From Acutalibacteraceae bacterium (lineage in GTDB: Bacteria > Bacillota > Clostridia > Oscillospirales > Acutalibacteraceae): DNA of 64,000 nucleotides. Positions 1 through 64,000 of the stretch are shown one piece after another. Under the pieces are notes generated by a model. That model saw only the letters and a program-made list of their open reading frames with translations. It had not been told where the DNA came from and made no database searches. Within the stretch, counting starts at the first letter, position 1; every line of letters begins with the position of its first letter. Location: the NCBI GenBank assembly GCA_045602945.1, contig JAZSCM010000003.1:29647-93646 (forward strand). The letters run 5' to 3'. Made by a program: the position numbers and the translations under genes.

Positions 1-312
1 TTGTTTACCGTCAAAGGTTACCTCGACAAAATTATCACAGGCATCGTTTTCGCACTCTTTTGTAACGCAAAGGGAAAGTTTTTTAATAAAATATGCATCA
101 CAAGGTAGGTTTTTATGTGATACCGCGCCATCCATATAGGTTGAATCAATCACGTTTGAAAACAGCAAAGAATAGTTAAATTCGCCGCCGTTTGTAAGTT
201 TGTAGAAAATTCTGCCCGTATGTATTTTTTTATCATCATCGGCAATATAAAAATACTGATTTGCACTGCCTGCAATAGTATTAGAAGTATACTTTTCAAA
301 ATAGTTCTTCAT
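1..312 (-). CDS. hypothetical protein, N-terminal 104 codons only (gene runs off the left edge)
   Basis: ATG at 310-312 (minus) follows an AAAGGA SD. The frame is open to nt 1 (MKNYFEKYTSNTIAGS...). It is absent from the track because it has no stop in the window. No family recognised. Confidence 0.6.
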   Translation of the reverse strand, partial: MKNYFEKYTSNTIAGSANQYFYIADDDKKIHTGRIFYKLTNGGEFNYSLLFSNVIDSTYMDGAVSHKNLPCDAYFIKKLSLCVTKECENDACDNFVEVTFDGKQ

Positions 313-333
313 AGAATTTCATCCTTTAGGTAA

Positions 334-357
334 GGTCCTCTAGTTGACTAGAGGACC
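334..357 (-). other. intercistronic hairpin, 10-bp perfect stem GGTCCTCTAG / CTAGAGGACC, loop TTGA
   Basis: Read directly. It lies between the PBP stop (363) and the next start (312). There is no U-tract, so it is not a canonical terminator. Confidence 0.5.
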
Positions 358-362
358 AAATT

Positions 363-2822
363 TCATTCATTCTGCGACTGGTCGCTTTGGGTATCATCAT
401 TACCTTGGTTGGTATTTTCATTACCCTGTTCTGTACCGTCTGTTCCTTGTCCGGTGTTCTCATTACCTTGTTCGGTATTACCGTCACCCTGCTGAGTGTT
501 ATCATTATTTTGATTATCGTTATTTTCAGGCGCTTTATCCTGTGACGGAGTATGGGTGTCCACCTTATCGGAATTTGGTGCCGAAAGTGCAGAGCCGTTA
601 TGGGTTTTGCATACAGCTGGAATATTGCCCTTTTTATACCAACCCGTAGCCTTAGTAGGACAAGCATCGGTAGCTAACTGTCCTGTTTGGGTACAGTAGT
701 ACCGACAATAAGCATAACTGCTGTTTTCAAAATTCTTAGCCTTAAGTCCTGAATGGACTTTAGACATTACTTCACCCCACATAGTTTGGGCAATGGCACT
801 GTTTTTAATGGTCTGCTGTTGGTCGTAACCGCACCAAACAGACGCAACGTAATAAGGTGTTCCGCCGACAAACCAAAGGTCATTTGAGTCGTTTGAGGTA
901 CCTGTTTTAGCATATATTCTCATATTAGAAACATATTTTCGAGCACCCGCACCCGTACCCTGAGAACCGTAAACAACCTGTTGTAAAAGGTGATTCATAA
1001 CGGTTGCAGTATCCTCGCTGATGGCGGGTGTTGCTTTATAATCGTACTCAAGAATAACCTTGCCGTGTTGATCGCAAACCTTGGTGTAAAGCGTAGGCTC
1101 ATAGTACATACCGCCGTTTCCAAAAACAGCATAAGCCGCCGCACTTTCAATGGTGGTTAAACCGCCGTTTGTACCGCCCATTCCAAGAGGCGAAAGATTA
1201 ATATCCTCGCTTGTAAGCGTAGTTATACCAAGATTTTTTGTGAGAAAATCGTAGCTTGTCTGCGGTTTTAGGGTGTTAACAAGGTGTACGGGAATTGTAT
1301 TAACCGAACGCTCCAAGGCATATTGAACGGTTATATTGCCCAAATGACCGCCGTACCAGTTAACAGGCTTCCACTTTCCGTAGGTGGTTGCTTTATCTTC
1401 AATAATGGTTGAATAGGTTATTAAATTTTCTTCAATTGCAGGTGCATAAGCGCCAATCGGTTTCATTGTTGAACCTGGTTGTCTTATTGCATCGGTAGCA
1501 CGGTTAAAGCCTGTCATACCGAGGTTTACCTGCTTTTCACCTATTCCGCCCGCCATACCTAAAACGTGACCGTTATAATCCATTATTGTTATGGCACCCT
1601 GAAGCTGTTCACCGTTTTTACCCTTTAATCCGTATTTTTCTGCATTATTGAATACAGTTTCAACTGCCTCTTGGATATTAGGGTCCATTGTTGTATAGAT
1701 TTTATAACCGCCGGTATAGAAATTGTTAGCGGCATGCTTTTCGTCATAGCCGTATTTTTCGGCAAGGTCCTTTGTTACCTGACGAACGATTGCATCAACG
1801 TAATAGGAATTTACCTCTGTTTCGTTAAGCGCATCCTTTGTTCCAACAACTTTAATCTCTTCTTTTAATGCGTTGTCATATTCGGTTTGTGTAATATAAC
1901 CTTGGTCGAGCATCAGCTTCAAAACCGTCTCTCGACGATCCTTGTTTTTTTGAGGATTAGCCTGTGGTGAATAAGTTGAAGGCGCTTTGGTAATCGAAGC
2001 TAAACACGCACATTCAGCTAAAGTTAACTCGCTTACACTCTTATCAAAATAGTAGTTAGCCGCAACCTCAACGCCATAGGTACCGTGACCCATAGGAATA
2101 GTATTAAGATAGCACTCAATAATGGTATCCTTTGAATAATGGCTTTCAAGGTATCTTGCGCGCATAATTTCTCTAACCTTACGGGTAGCCTTTGTGTCTC
2201 TATCGTCGGTCAGGTTTTTAACAAGCTGTTGCGTTATTGTTGAACCGCCTTGATTTGATGAATAGAAATGCAAAAAGAGGTTTGCAAAGGCAGAAACGGT
2301 ACGCTTCCAGTCGACGCCCTGATGCTTGAAGAAGCGCTTGTCCTCAACCGCAACAAAAGCGTTAACAAGATTTTGCGGTATTCCAGTATACCCCTCTGTT
2401 CTGTTCTTTGCATCTATAGCATCGTACGAAACCCAAATTCTATTAAACTCGCCGTGTAGACGCTGATACTCCTCCCACTCACCGTTTTCACCCGTTTGAG
2501 TATAAATAGTGGTGGTAAAGTTGAGTTTAAGGTCGTTAAGGTTTTCGTTCATTGTACCGTCAACGGCAGTAAATGCATAGACTATAAAAGAGCCCATTAC
2601 AATACTAACCGTAATAACCCCCAAAAGAAAAACAGATATACAAATTCTAAGAATTGCTTCTCTTTTCGGATTTCTTTTTCTTCGGCGTTTTTTACCGCCT
2701 GTACTAATTTGGTCTAGGTTATTTGCAGAAGAAAAAGCATTTAGGTCAAAAGAACTGTCTTTTCCGTCATCAGAGTATCTGTCGGTACTGCTGAAAATAT
2801 CATTATCTTGCAAAATTAACAC
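363..2822 (-). CDS. class A penicillin-binding protein (bifunctional transglycosylase/transpeptidase, PBP1A type)
   Basis: 819 aa with an N-terminal TM anchor. Glycosyltransferase motifs EDKRFFKHQGVD and GGSTITQQ are present, as are transpeptidase motifs STMK and KTGT. The real start may be TTG 2813, just after GGAGGTG. Confidence 0.92.
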   Translation of the reverse strand: MLILQDNDIFSSTDRYSDDGKDSSFDLNAFSSANNLDQISTGGKKRRRKRNPKREAILRICISVFLLGVITVSIVMGSFIVYAFTAVDGTMNENLNDLKLNFTTTIYTQTGENGEWEEYQRLHGEFNRIWVSYDAIDAKNRTEGYTGIPQNLVNAFVAVEDKRFFKHQGVDWKRTVSAFANLFLHFYSSNQGGSTITQQLVKNLTDDRDTKATRKVREIMRARYLESHYSKDTIIECYLNTIPMGHGTYGVEVAANYYFDKSVSELTLAECACLASITKAPSTYSPQANPQKNKDRRETVLKLMLDQGYITQTEYDNALKEEIKVVGTKDALNETEVNSYYVDAIVRQVTKDLAEKYGYDEKHAANNFYTGGYKIYTTMDPNIQEAVETVFNNAEKYGLKGKNGEQLQGAITIMDYNGHVLGMAGGIGEKQVNLGMTGFNRATDAIRQPGSTMKPIGAYAPAIEENLITYSTIIEDKATTYGKWKPVNWYGGHLGNITVQYALERSVNTIPVHLVNTLKPQTSYDFLTKNLGITTLTSEDINLSPLGMGGTNGGLTTIESAAAYAVFGNGGMYYEPTLYTKVCDQHGKVILEYDYKATPAISEDTATVMNHLLQQVVYGSQGTGAGARKYVSNMRIYAKTGTSNDSNDLWFVGGTPYYVASVWCGYDQQQTIKNSAIAQTMWGEVMSKVHSGLKAKNFENSSYAYCRYYCTQTGQLATDACPTKATGWYKKGNIPAVCKTHNGSALSAPNSDKVDTHTPSQDKAPENNDNQNNDNTQQGDGNTEQGNENTGQGTDGTEQGNENTNQGNDDTQSDQSQNE
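366..551 (-). repeat. low-complexity polar/acidic C-terminal tail of the PBP (imperfect tandem EQGNENT-like units)
   Basis: The last ~62 aa are TPSQDKAPENNDNQNNDNTQQGDGNTEQGNENTGQGTDGTEQGNENTNQGNDDTQSDQSQNE. The DNA shows reiterated ggtattttcattacc / gttctcattacc units. Confidence 0.7.
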
Positions 2823-2941
2823 CTCCGCTTAGAATAAAAGCTAAACTTCTGTCAATACTTTCAATAACAATTTTACCCATTATACACCAATTCTTCAAAA
2901 AAATAAAGTTACAGTTTTTGTTACTTTTTTAAAGGAGCCTT

Positions 2942-3208
2942 ATGAAAACTAAAATTTGTGTTGTTTTTTCGTTAATTTTAACCGCATTTTTACTAATGTC
3001 AACCACACAACAGAAAACAAGCAACGAGTTCGTTCTAAAATCTTATAAAAACACAGTAGCGCTTTATGAAAACGGTGTTAAAAAAGAAATATACGAAGAA
3101 ATAGTTTTAAATTCACTGCCGTCAAAAGATATTGCAGACCTGAATAAAGGTATAATTATAGCCGACAAAGACGAATTATTAAGAATTTTAGAGGATTTTG
3201 ACGGATAA
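2942..3208 (+). CDS. small signal-anchored protein, BofC C-terminal-domain-like (tentative)
   Basis: 88 aa with an N-terminal hydrophobic segment. The pattern YENGVKKEIYEEIVLNSLP..DLNKGIII..DELLRILEDF resembles the BofC C-terminal domain. This is recall only, not searched. Confidence 0.55.
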   Translation: MKTKICVVFSLILTAFLLMSTTQQKTSNEFVLKSYKNTVALYENGVKKEIYEEIVLNSLPSKDIADLNKGIIIADKDELLRILEDFDG

Positions 3209-3274
3209 AAACACTTGAAAAAAGTAAAAAACAATAATATAATAAGATTATAAAAATACAAAGGAGTTAAAAAA

Positions 3275-3835
3275 TTGGAAAACGATGCTTCATCTGCAGG
3301 TGTTAGACTCGGAGGTCTATTCAGCACAGCAGAAATAAAAATACTTGTTTGCTACATATTGACAACCATAAAAGAACCTGTCCCCGCTACAATGCTTGCA
3401 AATACCCTACACTATGAAGGTATTGCAAACGTATTTGAGGTAAGCGATGCTATAGTTTTGCTTCAAAGAAGCGGTCATATTGCGCCTTGTGATGAAAAAG
3501 AAGAATTCTATAAAATCACCGATAAAGGTATTACCGCATCAAATGAACTTAATAGTTCACTATCCTTTACGGTTAAAAACCGCGCTTATTCAGCGGCAAT
3601 AAAAATGCTGTCACGTTTTAAAAACGCAAGAGACAGCGAATTCACCGTTTCAAAAGAAAACGGCGCAACCTATATCACCTGCACCGCAACCGACGGTAGA
3701 ATTCCTTTTATGTCGGTAAAACTTCTCGTAGCCGACGATACTCAAGCGGCACTGGTTAAAGAAAAATTTATCGACGATCCCGCAGGGCTTTACCACGCAA
3801 TTGTCGATTTTATTACAAAAAAAGAAGAAAAGTAG
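3275..3835 (+). CDS. DUF4364-family protein
   Basis: 186 aa. TTG start lies 8 nt after AAAGGAG. The N-terminal pattern EIKILVCYIL...P and overall length are typical of DUF4364 (recall). Confidence 0.7.
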   Translation: MENDASSAGVRLGGLFSTAEIKILVCYILTTIKEPVPATMLANTLHYEGIANVFEVSDAIVLLQRSGHIAPCDEKEEFYKITDKGITASNELNSSLSFTVKNRAYSAAIKMLSRFKNARDSEFTVSKENGATYITCTATDGRIPFMSVKLLVADDTQAALVKEKFIDDPAGLYHAIVDFITKKEEK

Positions 3836-3842
3836 ATATTTT

Positions 3843-3875
3843 AAAAGCAGCTTAAATGTATTTTTTGCTGCTTTT
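3843..3875. terminator. bidirectional intrinsic terminator
   Basis: Stem AAAAGCAGC / GCTGCTTTT is flanked by A- and T-runs. It sits between convergent genes and overlaps the stop of the 3852 gene. Confidence 0.6.
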
Positions 3876-4256
3876 TTTATTTACTCCGAATATACCGCCT
3901 GCGGTCGAAGCAGTTAAAATTATAATAAGATGAAAAACTGTGTTGCTCGTAAGTTTCCAATCGCTGACAATTAGTGAAATTATAAGCACTAGTATAAAAA
4001 CTGCGGCACCGTTTAAAAGACCGATTAAATAGCCGTTTTTAGATATTTTTTTGCCGCAAAAATATGAAGATATCATACTGCCTAGGGCAATACTAACTGT
4101 GCCGAGCGGCGCGGCATACGCTCTATCCAGCTGTAATAACACAATTAAAGCCGCAAAGATTAGCATCATTAAAACTGTGCCGACTGCACCCAATAAAGAC
4201 GAAATGAAAATAGTTTTTGGCAACGTGTTTTCTTTTTTAATTTTTTCCTCATACAT
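3852..4256 (-). CDS. TIGR04086-family small membrane protein
   Basis: About 134 aa counted from ATG 4256 (GGAGGG SD 6 nt upstream; the track start at 4286 is TTG without an SD). Four TM segments. Typical position next to yajC in Clostridia. Confidence 0.7.
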   Translation of the reverse strand: MYEEKIKKENTLPKTIFISSLLGAVGTVLMMLIFAALIVLLQLDRAYAAPLGTVSIALGSMISSYFCGKKISKNGYLIGLLNGAAVFILVLIISLIVSDWKLTSNTVFHLIIILTASTAGGIFGVNKKSSKKYI

Positions 4257-4308
4257 AAAAATCCCTCCGCAATAATTATATTGCAAAGGGAATTTTTTTA
4301 TAACCTAT

Positions 4309-4644
4309 TTACTTTGAAGGGGCATCGTCGTGTACGGTAAGATTTGTCTGAAGAGCCCAACGAGCAATTGTCATTTTGCTGTGGTCACTCTTAGATTCTA
4401 TAACTATAGTATCCTCTTTTAAAGAGATAATTCTGCCGTAAATACCACCTATTGTTACGATTTCATCGCCAACCTGCAGACTGTCGCGAAGTTTCTTTTC
4501 CTCCTTAGCCTTTTTACGCTGAGGACGGATAAGAAGAAAATAAAATGCCGCGATAATAACCGCAAAATAAATAATCATAAGCCAACCGGGCATACCTTGA
4601 GCGTTACTTTCAGTAGCTAATAAAATCGGGGAAATAGAATTCAT
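4309..4644 (-). CDS. yajC: preprotein translocase subunit YajC
   Basis: 111 aa with a single TM, the motif RPQRKK..KE...L..GD.V.T.GGI.G.I, and yajC-tgt-queA synteny. Confidence 0.9.
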   Translation of the reverse strand: MNSISPILLATESNAQGMPGWLMIIYFAVIIAAFYFLLIRPQRKKAKEEKKLRDSLQVGDEIVTIGGIYGRIISLKEDTIVIESKSDHSKMTIARWALQTNLTVHDDAPSK

Positions 4645-4728
4645 ATTTTTTAACCTCCAACAAATGTTACTATTTATCTATTATACACAAAGCAAATAAA
4701 AAAGCAAGTAAAATATTATAAAACGTAT

Positions 4729-5859
4729 TTATATTCTAGTGCCGAGTATTTTTTCTTTTTCTGCCTTATATTCTGCAAATCTGCCCTCGTCAAGTGCTTG
4801 TCTGATTTCCTCCATAAGATGATTATAAAACCACAGGTTATGAAGCACGGTAAGGCGTTGAGAAAGCATTTCGGTACTCTTTAAAAGGTGTCTTATATAC
4901 GCCTTGCTGTAACGTTTACAAACAGGGCAACCGCAGTTTTCATCAATAGGCGTCATATCATATTCATATTTTTTGTTATTAATATTTATAATGCCTTTTG
5001 AGGTGAATAAATGTCCGTGTCGAGCGTTTCGGCTTGGCATAACACAGTCAAAAAGGTCAACACCGCGCTCAACTGCATTTAAAATATCAACAGGAGTTCC
5101 AACGCCCATTAAATATCTGATTTTATCCTTAGGCATGTGCGGTGTAACGGTTTCTATTATATCGTACATAACCTCGTTTGGTTCGCCGACAGCCAAACCG
5201 CCGATAGCATAGCCGTCAAGATTTAAATCGGCTATTTCCTTCATATGCTCAATTCTAAGGTCTTTATAGGTACAGCCCTGATTAATACCAAACAGCATTT
5301 GCTCGGGATTGATGGTAGTTTCCAAAGAATTAAGACGCGCCATCTCATCCTTACAACGCTTAAGCCAACGGGTTGTTCTCTCACAAGAAGCTTTAGAATA
5401 GGCGTATTCGGCGGGGTTTTCAACACATTCGTCAAACGCCATAGCTATTGTTGAGCCCAAGTTTGACTGAATACGCATACTCTCCTCAGGGCCCATAAAA
5501 ATTCTTCTGCCGTCAACGTGGGATGCAAAGGTTACACCCTCTTCTTCGATATGCCTTAACTTTGCAAGGGAAAAAACCTGAAAGCCACCGCTATCGGTTA
5601 GAATTGGACCGTCCCAAGTAGAAAAATTATGAAGACCGCCACACTTTTTTATTATTTCGTCCCCAGGTCGCACGTGCAGATGATAGGTGTTAGAAAGCAT
5701 TACCTGACAGCCGATTTGCTTTAAATCCTCGGCTGATACGGCACCCTTTATGGCGCCCGCGGTTGCAACGTTCATAAAAGCAGGAGTCTGCACAGTACCT
5801 CTGTTGGTTACAAACACGCCTCTACGAGCACCATTCTTTTCGCTAATTAATTTAAACAT
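4729..5859 (-). CDS. tgt: queuine tRNA-ribosyltransferase
   Basis: 376 aa with GAR.G...T.RG...TP.FMNV, TDSGGFQV and the Zn motif CxCxxC (CGCPVC). Confidence 0.95.
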   Translation of the reverse strand: MFKLISEKNGARRGVFVTNRGTVQTPAFMNVATAGAIKGAVSAEDLKQIGCQVMLSNTYHLHVRPGDEIIKKCGGLHNFSTWDGPILTDSGGFQVFSLAKLRHIEEEGVTFASHVDGRRIFMGPEESMRIQSNLGSTIAMAFDECVENPAEYAYSKASCERTTRWLKRCKDEMARLNSLETTINPEQMLFGINQGCTYKDLRIEHMKEIADLNLDGYAIGGLAVGEPNEVMYDIIETVTPHMPKDKIRYLMGVGTPVDILNAVERGVDLFDCVMPSRNARHGHLFTSKGIININNKKYEYDMTPIDENCGCPVCKRYSKAYIRHLLKSTEMLSQRLTVLHNLWFYNHLMEEIRQALDEGRFAEYKAEKEKILGTRI

Positions 5860-5875
5860 ATATACAACTCACTTT

Positions 5876-5902
5876 TTAAAGTATAAGCATTGCGTAATCG
5901 AA
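5876..5902 (-). pseudogene. decayed second copy of the last 8 codons plus stop of queA
   Basis: The minus strand reads TTC GAT TAC GCA ATG CTT ATA CTT TAA (FDYAMLIL*). The real queA end at 5999-6025 reads TTC GGC GAC GCA ATG CTC ATC CTA TGA (FGDAMLIL*). That is 20/27 nt identical, same frame, with the stop at the same position. Confidence 0.5.
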
Positions 5903-5998
5903 GTTCATGGGATATGTGAAAAGAATTTTTATAATTCTTCGGCGAAGCCGACACCTTACCTCTTCACTATTACCTCTTACTTCTTCCCTGCTCATCCT
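5903..5998 (-). repeat. 96-nt insertion-like spacer element between queA and its duplicated 3' end
   Basis: The minus strand carries two SD-like AAGAGGTAA boxes 16 nt apart, then GTGTCGGCTTCGCC. A 10-bp hairpin (5989-6012) spans the queA stop. Two blocks recur next to tRNA-Lys (26526-26543 and 26607-26624). Confidence 0.5.
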
Positions 5999-7021
5999 TC
6001 ATAGGATGAGCATTGCGTCGCCGAAGCTAAAGAAACGGTATTTTTCTTCTACGGCTATTTTATAAGCATTCATTGTGCTGTCATATCCTGCAAAGGCGGA
6101 AACAAGCATTATTAGTGTGCTTTCGGGCAAATGGAAATTAGTAACAAGGCCGTCCATACACTTGAATTCATAACCCGGATAGATAAATATATCGGTATCG
6201 CCCGAACACTCACAAATTTTGCCGTACCTTGTAGCAACACTCTCAACAGTTCGACAGCTTGTCGTTCCGACACAAATAACTCTGCCACCCTTTGCTTTTG
6301 TATCGTTTATAACGTCGGCAGTTTGCTTTGAAACACTATAACTTTCGGTGTGCATTTTGTGATTTAAAATATCTTCCTCTTTAACGGGTCTAAAGGTGCC
6401 AAGACCGACGTGCAAGGTAACGCAGGCTATTTTTATACCCTTTTCTTTTAATTTTTCAAGCATCTCCTTAGTGAAATGCAGACCTGCCGTTGGAGCTGCC
6501 GCTGAGCCTAATTCCTTGGAATAAACCGTTTGGTAACGCTCTCGGTCGTTTAGCTTTTCCTTAATGTACGGTGGTAACGGCATTTGACCTACCTCATCTA
6601 GCACCGAGAAAAATTCGCCGTCACACCTGAATTTAATAATTCTGTTACCGTCAGGCAAAACTTCCTTAACCTTAGCGGAAAGCTTATCGGAAAATTTAAA
6701 TTCGTATCCCTCTTTTGCCTTTTTACCCGGACCTGCCAGTACCTCCCAGGTTAGTAAATCGCGCTGTTTTAAAAGCACAAATTCAACCACAGCACCAGTA
6801 TCAACCCTAGTACCGAAAAGACGCGCGGGTAAAACCCTTGTATCGTTTAAAACAAGGCAATCGCCCTCTTTTAAAAAGTCAAATAAATCGTAAAATTTCT
6901 TATGTTTTATTTCACCCGTATTCTTATTAAGACACATAAGTCGTGAAGCGTCACGCGGCTCAATAGGAGTCTGCGCTATTAGAGACTCGGGCAAAAAATA
7001 ATAAAAATCACTTTTTTTCAT
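5999..7021 (-). CDS. queA: S-adenosylmethionine:tRNA ribosyltransferase-isomerase
   Basis: 340 aa with FDY.LP..LIAQ.P, GLGTF.PV and the C-terminal [11 protein letters not shown]. Confidence 0.95.
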
Positions 7022-7061
7022 TTAAACACCGTAAACTTTCGTAAATATAATGCAAAATAAA

Positions 7062-7090
7062 TTGACAAACAATAGATATAATGATATGAT
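7062..7090 (+). promoter_or_regulatory. sigmaA-type promoter for asd-dapA-dapB
   Basis: TTGACA (7062-7067), 17-nt spacer, TATGAT (7085-7090). Confidence 0.5.
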
Positions 7091-7182
7091 ATATGTGTAA
7101 AAGTATGTGCTATTTCCACACATTAGATTATTATATATTATCGTGAGAAATATAGCAACAAAAATTTTATTTTCCTGAAAGG

Positions 7183-8274
7183 ATGTCCCGTATTATGAAA
7201 AAGTATAATGTAGGTATTATCGGCGCAACCGGTATGGTAGGTCAGCGTTTTGCACTACTTCTTGCAGACCACCCTTGGTTTAACGTTACTGCCCTGGCAG
7301 CCAGTAGCCGTAGTGCCGGAAAAACCTATGAGGAGGCTGTAGGTAGCCGTTGGGCAATGACTACTCCAATGCCTGAAAATCTAAAAAATATGATGGTTTT
7401 AGATGCGCTTGGCGATATGGACGAGGTAGTCGCTAAGGTTGACTTTGTTTTCTGCGCAGTTGATATGAAAAAGGACGAGATTTTAGCTTTGGAAGAAGCT
7501 TATGCTAAAAAGGAATGTCCTGTTGTTTCTAATAACAGTGCTAACCGTAAAACTCCTGACGTGCCAATGGTTATTCCTGAGATTAACAATGACCATATCG
7601 AAGTTATCAAGGCTCAAAGAGAGCGTCTTGGCACCAAGAAGGGCTTCATTGCCGTTAAATCCAACTGCTCACTTCAAAGCTACGTTCCTGCCCTTTATCC
7701 TCTTGATAAATTCGGCGTTGAGAAATGTCTTGTTTGTACCTATCAGGCAATTTCAGGTGCCGGTAAAACCTTTGAAAGATGGCCTGAAATGATTGATAAC
7801 GTTATCCCATATATTGGCGGCGAGGAAGAAAAGAGTGAAACCGAGCCACTTAAGATTTGGGGTAAATTAGAGGACGGCGTTATCGTTCCGTCAACCACAC
7901 CTAAGTTTACTGCTCAGTGCCTTAGAGTTCCCGTATCTGACGGACACATGGCAGCTGTTTTCGTAACCTTTAAAAACAAGCCTTCTAAGGAAGAAATTTT
8001 AGAGTGCTGGAAGAATTTCTCAGGCAGACCGCAAGAGCTTTCTCTCCCCCACGCTCCAAAGCAGTTCCTTAACTATTTTGAGGAAGACAATATGCCACAG
8101 ACTAAATTAAACCGCGACCTTGAGGGTGGTATGGCAGTTTCTGTCGGCAGACTAAGAGAAGACTCACAGTACGACTATAAGTTTGTTTGTCTATCTCACA
8201 ACACACTTCGCGGTGCCGCAGGCGGTGCTGTATTACTTGCTGAGCTTCTTTGTGCCGAGGGGTATATGGACTAA
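7183..8274 (+). CDS. asd: aspartate-semialdehyde dehydrogenase
   Basis: 363 aa with GATG.VGQR and an active-site Cys context (SNCS). The start could be ATG 7195 (MKKYNVGIIGATG), about 11 nt after AAAGGA. Confidence 0.93.
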   Translation: MSRIMKKYNVGIIGATGMVGQRFALLLADHPWFNVTALAASSRSAGKTYEEAVGSRWAMTTPMPENLKNMMVLDALGDMDEVVAKVDFVFCAVDMKKDEILALEEAYAKKECPVVSNNSANRKTPDVPMVIPEINNDHIEVIKAQRERLGTKKGFIAVKSNCSLQSYVPALYPLDKFGVEKCLVCTYQAISGAGKTFERWPEMIDNVIPYIGGEEEKSETEPLKIWGKLEDGVIVPSTTPKFTAQCLRVPVSDGHMAAVFVTFKNKPSKEEILECWKNFSGRPQELSLPHAPKQFLNYFEEDNMPQTKLNRDLEGGMAVSVGRLREDSQYDYKFVCLSHNTLRGAAGGAVLLAELLCAEGYMD

Positions 8275-8326
8275 CCTTAAATACATATACAATTATGTAT
8301 AATTTGATTTAAAGGGGTCTTTCATT

Positions 8327-9223
8327 ATGAAAAAAAGAATTTTCACAGGCGTAGCTACTGCACTTGTAACACCAATGAATGCCGATGGTTCGGTTAATTT
8401 TGAGCGCTTGGCATCTTTAGTTGACGAGCAGATTGATGGCGGCGTTGATGCCCTTGTTATCTGTGGTACCACTGGTGAAAAATCCACCCTTAGATATGAC
8501 GAGCACCTAAAGGTTATTGAAGTAGCGGCTAAAGCCTGTAGTAAAAGAGTTCCGATTATTGCAGGTACGGGAAGCAACGATACCGTTTATTCGGTTGAGC
8601 TATGTAATGATGCCGAAAGTGTCGGTGCCGATGCCTTTTTAATGGTGACCCCTTACTATAACAAAACCTCACAAACAGGTCTTGTTGCGCATTATAATTA
8701 TATTGCCGATAGGGTTAATAAGCCTATTATTCTTTACAACGTGCCTTCACGCACGGGTGTTGCTATTAAGCCCGAAACCTACAAGGAATTATCAAAGCAC
8801 CAAAATATAGTAGCCACAAAGGAAGCAAACGGCGACCTTTCATCAGTTGCAACCACAAAATATCTTTGCGGTGACGACCTTGATATTTATTCGGGTAACG
8901 ACGACCAGACAGTTCCTATAATGTCGCTTGGCGGCATTGGTGTTATTTCGGTAGCATCAAATATTGCACCTCGGGTTATGCACGATATTTGCGCTGAATA
9001 TTTAAACGGCAACATAGAGTTTGCTTCTAAACTGCAACTTAAACATATAGGTCTTATTAATGCGCTGTTTAGCGACGTTAACCCCGTACCCGTTAAAGAG
9101 GCAATGAATATGTTAGGACTAGACGTTGGTCCTTGCAGACTGCCGCTTTATCCTATGAACGAATCTACAAAAGAAAATCTTAAAAATAAGCTTATTGAGT
9201 GCGGACTTAAACCAATTTTTTAA
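8327..9223 (+). CDS. dapA: 4-hydroxy-tetrahydrodipicolinate synthase
   Basis: 298 aa with GV.TALVTP, GTTGE, YNVPSRTG and the K in the ATKEA context. Confidence 0.95.
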   Translation: MKKRIFTGVATALVTPMNADGSVNFERLASLVDEQIDGGVDALVICGTTGEKSTLRYDEHLKVIEVAAKACSKRVPIIAGTGSNDTVYSVELCNDAESVGADAFLMVTPYYNKTSQTGLVAHYNYIADRVNKPIILYNVPSRTGVAIKPETYKELSKHQNIVATKEANGDLSSVATTKYLCGDDLDIYSGNDDQTVPIMSLGGIGVISVASNIAPRVMHDICAEYLNGNIEFASKLQLKHIGLINALFSDVNPVPVKEAMNMLGLDVGPCRLPLYPMNESTKENLKNKLIECGLKPIF

Positions 9224-9245
9224 AATACACAGGATGTGAAAATCA

Positions 9246-10001
9246 GTGACTAAAATATTACTTTCAGGCGCCTGCGGTATGATGGGCAAAAAAATTGCAG
9301 ACGTTGTATCAAAAAAGGATAATATGCAGATAGTTTGCGGTGTTGATATAGCACAGCAAATTTGCGACTTCCCTATTTACAACAGCTTTGATTCAATTAA
9401 AGAAACACCCGACGTTATAATAGATTTCTCGCACGTTTCGGTTTTAGAAAAACTGCTTAAATATGCTGTTGATAATAATATACCCTGTGTTATTGCTACC
9501 ACAGGCTTTTCGCAAGAGCAAATTTCTGCCATTAAGGAAGCATCTAAGAAAATTCCTATTTTCTTTACTGCAAATATGTCGCTCGGCGTAAATTTACTTT
9601 GTGCTTTAGCTTCAAAGGCGGCTAGTATCTTAGGCGATGATTTTGACGTTGAAATAATTGAAAAACACCACAATCAAAAGCTAGACGCTCCCTCGGGCAC
9701 CGCTCTGATGCTCGCAAATGCCGTAAATTCGCAGTTTGACGATTCATACGTTTATGAGTATGACCGCCACTCAAAGCGCCTTAAAAGGCCTAAAAAAGAG
9801 ATTGGTATTCATTCAATCCGCGGTGGCACAATCGTTGGCGAACACGACGTACTGTTTGCAGGCAGAGATGAAACCGTTACGCTTTCGCACTCGGCTACCT
9901 CAAAAGAGGTTTTTGCAGTGGGTGCAGTTAAGGCGGCAGAGTTTTTAAAGGATAAAGGCATTGGTCTTTACGATATGACCGACGTTCTCTCCTTTAACTA
10001 G
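9246..10001 (+). CDS. dapB: 4-hydroxy-tetrahydrodipicolinate reductase
   Basis: 251 aa with a GTG start. Motifs G..GRMG-like (GACGMMGK), E.HH..K.DAPSGTA and HS.R.G..VGEH are present. Confidence 0.93.
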   Translation: MTKILLSGACGMMGKKIADVVSKKDNMQIVCGVDIAQQICDFPIYNSFDSIKETPDVIIDFSHVSVLEKLLKYAVDNNIPCVIATTGFSQEQISAIKEASKKIPIFFTANMSLGVNLLCALASKAASILGDDFDVEIIEKHHNQKLDAPSGTALMLANAVNSQFDDSYVYEYDRHSKRLKRPKKEIGIHSIRGGTIVGEHDVLFAGRDETVTLSHSATSKEVFAVGAVKAAEFLKDKGIGLYDMTDVLSFN

Positions 10002-10019
10002 TTTAACAAAATATAATAA

Positions 10020-10063
10020 CCCCTCATATAATGTGTTAATCACACTATATGAGGGGTGTTTTT
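10020..10063 (+). terminator. intrinsic terminator after dapB
   Basis: 11-bp stem CCCCTCATATA / TATATGAGGGG followed by TGTTTTT. The right arm also contains the SD (GAGGGG) of the next gene. Confidence 0.65.
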
Positions 10064-10348
10064 ATGTCCGACTATTTAAATCCTATTACTAGTGAAACCG
10101 ACCTCTTATCCTACGAAAACTTTTTAAACGATATTAGGGAATTTGAAAACACCGATGATAAAAAGAATATTTTTGATAAGCTGATAGGAAAACGAATAAA
10201 TATAAAAATTTCAACCGATACAGGTTTATATTCATATTTCGGAGTTTTAAAAAGCGCTCAAAAAGAATATTTAGAGTTATGCCAAAAAGACGGCAGAAAG
10301 CTAATGATTTTAAAACCCGAATCGGTAGTATCAATCACAGTACTTTGA
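10064..10348 (+). CDS. hypothetical small protein
   Basis: 94 aa counted from ATG 10064. The track start at 10049 lies inside the terminator stem. No family recognised. Confidence 0.55.
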   Translation: MSDYLNPITSETDLLSYENFLNDIREFENTDDKKNIFDKLIGKRINIKISTDTGLYSYFGVLKSAQKEYLELCQKDGRKLMILKPESVVSITVL

Positions 10349-11236
10349 GCCTTGTAAAACGTTATTATCTTTAAACGCTTTATTTATTGAATTTAGCACG
10401 TTCTTTTTATCTGCCGACCAAAGCGGTGCTATAAGGTCTTTCTTTGCGCCGTCGCCCGTTAGTCTGTGAATTACTATATCTTTCGGCAAAATACTAATGC
10501 AATCTATTAAAATATCGGTATATTCTTCTAGTGTTAAGGTTTTAAATTTGCCTTTTAAATATTCGTCTGCTAAATCGGTGTTTTTTAGCACGTGTAAAAG
10601 CTGAAGTTTAATACCTGAAGCTCCGCTTTTGCCAACGTAAGAGACAGTTTGTAGCATCATTTCTTTGGTTTCATACGGCAGACCTAAAATTACGTGAACA
10701 ATAACCTCAACGCCTATTGATTTTAAATTTTTAACCGCATTATCAAAAACTGATAATTCATAACCGCGCCTTATATATTCTGCGGTTTTTTTGTGTATCG
10801 TTTGAAGTCCAAGTTCAACCCAAACAGGTTTAATTCTATTTAATTTTTTTAGTAAATTTAAAACCTCTTGCGGTAAACAATCGGGTCTAGTAGCAATAGA
10901 TAGCGCTACTATATCGGGATGATTAATTGCGGCTGTAAATATTTTTTTAAGATAGATAACGTCTGCATAGGTGTTTGTAAAATCCTGAAAATATGCAATA
11001 TATTTGCCGTCATTTATTTTACGCTCTACCCTTTTCTTTGCGTTTTCTATCTGCTTTGTTATATCGCCTGTATTCTTTTCGCAGAAAGTACCTGAGCCGT
11101 CGGCAGAGCAGAAAATACACCCTTTAGAGTGTATTTTGCCGTCCCTTACAGGACAGGTCATACCGCCTGAAAGCGCCAACTTATACACCTTACAGCCGAA
11201 AGTGTTTTTAAGATAACCGTTTAAACCATTATACAT
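10331..11236 (-). CDS. TIGR01212-family radical SAM protein
   Basis: 301 aa with the GMTCPVRDG....GCIFC cluster near the N-terminus, typical of TIGR01212. Confidence 0.85.
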   Translation of the reverse strand: MYNGLNGYLKNTFGCKVYKLALSGGMTCPVRDGKIHSKGCIFCSADGSGTFCEKNTGDITKQIENAKKRVERKINDGKYIAYFQDFTNTYADVIYLKKIFTAAINHPDIVALSIATRPDCLPQEVLNLLKKLNRIKPVWVELGLQTIHKKTAEYIRRGYELSVFDNAVKNLKSIGVEVIVHVILGLPYETKEMMLQTVSYVGKSGASGIKLQLLHVLKNTDLADEYLKGKFKTLTLEEYTDILIDCISILPKDIVIHRLTGDGAKKDLIAPLWSADKKNVLNSINKAFKDNNVLQGSKYCD

Positions 11237-11242
11237 AAAAAT

Positions 11243-11563
11243 CTACTTTCTGTAATAAGAGTAATAAGCAGTTATTACGTCATATTCGCCCGTAACGGTG
11301 TTTTGTCCCTCTAAGGTTACACCGTCGCCGCTAAGCAAAAGATAGTATTTACACTCTAGCGTTTTACAGCGAAAAACGTCTATCTCGCCGCAAATCACTC
11401 GGATTTCATCACCAATTTCGGCAATTCTTCCCTCTTTACCCGCTATTACGTGCTTAACGTTGCCGTCTGCATCGGTTACTCGCCTTGTAACGTACTTAAC
11501 TATTCGCCCGTCAAAGCATTTTAGCACGTCCGGGTTTTCTTTTTTCTTTTTGAATAAGAACAT
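11243..11563 (-). CDS. hypothetical protein
   Basis: 106 aa counted from ATG 11563. The track start at 11578 would overlap the tyrS stop. No family recognised. Confidence 0.55.
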   Translation of the reverse strand: MFLFKKKKENPDVLKCFDGRIVKYVTRRVTDADGNVKHVIAGKEGRIAEIGDEIRVICGEIDVFRCKTLECKYYLLLSGDGVTLEGQNTVTGEYDVITAYYSYYRK

Positions 11564-11567
11564 TTTA

Positions 11568-12788
11568 TTAAACCACAAACTTAATAATTACCTTTTTACC
11601 CTTTTTAACGATGACGCCGTCGGTGAAGTTTTCAAGCGCTATTGTGTGTGTAGCGTTGGTGATTTTCTCGTCGTCCACACTAACGCCGCCTTGCTGAACC
11701 AGTCTTCTTGCCTCTCCGTTAGAGGATGCTAGACCGCCCTTTACCATAAGGGTTAAAATACCGATTTTGCCGTCTGTAAAATCAGAAGCTTCAAGATTTA
11801 CAGTTGGCATATTATCGTGGATACCTGCACCAGAGAATACTGCGCGTGAGGTTTCCTGAGCCTTGGTTGCTTCTTCCTCACCGTGAACTAGTTTTGTAAG
11901 TTCAAATGCCAAGATTTCCTTAGCGGTGTTAAGCTGTGAGCCTTCCCAAGCGTCCATCTTGTCAATTTCTTCAAGCGGTAAGAATGTAAGCATACGAATA
12001 CACTTTAAAACGTCGGCATCGGCAACGTTGCGCCAATACTGATAGAATTCATAAGGAGAGGTCTTTTCAGGGTCAAGCCATACAGCGCCGCCAACGGTTT
12101 TACCCATCTTCTTACCTTCGGAGTTAAGAAGTAAAGTAATGGTCATTGCATACGCATCTTTAGAAAGTTTCTTTCTTATAAGCTCGGTACCGCCTAACAT
12201 ATTTGACCACTGGTCGTCACCGCCAAACTGCATATTACAGCCGTATTCCTTAAATAGATGATAGAAGTCGTAGCTTTGCATTATCATATAGTTAAATTCA
12301 AGGAAGGAAAGGCCTTTTTCCATTCTCTGCTTGTAGCACTCTGCTCTTAACATATTGTTAACCGAGAAGCACGCGCCAACGTCGCGAAGCATATCGATAT
12401 AATTAAGTTTTAGTAGCCAATCGGCATTATTTACCATTTGAGCCTTGCCCTCGCCAAACTCGATAAAGCGGCTCATCTGCTTTTTAAAGCAATCGCAGTT
12501 ATGCTGAATTTGTTCAGGTGTCATCATTGAACGCATATCGGTTCTGCCTGATGGGTCGCCGATATAACCTGTGCCGCCGCCAATAAGAGCTATCGGCTTA
12601 TTTCCTGCCATCTGCAGTCTCTTCATAAGGCAAAGCGCCATAAAGTGACCAACGTGCAGACTGTCAGCCGTAGGGTCAAAGCCGATATAGAATACAGCCT
12701 CGCCGTTGTTGATTAAATCCTTAATTTCCTTTTCGTCTGTTACCTGTGCAATAAGACCTCTGGCAACTAACTCCTCATAAATTTTCAT
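11568..12788 (-). CDS. tyrS: tyrosine--tRNA ligase
   Basis: 406 aa with a HIGH motif (HVGH), a KMSKS-like motif (KMGKT) and a C-terminal S4 domain. Confidence 0.95.
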   Translation of the reverse strand: MKIYEELVARGLIAQVTDEKEIKDLINNGEAVFYIGFDPTADSLHVGHFMALCLMKRLQMAGNKPIALIGGGTGYIGDPSGRTDMRSMMTPEQIQHNCDCFKKQMSRFIEFGEGKAQMVNNADWLLKLNYIDMLRDVGACFSVNNMLRAECYKQRMEKGLSFLEFNYMIMQSYDFYHLFKEYGCNMQFGGDDQWSNMLGGTELIRKKLSKDAYAMTITLLLNSEGKKMGKTVGGAVWLDPEKTSPYEFYQYWRNVADADVLKCIRMLTFLPLEEIDKMDAWEGSQLNTAKEILAFELTKLVHGEEEATKAQETSRAVFSGAGIHDNMPTVNLEASDFTDGKIGILTLMVKGGLASSNGEARRLVQQGGVSVDDEKITNATHTIALENFTDGVIVKKGKKVIIKFVV

Positions 12789-14448
12789 ATTTTAGACCTC
12801 CGTCAAGTAATTCTTTTGCTGAATTGTATAGATTTGATGTTATATCTTCACCCGACATTATTCGGGCAATTTCATTAATTCTTTGCTCGTATGTAAGCGA
12901 AGAAACCTCTGTATAAGTTCTGTCATTCTTGACTGCCTTTGATATTTTAAGATGGTTTAAACCAAAGGCACAAATCTGCGCTAGGTGTGTAACGCACACA
13001 ACCTGTCTTGATTTTGAAACCTCTTTTAGCATCCTGCCTACTTTACCTGCCGCCTGACCGCTGACACCTGTGTCAACCTCGTCGAAAACAAGTGTATCCA
13101 CGTCGTCCTTATCGGCAAGCACCGCCTTTATGGCTAACATTATTCTTGATAGCTCACCGCCTGATGCTATTTTAGACAGCGGCTTCAAATCCTCGCCTAC
13201 GTTTGTACTTATTAAAAACTCAACCGTATCACAGCCAAGCTTTGTATATCTGCCTTTTGTTATATTTACCTTAAAGCAGATATTTGGCATATCAAGATAT
13301 TTAAGCTGTTCGGTAACCTTATTAGAAAAGTCAAGCGCCGTTTTGTTACGGCTTTCACTTAAAACTTCAGCAAGTGTAATTAGTCTTTCGGTTGATTTAT
13401 CGAGTTCAAGACCTAATTCATTTGCCCTTTGCTCAGAAAGTTCTATTGTTTCAAGCTCTTTTTGTGAGTCTTCTAAGCGCTTTAATAATTTTTCTTCGCT
13501 GTCGCCGTATTTTAGCATTAATCGGTAGATTAAATCAAGTCTGTCGCTAATCTCATCGGTATTTAGATTTTCACCGCTAAGACTAGCCGCGGTGTTTCTT
13601 AAATCAACGCCGATTTCATCAAGCAAGGTACAAGCCTCTAAGAGTTTTTGTTCTATATTGTTAAAGTTATCGTCATCAAAAGGCCTTAGTACCTTTGCGG
13701 CATTTTGAAGCATTGATATTGCACCGTCGGAACTCTCGTCACCCGAAATCGAGGCATAAGAAGTAGCCAACGCTTCCCTCATTTTATTAAGGTTTCTTGC
13801 GATTTCTAATTTTTTCTTAAGTTCGTCCGCTTCACCGATACGTATATTAGCGTCAGATAGTTCCTTAATTTCAAAGCTTAAAAGGTCAATTTTGCGGCGC
13901 TTTTCGTCCTCATCGGTTTCAATAGACTGTAACTGCTTACGAACAGAGTTTAAATACTTAAATTCTTTATAATAATCGTCAATCAATTTGCTGTTTTCTG
14001 CCAGTCTATCAATATATAAATAGTGGTTATCGGGATTTAAAAGTCCCTGATTATCGTGCTGACCGTGAATGTTTACAAGGTTTTTGCAAATGTTCTTAAG
14101 AATACCCACCGTTGCGGATTTGCCGTTAATTTTAACCGTTCCGTTACCTGTAAGGCTAAGCGTTCTAAGGATTAACAGTTCACCGTCTGTCACTTCATAA
14201 CCGTTTTCCTCTAAAAGCTTTATATCATCGCCCGATAAATCGCAAAACAGCGCCGAAACCTCTGCCTTGTCACAACCCTTTCTAATAAGGTCCTTAGAGG
14301 TTCTCTCGCCCAGTACCGCATTTAGCGAATCAATGATTATGGATTTTCCTGCACCCGTTTCACCGGTTAAAACGTTAAAGCCTTTAGAAAAATCAATATC
14401 AGCCTTTTCGATAACAGCAATATTTTCAATATGCAAATATTTTAGCAT
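12775..14448 (-). CDS. recN: DNA repair protein RecN
   Basis: 557 aa with Walker A GETGAGKS, a long coiled coil and a C-terminal SGGE..R signature with FDEVD. Confidence 0.95.
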   Translation of the reverse strand: MLKYLHIENIAVIEKADIDFSKGFNVLTGETGAGKSIIIDSLNAVLGERTSKDLIRKGCDKAEVSALFCDLSGDDIKLLEENGYEVTDGELLILRTLSLTGNGTVKINGKSATVGILKNICKNLVNIHGQHDNQGLLNPDNHYLYIDRLAENSKLIDDYYKEFKYLNSVRKQLQSIETDEDEKRRKIDLLSFEIKELSDANIRIGEADELKKKLEIARNLNKMREALATSYASISGDESSDGAISMLQNAAKVLRPFDDDNFNNIEQKLLEACTLLDEIGVDLRNTAASLSGENLNTDEISDRLDLIYRLMLKYGDSEEKLLKRLEDSQKELETIELSEQRANELGLELDKSTERLITLAEVLSESRNKTALDFSNKVTEQLKYLDMPNICFKVNITKGRYTKLGCDTVEFLISTNVGEDLKPLSKIASGGELSRIMLAIKAVLADKDDVDTLVFDEVDTGVSGQAAGKVGRMLKEVSKSRQVVCVTHLAQICAFGLNHLKISKAVKNDRTYTEVSSLTYEQRINEIARIMSGEDITSNLYNSAKELLDGGLKYENL

Positions 14449-14460
14449 AATTTTTCACCG

Positions 14461-14913
14461 TTAAATTAATTTTTTAATTTCATTTGTAAGCGCTACTGCT
14501 TCCTGAGTGCTGTGTGTAACTATAAAAATGGTATCGTCACCTGCAATTGAGCCTAACATACTTGAAGAAAAAATACTGTCAACCGCAACGCAAACGCTTG
14601 AAGCCATACCTGTATAACACTTAATAACAACGTCGTTCATAGCAGAATTTACGGATTTTACCGACGAACTAATTAAAGAACGGTAGTTGGCTAAAGGCTG
14701 GTCGGTGTTGCCCTGACGTTCAGCGCAAACGTATCTATAATATCCGTTTTCGTCATGGTCCTTTACTAGCTTTAATTCTCTTATATCTCTTGAAACGGTA
14801 GACTGTGTAACGTTAAAGCCGAAGGATAAAAGTGCATTTTGCAAATCGTCTTGTGTCACTATGATTTGTTCTTTAATAATTGATAGAATTTTTTCCTGTC
14901 TTTTATTTTTCAT
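14461..14913 (-). CDS. argR: arginine repressor
   Basis: 150 aa counted from ATG 14913 (AAGGAG 8 nt upstream). Winged-helix N-terminus (TQ..L...L...G...TQ.T.SRD) and C-terminal GTI.GDDT. Confidence 0.9.
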   Translation of the reverse strand: MKNKRQEKILSIIKEQIIVTQDDLQNALLSFGFNVTQSTVSRDIRELKLVKDHDENGYYRYVCAERQGNTDQPLANYRSLISSSVKSVNSAMNDVVIKCYTGMASSVCVAVDSIFSSSMLGSIAGDDTIFIVTHSTQEAVALTNEIKKLI

Positions 14914-15769
14914 TGCTACCACTCCTTACGTCGAGAAATTTTACTGAAAGCGTTTTAAAGAACGAACGCTCACATAGTCTTACAAGCTTTACGCAATCCA
15001 AAGCCTTAGTAATTACAATCTTGGTATTAGGTTTAACGTTTGCAACCTTTCTGCCGTCAACCGAAAGATAAATTTCGGTGCGCTTTTTGGAATAGGCTTT
15101 TAAAACAACCTCTTTGTCGCCGTTTAAAAGTATCGGCTTTGCTGACAAGGAATGTGAACAAATAGGTGTAAGCCCGATACTCTCTGAACTAGGGTCGATA
15201 ATAGGACCGCCTGCCGACATTGAATAAGCCGTAGAGCCTGTAGGAGTTGAAACTATAAGTCCGTCTGCCCTGTATTTTATACTGTCGCCCTTAACAAAAG
15301 CCGAAATATCAATAATTCTTGAAATAAATCCGCTTGTAATCACGGCATCGTTAAGCGCTGTATATTCATTTAAAAGGGTGTCGCCGTCAAAAACCTTAAC
15401 CGATAGCATCATTCGGTTTTCAATGGTGTAGTCCCCTGTTTTAAGCTTAGCCAACAGTTTATATTCATTCTGCTCAATATTGGCTAAATAACCCATTCTT
15501 CCCGCATTTATTCCGACTATTGCCTTGTTGTATTTAGCAGCCTTTTTTGAGTATCGCATAATTGTACCGTCACCGCCGATAGTAACGATAACGTCGGCTA
15601 CCTCGAACAATTTATCCTCGGGCAGAGGTTCAAAATTCGAACAGCAAATGGTATCGGGCGCATACGCGGTTATATCGTTTTCCTTAAAGAAAACGCCTAG
15701 TTTTTCAAGGGTTTCCGAAGCACCCCACTTATCAAGATTGGGTAAAACCGAAACTATCATTAATTTCAC
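14903..15769 (-). CDS. nadK: NAD kinase
   Basis: 288 aa with the GGDGT and TPTGSTAY motifs. Confidence 0.93.
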   Translation of the reverse strand: MKLMIVSVLPNLDKWGASETLEKLGVFFKENDITAYAPDTICCSNFEPLPEDKLFEVADVIVTIGGDGTIMRYSKKAAKYNKAIVGINAGRMGYLANIEQNEYKLLAKLKTGDYTIENRMMLSVKVFDGDTLLNEYTALNDAVITSGFISRIIDISAFVKGDSIKYRADGLIVSTPTGSTAYSMSAGGPIIDPSSESIGLTPICSHSLSAKPILLNGDKEVVLKAYSKKRTEIYLSVDGRKVANVKPNTKIVITKALDCVKLVRLCERSFFKTLSVKFLDVRSGSNEK

Positions 15770-16575
15770 TCCTTTAACGCCGAATACGAGGCATCAACCA
15801 AAGCCCCAACGTTTAAATCAATTAAAACTTGCGGATTTTCACTTTTTTCAATATAACATAAATATTCAATATTTCCCTCAGGTCCCTTAACAGGTGAAAA
15901 ATCAAGACCTAAAAGCGAAAAGTTGTTTTCGTTTATTAAACCGATTATCTTCTCAATAACCGCAATATGTACGTTTCTATCCCTTACGACACCCTTTTTG
16001 CCGACGTTTTCCTTACCCGCCTCAAACTGCGGCTTAATAAGGCAAACTGCTCTGCCGTTTTCCTTTAAAAGCGTCCGCATAACAGGAAGAATATGAGATA
16101 AAGAGATAAATGAAACATCAACCGAAGCAAAGTCAAGCGCATCGGGTACCTGCTCGGTTGTTACGTATCTGAAATTTGTGCGCTCAAGGTTTACTACGCG
16201 CTCGTCGGTACGCAGTTTCCAGGCTAGTTGACCGTAACCTACGTCAATAGCATAAACCTTTTCAGCACCGTTTTGAAGCATACAATCGGTAAAGCCGCCT
16301 GTGGATGCGCCGATATCAGCACAAATAAAACCGTCTAATACTAAACCAAAAGAGGAAACGGCTTTTTCAAGCTTTAAACCGCCGCGGCTAACGTATTTTA
16401 AGGTAGCGCCTCTAACCTCAACCTTGTCGTTAAGTCTTACGGTATCGCCCGCTTTGTCGCATTTTTGGTTATTTACAAAAACTATTCCCGACATTATAAG
16501 TGCTTTTGCCTTTTCGCGTGTTTCACAAAAGCCTAGTTCTACTAATTTTAAATCAAGTCGTTGTTTTTCTGCCAT
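15766..16575 (-). CDS. tlyA: TlyA-family rRNA (cytidine-2'-O)-methyltransferase
   Basis: 269 aa with an N-terminal S4 domain and the FtsJ-type SAM site DIGASTGGFTD. Confidence 0.9.
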   Translation of the reverse strand: MAEKQRLDLKLVELGFCETREKAKALIMSGIVFVNNQKCDKAGDTVRLNDKVEVRGATLKYVSRGGLKLEKAVSSFGLVLDGFICADIGASTGGFTDCMLQNGAEKVYAIDVGYGQLAWKLRTDERVVNLERTNFRYVTTEQVPDALDFASVDVSFISLSHILPVMRTLLKENGRAVCLIKPQFEAGKENVGKKGVVRDRNVHIAVIEKIIGLINENNFSLLGLDFSPVKGPEGNIEYLCYIEKSENPQVLIDLNVGALVDASYSALKE

Positions 16576-16580
16576 AAACT

Positions 16581-18407
16581 TTATTCGCCGACAATTTCCA
16601 GTATTGAATCAAGGTCAAAATTATATTTTTTAAGGGATGAAGAAACCTTAGCGCTGGATACAAACTCACCCTCGATAGCGTTTATATAAAATTCGCCTGA
16701 AAATTTTGATTCTAGTAGCCTTGAAGCAATATGTTCAGCTATGCCGCCGCTTCTTATTCCCTCCTCGAAAAAGTATATTTTTTTGTATTTTTTAAGTGTA
16801 TCAATCAAACAGTCACTAACAGGAAAAATCTTATTTAGTTTTATAATATCCGCCGTTTTTTTACTGTTTAGTGCATCGTAAACGTTGCAAAAGGCTCTGC
16901 CATAGCTTACAACCGCCGTTTGCGAACTATTGTCAATTACCGTAAATTCGCCGCTTAAATCAAGCTCATAACTTTGAGGTCCCGTACCTCTTGGATATCT
17001 GATAGCCGCAAGTTCTAAATTTTGCGAAGTCTTTATAATCTGATTTTTAAGTTCGTCATAACAAGACGGAGAATATATATTGATATTTGGAATTGTGGAT
17101 AAAAAAGGCACGTCGAAAATTCCTTGATGGGTTTCTCCGTCCTCACCTACAATACCTGCTCTGTCAATTAATATTTTAAGCGGTAAATTAGCAATTGCCG
17201 CATCGTGAATAATCTGGTCGTATGCTCTTTGTAAAAAGGTGGAATAAACCGCAAAGAAAGGCACCATTCCTCCTCGTGTCAGTCCCGCCGAAAAGGTAAG
17301 AGCATGTTGCTCGGCAATACCCACGTCAAAAAATCTATTTGGGAATTCATTTGCAAAATCCGATAATCCCGTGCCCGACTTCATAGCGGCTGTAACCGCA
17401 CAAATTTTACTGTTTTCTCGGGCCAATTCGCAAAGTGTATCTCCCGCTACGTCGGAAAAGGTCTTAATATTACTTGATACCGTACCTTGTGACGTATCAA
17501 AAGGCGAAACACCGTGATAATCCTTAGGCTTGCTTTCTGCAAAGGTATAACCCTTACCCTTTGTGGTAATTACGTGCACTAAGGACGGTCTATTATAATT
17601 TTTCGCAACGTTTAAAAGCTTTTCTACTGCTGCAATATCGTGACCGTCTACTGGACCTAAATAGTTAAATCCAAGGTCAGCAAAAACGTTGTGTCTATAA
17701 ACAATTGATTTGATAAGCTCTTTAAATTTGAAAATTCCGTTATAAAGCTTATCGCCAATAAGCGGAATTTTGGCTAAAAGCTTTGTAACCGCAAATTTAA
17801 AATCGTGATATTTTGGTCGGTTGCGGAGTTTAGTAAACGAACGGGAAAGTGCGCCGACGTTACGGGAAATTGACATTTTATTATCGTTTAGTATTACGAT
17901 AAAATTGCCTTTGGTATGACCGCAATTATTAAGCGCCTCATAAGACAAACCGCCTGTCATAGCGCCGTCACCGATTACAGCAACAGCCGTACCCGACTCG
18001 CCTGAAAGTACTTTTGCTTTATATATACCGTAAGCCGAAGAAACCGAGGTGCTGCTGTGACCTGTAACCACAGGGTCGTGAATACTCTCAACAGGTTTCA
18101 TATAACCCGATATACCGCCTTCGGTTCTAATGGTCGAAAAGTTTTCAAATCTTCCCGTTAAAAGTTTATGCGCGTAAGCCTGATGACCTACGTCAAACAC
18201 GATAGCATCGGTTGGCGAGGAAAACGCTCTATGAATAGCAACAGTGAGTTCTATAGTACCAAGGTTTGAGGCTAAATGTCCGCCGTTTTTAGAAACAGTT
18301 TCGATAATAATATCGCGCATCTCATCACAAAGTACATTAAGCTCTGCATTATTTAGTTTTTTTACGTCGTCAGGGCTTTTTATACCGCTTAGAATTTTAT
18401 ATTCCAA
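16581..18407 (-). CDS. dxs: 1-deoxy-D-xylulose-5-phosphate synthase
   Basis: 608 aa with GGHL.S.LG, the ThDP motif GDGA.TGG and the DR.G.VG.DG.TH motif. Confidence 0.95.
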   Translation of the reverse strand: MEYKILSGIKSPDDVKKLNNAELNVLCDEMRDIIIETVSKNGGHLASNLGTIELTVAIHRAFSSPTDAIVFDVGHQAYAHKLLTGRFENFSTIRTEGGISGYMKPVESIHDPVVTGHSSTSVSSAYGIYKAKVLSGESGTAVAVIGDGAMTGGLSYEALNNCGHTKGNFIVILNDNKMSISRNVGALSRSFTKLRNRPKYHDFKFAVTKLLAKIPLIGDKLYNGIFKFKELIKSIVYRHNVFADLGFNYLGPVDGHDIAAVEKLLNVAKNYNRPSLVHVITTKGKGYTFAESKPKDYHGVSPFDTSQGTVSSNIKTFSDVAGDTLCELARENSKICAVTAAMKSGTGLSDFANEFPNRFFDVGIAEQHALTFSAGLTRGGMVPFFAVYSTFLQRAYDQIIHDAAIANLPLKILIDRAGIVGEDGETHQGIFDVPFLSTIPNINIYSPSCYDELKNQIIKTSQNLELAAIRYPRGTGPQSYELDLSGEFTVIDNSSQTAVVSYGRAFCNVYDALNSKKTADIIKLNKIFPVSDCLIDTLKKYKKIYFFEEGIRSGGIAEHIASRLLESKFSGEFYINAIEGEFVSSAKVSSSLKKYNFDLDSILEIVGE

Positions 18408-18419
18408 AATAAAACTTCC

Positions 18420-19298
18420 TTAATAATCTCTTTGTAATAAAAACTGTGTCAGTTCCTTTAAAAAGGTTGTATCACCGTCAAATAACTCGAGAGTGCCAAG
18501 CGCTTCTTCGGTTAATTCTTTGGCCTTATTTCGTGCATTATCAATACCGACTTTTTTAGCATACGTAACTTTTCCGTTTTTATCGTCACTACCCACAGGC
18601 TTTCCGAGAACAGCCTCGTCGCCCGTTGCATCTAAAATATCATCAATTATTTGAAATGCAAAGCCTAGCTTCCTTGCATAAGTTTCTGCATTTTTAATTT
18701 GATTATCATCAGCACCCGCAAGTATTGCGCCGCAAACCGTAGCCGCTTTAATTAAGCAACCCGTTTTAAGCTCATACATCTGAAGCGTTAACTCTAAACC
18801 TTCAAATGCTTTTCCGGTTATATCCATAACCTGACCGCCAATCATTCCGTTAGCACCCGCACACTCTGCTAAAAACTTCGCGGCTTTTACCACTCTGTCA
18901 CTCGGAATGTTCTCAGTTTGCATAGCAACTAAGAACGCTTCGGTAAGCAGAGTATCGCCTGCAAGAAGTGCTATATCCTCCGAAAACTGCTTGTGGCAAG
19001 AGGGTTTGCCTCTGCGAAAGTCGTCATCATCCATACAGGGTAAATCATCGTGAATTAATGAATAGGAATGTATCATTTCAAGGGCACAGGCAAAGTTATA
19101 GACTAAATCGCCCTTTCCTCCGCAGAGCTTATAAAACTCTAGCATCAAAATAGGTCTAATACGTTTGCCGCTGTTTAAAAGGCTATAACGAGATGCATCA
19201 AAAATTACCTCGTAGCCTTGACCCTTTTGTGAAAGAAATTTATTCAGGTTTCTCTCGATTTCAAATTGATACGTCCTGAATTTATCGTTAAAGTTCAT
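18420..19298 (-). CDS. ispA: polyprenyl (farnesyl) diphosphate synthase
   Basis: 292 aa with the two Asp-rich motifs DDLPCMDDDD..RG and FQI.DDILD. Confidence 0.9.
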   Translation of the reverse strand: MNFNDKFRTYQFEIERNLNKFLSQKGQGYEVIFDASRYSLLNSGKRIRPILMLEFYKLCGGKGDLVYNFACALEMIHSYSLIHDDLPCMDDDDFRRGKPSCHKQFSEDIALLAGDTLLTEAFLVAMQTENIPSDRVVKAAKFLAECAGANGMIGGQVMDITGKAFEGLELTLQMYELKTGCLIKAATVCGAILAGADDNQIKNAETYARKLGFAFQIIDDILDATGDEAVLGKPVGSDDKNGKVTYAKKVGIDNARNKAKELTEEALGTLELFDGDTTFLKELTQFLLQRDY

Positions 19299-19302
19299 AA
19301 AA

Positions 19303-19494
19303 TTACTCCGCTTCGGTTAATTTTGTTATCTTTTGCTTTGCGAGTTCCAATTTTTCGCTACACTTATTAGAAAGCTCAATACCCTTTTCAAAAAGCAAAA
19401 TCGCTTGATCTAAAGAAACGTCACCCTTTTCTAGCTCGGCAACGGTTTTTTCCAGTTCTTTAAGTAACTGCTCAAAATTATCGTTATTAGTCAT
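19303..19494 (-). CDS. xseB: exodeoxyribonuclease VII small subunit
   Basis: 63 aa counted from the internal ATG 19494 (MTNNDNFEQLLKELE..). It overlaps the xseA stop by 8 nt. The track ORF is extended upstream. Confidence 0.9.
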   Translation of the reverse strand: MTNNDNFEQLLKELEKTVAELEKGDVSLDQAILLFEKGIELSNKCSEKLELAKQKITKLTEAE

Positions 19495-20701
19495 TTTGTT
19501 GCTCCTTTTTAATCTTTGTGACGTTACAATCAATACTACCGTCACCAAGACGTACGGTAAGATTTTGATGAGGTTCTACGTCATCTACGGATTTTAGAGT
19601 GTTTCCGTTGTGCGTTACAACAGCATAGCCTCGCGCCATCACCTTAAGAGGACTAAGTGCATCAAGAGAGGTGACGGCAGTAGCAAATTCGGTTGATTTA
19701 TATAAGTAAATTTTTTGACTCGACCGATTAATACTTGACCTTAAATTATTGATTTTTGCTTCATAAAAATTTGTAATAGCTGTGAATGAGTTTTTATGAA
19801 TTAAAGAGAGCTTTTCGTATTTAAGGCGAGAGTTTTCATAGTTAGCCGAAAGGCTGGAAATTAACAAACCTTTCAATCTTTTAACGTGGGATAAAAGCTC
19901 TTGCATATCGGGAACCGAAAGTTCAGCCGCGGCAGACGGTGTCGGAGCACGTAAATCTGCCACAAAATCGCAAATAGTAAAATCGGTTTCGTGACCTACG
20001 GCAGAAATCACGGGAACGGGCGCTTCGTAAACCTTGCGGGCAAGTAATTCATCATTATACTGCTCTAAATCCTCAGCCGAGCCACCGCCTCTGCCAATGA
20101 TTATTAAATCAATTCCGTCTGTTTCATAGACTTTATCAAGAACCTTTATCATATCCTTAGCGGCTTTGTCACCCTGCACTAAAACAGGACAAATTAAAAT
20201 TTCACAAAGCGAATATCTTCTTGAAGTGACGTTTAGTATATCCTGTAAAGCGGCGCCGTCCTCTGCAGTAACAACGGCTATTTTTTGCGGAAATTTGGGT
20301 AAAGGTCTTTTGGTTGAAACATCAAAAAGCCCTTCTTTCTCAAGTTTTTCCTTTACAACGTTAAATTTTGAGGAAATCTCGCCTTCGCCCTGTTTTAGCA
20401 TTTGCTCTGCATAAAACTGATACTGACCGTCCTTTTCATAAAGCGATACTCTGCCCAAAATTATAACTGCTTCGCCATCGTTTGGAACAAACTTAATCTT
20501 TTGATTAGCGGCTTTAAACATAATACAGCGTACAGATGCGTCTTTATCCTTTAAAGTAAAATACCAATGTCCGCTTTGAAAATGGCTTCTAAAGTTTGAA
20601 ATCTCACCTGCAACCGCAATATACGCTAAATTAGCATCGCCCTCTATAAGACCTTTTACGTAAAAATTCAGCTGCTTGACCGAAATAGCCTTGTCATTCA
20701 T
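19487..20701 (-). CDS. xseA: exodeoxyribonuclease VII large subunit
   Basis: 404 aa with an OB fold N-terminus, RGGGS.EDL and GHE.D.T..DFVAD.RA.TPSAAAE. Confidence 0.95.
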   Translation of the reverse strand: MNDKAISVKQLNFYVKGLIEGDANLAYIAVAGEISNFRSHFQSGHWYFTLKDKDASVRCIMFKAANQKIKFVPNDGEAVIILGRVSLYEKDGQYQFYAEQMLKQGEGEISSKFNVVKEKLEKEGLFDVSTKRPLPKFPQKIAVVTAEDGAALQDILNVTSRRYSLCEILICPVLVQGDKAAKDMIKVLDKVYETDGIDLIIIGRGGGSAEDLEQYNDELLARKVYEAPVPVISAVGHETDFTICDFVADLRAPTPSAAAELSVPDMQELLSHVKRLKGLLISSLSANYENSRLKYEKLSLIHKNSFTAITNFYEAKINNLRSSINRSSQKIYLYKSTEFATAVTSLDALSPLKVMARGYAVVTHNGNTLKSVDDVEPHQNLTVRLGDGSIDCNVTKIKKEQQND

Positions 20702-20703
20702 AA

Positions 20704-21096
20704 CTAGTCTTCTTTTGAAACAGAGGATAAAACACCGTTGATATAAGCAGAATCTTCTTTGGTAGAATATTTCTTTGCAAGTTCAACAGCCTCGTTAATT
20801 GAAACCGATACAGGTATTTCGTCAACAAACTTAATCTCATAAATTGCAAGTCTTAAAATAGCAAGTGCAATTTTAGTTATTCTTTTTATAGACCAACCAA
20901 CCGAGTATTTAGAAATAATACCGTCTATGAGCTGGAGATTATCAAAGACACCGTGAAATACACCAATAATATATTCATCGGGTTCAATATCTCTTACTTC
21001 CTTAGCTGTCTCAATAATTTCCTCAAGGGAATCGCTGTTAAACTCTTTTTCAAAAACAAGAATTAGCGCTTCCTCTCGTGCTTCTCTTCTGGTCAT
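20704..21096 (-). CDS. nusB: transcription antitermination factor NusB
   Basis: 130 aa with RR.ARE.A...L and the conserved synteny with xseAB. Confidence 0.9.
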   Translation of the reverse strand: MTRREAREEALILVFEKEFNSDSLEEIIETAKEVRDIEPDEYIIGVFHGVFDNLQLIDGIISKYSVGWSIKRITKIALAILRLAIYEIKFVDEIPVSVSINEAVELAKKYSTKEDSAYINGVLSSVSKED

Positions 21097-21153
21097 ACAG
21101 CACCTCTTTCATAAAAATTGAACATAATTATCCATAATACATATATTTAGTTT

Positions 21154-21182
21154 AGTATACACCAACACTAAGATTTTTGCAA
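21154..21182 (-). promoter_or_regulatory. candidate sigmaA promoter of the nusB...recN string
   Basis: Minus strand reads TTGCAA (21182-21177), 17-nt spacer, TATACT (21159-21154). Confidence 0.45.
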
Positions 21183-21229
21183 GAAATATATTAATTTTAT
21201 TAATACATTTTGCATAAAAATTCAAATAA

Positions 21230-21258
21230 TTGACAAATCTTAGACAGAATGGTAAAAT
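21230..21258 (+). promoter_or_regulatory. candidate sigmaA promoter of the P-type ATPase gene
   Basis: TTGACA (21230-21235), 17-nt spacer, TAAAAT (21253-21258). Confidence 0.5.
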
Positions 21259-21292
21259 AATAATGATTACGTTACTGTTTACGGAGTGATTT

Positions 21293-23890
21293 TTGTTTAT
21301 GATATGGCATAGTGCAGAAGCTTTAGACATTTTAAACGAACTTGGTGTGGATAAAACTAAAGGTCTGGCAAACGGTGTTGCAGACCTTAGACTTGATGAG
21401 TTTGGCAAAAACGTTATTTCAACCGAAGAGCCAACCTCTTTTGGAAAGCGAGTTTTAGGACAACTTAAAAACAAGTTTGTATACGTTCTATTCACCATTT
21501 CAATTGTTTCTTTTATTCTTTCTTTGGTTTATAAGGAGTCGGATTATTTTTCTCCCCTCCTAATAATAGCGGTTGTAATCATTAATGCTGTTGTCACTGC
21601 ATATCACCTATATAGATGCGACCATGCTATTTCATCACTAAAAAATGCCACCAATCCTGAAACAACCGTTATTCGTGACGGTGTTGAGCAAATTATTCCC
21701 TCAAGCCTTTTAGTGCCCGGTGATATTGTAGTATACCAAACGGGCGACTATATCACTGCCGATTGCAGACTGATTGAGACTAATAATTTTCGCTGCAATG
21801 AGTCGTATCTTACAGGAATTACAATTCCCGTAAACAAAAGTGCGTCAGCGGTTGTTGAGGATATAACACCTATTGAAGACCGTATAAATATGGTTTACTA
21901 CGGCACAAGCGTTGCAGGCGGCAGTGCAAAAGCTGTTGTTGTTGAAACCGGACTTAATACCGAAATAGGTCACTCTTCTACGCTTATAAGTCAAGAAGGC
22001 TCCGAAGAGTTGCCTGTAAAATCAGTGCTTGACCGCACCGAAAAGCTTACAAATGTAATAATTCTTATCATCTGCTTCCTTGTGTTTGTTTTAGAATTGG
22101 CGATTAATTCAGGTAACGGTGTTCCTTTTGCCAGTCTCTCAGCTAAAACCTTAATGAACGCTATAGCCTTAGCTGTTGCTGCTATCCCTGAGGGACTGCC
22201 TGCAATTTGTACCGTTGTAATAGCCTTGGGAATTCAGCGAATTATTAAGAGTGACACTATTATTAAGAAAACTAAAGCTATTGAATTACTTGGCAAAACT
22301 ACCGTAATCTGCTCCGATAAAACAGGTGTTATAACTAAAAACCATATGCACCTCGAAAAAACATTCAATAAAGAAGGTTTTTCGACCTGTTATGACACTT
22401 TGAGCGACTCAAATCTTTTGCTTTTAAAACTAGCCAGTGCTTGTTCTACGCTTGATAACGATGCTACCGAAAATTCTATTGAAAACGCCTGTTTTACCTA
22501 CACAGGTTTACCAAAAGACGAAATTGACAATCTATATCCTAGACTTACCCTTATCCCCTTTGACTCTGAACGCAAGACTATGACCAGTATCAATATGATT
22601 TCAGGTCAGCCTATCGCAATTGTTAAGGGCGCCCCTGAAATTTTGGCTTCAAAATTTAAAGATTTTAACGAGCAGGATATTTTAAAGGCCAATGACGAAA
22701 TGGCTACCGAGGGTCTAAGAGTTATTTGTATAGGTATTAAACCGCTAGACGACGTACCTGCTATTCCATCTGCAGAGGATATCGAAAACAACTTGATTTT
22801 TGTTGGTCTTTTAGGACTCGCAGACCCACCAAAAAGCGAAACTATAAACGCTCTTTCAGCCTGTGATGCGGCTGGTATTAAAACAATAATGATAACAGGC
22901 GATAATCTTTTAACAGCAAAAGCGGTGGCTCGACGTGTTGGTATTTTAAAGGACGGCACTAAGGCTATAACAGGTGCAGAACTTTCGGAATTAACCGACG
23001 ATGAGCTGCTAAACAATATACAGGAATACAGCGTTTATGCCAGAATTTTGCCTCAAGATAAATTAAGAATTATAAAGGCTTGGCAAAGTTCGGGAAATAT
23101 CGTTGCCGTTACGGGCGACAGCATTGCAGATGCCGATGCACTTGGCGCCGCAAATATCGGTTGTGCCATTGGTGAAAACGGTACCGACGTTGCCAAGGGC
23201 AATGCCGACGTTATAATTAAAAATAACAATTTTGCTTCAATTGTTAATGCAATTCGCGAAAGCAGAGGTCTTTTTGCTAATATACAAAAATCCGTTGCTT
23301 ATCTGCTTTCCTGTAATTTTGCTGAAATTCTTCTTTATATTATCGGTTTAATATTCTTTGGTGCTCCCCCGCTTCTCGCAGTTCAGCTTTTGTGGATTAA
23401 CCTTTTAACCGATACAACCCCTGTAATTGCATTAAGTGCTCAAAAAGCCGACTACAGCGTAATGAACAAAAAGCCCGTTACACTTTCAGGCAAACTTTTC
23501 GAGCTTAAAAACATTATTCATTTGAGTATTTTTACCGTTACGATTTTCTTCATTTCACTTCTTTCAGCTATCATAGGCAACTCAATGAGCTTTAATACAG
23601 GAATGACCGAAACAGGAATGACAATGGCATTTTTAACACTATCACTTACTCAGGTGTTACATTCGTTTAATATGAGAAGCACAAGCAGTATATTTAAGAC
23701 AAAACTAAAGTTTAAGGACTTTATGTTGCTTTCCAGTTTAGTTATTGTATTTATTTGTTGCTTCTTAACCCTAACCCCTGCAGGTGCTGTTTTTGGTCTT
23801 ACTGCTTTAACCTTTGCACAGTTTATAACAGCGATTGCATTGTCCTTAATAATTATTCCTGTATCGGAAATTTTAAAATTTTTAAAATAA
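21293..23890 (+). CDS. P-type (type II, Ca2+-ATPase-like) cation-transporting ATPase with degenerate catalytic motifs
   Basis: 865 aa. N-terminal cation-ATPase domain, PEGLP, KGAPE, DPPK, MITGDN and LWINLLTD are all present. However TGES reads TGIT, DKTGT reads DKTGV and GDGxNDxP reads GDSIADAD (see findings). Confidence 0.85.
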   Translation: MFMIWHSAEALDILNELGVDKTKGLANGVADLRLDEFGKNVISTEEPTSFGKRVLGQLKNKFVYVLFTISIVSFILSLVYKESDYFSPLLIIAVVIINAVVTAYHLYRCDHAISSLKNATNPETTVIRDGVEQIIPSSLLVPGDIVVYQTGDYITADCRLIETNNFRCNESYLTGITIPVNKSASAVVEDITPIEDRINMVYYGTSVAGGSAKAVVVETGLNTEIGHSSTLISQEGSEELPVKSVLDRTEKLTNVIILIICFLVFVLELAINSGNGVPFASLSAKTLMNAIALAVAAIPEGLPAICTVVIALGIQRIIKSDTIIKKTKAIELLGKTTVICSDKTGVITKNHMHLEKTFNKEGFSTCYDTLSDSNLLLLKLASACSTLDNDATENSIENACFTYTGLPKDEIDNLYPRLTLIPFDSERKTMTSINMISGQPIAIVKGAPEILASKFKDFNEQDILKANDEMATEGLRVICIGIKPLDDVPAIPSAEDIENNLIFVGLLGLADPPKSETINALSACDAAGIKTIMITGDNLLTAKAVARRVGILKDGTKAITGAELSELTDDELLNNIQEYSVYARILPQDKLRIIKAWQSSGNIVAVTGDSIADADALGAANIGCAIGENGTDVAKGNADVIIKNNNFASIVNAIRESRGLFANIQKSVAYLLSCNFAEILLYIIGLIFFGAPPLLAVQLLWINLLTDTTPVIALSAQKADYSVMNKKPVTLSGKLFELKNIIHLSIFTVTIFFISLLSAIIGNSMSFNTGMTETGMTMAFLTLSLTQVLHSFNMRSTSSIFKTKLKFKDFMLLSSLVIVFICCFLTLTPAGAVFGLTALTFAQFITAIALSLIIIPVSEILKFLK

Positions 23891-23905
23891 CTCCAAAAAG
23901 TTTAA

Positions 23906-23937
23906 ATCACCCACCAATGCAAGTGGGTGATTTTTTT
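23906..23937. terminator. bidirectional intrinsic terminator between the ATPase gene and feoB
   Basis: Stem ATCACCCAC / GTGGGTGAT, 8-nt loop, T7 run. It overlaps the feoB stop codon. Confidence 0.7.
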
Positions 23938-26026
23938 ATATGCCAAATAGCTTAAAAATAAGGTTTACTGCGGCACAAATAATTATACCCAGTACCGTAG
24001 GCAATACAAAAGATAAAATAGTCCATTTTATACTGCCCGTTTCCTTTTTAACGGTTATGAGAGTTGTAGAGCAAGGCCAATGCATAAGTGAAAATAGTAT
24101 TACACAAATTGCGGTTTTAATAGTCCAACCGTTGTTTACAAAAATTTCTCCCATTTGTATAAGTCCCATTGAACTGCTTAAATTAGTGCCTTCGGAGTAG
24201 ACCATGGTAGCAATAGGTAAAACTATTTCGTTGGCGGGAAAGCCTAATATAAAGGCAAGTAACACCGCACCGTCAAAGCCTAAGAAATTTCCTATCGGTT
24301 CTAAAACGTCCGCTAGCTTACAAAGTATCGATACGTCACCTATTTTAAAATTAGCGAGTAACCAAATGACCGCGCCCGCAGGTGCGGCAACAATCACCGC
24401 TCTACCTAAAATATGAAGCGTTCTGTCAAATACCGAACGTATTATTACCTGTAATATTTGCGGTTTTCTGTATGACGGCAACTCCAAAACGTACGACGAG
24501 CTTTTACCCTTTAAAATTGTCAGTGATAAAAGCTTTGTTAAAAGAAAGGTAGCAAGTATACCTGCAACTATCACAAGAGTTAAAACGAGGCTTGATAGCA
24601 CCGAAGAAGTAATTGTAGAGCCACCGACAAAGAACAAGGTTATTAAGGCTACAATGGTTGGAAATCTGCCGTTACAAGGAACTAGTGAATTTGTGAGAAT
24701 GGCTAGTTTTTTCTCTCGGTCTGAGTCAATAATCCTACACCCCGAAACACCCGCGGCATTACAGCCAAACCCCATACACATAGTCAGCGCCTGTTTGCCA
24801 CAAGCATTGCAACGACTAAACGGCTTATCTAAATTAAAGGCAATTCTAGGCAGTATGCCGCTATCCTCAATTAGTGTGAAAAGCGGAAAAAATATAGCCA
24901 TTGGCGGTAGCATAACCGAAACTACCGTTGCAGTGGTGTGGAAAATACCGTCTATAAAAAACGATATAATATTTGGGTTTAACTTTATATTTAATAATAA
25001 TTCTCTTAAAAGATTTTCGATCCATAAAAACAGTCTTGACAAAGCCTCTGACGGATAATTTGCACCCTCAATTGTTAGCCAAAATATAAAGAGCAACATC
25101 AAAAGCATTATTGGATACGCCGTAAATTTAGAGGTTAAAATTTTATCAAGCTTTCGGTCTTTATTACTGTATGGTAGTTTTTTTTCTTTTACTGCCTTAT
25201 TGCAAATTTCTCCTGCAGTTTGAACTGAAGTTATAGTTATAATTTCATTAAATCTTTCCTTAGAAATATTGTGACTATCTAAAAGCAGCTTTGCTTCAAT
25301 TATTTTTTCTTTTATATGCTTTTCTTGCTCTTTAGATTGTGCTATTTTTTCAATTAGTGTTTTTTCATCGCTTGTCGTTAATAAACTTATACTTGCCCAC
25401 CTTGTAAATCTTTTGTCTTGGCATATTTTGAAAATTTCTTCTGATAATATATTTATTGAGTTTTCTATAATTTCGGGGTATTTTACAAAATAAGCATCAT
25501 CTAACACAACAAAGAAATCAAGCGTAAAAACAACCTTTTTCAGTTCTTTTTTGCTTCTGGCACTTATTGCCACAACGGGTATTTTAAGAGTGTTTTTTAA
25601 GTTATCTATATCGATTTCAATTCCCTTTTTCTTTGCCTCGTCCATTAAATTGATGCAAAGAATTACCCTATTTGTCACCTCTAAAATTTGGAGCACCAAA
25701 TTCATATTGCGTTCAAGACAGGTAGCATCGCATACAACTATCACTGCATCATAATCGGTCGAGCATATATAATCCACCGCTACCTTTTCTTCCTCAGAAT
25801 GAGGAACAAGTGAATAAGTACCGGGTATATCGACTATTTTATAGCAATTATTATTGCCGTTAAAATAGCCTACAGCGTTGCTGACCGTCTTACCTGCCCA
25901 ATTACCCGTATGCTGTTTAAGTCCTGTAAGACCGTTAAAAACCGTACTTTTACCAACGTTTGGATTACCTGCCAAAGCAATTACTTTTGTATTTTCTTTG
26001 TTAATTACTTTTTTAAACTTATTCAA
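23936..26026 (-). CDS. feoB: ferrous iron transporter FeoB
   Basis: 696 aa with an N-terminal G-domain (GNPNVGKST, DIPG) and a polytopic membrane domain. Confidence 0.95.
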   Translation of the reverse strand: MNKFKKVINKENTKVIALAGNPNVGKSTVFNGLTGLKQHTGNWAGKTVSNAVGYFNGNNNCYKIVDIPGTYSLVPHSEEEKVAVDYICSTDYDAVIVVCDATCLERNMNLVLQILEVTNRVILCINLMDEAKKKGIEIDIDNLKNTLKIPVVAISARSKKELKKVVFTLDFFVVLDDAYFVKYPEIIENSINILSEEIFKICQDKRFTRWASISLLTTSDEKTLIEKIAQSKEQEKHIKEKIIEAKLLLDSHNISKERFNEIITITSVQTAGEICNKAVKEKKLPYSNKDRKLDKILTSKFTAYPIMLLMLLFIFWLTIEGANYPSEALSRLFLWIENLLRELLLNIKLNPNIISFFIDGIFHTTATVVSVMLPPMAIFFPLFTLIEDSGILPRIAFNLDKPFSRCNACGKQALTMCMGFGCNAAGVSGCRIIDSDREKKLAILTNSLVPCNGRFPTIVALITLFFVGGSTITSSVLSSLVLTLVIVAGILATFLLTKLLSLTILKGKSSSYVLELPSYRKPQILQVIIRSVFDRTLHILGRAVIVAAPAGAVIWLLANFKIGDVSILCKLADVLEPIGNFLGFDGAVLLAFILGFPANEIVLPIATMVYSEGTNLSSSMGLIQMGEIFVNNGWTIKTAICVILFSLMHWPCSTTLITVKKETGSIKWTILSFVLPTVLGIIICAAVNLIFKLFGI

Positions 26027-26277
26027 GGTAGCACCTGCTTTTTCACAGTAATTTGTTTGCAGTTTATAAGTCTTAGGGCAATTACGGTGTTTTTAACCCT
26101 AAAGGCTACAGGGTCGCCTAAGGGACTGGTAGTAAGTCTTGTTATTTTTGCATTTTCTATAAGTCCTAAATCCCATAATCGCCTTTTTATATCGCTGTTA
26201 GTTTCTATTTTAAAAACCGTTGCGGTTTCATTTTCTTTTAGTGTGTCAAGTGTCGAAGTATACCACAAAGCAATCAC
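26023..26277 (-). CDS. feoA: FeoA-family protein
   Basis: 84 aa, SH3-like FeoA pattern (RL.DLG...........P.GDP), 4-nt overlap with feoB. The start codon is uncertain (GTG without an SD). Confidence 0.8.
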   Translation of the reverse strand: MIALWYTSTLDTLKENETATVFKIETNSDIKRRLWDLGLIENAKITRLTTSPLGDPVAFRVKNTVIALRLINCKQITVKKQVLP

Positions 26278-26365
26278 CGAAATCTATAGTTTTATCTCTT
26301 ATATTCTATTTGCTTTAGTTTGTAAATGTTAATCGTGAATTTTTAAAAATTTTTCAATATTTTCC

Positions 26366-26394
26366 TTGACAATAAGGGGTAATGTTGCTATAAT
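26366..26394 (+). promoter_or_regulatory. consensus sigmaA promoter of tRNA-Lys
   Basis: TTGACA (26366-26371), exactly 17 nt, TATAAT (26389-26394). The tRNA 5' end lies 17 nt downstream. Confidence 0.7.
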
Positions 26395-26411
26395 TATAAA
26401 GCTGTCTATAT

Positions 26412-26487
26412 GATCCATTAGCTCAGCTGGCAGAGCACTTGACTTTTAATCAAGGTGTCCGGGGTTCGATTCCCCGATGGGTCACCA
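26412..26487 (+). tRNA. tRNA-Lys (anticodon UUU), CCA encoded
   Basis: 76 nt folded by hand. The acceptor stem GATCCAT/ATGGGTC has one G-U pair. D-loop AGCTCAGCTGG, anticodon stem CTTGA/TCAAG with loop CTTTTAA, T-arm GGTTCGATTCC, terminal ACCA. Confidence 0.92.
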
Positions 26488-26490
26488 AAA

Positions 26491-26520
26491 ATCCCGTTCA
26501 CGCAAGTGGACGGGATTTTT
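26491..26520 (+). terminator. intrinsic terminator after tRNA-Lys
   Basis: 11-bp stem ATCCCGTTCAC / GTGGACGGGAT (one G-U pair), GCAA tetraloop, T5 run. Confidence 0.75.
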
Positions 26521-26525
26521 ACTTC

Positions 26526-26543
26526 TTACCTCTTCACTCTTAC
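26526..26543 (+). repeat. CU-rich block TTACCTCTTCACTCTTAC, 17/18 identical to 5956-5973
   Basis: Direct comparison of the two intergenic regions. Confidence 0.6.
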
Positions 26544-26606
26544 TTCAAATAAGAAAGTTGTATAGTAAAAGTGGTCACGTAAAAGAGATACTGGTAAAAT
26601 AGAAAA

Positions 26607-26624
26607 AAGAGGTGTGGCTTCGCC
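26607..26624 (+). repeat. block AAGAGGTGTGGCTTCGCC, matches the minus strand of 5941-5964 (AAGAGGTAAGGTGTCGGCTTCGCC)
   Basis: Direct comparison. It is in inverted orientation relative to the 26526 block. Confidence 0.55.
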
Positions 26625-26667
26625 ACCAATTTTCCTGAGGGGAATCTACACTTTGAGGGCGCAAAAA

Positions 26668-26695
26668 AACACAAGGTTTTCACCTTGTGTTTTTT
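26668..26695. terminator. bidirectional intrinsic terminator at the end of the sugar cluster
   Basis: Stem AACACAAGG / CCTTGTGTT, loop TTTTCA, flanked by A7 and T6 runs, 13 nt from the FGGY kinase stop. Confidence 0.7.
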
Positions 26696-26707
26696 GTTGT
26701 GTTAAAA

Positions 26708-28177
26708 TTATTTGTGATAAATTGGCGCTAATGCGTCGTGAATTGCTTTGTAGCGCACGAATAATTCAGCGTAAAGTTCTTGGTTTTCGGAATTTGGTTT
26801 TGATATTGATTCTACCTCAATACAACGCTCAGCAGCTTCTGAAAAGCTATCAAACCAGCCTATGCCCACCGCCGCTAACATAGCGGTACCAAATGATGAA
26901 TCGTCCACCTTAACCTTTTGAAGCTCAAGACCTAAAACGTCAGAAACTATTTGTCTCCAAACAAGACCTTTAGCGCCGCCGCCGATAACACGTATACGCT
27001 TCATATCGACACCTAAATCATTAAGAGTTTGCAATGAGTCCTTAAGACTCATTGCAACACCCTCTAAGGTGGCTCTGGTAAAGTGTGCTTTAGTATGAGC
27101 CGCGCTAATACCTGTATAGCTGCCTTTTAGTTCAGGATCGTTATATGGTGTAAGTTCACCGTTTAAGTATGGATGGAACATCAATCCGTCACAGCCCGGT
27201 GCTATTTCCTTTGCTGAAACGTCCAAATCTGCAAACGGTTCTTGACCTAAAACGTCACGATACCAACGGTAACTTGCGGCACAACTTGCAGTAGCTGTTC
27301 CCGGATACCATAGTCCCTCAGCTACGTGTCTGTAATTAAAAATAAACTTTGAATCAAGCGGACGGTCGGTAATAACGCAAATGCGACCTGCGGTAGCAAG
27401 TTTTACGGTCATATGTCCTGTTTCAACACTTCCTGCCGCAAAAACCTCCATAACGGTATCGGTTGTGCCAACCAAAACCTTCGTATTTTCCGATAAACCA
27501 AATTCCTTTGCCGCTTTTTCGGTAACAAAGCCTACTATATCGGTCGGTTTGCAAAGTTTTGGAAGCCATTCTTGCTTTATACCGCCAATATTGCAAAGCT
27601 CATTTGACCAACATTCATTTTTAACGTCAAAAAACATTGAGCCTGCGGCATCAATGGTATCGGTCTCCATAGTACCTGTTATTCTATATCTTAGATAATC
27701 CTTTGCAAAAAGGATTTTATTGATTTTATCCCAATTTTGCGGTTCGTTACTGCGAAGCCACATAAGTTGAGGCAAGGTCCAAACCGTTGTGGGAGCATTT
27801 AAGGCGTTATTTAAAACAAGGTCAAGACTGTTTTGTTTAAGCCACGCTACTTGACTCTTACTGCGTTGATCGGTCCAAAGAATAGCCGGTCGAATGATCT
27901 TTAATTTATCATCAAGTAACACAGCGGTATGTGTAGCGGCATCAAGCGCAATTGCTTCTATCTGCGCGGGCTTAATATCTGCAACGCTATAGATATCTGT
28001 TAAAGCCTTTTTAAACGCCTTACACCAATCCTCAGGGTCTTGCTCACACCAGCCTGTATGTGGGTAGTGTGTAGGATATTCACAGCCTGCAGTAGCTGTA
28101 ATTTTCCCTTCCCTGTGTAGCAACGTTAGTTTTACCGAGCCGCTGCCTATATCAACACCAAGTACGTATTTTTCCAT
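26708..28177 (-). CDS. FGGY-family carbohydrate kinase (xylulokinase-like)
   Basis: About 489 aa counted from ATG 28177 (MEKYVLGVDIGSGSVK, the typical FGGY N-terminus). A C-terminal GGGAK motif is present. Substrate unknown. Confidence 0.85.
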   Translation of the reverse strand: MEKYVLGVDIGSGSVKLTLLHREGKITATAGCEYPTHYPHTGWCEQDPEDWCKAFKKALTDIYSVADIKPAQIEAIALDAATHTAVLLDDKLKIIRPAILWTDQRSKSQVAWLKQNSLDLVLNNALNAPTTVWTLPQLMWLRSNEPQNWDKINKILFAKDYLRYRITGTMETDTIDAAGSMFFDVKNECWSNELCNIGGIKQEWLPKLCKPTDIVGFVTEKAAKEFGLSENTKVLVGTTDTVMEVFAAGSVETGHMTVKLATAGRICVITDRPLDSKFIFNYRHVAEGLWYPGTATASCAASYRWYRDVLGQEPFADLDVSAKEIAPGCDGLMFHPYLNGELTPYNDPELKGSYTGISAAHTKAHFTRATLEGVAMSLKDSLQTLNDLGVDMKRIRVIGGGAKGLVWRQIVSDVLGLELQKVKVDDSSFGTAMLAAVGIGWFDSFSEAAERCIEVESISKPNSENQELYAELFVRYKAIHDALAPIYHK

Positions 28178-28185
28178 AATATACC

Positions 28186-28977
28186 CTATCCTTGTAAAAT
28201 CCAATCATGGTCTGGGTCGTTTGTGCGATGTATTCCCTGTTCTTCACCCGCCATTAGCCATAAAATATACATTTTGTAGCCGGGTGCTGTCTGTGTCAAA
28301 TGATAACCCTTTGGGAACTCTACCAAATCGTTATTTTTAACCCTATAGGTCTCATCTATTTCGCCGTCGCGAGTGTAAAGGCTCTGAAAACCGAAGCCTT
28401 GCTCCTTATCAAAAAGGAAATAATAAATTTCCTCAGCAACCGATTCTCTTGGCATATCGTCAACGTCGTGCTTATGGCCTGGGTATCCTGCCCAGTTACC
28501 GGGTTCAACAAATGATTCGCCTATAGTTAGGTAATCGGCGTTGCTGTTACCGTCAATAATTATATGACAGTCTCTCTTCCAAGGTGTTTCGCCGAGTGTC
28601 AGCACCTTTACGTTTTCGGGAGTGCGAAGTTCAGGTTTTGAATCTTTATCGGTAGGAGTGTCAATGACACCGATACGCACGTTGTCACAACCTGTAAATG
28701 TAACAGAGGTATTTCTCGGCACGTAAACACTATGGCAAGGACCGTCAAAAACGTTCATTCTGCCACCGACGTTTTCCCATTTAAAGCCATCTACAGTTAC
28801 GTCAGCATGACCGTAAAGGAAAATAAATACATATTCTTTTTGCTCTGTATCAATTGTAACTGTATCACCCTTGTCAAGTTCAATCATACCGAACTCCAAA
28901 CGCTTACAACTGCACTTATCAATTTCGCACAGCTTGGTATAACCTGTTGATGGTGTATAGGTCTTCTTGTAATTCAT
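28186..28977 (-). CDS. iolB: 5-deoxy-glucuronate isomerase (IolB family)
   Basis: 263 aa counted from ATG 28977 (GGAGG SD; ATGA overlap with the etfA stop). Strong IolB signature: GNWAGYPGHKHD, EE.YYF, QGFGFQ.LYT.DGEIDET, GYH....PGY..Y.LW.MAG, NDPDHDWI. Confidence 0.8.
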   Translation of the reverse strand: MNYKKTYTPSTGYTKLCEIDKCSCKRLEFGMIELDKGDTVTIDTEQKEYVFIFLYGHADVTVDGFKWENVGGRMNVFDGPCHSVYVPRNTSVTFTGCDNVRIGVIDTPTDKDSKPELRTPENVKVLTLGETPWKRDCHIIIDGNSNADYLTIGESFVEPGNWAGYPGHKHDVDDMPRESVAEEIYYFLFDKEQGFGFQSLYTRDGEIDETYRVKNNDLVEFPKGYHLTQTAPGYKMYILWLMAGEEQGIHRTNDPDHDWILQG

Positions 28978-29840
28978 GATAATTCCTCCGTGAGTTGATC
29001 TATAATAGTTTCCCATTCTCCAACAACACCGTAATCAGCATATTGGAAAATCGGAGCCTTGGGGTCGTTATTAATAGCGATAACAGTATCTGAGCCCGAC
29101 ATACCCGCCAGATGCTGTACTGCACCGCTGATACCAACGGCAATATAAAGTTTTGGAGCAACGGTAACACCCGTCATTCCAACCTGTGACGAATATGGCG
29201 CGTACCCTGCATCAACAGCGTTTCTTGACGCGCCCATAACACCGCCAATAAGCCTTGCAAAATTATTTAATTTTTCAAAGCCTTCCTTTGAGCCTACACC
29301 TGCACCGCCCGCAACAATAATTTTTGCGTCGCTGATAACTTTTGCATCGGTAATAGGTAAAAACTCTAACAGTTTTACTATCTGAGAGGTTTTGGCATTT
29401 AACACCTCGACCTTAACGTTGTTCTTTGTTTGTGTTACAGGAAAGGTTTTAGGCCTTACGGTAGCCATTTGTACAAAACTTATCGTCTCGATATCTGCAA
29501 TTATACTATTACCGAAAGCGGGACGTGTTTGAAGCAATTTACCGTCCTGCGTTATATCTAAATAGGTGCAATCGGCGGTAAGCCCTGCTTGTAAGTTGTA
29601 AGCAAGGATTGGAAGTATAGCCCGTAAACGAACAGTCGCGGAAGCGAGTATTACTCTGGCGTTCTTCACTACCGAAATTAGTTCTTTTGCAATTAATAAA
29701 TCATCGGCAGTTGAGTCTTCAAGATTAGCAATAGAAATTATTCTAAAAGATAATTTTCCTTTATCGGCTAGTTCGATTGCCTTACATCGCAGTCCAAAGT
29801 CGAGTTGTTTTCCCTCAATAAGCAACAATTCTTGCTTCAT
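28974..29840 (-). CDS. etfA: electron transfer flavoprotein alpha subunit (short form)
   Basis: 288 aa. C-terminal FAD-binding signature: GASR..VD.G......QVG.TG..V.P.LYIA.GISGA.QH..G. No N-terminal ferredoxin domain. Confidence 0.85.
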   Translation of the reverse strand: MKQELLLIEGKQLDFGLRCKAIELADKGKLSFRIISIANLEDSTADDLLIAKELISVVKNARVILASATVRLRAILPILAYNLQAGLTADCTYLDITQDGKLLQTRPAFGNSIIADIETISFVQMATVRPKTFPVTQTKNNVKVEVLNAKTSQIVKLLEFLPITDAKVISDAKIIVAGGAGVGSKEGFEKLNNFARLIGGVMGASRNAVDAGYAPYSSQVGMTGVTVAPKLYIAVGISGAVQHLAGMSGSDTVIAINNDPKAPIFQYADYGVVGEWETIIDQLTEELS

Positions 29841-30607
29841 TGTGGCACCTCCCGAATTTTTTCTGCCAATAAATCTATATCGCAGTAATTACACATACGC
29901 AAACCGGGGGCTTTTGTATCTACATTAACCACCTTGGTTTTAGAGCCTATAAGGCCGCATTCTTCGGCGGTCAAGCCTATTGTGTCAGCATTTAAAATTT
30001 GGACTACTTTATCACGTGCACGGCGTTTACCCATTATACTGGGAAGTCTGAGTTGATACGAGTATTCAGAAATTGAAAGTACACATGGTGACGGTATGCT
30101 TAGGTGTGCGGTGCCGTTTTCAAGCCGCCGTTCACATATGAAGGTATCATCTTTCACGCTGAGTTTTTGTATATTGGTTATAACCGGAACGTTGAATGCC
30201 GCCGCCAATTGACCGGGAATTTGCCCTGTTTCTGCATCAATAGCCCTACGGCCACACAAAATACAATCAAATTCACCCAAATACTCTATAGCACGTGAGA
30301 GTGATTTTGCCGTTGCAAAGCTATCAGCACCGCCAAGAATAATATCGCTAAGTAAAACAACACGATCTATTCCTAATGCATAAAGTTCTTGTAGTGTTTG
30401 CTCGGTCTTACTAGGCCCCATAGACAAAACTACAATTTCTATCTCGGGCGTTGCCGATTTAAGTTTTAAAGCGGCTTCAAGTGCAGAAAGGTCCGCTATA
30501 TTAAGTTGTAGATTAGTCGAATCACGTTTTAGCCTAAACTGACCGTCCATTTCAGCGGTATCGGCAGTCGGCACTAGTTTTGTACAAACTAATATCCTCT
30601 TAATCAT
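29837..30607 (-). CDS. etfB: electron transfer flavoprotein beta subunit
   Basis: 256 aa, EtfB-like (ILVC.K.VP, D.ILCGR.AID..TGQ). 4-nt overlap with etfA. Confidence 0.85.
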   Translation of the reverse strand: MIKRILVCTKLVPTADTAEMDGQFRLKRDSTNLQLNIADLSALEAALKLKSATPEIEIVVLSMGPSKTEQTLQELYALGIDRVVLLSDIILGGADSFATAKSLSRAIEYLGEFDCILCGRRAIDAETGQIPGQLAAAFNVPVITNIQKLSVKDDTFICERRLENGTAHLSIPSPCVLSISEYSYQLRLPSIMGKRRARDKVVQILNADTIGLTAEECGLIGSKTKVVNVDTKAPGLRMCNYCDIDLLAEKIREVPQ

Positions 30608-30670
30608 AAACTTTCCTTTATACTTTTTTGCCCGCTACGATTAAAACCATAGCGGGTAAAAATAATTTAA

Positions 30671-31750
30671 TTATAACAATTTATCAAGTGCGGTAAATAA
30701 ATCCACAAGTTCCTTTTCTTGTGGCACACATTCATTTAAGCACAAAAAAGCCTCGGGATTTGCTACAAGCATAGCATTTGTGTTGGTGCGCAACATATCC
30801 TGCCAACGACCGCCCGCTACCTTTACGGTGATTTCGGGCATATATGCCAAAGCTAAAGCCGTGCCGCAAGACTTAGCAAGGCGTTCCTTGTTAAACATTT
30901 CTGACATTTCAAAGCCTGATGCCTTAGCAATATTACGTATAGGTTCAAACTCGTGGAAGCTACGTGCCAATCGGTCGTCATCATGACATACACCGGATAG
31001 GTTCTTAACAGATTTAGGTGAAATCTTGCCTTCCTTTAGGAGTTTATCTACGTATGCGGTAGCAGTTACAACCTCAGCGTTAATTTCGCAACCCCATTCA
31101 GCATAATGCTGTAACATTATTTCTGCATCATAACTGTCTAAAACTATCACTGTAGGCAGATTTGCCTCGTTGATTGCATTAGCGCAAGCCTTTGCCTGTT
31201 CTGCAACCTCTTCAACATAGCCCATTAAATCCGCCAGCATAAAGCCTGAAGCAGGTTCTTTATCAAGTACCTTTGCACTAACACCTGCTTTTTTAAGTAT
31301 GCTGAGTAAAGCTTTAGCCATTTGGGGAACCTTACAAGCCGCAACTTCACCAACATATACAAGCACGTCGGTACCTTCTTGTGCAAAAGATGGCTTTTCA
31401 ATTCCATAAATATTTCCGCTGTTCTCAATATTTTCAATTAGCTTCATTACAGATTCTGGTGCTAAATCGTTAACTACAGCCTCGGTTCTTGCCTCTCTGA
31501 TAAATAGCGGTGGCTGATAACCTGTGCAGCAATCGTTAACACAGGCATCGCAAAGCATACATTCGTACATTGCCTGGGCCATATCCTTATCAAATTCGGC
31601 TGAGTTTTTTGAAACCATACTAAGCAATAATCCCTTAGCACGAGGTGTATTCAGTTCTTTACCTGTCTGATGCTGTACCGGACATAGATGACGGCACATC
31701 CAACAAAAGCGGCATTTTTGAGCATGCTGTAACGCTTTTTGACTTATCAT
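30671..31750 (-). CDS. (Fe-S)-binding oxidoreductase subunit (GlcF / heterodisulfide-reductase-related)
   Basis: 359 aa with two ferredoxin-type Cys clusters near the N-terminus (CRFCWMCRHLCP and CMLCDACVNDC). Confidence 0.7.
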   Translation of the reverse strand: MISQKALQHAQKCRFCWMCRHLCPVQHQTGKELNTPRAKGLLLSMVSKNSAEFDKDMAQAMYECMLCDACVNDCCTGYQPPLFIREARTEAVVNDLAPESVMKLIENIENSGNIYGIEKPSFAQEGTDVLVYVGEVAACKVPQMAKALLSILKKAGVSAKVLDKEPASGFMLADLMGYVEEVAEQAKACANAINEANLPTVIVLDSYDAEIMLQHYAEWGCEINAEVVTATAYVDKLLKEGKISPKSVKNLSGVCHDDDRLARSFHEFEPIRNIAKASGFEMSEMFNKERLAKSCGTALALAYMPEITVKVAGGRWQDMLRTNTNAMLVANPEAFLCLNECVPQEKELVDLFTALDKLL

Positions 31751-31765
31751 TTACAAAACCTCCTG

Positions 31766-33196
31766 TTAAAGACCCAACTTATATGGGTTCATAATACCGT
31801 TAGGATCAAGTTCACGCTTTAGTGACTGTAACACCTGCATAGCAGGACCGTACTGTTCCTTCATTAAACGTGATAACTTAAGACCTATACCGTGATGATC
31901 GTTTAACACACCGCCATTTTCAAGTGCGGCGCGTACGCCTGCATTCCAAATACGGTTATGTAAGCGTAATGCTTCTTCAGGATCTGCTGGAGGATTGTCA
32001 ATTATAAATCTGGAATAGTTCATAGCGCCCCAATCATACCAGTGAGAGCTGTGTGAAATAAAGCGCACCTTGTTTTCCTTGAAATTATCCTCAACAGCAG
32101 CTTTCATAGCACGGTAAATTTTTTCGATATTATCGTGAGTAGCAACTGTATCTAAAGTGCCAAACATCTGAGGTAGGTCCATAATATGACCCGGATAGAA
32201 GAATGTAATTCGGTTTTCAAACCACTTTTCACCGTACTCATGACCTAAATACTGAGCACCGTATTTTTCAGCAATCTCAAGAACAATTTCTTCCTCAGCG
32301 GCTACAATCTTTTTGTGACCTTCGAGGGTGAGATTTAAAAACGAGCCCTTCTTTTCAAAACCGATTACCTTCTTAACGATCGAAACGGTTTCGGCTTCGT
32401 CAAAAAGACGGACAATAGAAGGCTTAACAGCCTGTACAATCTCACGGCAAGCCTGATATCCTACGTGTATATCCGAGAATAAAAAGGCGTGATGAGTGCG
32501 AACTTCAGGCAGTTTCACAATTTTAAACTTTGCCTTGGTCATAATACCAAGTGTACCCTCAGAGCCTATAAAGAACGGTAATAAGTTTGGACCTGTAGAA
32601 TGCTTCGGTACAGGTAACGTGTTAATAATATCGCCGTTTGGAAGAACTACCTCCATTGATAAACACATATCATCCATTTTACCGTATTTAGTAGATAAAA
32701 TTCCTATGCCGTTATGTGCCAAAGCGCCACCAACGGTGCAACAGGTCATACAAGACGGCAGGTGCATTACGGAATAGCCTCTCTCGTTAACGTAATCCTC
32801 AAGAGTTGAGAAAATCATACCCGTTTCACAGGTAACAGTACCTGCTTCAACGTTTAGATCAATTAGTTTATCCATACGCTTAATATCAAGCAAAATACCG
32901 CCTGCAACAGGAAGTGCACCGCCTTGGCTACCGGAACCGCCGCCCCACGTGGTAACGGGAATCTTATAGTAGTTAGCGATTTTCAGCACCTTAGATACTT
33001 CCTCAGTAGAGCCGGGACGCACAACGATATCAGGCATTGGGCCCTCTTCACCGGCATCCTGCCATTTGCGGCTGAGCCAAAAGTAATCTACACTGTATAC
33101 CGCACGCTCATTTTTCTTGGTTGAGACGTTTTCTACGCCTACCGCATCCTCAAGTTCGGAGCGGATCATGTGGAACATCAAAGATCTTTCTTGCAT
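31766..33196 (-). CDS. FAD-binding oxidase (GlcD / D-lactate dehydrogenase family)
   Basis: 476 aa with an FAD_binding_4-type N-terminal half (P..VV.P.S.EEVS.V....N....PV...GGGS) and a C-terminal HHG.G motif. Confidence 0.8.
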   Translation of the reverse strand: MQERSLMFHMIRSELEDAVGVENVSTKKNERAVYSVDYFWLSRKWQDAGEEGPMPDIVVRPGSTEEVSKVLKIANYYKIPVTTWGGGSGSQGGALPVAGGILLDIKRMDKLIDLNVEAGTVTCETGMIFSTLEDYVNERGYSVMHLPSCMTCCTVGGALAHNGIGILSTKYGKMDDMCLSMEVVLPNGDIINTLPVPKHSTGPNLLPFFIGSEGTLGIMTKAKFKIVKLPEVRTHHAFLFSDIHVGYQACREIVQAVKPSIVRLFDEAETVSIVKKVIGFEKKGSFLNLTLEGHKKIVAAEEEIVLEIAEKYGAQYLGHEYGEKWFENRITFFYPGHIMDLPQMFGTLDTVATHDNIEKIYRAMKAAVEDNFKENKVRFISHSSHWYDWGAMNYSRFIIDNPPADPEEALRLHNRIWNAGVRAALENGGVLNDHHGIGLKLSRLMKEQYGPAMQVLQSLKRELDPNGIMNPYKLGL

Positions 33197-33213
33197 GATA
33201 AATATCCTTTCTG

Positions 33214-33879
33214 CTAATCAATGGGATTAATTACCCAATTTTCGCCGTAGATGCCCGGGTAGCCGCCCCTTTGCACCAACGATGTATTATCTTCATGGGC
33301 GAGTAACCACTTATTTTTTGCCCACAATAAACCTTGCTTACGATTTTCAAGAGGAAGGTTTGTGCCGCGCTGTAATCCTACTATGCACGAAAAACCGTCC
33401 TTTGTTACTTCACAGGGACAAAAATGCAAAGTATCTGCAAAAATCTCAACCATTTCGCCCTGCTGTAGATAAAATGCTTTAATTTTATTTGCATCTAAAC
33501 GATAGTTTGAATCCATATCGCTGCGCTTTGCCAAGAGTAAAACCAATTCCCTTACAGCAATATTAAATTCATTACAGGTGTGCCATTCAAGTGCATTAAG
33601 CTGACTTGAATGACCAAGACAAATACCTATTTGTTCATCTAATTGTCCACAATATTCTTCTTGAAACGAAGTAGCTTCAGATAAAGTTTCAAGTTCTGCA
33701 ACCGATGCCAAATATTTGCTACCCTCGCTAGGAAATTCTACCGTAGCTTCTGCTGTATTGCAAAATGCGGTGGTATCAACCGAAATAACGCGACCGTACT
33801 GACTAAATTCCTCATCGTGAACAGAATAAATATGAATATAGGGGTTAGCCTGATTTAATTTTTCAAGTTTATTCATCAA
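33214..33879 (-). CDS. cupin-like protein, DUF4867-like (tentative)
   Basis: 221 aa. Size, context and general pattern recall DUF4867. Not verified by search. Confidence 0.5.
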   Translation of the reverse strand: MMNKLEKLNQANPYIHIYSVHDEEFSQYGRVISVDTTAFCNTAEATVEFPSEGSKYLASVAELETLSEATSFQEEYCGQLDEQIGICLGHSSQLNALEWHTCNEFNIAVRELVLLLAKRSDMDSNYRLDANKIKAFYLQQGEMVEIFADTLHFCPCEVTKDGFSCIVGLQRGTNLPLENRKQGLLWAKNKWLLAHEDNTSLVQRGGYPGIYGENWVINPID

Positions 33880-34789
33880 CCGTTACCCCCTTGTTTTGTT
33901 TTATAAAATCTTCAACTTCTTCAAAGCTTGGAATTCCCTCTTGAGCGCCAACACGTGTGCATTTAAGCGCTGATGTAGCCGATGCAAAGGTGGCAGACTC
34001 AAAAACTGAGAGTCCTTTTACTCTTGCCGCCAAAAACGCGCCGTGGAAGGTATCGCCCGCACCGTTACTGTCTATTGCATTAACAGGAAATACAGGATAG
34101 CGAACTGCACTGTTGTTTTCCCAAATAAAGCCGCCGCGACTACCTTGTGTTATAATCAAGGTTTCGGGCTTGAATCTTTCATACAGCAACGCCGCCGCTT
34201 GTTCTACGGTTTTACAGCCTGTATATTTTAAAGCAAACTCCTCTGATGGAATAAGCACGTCAACAAGCGGTAACAAATCGTCAATTCCCGGATACGGATT
34301 TCCCGCATCTAAGCTTACCTTTACACCAAAATCCTTGGCTTTTTTGGAAGCATAAATAGCGCAGTTCATTTGATGACCGTCTAGGTGTAAATAAGCGGCA
34401 TTCTTTAAAACGTCAAGATTTATATCGGTATATTCGGGCGGAGTAACCGTTCCTCTATTCCAAATACAAGTACGACTTGCGTTATTGACGTTTAATAAAA
34501 CCACACTGTGAAAGGATTGAGAATCAGCTACAGTCCGCACGTTGTCACGGCCAACGCCGAAGGTATCAAAAGCGCCTTTGATGTAATCACCGTACATATC
34601 GTCACCTAAAGTTCCCATATAACAGCTTTTAACACCTAGCTTGCTTACAGCCACAAGGCCTGTAAAACAAGGTCCGCCGCCCTGAAATTTAGTTTGTGAG
34701 CTTTGCAATTTTGTATCTTCTTTTGGAAAACTGTCAACTGTTACCAAGATATCCAGTACAGCCGCACCAATTCCAACTACCTGTGACAT
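33869..34789 (-). CDS. PfkB-family sugar(-acid/phosphate) kinase
   Basis: 306 aa with the N-terminal GGG...... motif and the C-terminal DSNGAGDTF..AF anion-hole motif. Confidence 0.85.
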   Translation of the reverse strand: MSQVVGIGAAVLDILVTVDSFPKEDTKLQSSQTKFQGGGPCFTGLVAVSKLGVKSCYMGTLGDDMYGDYIKGAFDTFGVGRDNVRTVADSQSFHSVVLLNVNNASRTCIWNRGTVTPPEYTDINLDVLKNAAYLHLDGHQMNCAIYASKKAKDFGVKVSLDAGNPYPGIDDLLPLVDVLIPSEEFALKYTGCKTVEQAAALLYERFKPETLIITQGSRGGFIWENNSAVRYPVFPVNAIDSNGAGDTFHGAFLAARVKGLSVFESATFASATSALKCTRVGAQEGIPSFEEVEDFIKQNKGVTVDE

Positions 34790-34790
34790 A

Positions 34791-35609
34791 TCAGCACGCC
34801 CCTAACAGTTTTATCTTATCAATAGCAAATTCTTTAACCGACTTAATTGGGTCTTTCATATAGGTATCAATACCTATAATACTAGGATCTACCTTGCGCA
34901 CAGCGTCAAGGAATGAACAGCACACGTCGGTACCAAAGTTAACCTTGCGAATACCCGCTTCAATAGAAGCGCGGATTTGCTCGTCAGGAACACCGCTACC
35001 GCCATGGAGTACCAGATGTGCATCAAGTGCTTCGTGAAGCTCTGCAATTCTCTGCAAAGCTAAAACAGGAGCCTGCTTATAGTGGCCGTGAGCAGTACCA
35101 ACTGCAACAGCTAGTGCCGAAACACCCGTTTCGTTTACAAAACGAACTGCTTCATCCACCTTAGTATATTCGGTGGTAACACCGTCCTTAGCAGAGCCTA
35201 CGTGACCTAACTCACCTTCAACAGTAACGTTTGTCGCTTTAGCCATATCAACAACCGACTTGGTAATGGCAATATTTTCGTCAAGCGGCTTTGCAGAAGC
35301 ATCAATCATAACACCGGTTGCACCGTAGCGCAAAGCACGTAAAACCTGAGGAACACCTGCGCCGTGATCAATATGGAATGCCGCAGGTACGCTCATTGTA
35401 TCAACAGCCTCCATAATGATAGGAGCAACAAATTGTGCCAGTTCAGAATCAAAAAGACGGCTATACATCTGGAAAATTACGGGGGCGCCTGTCTCTTCGG
35501 CGGCTTGCATAACACCAAGCACAGTTTCTAAGTTATAAACGTTAAAGGCAGGAATAGCAAATTTGCCTTCTTCGCCAATTTGAAGAATTTCATTTAAGTC
35601 GTAACGCAT
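34791..35609 (-). CDS. class II ketose-bisphosphate aldolase (FBA/tagatose-bisphosphate/IolJ family)
   Basis: 272 aa with IPAFNV.N.E, HIDHG, GELG..G, LAVA.GTAHG and LVLHGGSG. Confidence 0.85.
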   Translation of the reverse strand: MRYDLNEILQIGEEGKFAIPAFNVYNLETVLGVMQAAEETGAPVIFQMYSRLFDSELAQFVAPIIMEAVDTMSVPAAFHIDHGAGVPQVLRALRYGATGVMIDASAKPLDENIAITKSVVDMAKATNVTVEGELGHVGSAKDGVTTEYTKVDEAVRFVNETGVSALAVAVGTAHGHYKQAPVLALQRIAELHEALDAHLVLHGGSGVPDEQIRASIEAGIRKVNFGTDVCCSFLDAVRKVDPSIIGIDTYMKDPIKSVKEFAIDKIKLLGAC

Positions 35610-35625
35610 AGTAATCTTCTCCTAA

Positions 35626-37017
35626 TTAATCGATATTGTCATATTTAAGACCAGGTATATATTTACAGAATTCTCTGATGTGCTCGGTTAAATCACCTTC
35701 GATTTCAGAAACGTGATGTATGTATGGACCTTCAATAAGGTTACGCTCAACCTTAGAAAGATCATTAAATTTAGCCCATAGATAAGTACCGTTGGTATAA
35801 GGTCCTTCTGCACTGTCACAGGTACAAACGGCAATTGAATAGTCGCCGTGATCCTGATCAATTCGCGCAACCGTATAGTGACCTTCTTTAACCTGGAACC
35901 ATTCCTGCATATTAACAACCTTACAGGGTTCGCCTTGCTTGTGAAGTGAGTAAGCAAAAGGTCCGCAATGCCATAAAAGTTCTACGTTGCGGTCGGACGG
36001 GTGTCTTGTTGTGAACTCGCCGAGGAAAGGAAGCTTTTTGCCTAACGTCAAGCTTTTAAGAACCACCTGAGTCATAGCGGCGTGAACGTCACTTTCACAA
36101 CTGATAATGTAGCCCATATCGGCTAAAATAGCGTATGCGGCACAAGGTAAAGCACCTACAAGCAATCTCATAGCAGACCAACATTCAGCCGAAATAGCCG
36201 AAACCTTATATTCTGCAAAAATTTCTTGATAAAGAATTACGAAAGCATAAATTTTTTCTGCTGCGGCATCGGAAGCCTCGTCTAACTGATACATTTCACG
36301 AAGCATAGCGGCACCTTTAGCCAATTCATCCTGCTTTGTAGCCAAAATACGATTATATTTATCAAGCGCAACCGCCAAATTAATAGGAATAATGCGAACG
36401 TCGAACTTTTCCATTAACTCGCTCTCGTTAGAGATTACTGAGCAGAATGGCTTAGGACGGCAACCAACCTGTGCTATTCTCATTCCTGTAAAATTCTTAA
36501 CTGCACAAGCAACACCCGCAAATTTAAGAAGGCCTTCAGCAAAAATAGGATCTTCTATACGGCAGTTTTCTATGTAAGAAAAAGGAATGTTCATTCGCTG
36601 AAGCATTCTGCTTGTGCCAAACAAACCGCACTGTGAATCGGTATAGCGTGTGCCGTCCGGCTCAAAAACGTCGTCCTGTGGGCCCCATAAAAGCACCGGC
36701 TTGCCTAAAGCCTTAGCAACCATACCCGCAGCCTCTTCGTTGCCGAAGTTTCCGTTGATTAAAAATACAGCGTCAACCTTTTCATCTTTAAAACGGTTAA
36801 CAATTTTATCAACGTCTGCCTCGGAATAAAGCACACCAACGTCGTTAATGCCCTCAAGGTCAACAAAGCTTATAACATCACTTGAAAAATTGTTTTTGAT
36901 ATAATTTACTGCGTTAGCACAACGTTCCTCTGCCCTTTCCCAATTGAAAGCACCGGGACGTGCCGTAACGTCACGTCTTAGAGGAACAAGACCTATTTTT
37001 ACCTGATATTGTATCAT
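35626..37017 (-). CDS. L-fucose/L-arabinose isomerase-family protein (short, ~460 aa type)
   Basis: 463 aa counted from ATG 37017. Family assignment comes from the general pattern and length (recall). It is not a canonical 590-aa FucI. Confidence 0.6.
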   Translation of the reverse strand: MIQYQVKIGLVPLRRDVTARPGAFNWERAEERCANAVNYIKNNFSSDVISFVDLEGINDVGVLYSEADVDKIVNRFKDEKVDAVFLINGNFGNEEAAGMVAKALGKPVLLWGPQDDVFEPDGTRYTDSQCGLFGTSRMLQRMNIPFSYIENCRIEDPIFAEGLLKFAGVACAVKNFTGMRIAQVGCRPKPFCSVISNESELMEKFDVRIIPINLAVALDKYNRILATKQDELAKGAAMLREMYQLDEASDAAAEKIYAFVILYQEIFAEYKVSAISAECWSAMRLLVGALPCAAYAILADMGYIISCESDVHAAMTQVVLKSLTLGKKLPFLGEFTTRHPSDRNVELLWHCGPFAYSLHKQGEPCKVVNMQEWFQVKEGHYTVARIDQDHGDYSIAVCTCDSAEGPYTNGTYLWAKFNDLSKVERNLIEGPYIHHVSEIEGDLTEHIREFCKYIPGLKYDNID

Positions 37018-37053
37018 AAAGCACCTCGTCAAAAGTTATTTATAATTAATGAT

Positions 37054-38106
37054 TTAAAGTTCACAATATAGCACTTGATTTTGTTTAGCAGAAGCAAAAG
37101 CCAAATCAATAATTTGCATTACTCTTAGTGTTTGTGAAGGCTCAATACATAAAGCTTCGATACCTTCTAACACGTTAGCAAAATTTTTGTAGAAAAAGCC
37201 CGTGTCGGCTTTGACCCTCGGCAGTGGCTTTTCTGCCACTGTATCGTTAGCCCTTGGAGCCATAGTAATTGAAGGCCCTGCAATATTGGGTTTAATTTCA
37301 TCTTCCCAAGAAATATTCTCGTTTGTAAGCGTTACAACCTTACCCGATAAATCCCAATAATCTATTTGAGCACTTCCCTTTCTGCCAAAAGCATACCACA
37401 GCGGATGCATAATATAATTGCAGGTTCCAATCTCAATTAAAGCAGAAAGTCCTGTATCAAATTCGAGTTCGAGTCTAAAGTTATCGTCTGCATCAAGCGG
37501 AAGAAGCTGTTGTCTTCTCATAAATACCGAAGTAACCTTACCCTTTGTCAAAAGCAGTATCTGGTCAATTAGGTGTGAACCCCAATCGTAAAGCATACCG
37601 CCGCCGAATTCCTTTTTTCGTCGCCAGGTATCAGCAATACCTCTTGACCCTTCTACACGGCTTTCTAAACGGAAAACCTCACCAAGCTCCCCGTCCTCAA
37701 CAAGTTTTTTAATTATTAAAAAATCCTCATCCATACGCCTGTTTTGATGGCAGGTCAGTATTAAATTTTTATCCCTTGCCGTTTCCATCAAAATTTTGAA
37801 TTCATCGGCAGTAAGTGTTGCAGGCTTTTCGCAGATTACGTGTTTACCGCAATCTAGCGCCAGCTTAGCCAATGGAAAGTGGAGATTATTTGGAGTAGCA
37901 ATAAGAACAGCCTCAATCTCGGGATTTTTTAATAGCTTTTTTGGGTCGTCGTAAGTTTCTAAACCGTCAGCTTTTGCTAGTTCCCGTCTTTTAGGAGAAC
38001 TGTCACAGGCGGCAACGTAACGAATATTGTCCGGCTTTGGTGTTTTGTTATGGTGATAAGAGCCCATACCGCCATAACCGATAATGCCAAGCTTATGAAC
38101 AGCCAT
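37054..38106 (-). CDS. Gfo/Idh/MocA-family oxidoreductase
   Basis: 350 aa counted from ATG 38106, with an N-terminal Rossmann motif (LGIIGYGGMG) and EKP. Confidence 0.85.
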   Translation of the reverse strand: MAVHKLGIIGYGGMGSYHHNKTPKPDNIRYVAACDSSPKRRELAKADGLETYDDPKKLLKNPEIEAVLIATPNNLHFPLAKLALDCGKHVICEKPATLTADEFKILMETARDKNLILTCHQNRRMDEDFLIIKKLVEDGELGEVFRLESRVEGSRGIADTWRRKKEFGGGMLYDWGSHLIDQILLLTKGKVTSVFMRRQQLLPLDADDNFRLELEFDTGLSALIEIGTCNYIMHPLWYAFGRKGSAQIDYWDLSGKVVTLTNENISWEDEIKPNIAGPSITMAPRANDTVAEKPLPRVKADTGFFYKNFANVLEGIEALCIEPSQTLRVMQIIDLAFASAKQNQVLYCEL

Positions 38107-38110
38107 ATTA

Positions 38111-39154
38111 TCACACCTTAACAACGCTATCAGTCTTAGCAGACTCAATTAGAGCGTCTACTATCTTTTGACAAACAGCACCCTCGGTTACAAATGGGAA
38201 GCCGTCGAACTTTTCGCCTAAAGCGGCGCGAATGAAGGTTTCCTCTTGTGTGATATTGTATTTTTCAGGAACCTTGACTGTATGTAAGCAATCGGTTTCC
38301 CTGTCAACATCACCGATACAAACGGTAAGCTCGTCGGGATTGTTAAGGTTAAACTGCAGTACACCCTCGGTACCGAATATTTCGAATTTTATTGTGTTGT
38401 CGTTACCTATAGCACAGCGTGAAATAAGGAAGTTTGCCTTAACGTCGTTCTCAAGCTTTGCCATAAAGGAAGCCAAATCCTCGGTTTCAACGTCGGCGTA
38501 TTCATCGCTATCAAGCTTTTGACGTTGTTTTACTACTATCTCGGTTGTAGCGTAAACAGACTTAAACTCACCAACCAAATATCTTGCCATATCAATAAGA
38601 TGAACACCGAGATCACCGATAACGCCGCAACCTGCATATTCATTAACAAAGCGCCAGTCTAAACGGCGGCCCGGCCAAAATCCGCTTGATTTGAAATAAG
38701 CAACATCAATATTGATGATTTTTCCAAGCTTACCCTCTTCAATCAGGTGCTTAGCGTAACGAACAGCAGGCATAAAACGGTATGAAAAACAGGTCATATT
38801 AACAATTCCTGCTTTATCAATAGCGCTAAGAAGCTCATTGACGTTTTCACAGTCAACACTTAAAGGCTTCTCAACCTCAAGTGCCTTGCCGCTAGCCACA
38901 ACCTCCATAGCCATAGGAATATGAAGATAGTTTGGTGTGCAAATTTCTACTGCTTGTACTTCTTGACAAGCAATCAAATCCTTGGAATCTGTAAAGCGGT
39001 TGCATTCGGGAATTCCGAGATTGTCGCCTACTGTCTTTAAAGTTTCGGGATTAATATCGCAAATAGCAACTATTTCGCCCTTATCACAATCACCTATTTC
39101 GGCAATATGTTTTTTAGAAATACCGCCTAGACCGATAATACCAATTTTAAGCAT
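38111..39154 (-). CDS. Gfo/Idh/MocA-family oxidoreductase
   Basis: 347 aa counted from ATG 39154 (GGAGG 8 nt upstream), with IGIIGLGGI and EKP. Confidence 0.85.
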   Translation of the reverse strand: MLKIGIIGLGGISKKHIAEIGDCDKGEIVAICDINPETLKTVGDNLGIPECNRFTDSKDLIACQEVQAVEICTPNYLHIPMAMEVVASGKALEVEKPLSVDCENVNELLSAIDKAGIVNMTCFSYRFMPAVRYAKHLIEEGKLGKIINIDVAYFKSSGFWPGRRLDWRFVNEYAGCGVIGDLGVHLIDMARYLVGEFKSVYATTEIVVKQRQKLDSDEYADVETEDLASFMAKLENDVKANFLISRCAIGNDNTIKFEIFGTEGVLQFNLNNPDELTVCIGDVDRETDCLHTVKVPEKYNITQEETFIRAALGEKFDGFPFVTEGAVCQKIVDALIESAKTDSVVKV

Positions 39155-39169
39155 TTTATGTGCCTCCAA

Positions 39170-39943
39170 TTAAAGATTTAAATGCATACGTGCCGCATCG
39201 TCCTGACCTGCAAATTTATCAGCAACGTCCTCAAGTGCAGGATAATATCCTAAGGAAGGAGGAGTAAACTGTAAAGGTGCCGCCCAACGAATAGCGTTTG
39301 TAAGAATTTTTGTGATATCGTCACGGTAATATGTTGGATATTCCTCGTGACCGGGACGGAAATAAAACACCTTGCCGAGTCCACGCTTCCAACAGCAACC
39401 GCTACGGAATACCTCACCGCCTGAGAACCAGCTCATAAATACTACCTCGTCAGGAGCAGGAATTTCAAAGCGCTCACCGTAGGTTTCCTCTTGCGGAAGC
39501 TCTATGTATTCAGGTAAACCCTCAGCAATAGGATGAGAAGGCTCAATAACCCAAATTCTTTCCTTTTCGTCATTTTCACGCCACTTTAAACGGCAAATTG
39601 TTCCCATAAGCAGTTTGAACGGCTTACAAAGGTGAGCAGAATGAAGCGGGATAAAGCCCATACCGTCAAGCACTCTGTTTTTTACCTTTTCTGCAATCTC
39701 GTCAGAAACGGTTTGATTTTCACGGTGCGACCACCACAAAAGTACGTCGGTATTTGCCAAAACCTCATCTGTGAGACCATGCTCGGGCATATCAAGTGTT
39801 GCGGTGCGAATTTCAAAATCAGCATTAGCAGAAAGCTTGGATGCTATAGCACCATGTATGCCGTCAGGATAAATTTTGCCAATTTTCTCATCTGTTCTTT
39901 CGTGAGAATACTCATTCCAAATAGTAACACGTATTTTTTTCAT
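39170..39943 (-). CDS. ThuA-domain protein
   Basis: 257 aa with VTIWNE..HE, GIHGAIA, TLD.PEHGLT.EVL..TDVL.WW.H, GG.EVFRSG and FYFRPGHE, typical of the ThuA family. Confidence 0.85.
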   Translation of the reverse strand: MKKIRVTIWNEYSHERTDEKIGKIYPDGIHGAIASKLSANADFEIRTATLDMPEHGLTDEVLANTDVLLWWSHRENQTVSDEIAEKVKNRVLDGMGFIPLHSAHLCKPFKLLMGTICRLKWRENDEKERIWVIEPSHPIAEGLPEYIELPQEETYGERFEIPAPDEVVFMSWFSGGEVFRSGCCWKRGLGKVFYFRPGHEEYPTYYRDDITKILTNAIRWAAPLQFTPPSLGYYPALEDVADKFAGQDDAARMHLNL

Positions 39944-40088
39944 AATCGGTCCTCCGTAAATAATTATACTGATTTAATTTTTAATGCGGTTGATTTACAG
40001 GAAAATTATAGCACACTTAAAACTGCTCTACAATGGAGTAAATCATATAAAAATAGTAACTTTCCGTAAATCATTTTAAATATATTAA

Positions 40089-40117
40089 TTGACTTTTTAG
40101 ACCGATTAAATTATAAT
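40089..40117 (+). promoter_or_regulatory. sigmaA promoter of the divergent AraC regulator
   Basis: TTGACT (40089-40094), 17-nt spacer, TATAAT (40112-40117), followed by an AAGGAGG SD. Confidence 0.6.
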
Positions 40118-40141
40118 AAAAAATGTAAGGAGGCGCTACGT

Positions 40142-40957
40142 ATGAAGGTTGTTGAATGGAAGGATTTGTATTTAACCGATTACAATTTATTTCGTCTAGC
40201 CGCTATAGATCAAATTTGGGATAACGGTCAAGAATTTCTTATGCTCTCAAAACCACGCCCCACCTCTGCGTTATTATATTTAAAGGACGCTCGTGCCGAA
40301 TATCTTTTGCCAAACGGTAAAACGATTTCTTTCCCAAAGGGAAGTCTGCTTTATTTTCCGCAGGAGTGTCGCTACCGCGCGAGATTTTATGCCAGCAGCG
40401 GACAAAAAGCTATCACAAAGCTAATAGAATTTGAATTGCGAGATGCGGACGGTCAGACCTTTGCCTGCAGTGATAAAATTATGCCGCTGATGTCGGATAA
40501 GCTAGGTTCTTTCGAGCAGGCAATTGACGAAGCTATTTTATGCTACAAGCAGTTATCCTTTTCTTTCGGCGCTTTTAAAACAATTCTTTATAATCTTTTG
40601 TCAAAAATTGCAAGACGTTACCAAAAGGAAGCTGTTTTTTCAAGAAAATACGTACCTATCGCACCCGCTATCCGTTATTTATTAGAAAATCCTTACGGCG
40701 ATGCCGACGTTCCGTCACTTGCTAAAATGTGTCACGTAAGCGAAAGCACTTTTAGAAATCTATTCAAGCTTTATTCAGGCAAAACTCCCTCAAGATACTG
40801 CCTTGATAACCGAATTTCAAGAGCAAAGCAGTTGCTTGAAAACGGTCTGTACTCGGTCGCTGAGGTAGCACTAATGGTAGGTTATAAGGACCCCGGTTAT
40901 TTCACCAAGGTTTTCAAGAGTGAAACTGGTGTTCTCCCCGGTCATTACGGCAAATAA
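40142..40957 (+). CDS. AraC-family transcriptional regulator
   Basis: 271 aa. C-terminal double HTH (..LA...H.S.S.F...FK...G.TP..Y....R...A..LL......V.E.A...GY.D..YF...FK). Divergent from the sugar cluster. Confidence 0.9.
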   Translation: MKVVEWKDLYLTDYNLFRLAAIDQIWDNGQEFLMLSKPRPTSALLYLKDARAEYLLPNGKTISFPKGSLLYFPQECRYRARFYASSGQKAITKLIEFELRDADGQTFACSDKIMPLMSDKLGSFEQAIDEAILCYKQLSFSFGAFKTILYNLLSKIARRYQKEAVFSRKYVPIAPAIRYLLENPYGDADVPSLAKMCHVSESTFRNLFKLYSGKTPSRYCLDNRISRAKQLLENGLYSVAEVALMVGYKDPGYFTKVFKSETGVLPGHYGK

Positions 40958-40984
40958 TTGTTATAAACCGACATATAATAAAAA

Positions 40985-41017
40985 ACACACAGGATAATTT
41001 AACCTGTGTGTTTTTTT
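40985..41017. terminator. bidirectional intrinsic terminator (AraC / XRE convergent pair)
   Basis: Stem ACACACAGG / CCTGTGTGT flanked by A5 and T7 runs. The XRE stop and its last codons lie inside it. Confidence 0.7.
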
Positions 41018-41244
41018 ATGTTTTCTTCATCGTTTTCAAAGAAATCGTTGGTACTGCATCCTAGTATTCTGGCTAGTTGCGGAAGAAAGAAAATGTCGGG
41101 ATAGCAAACGTTTTGCTCCCACTTACACACCGCCTGCGCTGATACGCCGATAAGCTCTCCGAATTCTTTTTGTGTTAATTTGTTTTTATTTCTATATTCT
41201 TTAATTTTTTTAGCAATTGAAATATGATACGTTGGTATATTCAC
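40999..41244 (-). CDS. XRE-family HTH transcriptional regulator (HTH domain only)
   Basis: 81 aa with a GTG start 9 nt after AAAGGAGCG. HTH_3 pattern: LTQKEFGELIGVSAQAVCKWE. Confidence 0.85.
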   Translation of the reverse strand: MNIPTYHISIAKKIKEYRNKNKLTQKEFGELIGVSAQAVCKWEQNVCYPDIFFLPQLARILGCSTNDFFENDEENIKKHTG

Positions 41245-41276
41245 AGCACTCTACGCTCCTTTGCGTTTAAACTTAG

Positions 41277-41307
41277 CTAAAAATCGTCCGTTTTTTATGG
41301 GACGATT
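41277..41307 (-). terminator. second (weaker) terminator-like hairpin in front of the XRE gene
   Basis: Stem AATCGTCC / GGACGATT, 10-nt loop, T4 on the minus strand. It ends about 15 nt from the XRE SD. Confidence 0.4.
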
Positions 41308-41310
41308 CTG

Positions 41311-41347
41311 TATAAAAAACAAAATGCGCATCCATATCGGATGCGCA
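41311..41347 (-). terminator. intrinsic terminator after the sORF / island operon
   Basis: 9-bp stem TGCGCATCC / GGATGCGCA, 5-nt loop, followed on the minus strand by TTTTGTTTTTT. Confidence 0.7.
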
Positions 41348-41366
41348 AAATAAGTTAAAAACCTGA

Positions 41367-41444
41367 TTACAAGATAGAAATTTCGGCAATCAACACAGCA
41401 TCGGATATGTTCTTATACAGAATCGTCATATTCATTTTTGTCAT
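41367..41444 (-). CDS. candidate 25-codon sORF (MTKMNMTILYKNISDAVLIAEISIL)
   Basis: Hand-translated and below the track cutoff. The ATG is preceded by AAAGGATGGTGA, with its own consensus promoter upstream and a terminator 20 nt downstream. Confidence 0.4.
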   Translation of the reverse strand: MTKMNMTILYKNISDAVLIAEISIL

Positions 41445-41479
41445 ATTGATCACCATCCTTTCTAATTTAGTATGTGAAC

Positions 41480-41508
41480 ATTATATTGCGTTTTACAGCA
41501 TTTGTCAA
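41480..41508 (-). promoter_or_regulatory. consensus sigmaA promoter driving the sORF (and possibly XRE by read-through)
   Basis: Minus strand reads TTGACA (41508-41503), exactly 17 nt, TATAAT (41485-41480). Confidence 0.65.
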
Positions 41509-41558
41509 TTAACTGTTGGTTTAATACACAAATTATTTTTTCAAGTTAAATAACACCA

Positions 41559-42098
41559 TTAATTCAGCTTCTCAAAATTTTTAAGTTTCACTTGATTATA
41601 GGCGTATTCTCTTATCGAATTATCGGTTGTCCTATCGGAAAGTAGTAATAAAATACAATCCTCGCCGTTTGCAACTATTAACGCCCTCTTATTTGAATTT
41701 TGCAAGTTCACGTATTGTTCTTCTGATAGTTCGTATTCATCACTAAATTTTGCTTCGAAACCCAGTGATGAATATACGTCCTTGCTTATCAAGTAGTTTG
41801 ATAAAATCTCATTAATTTTTGTTTTATCCTTAAATTTAATTTGCAGTTCGATACTTGTGTCTTTTAACCCTGATATATATTCAAGTGAAACAAATTCAAG
41901 CGTGTCATCTGCCGTAATATCAAAATAGGAAGATATCTCACTCTTGTTTTCTGCGGTAAACAAAGTTATTTTTATTCCTTTTTCTAATATGCTATTCGTC
42001 TCTATATAAGAAACCAAAGCGTTTATAACTAATACCGTAAGCACAACAGCAATTGCGCATATTAACACTAAAATTAATTTTCTGCGTTTTTGCACCAT
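41559..42098 (-). CDS. hypothetical membrane-anchored protein
   Basis: 179 aa with a single N-terminal TM (LILVLICAIAVVLTVLVINALV). No family recognised. Confidence 0.7.
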   Translation of the reverse strand: MVQKRRKLILVLICAIAVVLTVLVINALVSYIETNSILEKGIKITLFTAENKSEISSYFDITADDTLEFVSLEYISGLKDTSIELQIKFKDKTKINEILSNYLISKDVYSSLGFEAKFSDEYELSEEQYVNLQNSNKRALIVANGEDCILLLLSDRTTDNSIREYAYNQVKLKNFEKLN

Positions 42099-42100
42099 AT

Positions 42101-42556
42101 TTACACCTCAGACGATTTGGCTTTGATTTTTCTTGCGATAAAATAAGTTGCATAAAACAACAGCATAATTATTGCAAAAATAACGAAAAATTCGCCATCG
42201 CTTGATATATTCAAACGCGCAAAAATTTTATCAGTTTCAAGCGGAATCAACATTTCAAATGGTATTAGAATTATTAGAGCTAATGCCTCCATAACAAAGG
42301 TTTTGAATCCATCGGCAAATATTGCAAACGTAGTGAGCGCCAAAACTAAGGAAAAATAAACGGAAGTAATAATTAAAAACCTTTTGCTTTTTGAAAAAAC
42401 TGCCGCTGTAAAAAGCAGAGATATGAATGTTAACAGCGAGAATATTAAATGCAAAACAGGATGCTCTGCAAATTCGGGATATGGGAAATTGCAAGTGCAT
42501 AAACTTAAAATTAAAAATACTGTTAAAACAACTAATGAAAATATTTTCTTTAACAT
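42101..42556 (-). CDS. hypothetical integral membrane protein
   Basis: 151 aa, about 4 TM segments. The next gene downstream starts 2 nt after its stop. Confidence 0.7.
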   Translation of the reverse strand: MLKKIFSLVVLTVFLILSLCTCNFPYPEFAEHPVLHLIFSLLTFISLLFTAAVFSKSKRFLIITSVYFSLVLALTTFAIFADGFKTFVMEALALIILIPFEMLIPLETDKIFARLNISSDGEFFVIFAIIMLLFYATYFIARKIKAKSSEV

Positions 42557-42572
42557 ATAATACTTTCCCTTC

Positions 42573-42998
42573 TTATTTCTTTATAGTAATTAACAATGTA
42601 GGCGTTCCGCAATAATCGTCATATTCATCATACAACTTTTGAGCTAATTCGCTGAGTGAAACCTCCATAATTTTGCAATCACTTAAAATCGGGTAACCCT
42701 CGTCGCAAATACACAGTTTAATAAGTGTCGGCTTCATTAGTGAAAATATTTGCTCGAAAAATTTTTGCACAAGCTCCATGCGCTCATAAAGCGGCAAAAT
42801 TTCTACTATAGGTAATCCTCTTAAATCCCCTGTACCATAATATTTTGGAGCAAAAAGATACTCAGCAGTATTATCTTTTGGTCCGTCACTAAGCTCAAAC
42901 GCTTTAAAATATAAACCATCTTGAGATAAAAGTTTATCTAAAACCCTATGCGTAACTTCGCAGACCTCATCTTCTGTACGTATATGACAACCTGACAT
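42573..42998 (-). CDS. hypothetical cytoplasmic protein (possibly 5'-truncated by a frameshift)
   Basis: 141 aa. The ATG has no SD. An SD-preceded 22-codon ORF (43007-43075) ends 8 nt upstream in another frame. Confidence 0.6.
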   Translation of the reverse strand: MSGCHIRTEDEVCEVTHRVLDKLLSQDGLYFKAFELSDGPKDNTAEYLFAPKYYGTGDLRGLPIVEILPLYERMELVQKFFEQIFSLMKPTLIKLCICDEGYPILSDCKIMEVSLSELAQKLYDEYDDYCGTPTLLITIKK

Positions 42999-43100
42999 AC
43001 TGAAATTTATTTTTTCGGCTTCGTTTTTTCTTGCTCACTAGAAAAAATCAACCTGCCAAATGATAACAAACTCATATTTTTTTATCCCTCTCTAATCCCA

Positions 43101-43550
43101 TCAGGCTCCGCCTTGTATCGGTACTATTAATCCTATTGTTTTTGCATACTCGTATACCGACGAATTATTAACCTTTTTTAATTTGTAGATTTCTTCATCG
43201 TTTTCAGAATTTAAAATCATTGTATTTCTTTTAAATTCAACCGCATATTTGTCAAGTTCAGTATTTTCAGCTTCGCTAACGGAATTATTTGAGAAATAAA
43301 ACGTAATAACGTTTTCTTGAAAGTCGTATTTATAATGTGGCGATGGAAATAGTTCGCCTGTGCCATCATCTAAAACTTCAATTTTAAATAAACGAAACTT
43401 TTCATCACTTATAAATTCTATACCCTGCAATTTATCTGTTTTAAAAATCCATATTGTATTTGCAAGTTTATCTTTACCCTGAGAATTATCTGAGCAACCG
43501 GACAAAAGTAAAATCGAAAGTGCTAAAAAGCAACATAATATTTTTTTCAT
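43101..43550 (-). CDS. hypothetical lipoprotein (paralogue A)
   Basis: 149 aa with signal peptide and lipobox LLSGC. It is a close paralogue of 44157-44612. Confidence 0.8.
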   Translation of the reverse strand: MKKILCCFLALSILLLSGCSDNSQGKDKLANTIWIFKTDKLQGIEFISDEKFRLFKIEVLDDGTGELFPSPHYKYDFQENVITFYFSNNSVSEAENTELDKYAVEFKRNTMILNSENDEEIYKLKKVNNSSVYEYAKTIGLIVPIQGGA

Positions 43551-43613
43551 AAAACCACCCGTATTTTTCTAATTTTATCTAGGAAAAACTATATTAGTTT
43601 TGCTTAATCCTTA

Positions 43614-44111
43614 TTATACACAACACAGGGGACAGTCCCCTGTGTTTTTTATAAAGTATTGCGTATTCACCCCATAACCACAAAAACACACTCTATACCA
43701 ATTAGCACTCGTCTTTTTTATAGACAACTCTGCATAATAATAATGGGTTTCATAATCATCATACATCCAACAAATAGAAGTATCTACACCAACTTCTCCT
43801 TTAATTGCTGATTCTATATTTTCCTGAGACCACTTCTGTTCATCAAAAACACTATACATATCATCAGCACAAATATCAAAAATTACTGTTAGGTATGGAT
43901 TTCTTTCTGCAAAATCTTTATACTCAGCTTTAACAAGTTTAGCCGTACTAGACAAAAAAACCCCATATTGTTCCGACAACACACCTGTTAATTCAGTATT
44001 GATTTCAGAATATGATTTATTGCATGAACAACAAAAAATCATAATAAACAAAATACTTAAAATCCATTTGAAGTAATTTTTGAATTTACACATACGTCCA
44101 ATTCGCTCCAT
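43614..44111 (-). CDS. hypothetical exported protein flanked by palindromes P2 and P1
   Basis: 165 aa with an N-terminal hydrophobic segment ending in CCSC. The start lies 5 nt from P2 and has no SD. Codons NTGDCPLC near the C-terminus (...NTGDCPLCCV) are encoded by P1. Confidence 0.6.
   Translation of the reverse strand: MERIGRMCKFKNYFKWILSILFIMIFCCSCNKSYSEINTELTGVLSEQYGVFLSSTAKLVKAEYKDFAERNPYLTVIFDICADDMYSVFDEQKWSQENIESAIKGEVGVDTSICWMYDDYETHYYYAELSIKKTSANWYRVCFCGYGVNTQYFIKNTGDCPLCCV
43622..43646. repeat. palindrome P1: AACACAGGGGAC-A-GTCCCCTGTGTT
   Basis: Read directly. 12-bp arms, followed by T6 on the plus strand. Confidence 0.95.
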
Positions 44112-44115
44112 TGCC

Positions 44116-44145
44116 CGGACACAGGGGACGGTCCCCTGTGTGATA
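44116..44145. repeat. palindrome P2 (30-mer CGGACACAGGGGACGGTCCCCTGTGTGATA)
   Basis: Read directly. Identical 30-mer to P3 and P4. Confidence 0.95.
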
Positions 44146-44156
44146 CTATTTTTTCA

Positions 44157-44612
44157 CTATGCTCCGCCTTGTATCGGTACTATTAATCCTATTGTTTTGG
44201 CATACTCGTATACGGATGAACAATTAACCTTTTTTAATTTGTAGGTTTCATCATCATTTTCAGAATTTAAAATCATTGTATTTCTTTTAAATTTAACCGT
44301 ATATTTGTCAAGTTCAGTATCTTCTGCTTCGCTAACGGAATTATTTAAGGAATAAAAGGTAAGAACATTGTCTTGAAAAACATATTTATCGAGTGGCATT
44401 GGAATAAGTTCGCCTGTGCCATCACCTAAATCTGCAATTACCAAATTACGACAATATCCGTCGTCAGTAAATTCTATACCTCGCAATTTATCTGTTTTGA
44501 AAATCCATATCGTGTTTGAAAGTTTATTTTTGCCCTGTGAATTATCTGAGCAACCGGACAAAAGTAAAATCGAAAGCGCCAAAAAGCAACATAAAAATTT
44601 TTTCTTTAACAT
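44157..44612 (-). CDS. hypothetical lipoprotein (paralogue B)
   Basis: 151 aa counted from ATG 44612 (AGGAG 11 nt upstream; the track start is 44621). Lipobox LLSGC. Confidence 0.8.
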   Translation of the reverse strand: MLKKKFLCCFLALSILLLSGCSDNSQGKNKLSNTIWIFKTDKLRGIEFTDDGYCRNLVIADLGDGTGELIPMPLDKYVFQDNVLTFYSLNNSVSEAEDTELDKYTVKFKRNTMILNSENDDETYKLKKVNCSSVYEYAKTIGLIVPIQGGA

Positions 44613-44626
44613 ATTATACATATCTC

Positions 44627-45385
44627 CTATTTTTTCACAACGCTGCTAAAGGGATTTAGGTTATCAAAATATATTAGCTTTAATTTATTCTGTTCTATAA
44701 GCGCCATTATTCTCAAAGCAATAAAATACGGACCGATACCTAGTCTATACTTATTTGAAACAGTCACAATAACGTCGGCAACTATATTTTTCTCCTTTGT
44801 GATACTGTCAAGAATAAAACCGTCATAGAAGTTTTCATCTACCGAGATTATAGAGCCGTTAACTACTGCTCGCATTTTAGCGTTTTCATTTTTAAGCCTT
44901 GTCCACATATCGCTGTAAAACTGTTTGATATTTAAGTTAAGCTTTTGCTCGAGTGGCAAAAACTCGCAATATTTATCACTTGGCACCAAAGACCAACTTA
45001 AACATTCCTCAGGTAAATCTATATACGATATTTCACATTCTTTATCCTTTAAGAGATAGCACGTATATGCAAACGCGCATAGATTATGCGGTTCACGGCT
45101 TTTCCAGATGCGTATAGATTGATGAGTTTCGGCTAACTTTAACAATCGAAATTTATCGTTTTCTTGTCCTTTAAAAAACTCATAAATCTCACGCTTTGAA
45201 GGTTTAAATTGAAACTCCAGTTTATCAAAAACTTCTTTTCGGTCTTGCATACTTTCGTCATTAGCAATCGGTCCGATATCTAAGGCGTAGCCGATACACA
45301 GCACGTTATCAAATTCGTTACTCTCTGACATTTCCATATTTCTTTTGGTAAGTTCATCAAAAACTACATTAAACATAGCATACAC
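44627..45385 (-). CDS. DUF1835 / DUF3658 domain protein
   Basis: 252 aa (GTG 45385) or 249 aa (ATG 45376). IRIWKSREPHNLCAFAYTCYLL is DUF1835-like and VVNGSIISVDENFYDGFIL is DUF3658-like. This is recall, not searched. Confidence 0.7.
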   Translation of the reverse strand: MYAMFNVVFDELTKRNMEMSESNEFDNVLCIGYALDIGPIANDESMQDRKEVFDKLEFQFKPSKREIYEFFKGQENDKFRLLKLAETHQSIRIWKSREPHNLCAFAYTCYLLKDKECEISYIDLPEECLSWSLVPSDKYCEFLPLEQKLNLNIKQFYSDMWTRLKNENAKMRAVVNGSIISVDENFYDGFILDSITKEKNIVADVIVTVSNKYRLGIGPYFIALRIMALIEQNKLKLIYFDNLNPFSSVVKK

Positions 45386-45407
45386 GACCTAAAGTAATAT
45401 TTTTATC
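45375..45407. repeat. 33-nt direct repeat, copy 1 (carries the leader and start of the DUF1835 gene)
   Basis: ATAGCATACACGACCTAAAGTAATATTTTTATC, 31/33 identical to 45522-45554. Confidence 0.9.
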
Positions 45408-45490
45408 CCGCAAGATACCCGCTTGTAAAACAACTCCTCATTGCCAAACAAAATTCAAGTAAAAACGGGAAAGTTAGTATAAGTGTTAAA

Positions 45491-45524
45491 GTCGGACACA
45501 GGGGACGGTCCCCTGTGTGATATA
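45491..45524. repeat. palindrome P3 (34-mer GTCGGACACAGGGGACGGTCCCCTGTGTGATATA)
   Basis: Read directly. Identical 34-mer to P4. Confidence 0.95.
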
Positions 45525-45554
45525 GCATACACGACCTAAAATAAAATTTTTATC
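45522..45554. repeat. 33-nt direct repeat, copy 2 (abuts P3)
   Basis: ATAGCATACACGACCTAAAATAAAATTTTTATC. The ATG of copy 1 is replaced here by AT plus the palindrome. Confidence 0.9.
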
Positions 45555-45574
45555 TATAAGCAATTTAAGATTTA

Positions 45575-46564
45575 TCAAAACAATCCAGCAATAGTTGAAC
45601 AAATTATAGCGAAGCACGGAAAAGTGATTATAGTTGCTAAAACATCTATAATTATGCCTTTGATTTTTAAATCCTTTTTTTGCTCTTTAAAGTATAAAAC
45701 GATTGATATTATAACAGCAAAGAGTGAAAGAAAACCTACAACAATGCTTGTCGGATATCCTATAGGGCTGAATCTGATTCGGTTTGTAGCTACTGTTACG
45801 AACCAAAAAAGTAACGATGCAAATCCTAATCCACCAAAAAATGAGGTGGACAATGTTAAAAGGCTACTTTTTTTGGTACAGTTTGCAAAAATAGTTTTTC
45901 TAAAAATTAAGCCTAACAGACCGATTAATAACAAAGTCATTCCAAAAACAATTCTATAGAATGCATTTTCAAAAAGTGAGAAGCGTAAAGCGTGGAAGAC
46001 AGTTTGCTCGTCTGCTCCGCCTATTATTGGAATATTTCCATTTTCTTTGCTGTAAATTAAAGCCGATATGATTGTAATAACTATGGTTAAAATTACAATT
46101 GCAGATCCTAAGACGGTTGCTGTAATAGAAGATATTTTAAAAGTTTTAATTTTTCCGCTGTCGGTTTTTATCTTTTTTATAATGCGGTCTTTAAATCTTC
46201 TAAAGCCTTTATATGAAGCTATAAAGGTAACAATCGCCACTATGCAATAAGAAATTAAAGCAAAATGCTGTAAAGATACCTCTAACGCAAACTCTAAGTG
46301 AAATCTTGAATGATCCCATTTACCCCAAAAACCTACAGCAAACATCGAAACAAAAAGGGATATCGGCATAATAAAGGTCATTAAATAGTCGAATTTTTTA
46401 TTAGTTGGACTAAAAAAGCCGAAAACAGCAGATGCGATTATACAGACAAAGGCCAACAAAAAAATTGATAAAGACAGCAATCCCCATTTGTCAAACACGC
46501 TACACACCATCATTAACGCAGGTGTAACTATAAACGGCATTATGTAATATAAAAATTTTTTCAT
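45575..46564 (-). CDS. hypothetical polytopic membrane protein
   Basis: 329 aa, about 9-10 TM segments. SD AAAGGAGGAATTTT-ATG. Confidence 0.75.
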   Translation of the reverse strand: MKKFLYYIMPFIVTPALMMVCSVFDKWGLLSLSIFLLAFVCIIASAVFGFFSPTNKKFDYLMTFIMPISLFVSMFAVGFWGKWDHSRFHLEFALEVSLQHFALISYCIVAIVTFIASYKGFRRFKDRIIKKIKTDSGKIKTFKISSITATVLGSAIVILTIVITIISALIYSKENGNIPIIGGADEQTVFHALRFSLFENAFYRIVFGMTLLLIGLLGLIFRKTIFANCTKKSSLLTLSTSFFGGLGFASLLFWFVTVATNRIRFSPIGYPTSIVVGFLSLFAVIISIVLYFKEQKKDLKIKGIIIDVLATIITFPCFAIICSTIAGLF

Positions 46565-46589
46565 AAAATTCCTCCTTTTTAAGACTGGG

Positions 46590-47312
46590 TTATTCTACTT
46601 CGGTTTTATTTTTCTTTATACTTTGCATTGAAAATTCAAAATGCTGCAAATACTTATTATCCCAATTTTCTGTTATCCAGCTTCCACGTAGACCGCCTCT
46701 AACCATAAATCCATCAACATCGGTCACAAACAATGCGGGGAGTGCTAAATAATCACCTGTTTCTTTATCAGAAACTCTGCCGTAGTCACTTATATACGTT
46801 TTACGGGCTTTTCCAAATATAACAACTTCGCCGCCCGCACAAAGTTCGGGTGGATTATTGTATAAACTTTTATTTCTTTCGTTAAAATCAGTAACGTACG
46901 CCTTTAGGTAATCGATTGTGGGATTTTCACTAGGTAGATAAATTTTAAAATTTATTTCTTGTTCTTGTGGGTTTTCAAAACAATACTCTACAAATTCGCC
47001 GCCTTCATATATTTTTATTGATTTTAAAGAATATAAATCATCATCGAGCGACTTTATTGTTAGAATCTGTTCGGGATTTAACTCTCTAAAAGTTTTTTTG
47101 AAGGTCCAGTCTGCTAGTTCGTCAGTTAAAAACCAATCAAGCATTTCATCAATATTTTTAAAGCCACACGAACGAGTAGGCAAACCATCGTCTCTATATA
47201 CACCTTTATCCGATGAAGTATTTTCTTTATCAGAGTCGGTATCTTTTTGCGAACATCCACAAAACGATATAAGTAATCCTAAAGTTAATAATAAAGCAAT
47301 TATTTTTTTCAT
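46590..47312 (-). CDS. hypothetical lipoprotein
   Basis: 240 aa with a signal peptide ending LLISFCGC. Confidence 0.75.
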   Translation of the reverse strand: MKKIIALLLTLGLLISFCGCSQKDTDSDKENTSSDKGVYRDDGLPTRSCGFKNIDEMLDWFLTDELADWTFKKTFRELNPEQILTIKSLDDDLYSLKSIKIYEGGEFVEYCFENPQEQEINFKIYLPSENPTIDYLKAYVTDFNERNKSLYNNPPELCAGGEVVIFGKARKTYISDYGRVSDKETGDYLALPALFVTDVDGFMVRGGLRGSWITENWDNKYLQHFEFSMQSIKKNKTEVE

Positions 47313-47359
47313 AAAAATTCCTCCTTTTTAGAGAGAATATTGATTTTTGTGTATTCAGG

Positions 47360-48292
47360 CTAATTAAATTTATTTGCCTGAACTGTTACACTAAACTCTT
47401 CTGTTTCGCCTGTTGCAGTGATAGAAGTACCACTAAAAACATAAACAGGCTGCATAACGATATTATCTAAATTTCTATCTTGTGTCCAATAAGCTAGTGA
47501 AACTTCTTCGAATATAAGCTCTGAGGGGGTGTTTTCCATTTGTACAAAGGCCTTACCCTCTTTAAAACGATTAAGTGCTTCTTGCATAGAAATCAATTTA
47601 ACCGTTTTTTTATCCTCATATTCCCTAAAATTATATGTGACGTAACATACTTCTCCATTTGCGTTAATCTCTACATATATTTGGGAGTTTCCGCCAATGT
47701 CAAGCCCATCCTTCTGTTTTGGGTAAAAACTGATTCCTATTGTCAGTTTAGTAGTTCCTTCACTCTTAGATGTTGTAGTTGATTCGCTTGTTGACCACGT
47801 TTTGCCGATTTTACTACTAAAAAGCCCATATTTTTCTAAATATTCCTTAGCAATTTTATAGCATTCTTTTTCAGTCAAGGTGATTTCTCGGCTTGTGTGT
47901 TCAACCCCTGTTTTGTACGAAAAGCAACCAAACTGATCGATATCTAAAAATTTATCTTCGCCACCGACACCTTTTGATTTATAAACTCGCGTACCGTCAT
48001 CTCGAAGTTTATAATCGTTGATATCAAAGCCAAAATCCGAAACAATTTTATAATCTGTCAGCTTTGGATTTTGATAAATAAAAGCTGAGTCTTTAGCAAT
48101 TTGAGCTTCAAGTTTATCTGCATCGAAGTTAAATTTAGTGTTTGTTTCGGGTTTAGTATTTTGTGTTGTTGGAAAATCAATTTCGCAGCCTAATTGAGCG
48201 CTGTACGTTTTTGAAAACACTATCATCGTAGACGAGCCGATTATTACAGCTATCAAGGCGACTAAAATTGTGATTTTTAATTTCTTTTTCAT
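47360..48292 (-). CDS. hypothetical signal-anchored extracytoplasmic protein
   Basis: 310 aa with one N-terminal TM. No family recognised. Confidence 0.75.
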   Translation of the reverse strand: MKKKLKITILVALIAVIIGSSTMIVFSKTYSAQLGCEIDFPTTQNTKPETNTKFNFDADKLEAQIAKDSAFIYQNPKLTDYKIVSDFGFDINDYKLRDDGTRVYKSKGVGGEDKFLDIDQFGCFSYKTGVEHTSREITLTEKECYKIAKEYLEKYGLFSSKIGKTWSTSESTTTSKSEGTTKLTIGISFYPKQKDGLDIGGNSQIYVEINANGEVCYVTYNFREYEDKKTVKLISMQEALNRFKEGKAFVQMENTPSELIFEEVSLAYWTQDRNLDNIVMQPVYVFSGTSITATGETEEFSVTVQANKFN

Positions 48293-48319
48293 AAAAAATC
48301 CTCCTTAGTGGGTGTGGTG

Positions 48320-48871
48320 TCATTCCCCTATTGTTTCGCATTTTTGTGTTTTAAGTTTTTTGTTTTTAATCAAAAGCAATACGCTTAAAATAATGACTGC
48401 CAGTGAAATTGTTATATGCAAGTAATTTACATACTTCAGGTAAACCAACGGTGTTGTTCCAAACCGTACGTATAACTGCCTTATGTTCATATATGCCTGC
48501 GTATAGTCATTAACGGCAGGAAATAAGATAAAGATAAATAGACTTGCAACCGAGGTAATCAAAAAAGAAATATTAAACTTTAGTTTTATTTGTTTTTTGA
48601 ATACTGCAATAGTTAAAAGCACGGCGGTTAAAAGGCTAATAACTACAAATATAATTTGAATAGCAGCAATAAAAAGAGTTGGCAAAAGAACTGTAAAGAT
48701 TAGTGTTGCACCGCGGCCGATTGGTATATGTAAGCTGTCAACTCCCATTTTATAAAAGAAAAAGTTATCAATTATATTAAGTGTGCTGATACAGCAATAA
48801 AAAAGCGTTGCAATATCGTAAATAAAAACAAACGGTGGGAAAATAAATTTTTTAAGAATATTATTTTTCAT
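48320..48871 (-). CDS. hypothetical integral membrane protein (paralogue A')
   Basis: 183 aa, about 5 TM segments. Paralogue of 50067-50615. Confidence 0.75.
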   Translation of the reverse strand: MKNNILKKFIFPPFVFIYDIATLFYCCISTLNIIDNFFFYKMGVDSLHIPIGRGATLIFTVLLPTLFIAAIQIIFVVISLLTAVLLTIAVFKKQIKLKFNISFLITSVASLFIFILFPAVNDYTQAYMNIRQLYVRFGTTPLVYLKYVNYLHITISLAVIILSVLLLIKNKKLKTQKCETIGE

Positions 48872-48920
48872 TTTTTACTCCTTTTTTTACAAATAAAGAA
48901 ATAATTAATTCTAAAATCCA
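48861..48920 (-). pseudogene. 3'-terminal remnant (19 codons plus stop) of a paralogue of the 50605-51063 membrane-protein gene, cut off by P4
   Basis: The minus strand reads WILELIISLFVKKGVKNEK*, against WILELIISLFVKRGCKNEK* at the end of 50605-51063. 33 nt are identical, and the homology stops 1 nt from the P4 34-mer. Confidence 0.8.
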
Positions 48921-48921
48921 G

Positions 48922-48955
48922 GTCGGACACAGGGGACGGTCCCCTGTGTGATATA
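48922..48955. repeat. palindrome P4 (34-mer, identical to P3)
   Basis: Read directly. Confidence 0.95.
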
Positions 48956-48971
48956 AAATTTTATGATAACA

Positions 48972-49877
48972 TCATTTATATTCTACAGGAAGTTTTAGGC
49001 CCTTATAATATTCCTCGCCGTTATCATTCAAAATCCTGTCAGTTGTGCAAAATACAGTATCACCATTTACTAACAAATCTTTTTTTAACACAAATTGCAA
49101 TAAGCCGTTTTCACTTTGGGCATGCAAATCAACAAATATAGTATCATCTAAAACACGAATGGTTTCTTTGTTGGTTGTAGTATAGGCTCGTTTGATAACC
49201 GATAAGATTTTGTTGTACGTTGCCGTATCTATAGATATGTCTGTTTTGCTAGAATCGGCGGTATTCATATAAAAGCAGTGATAATTTTCTATGTTATCAT
49301 AATATAAAATTGCTTGTTCTAAATGCTTAGATGAACACCATATCCCACCCAATTCGCTATACAACAAATCCTTATTTTGTGTATCACCTAAAGTGTAAAG
49401 CCTATAAATATCATTTTCTCTTGGAAAGAAAAAGTTAGCAACCTTTGATATGAAATTTTGATTTTGCATAGCGTTGTTTTCGGTAATATGGACGTTTGCT
49501 ATCGCCTTTTTATCAATATCTGTTATTGGATTTAAAGTTTTAACGTTTTTTAGGTAATCACCCAGTCGAACGTATGTGTTTCCATCCAATTCTAATTCTT
49601 TTGCATTATAATCTTCTATTTGAATAATTACGCCCGTGTCTTTATTTGCGTTTTTATATTCTATATTTTTAAAAGCGTTGGATATTGATATACAAGCAAT
49701 TGGAAATATAAGAACTATACCTATGCTAAGAAATATAATTGATATTTTCTGCTTTTTAGGTTTTTTTCTAACACTAAAAGCTATGAATAAAGATATACCG
49801 GCAATTAACGCAAGTAATCCTAAAACAGATAGAAAAATTATAAAAGCAAAAAATATCAAACTTGCGAATGCGCCCAA
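48972..49877 (-). CDS. hypothetical membrane-anchored protein between P5 and P4
   Basis: 301 aa with a TTG start 6 nt after GGAGGAG. Two N-terminal TM segments, then a soluble domain. Confidence 0.7.
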   Translation of the reverse strand: MGAFASLIFFAFIIFLSVLGLLALIAGISLFIAFSVRKKPKKQKISIIFLSIGIVLIFPIACISISNAFKNIEYKNANKDTGVIIQIEDYNAKELELDGNTYVRLGDYLKNVKTLNPITDIDKKAIANVHITENNAMQNQNFISKVANFFFPRENDIYRLYTLGDTQNKDLLYSELGGIWCSSKHLEQAILYYDNIENYHCFYMNTADSSKTDISIDTATYNKILSVIKRAYTTTNKETIRVLDDTIFVDLHAQSENGLLQFVLKKDLLVNGDTVFCTTDRILNDNGEEYYKGLKLPVEYK

Positions 49878-50005
49878 ATATATCTCCTCCTAAATTTTAA
49901 TTTCACTAATTCAAATCATATCGTTCAATAGCGGACATTTGATTATTCATATATTCTTTTATTGTTAAATAGGCATCTTTTAAAGCTTGATTAGTGCCTG
50001 ACATT

Positions 50006-50038
50006 AGAGTACACGGGGGACCGTCCCCTGTGTACTCT
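50006..50038. repeat. palindrome P5: AGAGTACACGGGGGAC-C-GTCCCCTGTGTACTCT (16-bp arms, 1 mismatch; inverted relative to P2-P4)
   Basis: Read directly. The reverse complement has the consensus left arm and a central G. Confidence 0.9.
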
Positions 50039-50066
50039 ATAAATTCCTCCTTTAAAAAGACAAAGG

Positions 50067-50615
50067 TTATTCCCCTGCGGTTTCGCTTTTTTGCGATTTT
50101 AGTTTTATATTTTTTATCAAAAGTAATACGTTTAAAATAATTACTACCAACGAAATTATCATATATATGCGATTTGCATATTGCAGGTAAAACGGCATTG
50201 TACCAAGCAATATGTATATCGGTCTTATGGTCATATATGCCTGAACAGCGTATTCGCCGGCAGGTATTAACATAAAGATAAATAAGCTAACAACCGAGGT
50301 AATCAAAAAAGAAATATTAAACTTTAGTTTTATTTGTTTTTTGAATACTGCAATAGTTAAAAGCACGGCGGTTAAAAGGCTAATAACTACAAATACAATT
50401 TGAAAAGCAGATCCTAAAAGAGTTTGAAATATAAAAATTAAGGTTGGCGTGTCAGCGCCGCCGATTATTGTATGTAAGCCGTCCGCACCAATTTTACAGG
50501 TGAAAAAGTTATCTATTATACTAAGCGTGATAATATAGCACCAAAAACGCGTTGCTATATCGTAAATAAAAACAAATGGTGTGAAAATGAATTTTTTAAG
50601 AATATTATTTTTCAT
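50067..50615 (-). CDS. hypothetical integral membrane protein (paralogue B')
   Basis: 182 aa, about 5 TM segments. Confidence 0.75.
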   Translation of the reverse strand: MKNNILKKFIFTPFVFIYDIATRFWCYIITLSIIDNFFTCKIGADGLHTIIGGADTPTLIFIFQTLLGSAFQIVFVVISLLTAVLLTIAVFKKQIKLKFNISFLITSVVSLFIFMLIPAGEYAVQAYMTIRPIYILLGTMPFYLQYANRIYMIISLVVIILNVLLLIKNIKLKSQKSETAGE

Positions 50616-51063
50616 TTTTGCATCCCCTTTTTACAAATAAAGAAATAATTAATTCTAAAATCCAGAATATTAATGCGGTTATAATTCCTACGTATAGGGC
50701 AATTAAAACGTTAAGTGAAATATGTAAAACCCGTGCATATCTTATAAGATAGGCAACTGTACCTAAACTTATGCTACCAATATAAAAGATAAGTCTTGGC
50801 GCTTTCATCTTTTTTCTTAATAAAAATACTATTACAACCAAAACAGCCGACACAATAAAGCTAATTATTATTTGACCTGCAAAGGTGTTAAATAGCACGG
50901 TTAAAAAGGTTTTATCATTTAAAAACAATCTTACGTAGTTATCAAAACCTATAAAACTAGGACTTGGAGAAATCAAATTTCCAATACCCAAAGCGACAAA
51001 CACCATTATGAGCGGTGCTATTAAAAGTGCTATAAAAATCAGTAATTCCTTTATTTTTTTCAT
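50605..51063 (-). CDS. hypothetical integral membrane protein
   Basis: 152 aa, 4 TM segments. 11-nt overlap with the downstream gene. Confidence 0.75.
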   Translation of the reverse strand: MKKIKELLIFIALLIAPLIMVFVALGIGNLISPSPSFIGFDNYVRLFLNDKTFLTVLFNTFAGQIIISFIVSAVLVVIVFLLRKKMKAPRLIFYIGSISLGTVAYLIRYARVLHISLNVLIALYVGIITALIFWILELIISLFVKRGCKNEK

Positions 51064-51082
51064 ATTCTTTCCCCTTTTTTGT

Positions 51083-52357
51083 TTATTGTATGGCGGCGCT
51101 TAAATCAATTATATCAGTATAGCGCTCTTGCTCATTTCCATATACAACCAGCAAATTAGTTTCGCCAATCCACTGCATATTAATTACTGTTTTACCCTTA
51201 TACTCTGTAAAAGTAAAGTCTTTTACATATTTTGCAATATCTACTATTTCGCCTTTTTCCATATCTATAAGAGCGTGAGTAACATAAGCTTCGATAGTAT
51301 TGTCAACGCTGCCGTTATTATGAGTTGGCCATTCTTTTAATCCACCCAAAATAAATCTGCCGCTTTGGTTTGGGGTGCCGTATATTTCAGTACTAACCCC
51401 TGGTTTATAATAAAATTCCTTATTTGTTTTGATATTATATAGATAGCATTCTCCTGAGCTAATATCCTTTTTCATCAAAATATGATGTCCGGGATATCCG
51501 TCGGTATATTCGCTAAAATCAATTTCTTTATCCCACTCTCTCGTTTCTTCATTTTCGAGATTATAATAATAAGCTTCCGACATGTTTAGTGACTCGTCTT
51601 TGTCGTGTTTCATAGTATAAGTCAGTAATATTTCGTCTCCGACAAACGCATAAGGCGTTGTAGAATGTTTATAATATGCCTCATTATCGTTAGGCATAGG
51701 TTCACGGTTTTGCTCAATTATAATTTTAGGCAGCTGTTTTGCCTCACTTGTTTTAAGATTTATAACATAATAATCGTTAAGTTCATTACGAGCCGCTTCG
51801 TATTTTGTGCCGCATAGAACAACAACGTATTTTCCGTCCTCACTAATTAGCGGTAAAGATAATCCTGCCAACCGACACACGTCTACCTCATCAAAAAGAA
51901 CTTTGAGTTCACCGCTTTTAACGTTTAAAATCATAGGTTTTTTCATAACTGTACCGCTAATCAAAACGTTTTCAGAGTCGTTAGGAATAGTAAAAAACTC
52001 AAAGGTTATTCCCTGCTGTCTATAATCGGTTTTTTGATAACAGTAAACGGTATCGTTATGAACGTAATACTTTATCTCTAAAGTAGTTTCCTCTGCTACG
52101 TTGCTAATCTCAGGATTTAGTATAAATTTCGATTCTTTTGCCTTTAATTTTAAAAGCTTACCATCTTCGAATACATATGCATTTTCAACCGTCTTATTCT
52201 CTTGTACAAGGAAATCTGACTCGTCAACCTCAATAATCAAGCCGTTTTCAAAGCCGTGAAAGCCATTAAGCGGAAGCTCTGCTGTTTTTCCACCCGCACA
52301 GCCTGTTAAAGATAAAAGTACGGCTAGTATTAATGCAATAGAAATTAGTTTTTTCAT
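51083..52357 (-). CDS. hypothetical lipoprotein (large, beta-rich)
   Basis: 424 aa with lipobox LSLTGC. No family recognised. Confidence 0.8.
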   Translation of the reverse strand: MKKLISIALILAVLLSLTGCAGGKTAELPLNGFHGFENGLIIEVDESDFLVQENKTVENAYVFEDGKLLKLKAKESKFILNPEISNVAEETTLEIKYYVHNDTVYCYQKTDYRQQGITFEFFTIPNDSENVLISGTVMKKPMILNVKSGELKVLFDEVDVCRLAGLSLPLISEDGKYVVVLCGTKYEAARNELNDYYVINLKTSEAKQLPKIIIEQNREPMPNDNEAYYKHSTTPYAFVGDEILLTYTMKHDKDESLNMSEAYYYNLENEETREWDKEIDFSEYTDGYPGHHILMKKDISSGECYLYNIKTNKEFYYKPGVSTEIYGTPNQSGRFILGGLKEWPTHNNGSVDNTIEAYVTHALIDMEKGEIVDIAKYVKDFTFTEYKGKTVINMQWIGETNLLVVYGNEQERYTDIIDLSAAIQ

Positions 52358-52369
52358 TGTTTACTCCTT

Positions 52370-53323
52370 TTACTCGGTTAAATCTTCAAGTGCAGATAAA
52401 ACTGAATTTTCATCAATACCTGCTATTACAAACGTATAGTAATACCCGTTTTTTTGAAATTCTCCTTTGTATTTACCGGCAGAATTTTTGCATACAATAA
52501 CGTCGATATTATTTATATTGGTTTTTTTGAGTTGCTCATGGGTGTCGAAAATACATCCAAATCCAACGTACTTTTTATCGCAAATTAAAAGGTGAAGAGT
52601 GCCTTTACCGTCCGGAGTAGAATATCTAATATAACCGTTTTCCACTTCATTATAATATTCAAGACCGTCTTCTGTGGGTATATCAAAGTAAAAATTAGCA
52701 GTTTCGAAATCTTCTGGCAATACAAAAGCATATTTTTCAGTAAATTCTTTCTTAGAAACTTCTTTCCTATCTACCATTCTCCTTCCGCTTTCAACAAAAC
52801 ATTCAACTGTGTTGATATTAATTTGAGGGGAATTAGTTTGATATTTATTCAGCAAATCGAGAAGTTTTTGCTCGTTTATCATATATTTATCCTCTGCCTT
52901 ATAAACTTCAAAACTTCTTTCCTCGTCCTTTACACCGCTATCTCCACACATTTCTTCTTTTATGATAACTCCATCATTTAAAAGATATAGTTGTTCTGAA
53001 AAGGCACCATATTTTATTAGATTTGCTTTTTTAGAATCAACCATACTGTTTTTTTCGCTATATGTAATTGTATTGGAATATACATATTTTTCTAAAAACG
53101 TCCAATCGTTACTATTGCTAATTTGTATTTCTTCAGAGCTGTTATTTGGGATTATTGATAAACAATTAATATTTGATGCATCATCAGAGCCTGTTAGCGC
53201 GCGAATCAAAGTTCTGGCGTTTTCTTGTGATGAAGCATTATTTTGCTGCAAATCCTCATTTTTACAAGCCGACATACTTAATGCTAATAAAATACAAATG
53301 GTAAATAATAAAAGTTTTTTCAT
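52370..53323 (-). CDS. hypothetical lipoprotein
   Basis: 317 aa with lipobox LSMSAC. 4-nt overlap with the AraC gene upstream. Confidence 0.8.
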   Translation of the reverse strand: MKKLLLFTICILLALSMSACKNEDLQQNNASSQENARTLIRALTGSDDASNINCLSIIPNNSSEEIQISNSNDWTFLEKYVYSNTITYSEKNSMVDSKKANLIKYGAFSEQLYLLNDGVIIKEEMCGDSGVKDEERSFEVYKAEDKYMINEQKLLDLLNKYQTNSPQININTVECFVESGRRMVDRKEVSKKEFTEKYAFVLPEDFETANFYFDIPTEDGLEYYNEVENGYIRYSTPDGKGTLHLLICDKKYVGFGCIFDTHEQLKKTNINNIDVIVCKNSAGKYKGEFQKNGYYYTFVIAGIDENSVLSALEDLTE

Positions 53324-54243
53324 TTAATCTCTTCCCTTCTCTTTTGTACCGAGGTTTTTCTAAAGTCGGCAGGGGTGTTGCCTGTTATTTCTTTAAAAAT
53401 TCGGTTGAAGTGCTGAACTGTTTTAAAGCCAACCATATTTGCAACGTCTTTTATGGGCACGTCGGTAAAAGCCAGTTGCTTTTTAGACATAGTTATACGG
53501 TAGTTTGTCAGATACTCAACCGCAGTACAGCCAAGCTCCTGCTTCATAAGATAATTAAGCGTGGTGTGGTTGATGCCGACGTTGGCAGAAATTTTTGGAA
53601 GTGTTAAATCTTCGCTATAGTGCGCCTCTAAATAAAGAACAGCCTCACGAAGCTTTGGATTTTGAATTATAGGGATATAGTCTGACTTTTGGTCTTCATA
53701 GCCATAGCCTAAAAGACCGTACATACGCTCGAGTGCAATAATTACCTCCATAAAATGCGCACGGCCGCGGCAGGACCAATAAAAGTCTCTCTGGTCCCTT
53801 AATTCCTCCAGCATATAATCGGCGGCGTTTTCGATTTTTTCGGCTTGTGTTTGAGCAATCGGTATAACGTAAGGCTTATCTGTAAACGGCTTTAACATAA
53901 ACATATCGTGCGTGGTGGCAATATCGCCGTATTTTGCAGAGCGCAAAAGCTTAAAGGTCATATTCATATTTAAAAAGGTAGGATGAAAATAGATACAGGT
54001 GTATCTTGCCCTTGTTTTAGAAAGTAGCACGGGGTTTTCGGTTTCATCAAAGCATATAAAAGACGGTGCGGCGGCTTTTATTTTTTTATCACCCACCGAA
54101 AATTCTAATTTTCCGTAATTTAAAACTATTAGCAAAAAGTATTTTCCCTTGATATCCAAATCATCAAGCGGAGCGTTTTTTATACACTCAACCTGTGCTA
54201 TTTTTCCATGATTATATTTTTTGCCAACTGTAACGTGTCGCAT
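53320..54243 (-). CDS. AraC-family transcriptional regulator (first gene of the island operon)
   Basis: 307 aa with an N-terminal cupin-like half and a C-terminal AraC double HTH (GINHTTLNYLMK...G.T..EYL...R...). Confidence 0.9.
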   Translation of the reverse strand: MRHVTVGKKYNHGKIAQVECIKNAPLDDLDIKGKYFLLIVLNYGKLEFSVGDKKIKAAAPSFICFDETENPVLLSKTRARYTCIYFHPTFLNMNMTFKLLRSAKYGDIATTHDMFMLKPFTDKPYVIPIAQTQAEKIENAADYMLEELRDQRDFYWSCRGRAHFMEVIIALERMYGLLGYGYEDQKSDYIPIIQNPKLREAVLYLEAHYSEDLTLPKISANVGINHTTLNYLMKQELGCTAVEYLTNYRITMSKKQLAFTDVPIKDVANMVGFKTVQHFNRIFKEITGNTPADFRKTSVQKRREEIK

Positions 54244-54267
54244 AAAACAACCTCCTAACTTGCTTTA

Positions 54268-54296
54268 ATTTTACCATATAACCATAACAATCACAA
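54268..54296 (-). promoter_or_regulatory. candidate promoter of the island operon
   Basis: Minus strand reads TTGTGA (54296-54291), 17-nt spacer, TAAAAT (54273-54268). Confidence 0.4.
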
Positions 54297-54306
54297 GAAC
54301 AATTCT

Positions 54307-54368
54307 TTATCTAATTTGCAATTTCTTTTATCTAATCTGCAACTTTTTTATCTAATCTTAAATTTGTT
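54307..54368. repeat. three tandem direct repeats TTATCTAAT(T/C)T(G/T)(C/A)AA, spaced 21 and 20 nt
   Basis: Units start at 54307, 54328 and 54348, immediately upstream of the candidate -35. Confidence 0.8.
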
Positions 54369-54376
54369 AATAAAAA

Positions 54377-54415
54377 ATACACAACATTTAAATTTCTCAA
54401 ATGTTGTGTATTTTT
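54377..54415. terminator. bidirectional intrinsic terminator after the pseudouridine synthase gene
   Basis: 13-bp stem ATACACAACATTT / AAATGTTGTGTAT, 9-nt loop, A6 and T5 flanks. Confidence 0.75.
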
Positions 54416-55055
54416 AATCTGTATTAAATTTAAAAAATTCCTCGTTTGGTTCTGCAGTGTAAGTAATCGGTTTATTGGTTTTAGGGTGAATAAATGATAA
54501 AGTATGCGACCAGAGTGAAATACCAGTAAAGTTTTCCTTAGAGCCGTATCTTCTATCCCCGCAAAGCGGAAAACCGCGAGAAGCAAACTGCACCCTTATT
54601 TGATGCGTTCTGCCTGTTTCTAACTCTATTTTAAGCAAGGAATAAGTAGCGCCGTTTTGCTCAAATTCTTTTAAAGTTTCATAATATAAAACAGCTTTTT
54701 TAACACCCTTGCGCTCCTTTTTAACAACGTAGGACTTATTTTTTTGCCTATCGTAATATAAAAGGTCTATTAACGTGCCGTTTTTTTCTTGCAAAGCGCC
54801 GTTTACTACTGCAAGATACCCTTTCTTAAATTTGTTCTCGGTTATTTGCTTAGATAACTGCGCCGCAGAGCGAGGGTTTAGCGCATAGACCATTACACCG
54901 CCTGTTGTACGGTCAAGCCTATGAACAACAAACGCTTGTTTTCCCAAATTTTGCTCTAATAGGTGCGGAACGTTTTCACCCTCGGCATTTTGTGAACTAA
55001 CACCGTAGGGCTTAACTATAACGGCAATATCCAGGTCACTGTATAAAATTTTCAT
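54414..55055 (-). CDS. RluA-family pseudouridine synthase (short)
   Basis: 213 aa with the catalytic HRLDRTTGG motif and GRTHQIR. Confidence 0.88.
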   Translation of the reverse strand: MKILYSDLDIAVIVKPYGVSSQNAEGENVPHLLEQNLGKQAFVVHRLDRTTGGVMVYALNPRSAAQLSKQITENKFKKGYLAVVNGALQEKNGTLIDLLYYDRQKNKSYVVKKERKGVKKAVLYYETLKEFEQNGATYSLLKIELETGRTHQIRVQFASRGFPLCGDRRYGSKENFTGISLWSHTLSFIHPKTNKPITYTAEPNEEFFKFNTD

Positions 55056-56425
55056 ACACTAAGCACCGCCGCCGCAATAGCAAAGTAGATGACTAAAGAA
55101 ATTGTATCAACTATAGTAGTAATCAGCGGACTAGCCATAACGGCAGGGTCAAAGCCGATTTTCTTAGCTAGTATTGGTAGCGCACTGCCCACTAGCTTTG
55201 CGACTATAACGGTAGCGGTAAGAGTTAAGCAGACAACCAGTATCTCGGTTAATTCCTTGCCAACGTCAAAGGTGCCGAAAAGCAAATGGTCAACAAGCCA
55301 AAGTTTTAAGAAGTTAATAACCGTTAGCGCCAAGCTACAAAGAAGCGCAATTCTAAGCTCTTTCCAAATAACCCTTAAAATATCCGAAAACTCAATATCG
55401 CCAAGCGATATGCTACGGATTATAGTAACCGACGACTGACTGCCCGAGTTACCGCCCGTACCCATAAGCATAGGAATAAATGCGATAAGCGCGGGGACAA
55501 CAGTGAGTCTGTTTTCAAACGAAGATATTATAAGACCTGTAAAAGTGGCTGATAACATCATTAAAATAAGCCAAGGTATTCTTGCTTTAAATGCTGAAAA
55601 AACGCTTGTGCGGAAATAGGATTTGTCCGAAGGCAAAATAGCCGCCATCTTTTCGATATCCTCGGTTGCCTCTTCCTCCATAACGTCGATAGCATCGTCA
55701 ACCGTTACAAGACCGACAAGGCGGTTTTCCTTATCTACAACAGGAAGCGCTATAAGGTCGTATTTCTGGAAGCAGTTTGCAACCTCTTCCTTATCGTCAA
55801 GCGTATTGACAAATATAACGTTTTCTTCCATTATATCTGCTATTACAGCATCCTTAGGATTTAGTAACAAATCTCTGACTGATACTATACCTAAAAGTCT
55901 ACGGCTACGGTCAATAACGTAACAGGCATATATTGTTTCACTGTTAAACCCGATTTTTCTAATACGGTCGAAGGCATCGTCCACCGTCATATCACGCTTT
56001 AAATCGATATACTCGGTGGTCATAATACTACCCGCACTATCGTCAGGATACGCTAGTAGCTGATTAATCATTCGACGCGTTGCGGCATCGGTGTTCTTTA
56101 AAATTCTCTTTGCAACCGAGGCGGGCATTTCGTCGATAATATCAACCGTATCGTCCATAAAAAGCTCACTCATCACTTCTTTAAGCTCTTTATCACTAAA
56201 GGCTTCAATGAGTAGCTGTTGCATATCGCTATCTATTTCAACAAAAACCTCTGCTGCTAATTCTTTTGGTAAAATTCTAAAAATTAGCGGCAAATCCTTT
56301 TTTTCTATTTCCTCAAAAAGCACCGCTATATCGGCAGGATTCATTTCGGAAAGCATACTCTTTAAGGGAACAAAGCTCCTGTTTTGAAGCAGTTCTAATA
56401 CTTTTTCTTCAATTCTTTCTTCCAT
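55052..56425 (-). CDS. mgtE: magnesium transporter MgtE
   Basis: 457 aa with an MgtE N-domain, tandem CBS domains and a C-terminal 5-TM domain (GTGGNSGSQS). Confidence 0.93.
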   Translation of the reverse strand: MEERIEEKVLELLQNRSFVPLKSMLSEMNPADIAVLFEEIEKKDLPLIFRILPKELAAEVFVEIDSDMQQLLIEAFSDKELKEVMSELFMDDTVDIIDEMPASVAKRILKNTDAATRRMINQLLAYPDDSAGSIMTTEYIDLKRDMTVDDAFDRIRKIGFNSETIYACYVIDRSRRLLGIVSVRDLLLNPKDAVIADIMEENVIFVNTLDDKEEVANCFQKYDLIALPVVDKENRLVGLVTVDDAIDVMEEEATEDIEKMAAILPSDKSYFRTSVFSAFKARIPWLILMMLSATFTGLIISSFENRLTVVPALIAFIPMLMGTGGNSGSQSSVTIIRSISLGDIEFSDILRVIWKELRIALLCSLALTVINFLKLWLVDHLLFGTFDVGKELTEILVVCLTLTATVIVAKLVGSALPILAKKIGFDPAVMASPLITTIVDTISLVIYFAIAAAVLSV

Positions 56426-56564
56426 AAATAAATCCTCCTTCTTGAAAAATTCACATATATTGTTATTTTAACACGAAAATTCAATTTTTACAATATTTAA
56501 TTTTTTGCAAGTGCCAAGCTATTTTGAGCATATAAAATACCATATTGAATTTAAGGTGATTTAT

Positions 56565-57245
56565 ATGATTTTTGATATGCTTTTTCAGCTCGTTTCAAAC
56601 CTTTTCTATTTCGCTCTTCACGTTAGCGGCGCTGGGTCATTCCCCCCTGCATTGACGGCTAAAAAAGAGGCAGAGTTGCTTGAAAAATACTATGCAGGTG
56701 ACCTAGAGGCTAAAAACACTCTAATCGAGCATAATCTTCGCCTTGTAGCGCACATAGTTAAAAAGTATTATGCCACGAACTGTGACCAAGACGATTTAAT
56801 ATCCATTGGCACAATAGGTCTTATAAAAGCCGTTTCAACCTTTAACTCGGGCAAAGGAATAAGACTTGCTACCTACGCCGCTAGATGCATAGAAAACGAA
56901 ATACTTATGTATTTCAGAAATCAAAAAAAGGTGGCACAGGACGTGTATATTAGCGACCCTATAGACACCGACAAGGACGGAAACACCCTAACGCTTATAG
57001 ACATAATAGCCGACGACAGCGACATTGTTGAAGAACTTGAATTAAAGGTTAGAATTGAAAAACTCAGGGAGCTTTTAGAAACAAGGCTTGACAAAAGAGA
57101 AAAGCAGATAATAAATATGCGTTACGGTTTAAACGGGCAAAAAGAACTGACACAGCGAGAAATTGCAAAAAAACTTGGAATTTCCCGAAGCTACGTTTCC
57201 CGAATTGAAACCGCAACGCTTAAAAAACTTAAAAACTTATTCTGA
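56565..57245 (+). CDS. sigK: sporulation sigma factor SigK (pro-sigma-K), uninterrupted
   Basis: 226 aa counted from ATG 56565 (AAGGTGA SD; the track start at 56505 is TTG). IEHNLRLVAHIVKKY is SigK-like, and there is a hydrophobic pro-sequence. Confidence 0.85.
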   Translation: MIFDMLFQLVSNLFYFALHVSGAGSFPPALTAKKEAELLEKYYAGDLEAKNTLIEHNLRLVAHIVKKYYATNCDQDDLISIGTIGLIKAVSTFNSGKGIRLATYAARCIENEILMYFRNQKKVAQDVYISDPIDTDKDGNTLTLIDIIADDSDIVEELELKVRIEKLRELLETRLDKREKQIINMRYGLNGQKELTQREIAKKLGISRSYVSRIETATLKKLKNLF

Positions 57246-59897
57246 TTATTCTACCTCTTGACCTGTAAGACCAACAGTTAACTGCGCTCTGGGTGTTGTA
57301 CGGTTAAGAGCGGTAGCCTCTAATTTTACAGTATATTCGCCCTCAGGCACTATAAAGTTATCGGCTTTAAACCAAATCTTCTTCTCATTTCCGTAACGGT
57401 CGATAACCTTAGCCTCGGCACCGTCAAACTCAATAAAGTCACTCGACATTAGCTCACACTCGAACATAACCGAAGTATCGCCTATAGTAACTGTGGGATT
57501 TTTGAGGACTTCATAGGTATGGTCACAGGCTACTATCGACGACATACGAACGCCGCTAACGTCACCTGCTGTTAAAATTTCAATCTTAGTCAGTCTATCG
57601 CTGTTAAGACTTGAACGGTAGGTAGCCCATACGCCCTCACCTTTATCAAACGGTAGGTCAGGACGCTCGCCGTTGTCAGCCTCCAAGAGAATGAAGTCAC
57701 GCCAGCCTTCAAAATCAGTATCAATGATATACTCACCGTAACCTAACTCGCTGTTAGACGCACAACGGGTTTTAATGCAAACCGCACTTCCCTTTTTACC
57801 GTTACCGAGCACTTTTACCTTTTTAGCCAATTTATCAGCAACGTTAATTTCGCCGCCAAAGGGGTGAATTATCTTGCTTTCACCCTGTTTAAAGTGGTCT
57901 AAGAGGTCTTTGTTTTCATCAAGCGGATAAAGCACCAAAGGATTGTTGCCCTGTGTGGATAAAAGTGCTTCTATACGGATAAACGGCACCTGTGCTTTGA
58001 ATGGATTGTTAAAGGTAGCTAAGTTTCTATCTATATCATTTAAATCATAAAGCTTTGCTATCTTGTAATCCTTTTCAACAAATACCCACTCGCCGTCTTT
58101 TTCTTTAAGCTGATACTCGTATTTACCGTTTATAAGCTTATTACGATACTCCTCGCTAAAGTAACCCTGTTTTCTAAGGTCGTCATACTTGCGGTAAAGC
58201 TTAACGTTGCGGCGAAGACCTGGTAAACGCTCAAGTGAAGCTGGAGTCATACCGTTAAATACGTTTGAAAAGTCATACATAACAGCCATAGCGCCCATAA
58301 ATTCAATTGAATCTGTATGGTGATACTTTGTATGCTCGTTACCCGGATATTTATCGGTTGTAGGATAGAAGGAATACCAACCAAGAGTCGGTGCGCTGTA
58401 TCTGTCAATAAAATCGCGGTTGTATTCAAGGTGTCTTAAATTAAACTCTTTATATGAGCGATACGGTGTATCAAACGCACCTACTCTGCCGCGAGCCGCC
58501 CAAATCGACGGGTCCATAGCAGCATATTCAATAAGCGGATATTTATCCGTATATTTAAGTATTTCGCATACAAACTGTGCAAAGTAAAACCACGCTTCAG
58601 TTTCGCGGTCGCAATGCTTAACGATACCGTCAAGCGCATCAAGATAAATTTGTGAGAAGCCGCCCTCGTTAAAAGCGATTGCAGTAAGACGGGCAACCTC
58701 GCGGAACAAAGGAGAACCGAGCACAGGTGTAACACCGTGATAAAAGCCTTCTAGATGCTTGATTGTTTCGCCCTTCTTATGTGCTACAGCCTTACTTCCT
58801 GCACAGCCTCTGGCAGTTAGCTTAAAGCCGTCCTTTGCGGTGGCAAACTGAACTATCTCGTTGCCGATAAGCAAAAGAGGTGTGCTTCTTGAAAAGAAGG
58901 TAAAGTCATTGCTAACCTCGTTTGTAGACTCGTTAGTTTTTAAGAAAAGCTCGTTTTCATCTATATCCTCAGCCAGTGTCAAGGTTTCAATAACCTTAAG
59001 GTCACCCTGCCATTTTTCATCTGCCAAAAGAGGACAGTCATAGCGAATATACTGAGAATAGGTATGTAGTCCCGATGCTAGACCGTTAGCCTCTAAAACT
59101 TCGGATACGTTTTTCTTGAAATCCTCAGCGCTTTCATAACGCTCAAATTTAAAGTCACCCTGACGGAAGGTTGCCTGACCCTGATGGAAGTCAACCTGAT
59201 CGACACCGATTTCTTTAAAATACTCAAGATGTGAATCTAAAAATTCTTTTGAAGATTCGTACTGAATGGTATAGTTACCAAAGCATATTCTTGAATCTCT
59301 GCCCCAAGCGCCGCCGCTTTCGGAATAAATACCGTTGTTGCGGTCTATGGTTTTAAAGGCAGTTTTAATAATATCCTTTTGTTCACAAATGGGGGCTATA
59401 ATCAGAGCATATCTAGCACCCTCGTCTTTTAGATGACGGACAACCTCGCCTCTTGTTTCACACGATTTGCAATCGGGATAAAAAACGGGATTGGTCCAAT
59501 AAGTAAGGGCTACACCACAAGCGCCTGTATTGGATTTATCTTTAAAATCATAGTTGTATTTTGCGTGTGCTAAACGGCATTTAAATACGTTTTCGGGTAG
59601 TGCTGATACTAGTTCAAATTCAAAATAGCTATCAAATGCTTTCACTTTTACATCAAAGCTTCCGCCCTCGGTTTCAACCTTTATAACGCCGTTTTCAAGT
59701 GTAGCAGACAACGTTTCATAGCTTGTTACCTTATCAGACATAACAAGTGAGAAAAATGAAGTAGCATCGCCTTTTATATCTGTATTTGTTTTCTTGTCAA
59801 TAATGCTTTGCACTCTAGCTTTATCGCACGATACAGTAATTGTTGTGTATAAATTGTCAAACACAATGCAATTGTTAACGCTCTTAATTTCAGCCAT
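57246..59897 (-). CDS. large hypothetical cytoplasmic protein (possible glycoside-hydrolase-like TIM-barrel enzyme; speculative)
   Basis: 883 aa with no signal peptide. Monocistronic, with its own consensus promoter. No family recognised by eye. Confidence 0.75.
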   Translation of the reverse strand: MAEIKSVNNCIVFDNLYTTITVSCDKARVQSIIDKKTNTDIKGDATSFFSLVMSDKVTSYETLSATLENGVIKVETEGGSFDVKVKAFDSYFEFELVSALPENVFKCRLAHAKYNYDFKDKSNTGACGVALTYWTNPVFYPDCKSCETRGEVVRHLKDEGARYALIIAPICEQKDIIKTAFKTIDRNNGIYSESGGAWGRDSRICFGNYTIQYESSKEFLDSHLEYFKEIGVDQVDFHQGQATFRQGDFKFERYESAEDFKKNVSEVLEANGLASGLHTYSQYIRYDCPLLADEKWQGDLKVIETLTLAEDIDENELFLKTNESTNEVSNDFTFFSRSTPLLLIGNEIVQFATAKDGFKLTARGCAGSKAVAHKKGETIKHLEGFYHGVTPVLGSPLFREVARLTAIAFNEGGFSQIYLDALDGIVKHCDRETEAWFYFAQFVCEILKYTDKYPLIEYAAMDPSIWAARGRVGAFDTPYRSYKEFNLRHLEYNRDFIDRYSAPTLGWYSFYPTTDKYPGNEHTKYHHTDSIEFMGAMAVMYDFSNVFNGMTPASLERLPGLRRNVKLYRKYDDLRKQGYFSEEYRNKLINGKYEYQLKEKDGEWVFVEKDYKIAKLYDLNDIDRNLATFNNPFKAQVPFIRIEALLSTQGNNPLVLYPLDENKDLLDHFKQGESKIIHPFGGEINVADKLAKKVKVLGNGKKGSAVCIKTRCASNSELGYGEYIIDTDFEGWRDFILLEADNGERPDLPFDKGEGVWATYRSSLNSDRLTKIEILTAGDVSGVRMSSIVACDHTYEVLKNPTVTIGDTSVMFECELMSSDFIEFDGAEAKVIDRYGNEKKIWFKADNFIVPEGEYTVKLEATALNRTTPRAQLTVGLTGQEVE

Positions 59898-59936
59898 TTT
59901 ATAATTACCCCCTGAGGATATAATACTACAAGTTTG

Positions 59937-59965
59937 ATTATATGAAAGATTTTGTATAATGTCAA
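59937..59965 (-). promoter_or_regulatory. consensus sigmaA promoter of the 883-aa gene
   Basis: Minus strand reads TTGACA (59965-59960), exactly 17 nt, TATAAT (59942-59937). Confidence 0.65.
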
Positions 59966-59990
59966 CCTGAAATTTCCTTTAAAAAATAGA

Positions 59991-60020
59991 AAAATCCGAG
60001 TTAAAATTACTCGGATTTTT
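59991..60020. terminator. bidirectional intrinsic terminator
   Basis: Stem ATCCGAGT / ACTCGGAT, 7-nt loop, with A and T runs on both sides. Confidence 0.7.
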
Positions 60021-60041
60021 AAGTGATTAACAAATATATTT

Positions 60042-60713
60042 TTAGTGGAAAACTTCCTCTGACTGCTCGGTTTCTTTAGGCTCTTCGGTCACTTCAAGGT
60101 CTGCTGTTGCTTCTTCTGCTGCAACTTCTTCACCAGCCTCAGTTTCAACAACCTCTTCGGTCTCATCAACTACGATTTCCTCAACAGGCAGTTTCTTAAG
60201 CTTGAAGTGTGATATAATACCCATCATTAATGAAACGATTACCCAAACGTGGAAAACTATATCAATCATAATGCTTGAATTAATTTCAACCACTAAAAGT
60301 AAAATTATAAAGTCAAGTACAAAGAATACAACAGAAAATATAAGCCAACCGACTCTTGCCTTTTTTGAGAAAATCCAGCTAAGTAAATACATTGCAAGTA
60401 TTACTATTGCTATACCTAGACAAATAGCAAAGAACGACGGATTTAAAAATACGTACTCTGAATAATCAGCCCCGTAGTATTCAGCAGGATACATTCCGCA
60501 CATATCCATACCCAGATCAACTAACATATACGGTACGTAAGCCGAAAATAAGAAATACGAATTAGCATTTGTTACAAGAAGTACAATATTTATAACGGTA
60601 AAAATCAAAACAAGCAATAAATTATGTCTTGATTTATTGTATCTTGCTTCAAGTAAGCGCCTTTGTGGTAAATAGTTTTGCATAAGTGTTTGCCTCCTAG
60701 ATTTGATAAACAC
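60042..60713 (-). CDS. hypothetical membrane protein with acidic C-terminal tail
   Basis: 223 aa, about 5 TM segments. The C-terminus is rich in E/V/T/A (ETEEVVETEAGEEVAAEEA...). Confidence 0.7.
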   Translation of the reverse strand: MFIKSRRQTLMQNYLPQRRLLEARYNKSRHNLLLVLIFTVINIVLLVTNANSYFLFSAYVPYMLVDLGMDMCGMYPAEYYGADYSEYVFLNPSFFAICLGIAIVILAMYLLSWIFSKKARVGWLIFSVVFFVLDFIILLLVVEINSSIMIDIVFHVWVIVSLMMGIISHFKLKKLPVEEIVVDETEEVVETEAGEEVAAEEATADLEVTEEPKETEQSEEVFH

Positions 60714-60777
60714 ATTATAACAAAAATCGAGTTATTTTGCAACAAAGGTTACAAAATTGTAACCTTTTATTTTTTTG

Positions 60778-61611
60778 TTACTTTAAGTCCTTCTTGCCAA
60801 ATTTTAAAATTCCGTGACCTAGTACGGCGGCGGTGGAAACTATAGGTATGAAAGCGTAATAAACTACGTCTTTTGCATTATACGAAGTACCCACACCAAC
60901 CGTAGCGCTTGAATTGAAAATATTTATTCGTTGCAAGAAATTTAAAAACTCAACCAATTTATTCATATCGGGCTTAGTTTCAAGCGCAATTATTGCAATC
61001 TGCAAAATACCCGCAATCATTGTAAAGCCAAAAACAACGGCAATATACATTACAATTACAAGTCCCGTGTTTTTCATTACAACCGATAGCCAGGTAACAA
61101 AAGCGGCTACAAAGATATAAATTAAAAATTGGAAGAATAAAGACTCCAACAAATAGTAAAAGTCCTCTGTTGCAAACGGCGTAGACTGATATTCAAAAAA
61201 CGGCAGACTCACAAATAGGGTTAAAAGCGCATGAGCTAACATAATGCCGAATAAAACGGTAGCACACACGATAAAGTTTGATAAGAAAATAGACGTGCGC
61301 GAATGTCCGCTGATAATCTTATTACGAACAGTGCCGAAGCTAAAATCCTTGCAAAGAATTATACCGATTAGTATCGGCGCGATAAGTCCTAGGTTGTTAC
61401 CGAACGAAAAGGAACCGAAAAACTGTCCTTTAGCGCTAAGATACCCCGATAGCATCTGCTCGGTTGTAGCGTCTATTTCACCCGCAAACTCGAAAATCAA
61501 AACGTATAAAATAGGGGTTATAACCGCAAAAACCGCCGCTAAAATCAGAACTATTAAAAACAGTTTATCGCAAAAAAACTTTTTAAAATCAGATTTAATC
61601 AGTCTTGTCAT
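60778..61611 (-). CDS. ABC-2-type transporter permease
   Basis: 277 aa, 6 TM segments. 4-nt overlap with the ATPase gene. Confidence 0.8.
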   Translation of the reverse strand: MTRLIKSDFKKFFCDKLFLIVLILAAVFAVITPILYVLIFEFAGEIDATTEQMLSGYLSAKGQFFGSFSFGNNLGLIAPILIGIILCKDFSFGTVRNKIISGHSRTSIFLSNFIVCATVLFGIMLAHALLTLFVSLPFFEYQSTPFATEDFYYLLESLFFQFLIYIFVAAFVTWLSVVMKNTGLVIVMYIAVVFGFTMIAGILQIAIIALETKPDMNKLVEFLNFLQRINIFNSSATVGVGTSYNAKDVVYYAFIPIVSTAAVLGHGILKFGKKDLK

Positions 61612-62528
61612 ACTCGCTTACCCCCTACTACTTCAAGATAATAATCCTCAAAAGAAGGCTCGTGAGAAGTGATATTTAAAATTTTAATGTTAGCGTCTAT
61701 AATAGCGCCAAGCACTAAATTGAGGTTAAGGTCGCCGATAAAACGAACACCTTGCGGAATATATATAACCGCATTTGCCTCTACTAAATTCTCAAGCAAC
61801 GTGCTAAGCAATTCGGGTTTATCTACTAAAACGTCGGTAGTTTTAAGCATTTCTTTTTTTAACTCGTCGGCGGTAATTTCCTTAATAATATGCCCTTTTG
61901 AAATAATACCGTATTTATTGGCAACTAAGGACAGCTCGGTTAAAATATGCGATGAAATAAGGAAAGTGATATTACGTTCGCGGTTTAGCTTTAAAATCAA
62001 CTCTCTGATTTCAACAATACCCGCAGGGTCAAGACCGTTCATCGGCTCATCAAGAATTAAAAACTCAGGGTTACCTAGTAGCGCCATAGCAATACCGAGG
62101 CGCTGACGCATACCGAGTGAAAAATCACCCGCGTGTTTTTTATCGTTAAGTAAAAAGCCCAGTCCTACCTCGTTAAGCGTGTTTTCTATACGCTTATCAA
62201 CAGGTAACCCTAAAATCATACACTGCATTTTAAGGTTATCATAAGCCGACATATTCTGATATATCGAAGGGCTTTCAACCACTGCACCCACTTTATGTCT
62301 AGCCTCTTTAATATTGGCTGAATTATTAGCCACACCAAACAGTTCAAAACTGCCTGAATGTGGGAAAATAAGCCCTGTAATTAAACGAATAATCGTGGTT
62401 TTACCCGAGCCATTCTCCCCTACAAAGCCGTAGATATCACCGCGGCAAATGGTCATATTAGCATCATTTACCGCTAAATGTTTTTTATATTTTTTACAAA
62501 GTCCAAAGGTTCTAAGAATATAATCCAC
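61608..62528 (-). CDS. ABC transporter ATP-binding protein
   Basis: 306 aa with Walker A GENGSGKTT, signature FSLGMRQRL and Walker B FLILDEP. Confidence 0.92.
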   Translation of the reverse strand: MDYILRTFGLCKKYKKHLAVNDANMTICRGDIYGFVGENGSGKTTIIRLITGLIFPHSGSFELFGVANNSANIKEARHKVGAVVESPSIYQNMSAYDNLKMQCMILGLPVDKRIENTLNEVGLGFLLNDKKHAGDFSLGMRQRLGIAMALLGNPEFLILDEPMNGLDPAGIVEIRELILKLNRERNITFLISSHILTELSLVANKYGIISKGHIIKEITADELKKEMLKTTDVLVDKPELLSTLLENLVEANAVIYIPQGVRFIGDLNLNLVLGAIIDANIKILNITSHEPSFEDYYLEVVGGKRV

Positions 62529-62560
62529 GCCATCAATCCTTTCAATTTAAATGTTGATTT

Positions 62561-63208
62561 TCATTGAATTTTAAACGTTCTTTCTTCCGTTTCTAAATCG
62601 GCACCAAATTTAGTAAGTTCAACAATAATCTTTTTACCGTCATCGGAAAAAGAGATTTCACTTATGCCCATATACATAGCTTTATCATACGAGGTGCTGA
62701 ATTCTTTATAAAATTTATCGACATCAAAAATATCTTGCACAAGTAAAATAGATTTATCGTTATTTTCAATACAGTACGCTATTAAATTATCCTTTGTGCC
62801 TATAGGTCCGTTAAAATAAGGAGAAACCTTGCTTTTTTCAACGTCATAAAATCTATATTTTGGAAAAACAAAGGTGCCGCTGCATCCATATTCCAAGATC
62901 ACAATATTATCTTTTTTTAAAATATTGAAGCTTCCATTATATCCGTGATAACCTTTATCTAAAAGCTTTTTATTGTTGTCATAAATCTCATAGAAATTTC
63001 CTGCGTGTTCTTCACTTTCTTTAATCACATAATTACTATCTTCGGTAGAAATTTTGTCAAATGTGTATTCAAAATTTTCAAAGGTGCTGAAATAAGCATC
63101 CATCTTGGCAGAGTCAACACCTGATGAATTTGTGTTGACCGTAGAATCGCCTGACTTCTGATTGTTGTTACAGGCTGTTAAAGAAAAAAGTAAAATTACA
63201 CCTAACAA
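62561..63208 (-). CDS. hypothetical lipoprotein
   Basis: Lipobox FSLTAC. The real start is probably upstream of the track TTG, because an AAAGGAGAG SD lies at about 63238-63246 and the frame is open. Confidence 0.7.
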   Translation of the reverse strand: MLGVILLFSLTACNNNQKSGDSTVNTNSSGVDSAKMDAYFSTFENFEYTFDKISTEDSNYVIKESEEHAGNFYEIYDNNKKLLDKGYHGYNGSFNILKKDNIVILEYGCSGTFVFPKYRFYDVEKSKVSPYFNGPIGTKDNLIAYCIENNDKSILLVQDIFDVDKFYKEFSTSYDKAMYMGISEISFSDDGKKIIVELTKFGADLETEERTFKIQ

Positions 63209-63249
63209 AAGACAAACTAAACTCTTAATAGAATCGACTCTCCTTTTTA

Positions 63250-63969
63250 TTATGATTTTAGTTGTTTTAATCTCTCTATCGCAGTTTCTCTTTTTGCCGT
63301 TTCGCCGCCGAAGTTTGCACAGTATTCATAATGCTCAATAGCTTTTTGCGGCTCGTTTTGTTTTTCATAAACCTTACCTAATGTATAGTGAATAAAAAGT
63401 TTAGTAATATTATCAGGCTTTGGAAAAGAAGTTTCAAGCAAATTAAGGCTATGCGCTTCAACCGTTTTATAATCTCCTATAGCCATTGCTCTTTCGTCTT
63501 TTAAAATCATATCAACCATTGATTTTGACATAATGTCAAGGTCTTGATTTCTAATCTCATTAAAAAGTGCTTCAGCCTCGGCTACTCTACTATATGTAAA
63601 GAGGGATGCAACCTTTAATAGTTTAGCGGTGTTTTTCTTTTTTCCTTTTGCGACCTCTATTGCTTGGTCAATAGTTTCAAAAACCTTTTCTGCGTTACCA
63701 AGCGAATCATACGCAAGCATTAATAGAGCTAAAACGTCATAGGTCGGTTTTTTAATGATAAGGTCATCCGAATTCATTAACGTATCATAATGCTTTATAA
63801 ACTCGGCGGGTTTTAGCTCCTTACGAACTAGCTTTAAACCTAAACTTACTAATTTGCCCTTACCCTCGGCATATCGTCCCCAAAAGAAAAATAGGAATGA
63901 TAGTAAAAACATAATAATTCCAATAAACAATAACAAATTGTTTGTTTCGCCAATCGCTCTAAAAAACAT
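63250..63969 (-). CDS. membrane-anchored TPR-like protein
   Basis: 239 aa with an N-terminal TM and helical-repeat content. The frame stays open to the right edge of the window, so the start may lie beyond 64000. Confidence 0.65.
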   Translation of the reverse strand: MFFRAIGETNNLLLFIGIIMFLLSFLFFFWGRYAEGKGKLVSLGLKLVRKELKPAEFIKHYDTLMNSDDLIIKKPTYDVLALLMLAYDSLGNAEKVFETIDQAIEVAKGKKKNTAKLLKVASLFTYSRVAEAEALFNEIRNQDLDIMSKSMVDMILKDERAMAIGDYKTVEAHSLNLLETSFPKPDNITKLFIHYTLGKVYEKQNEPQKAIEHYEYCANFGGETAKRETAIERLKQLKS

Positions 63970-64000
63970 CCAAAAAGCAATAAAAACAGTTGCTGTAACA

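Follow-up and report, generated by a model that had tools for sequence, protein, structure and literature searches.

Why should five near-identical GC-rich palindromes stand between the genes of a single AT-rich island, and what, if anything, acts on them? The island spans 41-54.3 kb of the window (the whole 64-kb stretch of DNA that was analyzed) and has a GC content of 0.30-0.35 versus 0.40-0.44 in its surroundings, and every gene within it lies on the minus strand. Genes for AraC and XRE regulators are found at its borders. A sequence-only reading had picked out five palindromes and, from a scan by eye, no further copy. Computed searches agree on both counts: copies of ACAC[A/G]GGGGAC-N-GTCCCCTGTGT start at 43623, 44119, 45496, 48927, and 50011. 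A search with ACACAGGGGACNGTCCCCTGTGT allowing up to two mismatches returned the first four exactly and 50011 with one mismatch, compared with zero matches in 100 dinucleotide-preserving shuffles. A looser 17-nt core with up to three mismatches gave the same five sites only, and neither the exact nor the loosened patterns turned up a sixth copy anywhere in the 64 kb. The 11-nt arm is ACACAGGGGAC, and the core of the arm, GGGGACNG, occurs on the plus strand of the window at five sites, all of them palindromes, against an expectation of about 0.65.

Sequence comparison also upheld the family relationships first proposed by eye. The 30-mer CGGACACAGGGGACGGTCCCCTGTGTGATA is common to P2, P3, and P4, a 34-mer is identical between P3 and P4, P5 has longer arms (16-17 bp, including one G.T or A.C position) and a centre base inverted relative to P2-P4, and P1 lacks the CGG/GATA flanks and has A/T-extended arms instead, a type also present in L001, L016, L017, and L019. 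All five copies are intergenic or at gene ends (Table 1), with predicted DNA hairpin energies of -10.6 to -13.3 kcal/mol (-13.1 kcal/mol, z -7.9, for P1 as single-stranded DNA).

Table 1. Palindromes and neighboring features of the island, in window coordinates.
Feature	Coordinates	Strand	Description
P1	43622-43646	.	AACACAGGGGAC-A-GTCCCCTGTGTT, A/T-extended type; encodes last 8 codons of the predicted 165-aa ORF, immediately 5' of its stop
165-aa ORF	43614-44111	-	Between P2 and P1
P2	44116-44145	-	Coding-strand reading TATC-ACACAGGGGAC-C-GTCCCCTGTGT-CCG; 15 nt past stop of 154-aa lipoprotein gene, 5 nt ahead of ATG of 165-aa ORF
Join around P3	45375-45554	-	Four parts, including P3
33-nt copy B	45375-45407		Part of join
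85-nt remnant	45408-45490		Part of join; alternative 3' end of upstream gene
P3	45491-45524	-	P2-type unit, orientation as P2
33-nt copy A	45522-45554		Part of join
183-aa membrane-protein paralogue B	48320-48871	-	Paralogue A at 50067-50615
152-aa gene 3'-end remnant	48872-48921	-	Compare 50616-50665; own ribosome-binding site
P4	48922-48955	-	34-mer as in P3; adjoins start of duplicated segment 48319-48921
301-aa membrane-protein gene	48972-49877	-	Part of P5-P4 module
32-aa ORF	49906-50004	-	MSGTNQALKDAYLTIKEYMNNQMSAIERYDLN; ATG 1 nt after P5; ORF also in L053
P5	50005-50039	.	TAGAGT-ACACGGGGGAC-C-GTCCCCTGTGT-ACTCTA; 17-bp arms, one mismatch
Ribosome-binding site	50042-50056	-	GGAGG at 50046-50050; P5 stands between site and next ATG

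Each palindrome in the window either stands where diverged duplicated segments meet or sits beside a module that other strains lack. At P3, the 3' end of the upstream gene, together with a 33-nt intergenic stretch, is present in two diverged copies, one on either side of the palindrome. P5 and P4, in inverted orientation, bracket the 32-aa ORF and the 301-aa membrane-protein gene, and this module is itself flanked by duplicated segments (48319-48921 and 50066-50665) that are 82% identical. Segment B begins exactly at P4, with the gene remnant at 48872-48921 as its first part. The 165-aa ORF is flanked by two lipoprotein paralogues (44157-44621 and 43101-43550) with 86% nucleotide identity.

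Contigs from related strains, 88-97% identical to the window, show that the locus is not invariant. Three of them have no palindromes at the compared sites and a simpler island (P1-P3 are absent from L056 and L058, and P4 and P5 from L055), and L053, L054, and L057 retain some palindromes with altered flanks. P3, missing in L056 and L058, is retained in L057, and the 165-aa ORF is missing from all three. The downstream flank of P4 reads ACTCTATT in L053 and L054 versus CCGAC, and P5 is identical in these two contigs. Homology between the window and L055 ends at 50038; L055 is missing the P5-P4 module, and there the same ribosome-binding site stands immediately ahead of the second paralogue's ATG. 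In the three contigs without palindromes, the differences start at or beside the palindromes of the window, and strain comparison largely supports the earlier claim that every copy marks a module junction. The association is not exclusive, as palindrome-free indels also exist (L053:8321-9122, and window 48294-41262 and 52350-51078, both missing from L055). The compared strain contigs include no clean filled-versus-empty site: the palindrome-bearing junctions all differ in neighboring genes as well, so transposition and arrival with a module are inseparable here.

Beyond the window, 19 stretches from genomes and 17 from metagenomes carry the exact motif; their flanks are unrelated, their GC content is 0.30-0.61, and the centre can be any base, although the search pattern fixed the arms and their conservation across hosts is in part a selection effect. 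These sites fall between genes, whether tandem, divergent, or convergent, and a representative genome holds only one or two exact 23-mers. Many copies are preceded by an A-run and followed by a T-run, resembling bidirectional terminators. In L017, a palindrome replaces the ordinary AT-rich terminator hairpin that follows the pseudouridine-synthase gene of the window and L053.

The sequence-only reading had also noted the absence of any recombinase gene from the window; this holds for Y1 transposases, the only type checked, with no match by tblastn with four family members. An associated recombinase appears in other genomes, where the motif flanks genes for Y1 HUH transposases of about 250 aa from Oscillospiraceae, Ruminococcus, and other Clostridia. 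Two of these (L005:2765-3514 and L014:482-1276) hit Pfam Y1_Tnp at 2e-16 and score 77-78 bits against NCBIfam REP_Tyr_transpos, for which the cutoff is 80. The family comprises more than 4100 clusters, some sources giving it the name RayT, and has an invariant HUH motif (N59-H60-x-H62) and an invariant Y119-I-H-Q-N-P (Y-x3-NP). Its sole PDB match is E. coli TnpAREP (4ER8), and a weak helix-turn-helix (HTH) signal is found at the C terminus. Across several samples, each clade stays at a single conserved place in the chromosome (for example, LexA-gene-BofA or tyrS-gene-dapB), with no tnpB partner.

The arm ACACAGGGGAC, or its core GGGGACNG, flanks the transposase genes in inverted orientation at fixed distances. 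Such inverted repeats surround each of five clades: P0001/2 (ACACAGGGGACGGTTCTATGTGT), P0016 (AGACAGGGGACGGTTCTATGTCT), P0085 (CAATCAGGGGACGGTTCTATGATTG), P0098 (ATGACACGGGGACGTTTCGTTTGTCAT), and the 39%-identical L059 (ACACAGGGGACAGTCCCC(TGTGT)). In P0016, P0085, and P0098, the start of the core lies 62-63 nt upstream of the ATG on one side and 10-13 nt past the stop on the other. The repeats of the P0001/2 clade are composite and differently spaced; in L005, L014, and L032, the upstream composite has the perfect 23-mer as its gene-distal unit, some 160 nt ahead of the ATG. In L006, L010, and L035, the 23-mer adjoins transposase fragments. Doublets of two inverted units occur in L040 and L009, and at an independent transposase locus, L049, both copies of a 1430-bp, 99.5%-identical duplication start at a repeat.

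In these flanking hairpins the core is kept and the outer stem covaries: 3 of 11 stem pairs changed on both sides, with 91% of cells paired and a covariation score of 0.264 versus 0.069 in shuffles and at most 0.068 with partners slid, on a basis of about three stem types from related copies. The hairpin is kept by compensatory changes. The flanking relatives are also imperfect palindromes that pair on one strand only, via G.T. Together with the covarying outer stems, this argues for recognition of a folded single strand and not of a duplex.

We conclude that the palindromes are probably non-autonomous REP/TIR-type hairpin repeats, on which a REP-type Y1 HUH tyrosine transposase acts in trans; the enzyme would be of the TIRYT / RAYT group 1 / TnpAY1 subclass 2.1 sort. 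Their match to the hairpin repeats flanking the transposase gene makes small, mobile, non-autonomous repeats the most likely identity, and the transposase link and strain variation both support the preference for a mobility or recombination substrate expressed at the outset, when REP/RAYT and HUH/Y1 elements were named first. If it works like its analogues E. coli TnpAREP and IS608 TnpA, this transposase would bind the GGGGAC apex of the folded single strand, cut and rejoin single-stranded DNA at the replication fork, and thereby seed copies between genes. With its two arm cores directly abutting a single free base, the perfect palindrome may be the smallest substrate. Established hairpins could then serve as join-points for the duplication, replacement, or insertion of neighboring genes, a role that would leave each window copy between diverged duplicated segments or bracketing a strain-specific module. 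Consequences for the polycistronic mRNA (attenuation, protection of the 3' end, and uncoupling of a ribosome-binding site by P5) would likely be by-products.

Could the palindromes instead be primarily RNA elements of the minus-strand operon, such as intercistronic terminators, attenuators, or 3'-end-protecting hairpins, that travel with their genes and are not mobile themselves? Like intrinsic terminators and REP-type mRNA stabilizers, they form stable GC-rich stem-loops just past stop codons, their placement is intergenic or at gene ends throughout, A/T-rich runs flank some family members, and the L017 copy takes the position of a terminator hairpin. However, inspection of P2-P5 found no U-tract on the transcribed strand, as had been noted earlier, and the terminator resemblance of P1, and the weaker one of P2, is confined to the plus strand. 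P5 comes between a ribosome-binding site and its ATG, divergent genes flank six of the genome-scan copies (L002, L003, L005, L007, L011, and L014), and the arm forms fixed-distance inverted repeats around the transposase gene, which in L005 lie upstream of its promoter. Identity over 22 nt across hosts of such different GC content would be unexpected for independently evolved terminators. We regard a primary RNA role as unlikely; a terminator or mRNA-hairpin role is possible as a side effect and leaves the transposase link and the divergent-gene copies unexplained.

The geometry, 11-bp arms in perfect inverted repeat around a free centre base, is also that of a classic operator, and a dimeric HTH protein is available in principle, either the AraC or XRE regulator bordering the island or the transposase acting as a repressor through its C-terminal HTH. 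Double-stranded operators are nevertheless very improbable given the one-strand pairing and covarying stems of the flanking relatives, sites after stops and between a ribosome-binding site and its ATG that are not promoter positions, and motif-carrying hosts that do not share the island regulators. We give equally little weight to ends or miniature, PATE-like derivatives of an ordinary multicopy IS200/IS605 element. The Y1 HUH chemistry, recognition of single-strand hairpins, and expected strand-specific insertion with no target duplication are the same, and many contigs carrying the transposase have a length of only about 1 kb, as for repeated elements. In contrast to IS200/IS605, each transposase clade here keeps to one conserved locus, TnpB is absent, both flanking repeats are one sequence inverted and not distinct left and right ends, the Y motif reads Y-x3-NP, and the one structural match by sequence is to TnpAREP and not IS608 TnpA. 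Integron attC sites have an R''/L''-L'/R' organization, a GTTRRRY core, extrahelical bases, and a length of about 57-141 nt. Although the palindromes stand between short promoterless genes that share one orientation, and modules vary between strains, the attC reading raised earlier is the least probable of all, since these hallmarks are missing from sites of 23-34 nt, an Rfam search returned nothing, and the link found is to a Y1 transposase and not to a tyrosine recombinase.

Among known systems, the REPs and REPINs of Enterobacteria and Pseudomonas (REPtron, TnpAREP 4ER8) likewise are short extragenic GC-rich palindromes, flank a single-locus Y1 transposase on both sides with the same repeat, inverted, form inverted-unit doublets, and occur at gene ends and duplication join-points. 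The palindromes here differ in having no GT[AG]G foot, in conserving the hairpin apex and not the foot, in their few observed copies, and in a core common to hosts that differ widely in GC content, classical REPs being lineage-specific. The closest match is the little-studied TIRtron/TIRYT kind and not canonical GTAG REPs. TIRtrons with GGGGWSAS repeats have been described (Di Nocera et al. 2013, PMC3733652), and the likeness extends to a RAYT-like Y1 HUH gene with inverted repeats at fixed distance, a motif of that type (here GGGGACAG, with GGGGACGG off at one position), self-complementarity of some repeats, and dispersal as small families, dimers, and clusters. The window copies differ in being perfect 23-nt palindromes of two arm cores only, and the hosts are rumen and gut Clostridia, absent from the 2013 text (PMC3733652). 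The transposase probably belongs to TnpAY1 subclass 2.1, which equals group 1 and has a C-terminal HTH (Quentin et al. 2018, PMC6006769), and RAYT group 1 occurs also in Clostridia (Bertels et al. 2017, PMC5581495). As in TIRtrons and subclass 2.1, the protein exceeds E. coli TnpAREP in length and has an HTH-like C-terminal tail. No REP-like secondary structures have been reported for subclass 2.1 (Quentin et al., PMC6006769), whereas the flanking repeats here are true hairpins with covarying stems. A TIRtron/TIRYT-type system in Clostridia is previously undescribed. In the island itself, the palindromes most likely mark rearrangement joints of a strain-variable set of genes, where they may plausibly have a part in cassette shuffling.

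The five GC-rich palindromes P1 to P5 are real features of the window. A search for ACACAGGGGACNGTCCCCTGTGT with up to two mismatches returned five matches, and the same pattern gave none in 100 shuffles of the window. Relaxing the search to a shorter core at three mismatches added no further copy, in agreement with the eye scan of the sequence-only reading. On the + strand of the window, GGGGACNG occurs at these five places only; an additional single CNGTCCCC lies in coding sequence, has no arms, and is taken as a chance occurrence. The copies are 23-35 nt long, all five are intergenic or at gene ends, and their feet read (A)ACAC, TATC/CCG or AGAGT. Folded as single-stranded DNA, they reach -10.6 to -13.3 kcal/mol, far below shuffles. 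The stretch that bears them has a GC content of 0.30-0.35 vs about 0.40-0.44 outside it. Every gene in this stretch is encoded on the minus strand, and most of the products, which include small lipoproteins, membrane proteins and one DUF1835/DUF3658 protein, have no Pfam match; AraC and XRE regulators stand at its edges. P5 is located between the GGAGG and the ATG of a 32-aa ORF, and P2 takes the ribosome-binding-site position of a predicted 165-aa ORF. The last residues of the latter (...GDCPLCCV-stop) are encoded by P1, which may have taken the place of the original C-terminus.

Positions of the palindromes and of associated features in the window and in homologous or motif-bearing stretches (L handles)
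Feature	Position	Remark
P1	window 43623	arms A/T-extended
P2	window 44119	30-mer with CGG...GATA flanks common to P2-P4
P3	window 45496	same 30-mer; 34-mer common to P3 and P4
P4	window 48927	same 30-mer and 34-mer
P5	window 50011	one mismatch to ACACAGGGGACNGTCCCCTGTGT; 17-bp arms
Low-GC island	window ~41 to 54.3 kb (41000-54300)	
End of 165-aa ORF, inside P1	window 43614-43646	
Single CNGTCCCC	window 3378	
asd, dapA, dapB, tyrS block	window 7536-12788	
tRNA gene	window 26412-26484	one gene
Paralogue B	window 48320-48871	
Duplicated segment B	window 48319-48921	starts exactly after P4
Paralogue A	window 50067-50615	
Segment extra relative to L055	window 50038 to 48886	homology stops at 50038 (outer edge of P5), resumes at 48886
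Segments lacking in L055	window 48294-41262 and 52350-51078	breakpoints without palindrome
Ribosome-binding-site/ATG repeat AAGGAGGAWTTTTTATGAAAAA	window 46556, 47305, 48285	examples; no palindrome there
AraC gene	window 53320-54243	
TTTTATCTAATCTGCAACTT-like direct repeats	window 54305-54365	three, ~20 nt each
AT-rich hairpin	window 54370-54418	
23-mer within longer palindrome	L022:11051, L023:1071, L024:272, L030:7798	
Tandem repeats of arm parts	L036:1190-1260, L002:4545-4590, L009:7125-7215, L011:3850-3890, L033:155-200	
Tandem arrays of ~21-nt unit	L012:560-650 and 6480-6600	
Direct duplication	L049:1492-5951	

The sequence-only reading had proposed searching related genomes for the motif. 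A scan covering 185,579 species genomes yielded 19 stretches with the exact 23-mer, nearly all from Clostridia MAGs of rumen or gut origin (Acutalibacteraceae, Oscillospiraceae, Ruminococcus), and a metagenome scan gave 17 further stretches. Flanking sequences are unrelated between loci, all four bases occur at the centre, and the hosts span 0.30 to 0.61 in GC. All of the sites are intergenic with neighbouring genes in tandem, convergent or divergent arrangement, and the copies between divergent genes are unlike a terminator family. At these loci the half-site ACACAGGGGAC can also stand by itself, make up direct repeats, or take an imperfect hairpin form, ACACAGGGGACGGTTCTNTGTGT; P2-P4 and this imperfect form differ at three positions only (GTTCTA vs GTCCCC). 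Many palindromes have tandem repeats of arm parts beside them, such as CAACACAGGG three times or GTCCCCTGTGTTC twice, which look like stutter or like the product of several rounds of cutting and rejoining at the foot of the hairpin. A contig labelled Coriobacteriaceae (L012, GC 0.61) carries tandem arrays of a unit CGG-ACACAGGGGAC-A-GTCCCC, with the CGG prefix as in P2-P4.

The palindromes share sequence identity with repeats that flank a transposase gene in other genomes. In three of the stretches (L005, L014 and L032), a 249-aa ORF lies downstream of a composite repeat holding the palindrome, which in L005 is some 160 nt away from the ATG, and the gene is enclosed by inverted composite repeats in which the arm is present twice. 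The ORF gives a Pfam match to Y1_Tnp (2e-16), scores 77-78 bits against NCBIfam REP_Tyr_transpos, which is below the cutoff of 80, and has E. coli TnpAREP (4ER8) as its sole PDB match by sequence. Its HUH and Y-x3-NP motifs, N59-H60-x-H62 and Y119-I-H-Q-N-P, are invariant in 22 of 22 sequences, and a C-terminal extension of ~110 aa carries a conserved G229-x-S-x-R-Q-x2-R-L-x-G. The family runs to over 4100 clusters of Clostridia proteins about 248-251 aa long, is called RayT by one source, and has members that often sit on roughly 1-kb contigs. Four looked-up members and a 39%-identical relative were compared as five clades, and all five share a layout with the hairpin upstream of the transposase gene and its inverted copy downstream. 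In clades P0016, P0085 and P0098 the distance from the start of the upstream core to the ATG is 62-63 nt, and the downstream core begins 10-13 nt past the stop; the composite repeats of the P0001/2 clade lie at distances differing from these. Each clade occupies a single conserved chromosomal locus, in several samples, as RAYTs likewise do; transposase gene fragments adjoin the palindrome in three further stretches (L006, L010 and L035). A recombinase, which the sequence-only reading had suggested looking for elsewhere, therefore exists as a Y1 HUH transposase flanked by the same repeat, inverted, in five clades of other genomes. No Y1 transposase was detected in the window or the strain contigs by tblastn with four representatives. 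In the window, the interval between tyrS and dapB corresponds by synteny (65-73% nt identity) to the locus where a related Ruminococcus sp. has its transposase gene; it holds other genes, neither transposase nor repeat. Nucleotide identity of the housekeeping block asd, dapA, dapB and tyrS with Ruminococcus sp. GCA_022767785.1 is 65-73%, which places the source organism among Ruminococcus-like Oscillospirales.

Hairpin evolution has preserved structure. A core GGGGACG(G/T)T is constant across the flanking hairpins, and the outer stem changes in a compensatory manner (ACACA/TGTGT, AGACA/TGTCT, AATCA/TGATT, ATGACA/TGTCAT). Among 32 distinct imperfect copies, 91% of cells are paired, and in three pairs both partners are altered; covariation scores 0.264 vs 0.069 shuffled and at most 0.068 with partners slid. 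Pairing of the upper stem via G.T is possible on one strand only, which suggests a folded single strand.

To our knowledge, REP/RAYT systems are known almost only from Proteobacteria, and we know of no established DNA partner or function for the largest RAYT-like group, termed group 1, subclass 2.1 or TIRYT. Di Nocera et al. (2013) described TIRtrons as RAYT-like genes with inverted repeats that share GGGGWSAS, some of them self-complementary and dispersed, in Stenotrophomonas, Acidobacteria and other hosts, with Clostridia unmentioned (PMC3733652). For Quentin et al. (2018), TIRYT is the same as their subclass 2.1, characterised by a C-terminal HTH and equal to Bertels group 1, and they report no REP-like structures for it (PMC6006769). 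Bertels et al. (2017) report group 1 in Clostridia (PMC5581495). The elements described here fit the TIRtron/TIRYT kind because GGGGACAG, the form in P1 and of the L005/L037 type, is an exact fit to GGGGWSAS; GGGGACGG is one position off. The HUH and Y-x3-NP motifs of the RAYT-like protein are both present in the transposase, and the constant repeat-gene distance of TIRtrons is found in P0016, P0085 and P0098. As to the TIRYT HTH (Bac_DnaA_C, HTH_23 or HTH_28 like), the tail gives weak, sub-threshold matches to HTH_7, HTH_23 and HTH_28 (E 0.03-0.2). Judging from length, HTH tail, repeat motif and host class, the transposase probably belongs to subclass 2.1, or group 1 (PMC6006769, PMC5581495). 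The comparison supports viewing the palindromes as a known but poorly characterised kind of element, now in a new host group. To the described TIRtrons they add a covarying hairpin, a new group of hosts and a perfect-palindrome form, which according to Quentin et al. would arise by central deletion in an inverted dimer (PMC6006769). A literature search did not find the motif in a bacterial context, and 11-mer matches were to unrelated eukaryotic primers only. In four contigs of GC 0.56-0.58 (L022, L023, L024 and L030), apparently from non-rumen metagenomes, the 23-mer sits within a longer palindrome, AATGCGGGG-ACACAGGGGACNGTCCCCTGTGT-CCCCGCATT; these may come from Acidobacteria-like hosts, which the literature credits with TIRYT genes.

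Other known systems fit less well. Five copies of 23-35 nt in the 64-kb window agree with the short (20-40 nt), palindromic, extragenic multi-copy repeats of canonical REP/REPIN-RAYT systems, and the REPtron arrangement, a repeat inverted around a Y1 HUH transposase gene, occurs in the five clades of other genomes and not inside the window. Canonical repeats number tens to hundreds of copies per genome, each family paired with one transposase gene of that genome; the five copies counted here come from 64 kb of the source genome. However, canonical REP membership fails because the GT[AG]G foot is absent, with no GTAG or GTGG among 145 distinct instances. IS200/IS605 elements and PATEs are multi-copy, with differing left and right subterminal hairpins and often tnpB, whereas the transposase here is at one locus per clade, its ends are identical inverted copies, and no tnpB was seen beside the loci of the clades examined. 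A plain intrinsic terminator, which needs a transcribed-strand U-tract after its GC-rich hairpin, was rejected for P2-P5: as had been claimed from the sequence alone, the minus-strand sequence after them (CCGGGCAA, CCGACTTT, CCGACCTG and ACTCTAAT, respectively) contains no U-tract, and the T-run of P1 is on the + strand only. Rfam at gathering and permissive thresholds gave no RNA family at the palindromes; given this and the freely varying centre base, GGGGACGG was not retained as a riboswitch candidate, whether guanidine-II-like or of another type. RNA-level effects, for instance at P5 and P2, are likely secondary. A phage or plasmid origin was dropped since neither 2.9 million viral contigs nor the PLSDB plasmids contain the motif and the transposase has only distant relatives on plasmids. 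The integron attC site (R''-L''/L'-R', GTTRRRY core, extrahelical bases, partner IntI), a candidate of the sequence-only reading, is ruled out on the tested features, as the palindrome is perfect with 11-bp arms, lacks attC features and has no Rfam match. The sequence itself and its recurrence in many independent assemblies exclude attC, CRISPR and an adapter artefact.

Six contigs, 83-97% identical to the island, were reached via homologues of two island proteins, and gene content and order of the island differ strongly among L053, L055, L056, L057 and L058. Palindrome presence or absence differs among these close strains, and the palindromes are located at joins. In L053 and L054, P5 is unchanged and P4 is kept, with a downstream flank on the coding strand of ACTCTATT (P5 type) vs CCGAC in the window. 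L055 has no palindrome; after its paralogue A come the same ribosome-binding site and, directly behind it, the ATG of a second paralogue. The gap in homology means that the window has 1151 bp extra, made up of P5, the 32-aa ORF, a 301-aa gene, P4 and a 50-nt remnant from the 3' end of the 152-aa gene. L056 and L058 also have no palindrome and a single lipoprotein gene, and the upstream gene continues into a 33-nt spacer and then DUF1835; in the window, P3 is flanked by two diverged copies of the gene 3' end plus spacer, and P2 and P1 bracket the 165-aa ORF between two lipoprotein paralogues. L057 has P3 with an unchanged upstream flank and a different downstream gene, as well as a lone palindrome where two lipoprotein paralogues join. 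From this comparison of flanks, the discontinuities first noticed at the palindromes are real; however, other indels have no palindrome. These comprise two extra genes in L053 and the two segments lacking in L055, and they break at repeated ribosome-binding-site/ATG junctions such as AAGGAGGAWTTTTTATGAAAAA. No clean empty-site/filled-site pair was present among the six contigs. A link of repeats with duplication gains support from L049, an independent transposase locus. Here an AP-endonuclease/DMP19 gene pair is duplicated directly as a 1430-bp segment (99.5% identical), with one copy to either side of the transposase gene and a 178-aa gene; the hairpin repeat starts each copy, and the DMP19-like gene of the first copy is truncated at the repeat upstream of the transposase. 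At the end of a pseudouridine-synthase gene in the window there is also an AT-rich hairpin (ATACACAACATTT...AAATGTTGTGTAT) with a minus-strand T-run, whose outer arms, ACACAA/TTGTGT, resemble palindrome arms; L053 shows compensatory changes in its upper stem, and a Ruminococcus MAG (L017) has the GC-rich palindrome at this position. The TTTTATCTAATCTGCAACTT-like repeats that precede the AraC gene, which L053 conserves and L017 shares in part, are a possible array of regulator binding sites.

The transposase link, the covariation and the strain differences support the leading interpretation of the sequence-only reading, REP/RAYT-like hairpins of an HUH/Y1 enzyme. The biochemistry of TnpAREP and IS608 TnpA is established and provides the basis for a proposed mechanism, and REP join-points of tandem duplications are known in Salmonella. 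By analogy with those enzymes (PMC6006769, PMC3479197), the transposase would recognise a folded strand and act at the fork by cutting and rejoining single-stranded DNA. In this view the perfect palindrome, with its two arm cores, would represent a minimal unit, and the hairpins could afterwards act as join-points for duplication and replacement; they may cause the rearrangements or merely accompany them. P5 and P4 surround cargo genes in the same topology as the repeats around the transposase gene; in both cases the coding strand has GGGGACGG on the upstream side and its inversion on the downstream side, an arrangement that would allow mobilisation of the P5-P4 module. A bolder and rather unlikely proposal is that the hairpins and the Y1 transposase form a gene-capturing and duplicating system, in which modules bracketed by inverted hairpin pairs (P5-genes-P4) are inserted or duplicated at join-points. 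If so, rumen Ruminococcaceae would have hypervariable cassette-like islands, an integron-like outcome would be reached through single-strand HUH chemistry, and the supposedly repeat-less subclass 2.1 or group 1 RAYT-like proteins would have hairpin partners.

A family of over 4000 protein clusters from gut and rumen Clostridia thus shows a conserved, covarying hairpin partner, and the hairpin family accounts for many metagenome assembly breaks around transposase genes. The island offers a concrete locus and a natural set of close strains in which palindromes appear alongside duplications, gene replacements and strain-specific modules, and P2/P5 oligonucleotides and the transposase gene flanks are concrete substrates. 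Whether the enzymes move the hairpins, whether the hairpins drive island plasticity, and whether they disturb operons, as at P5, are thereby addressable questions, with relevance for HUH transposase biology and for genome plasticity in rumen Firmicutes.
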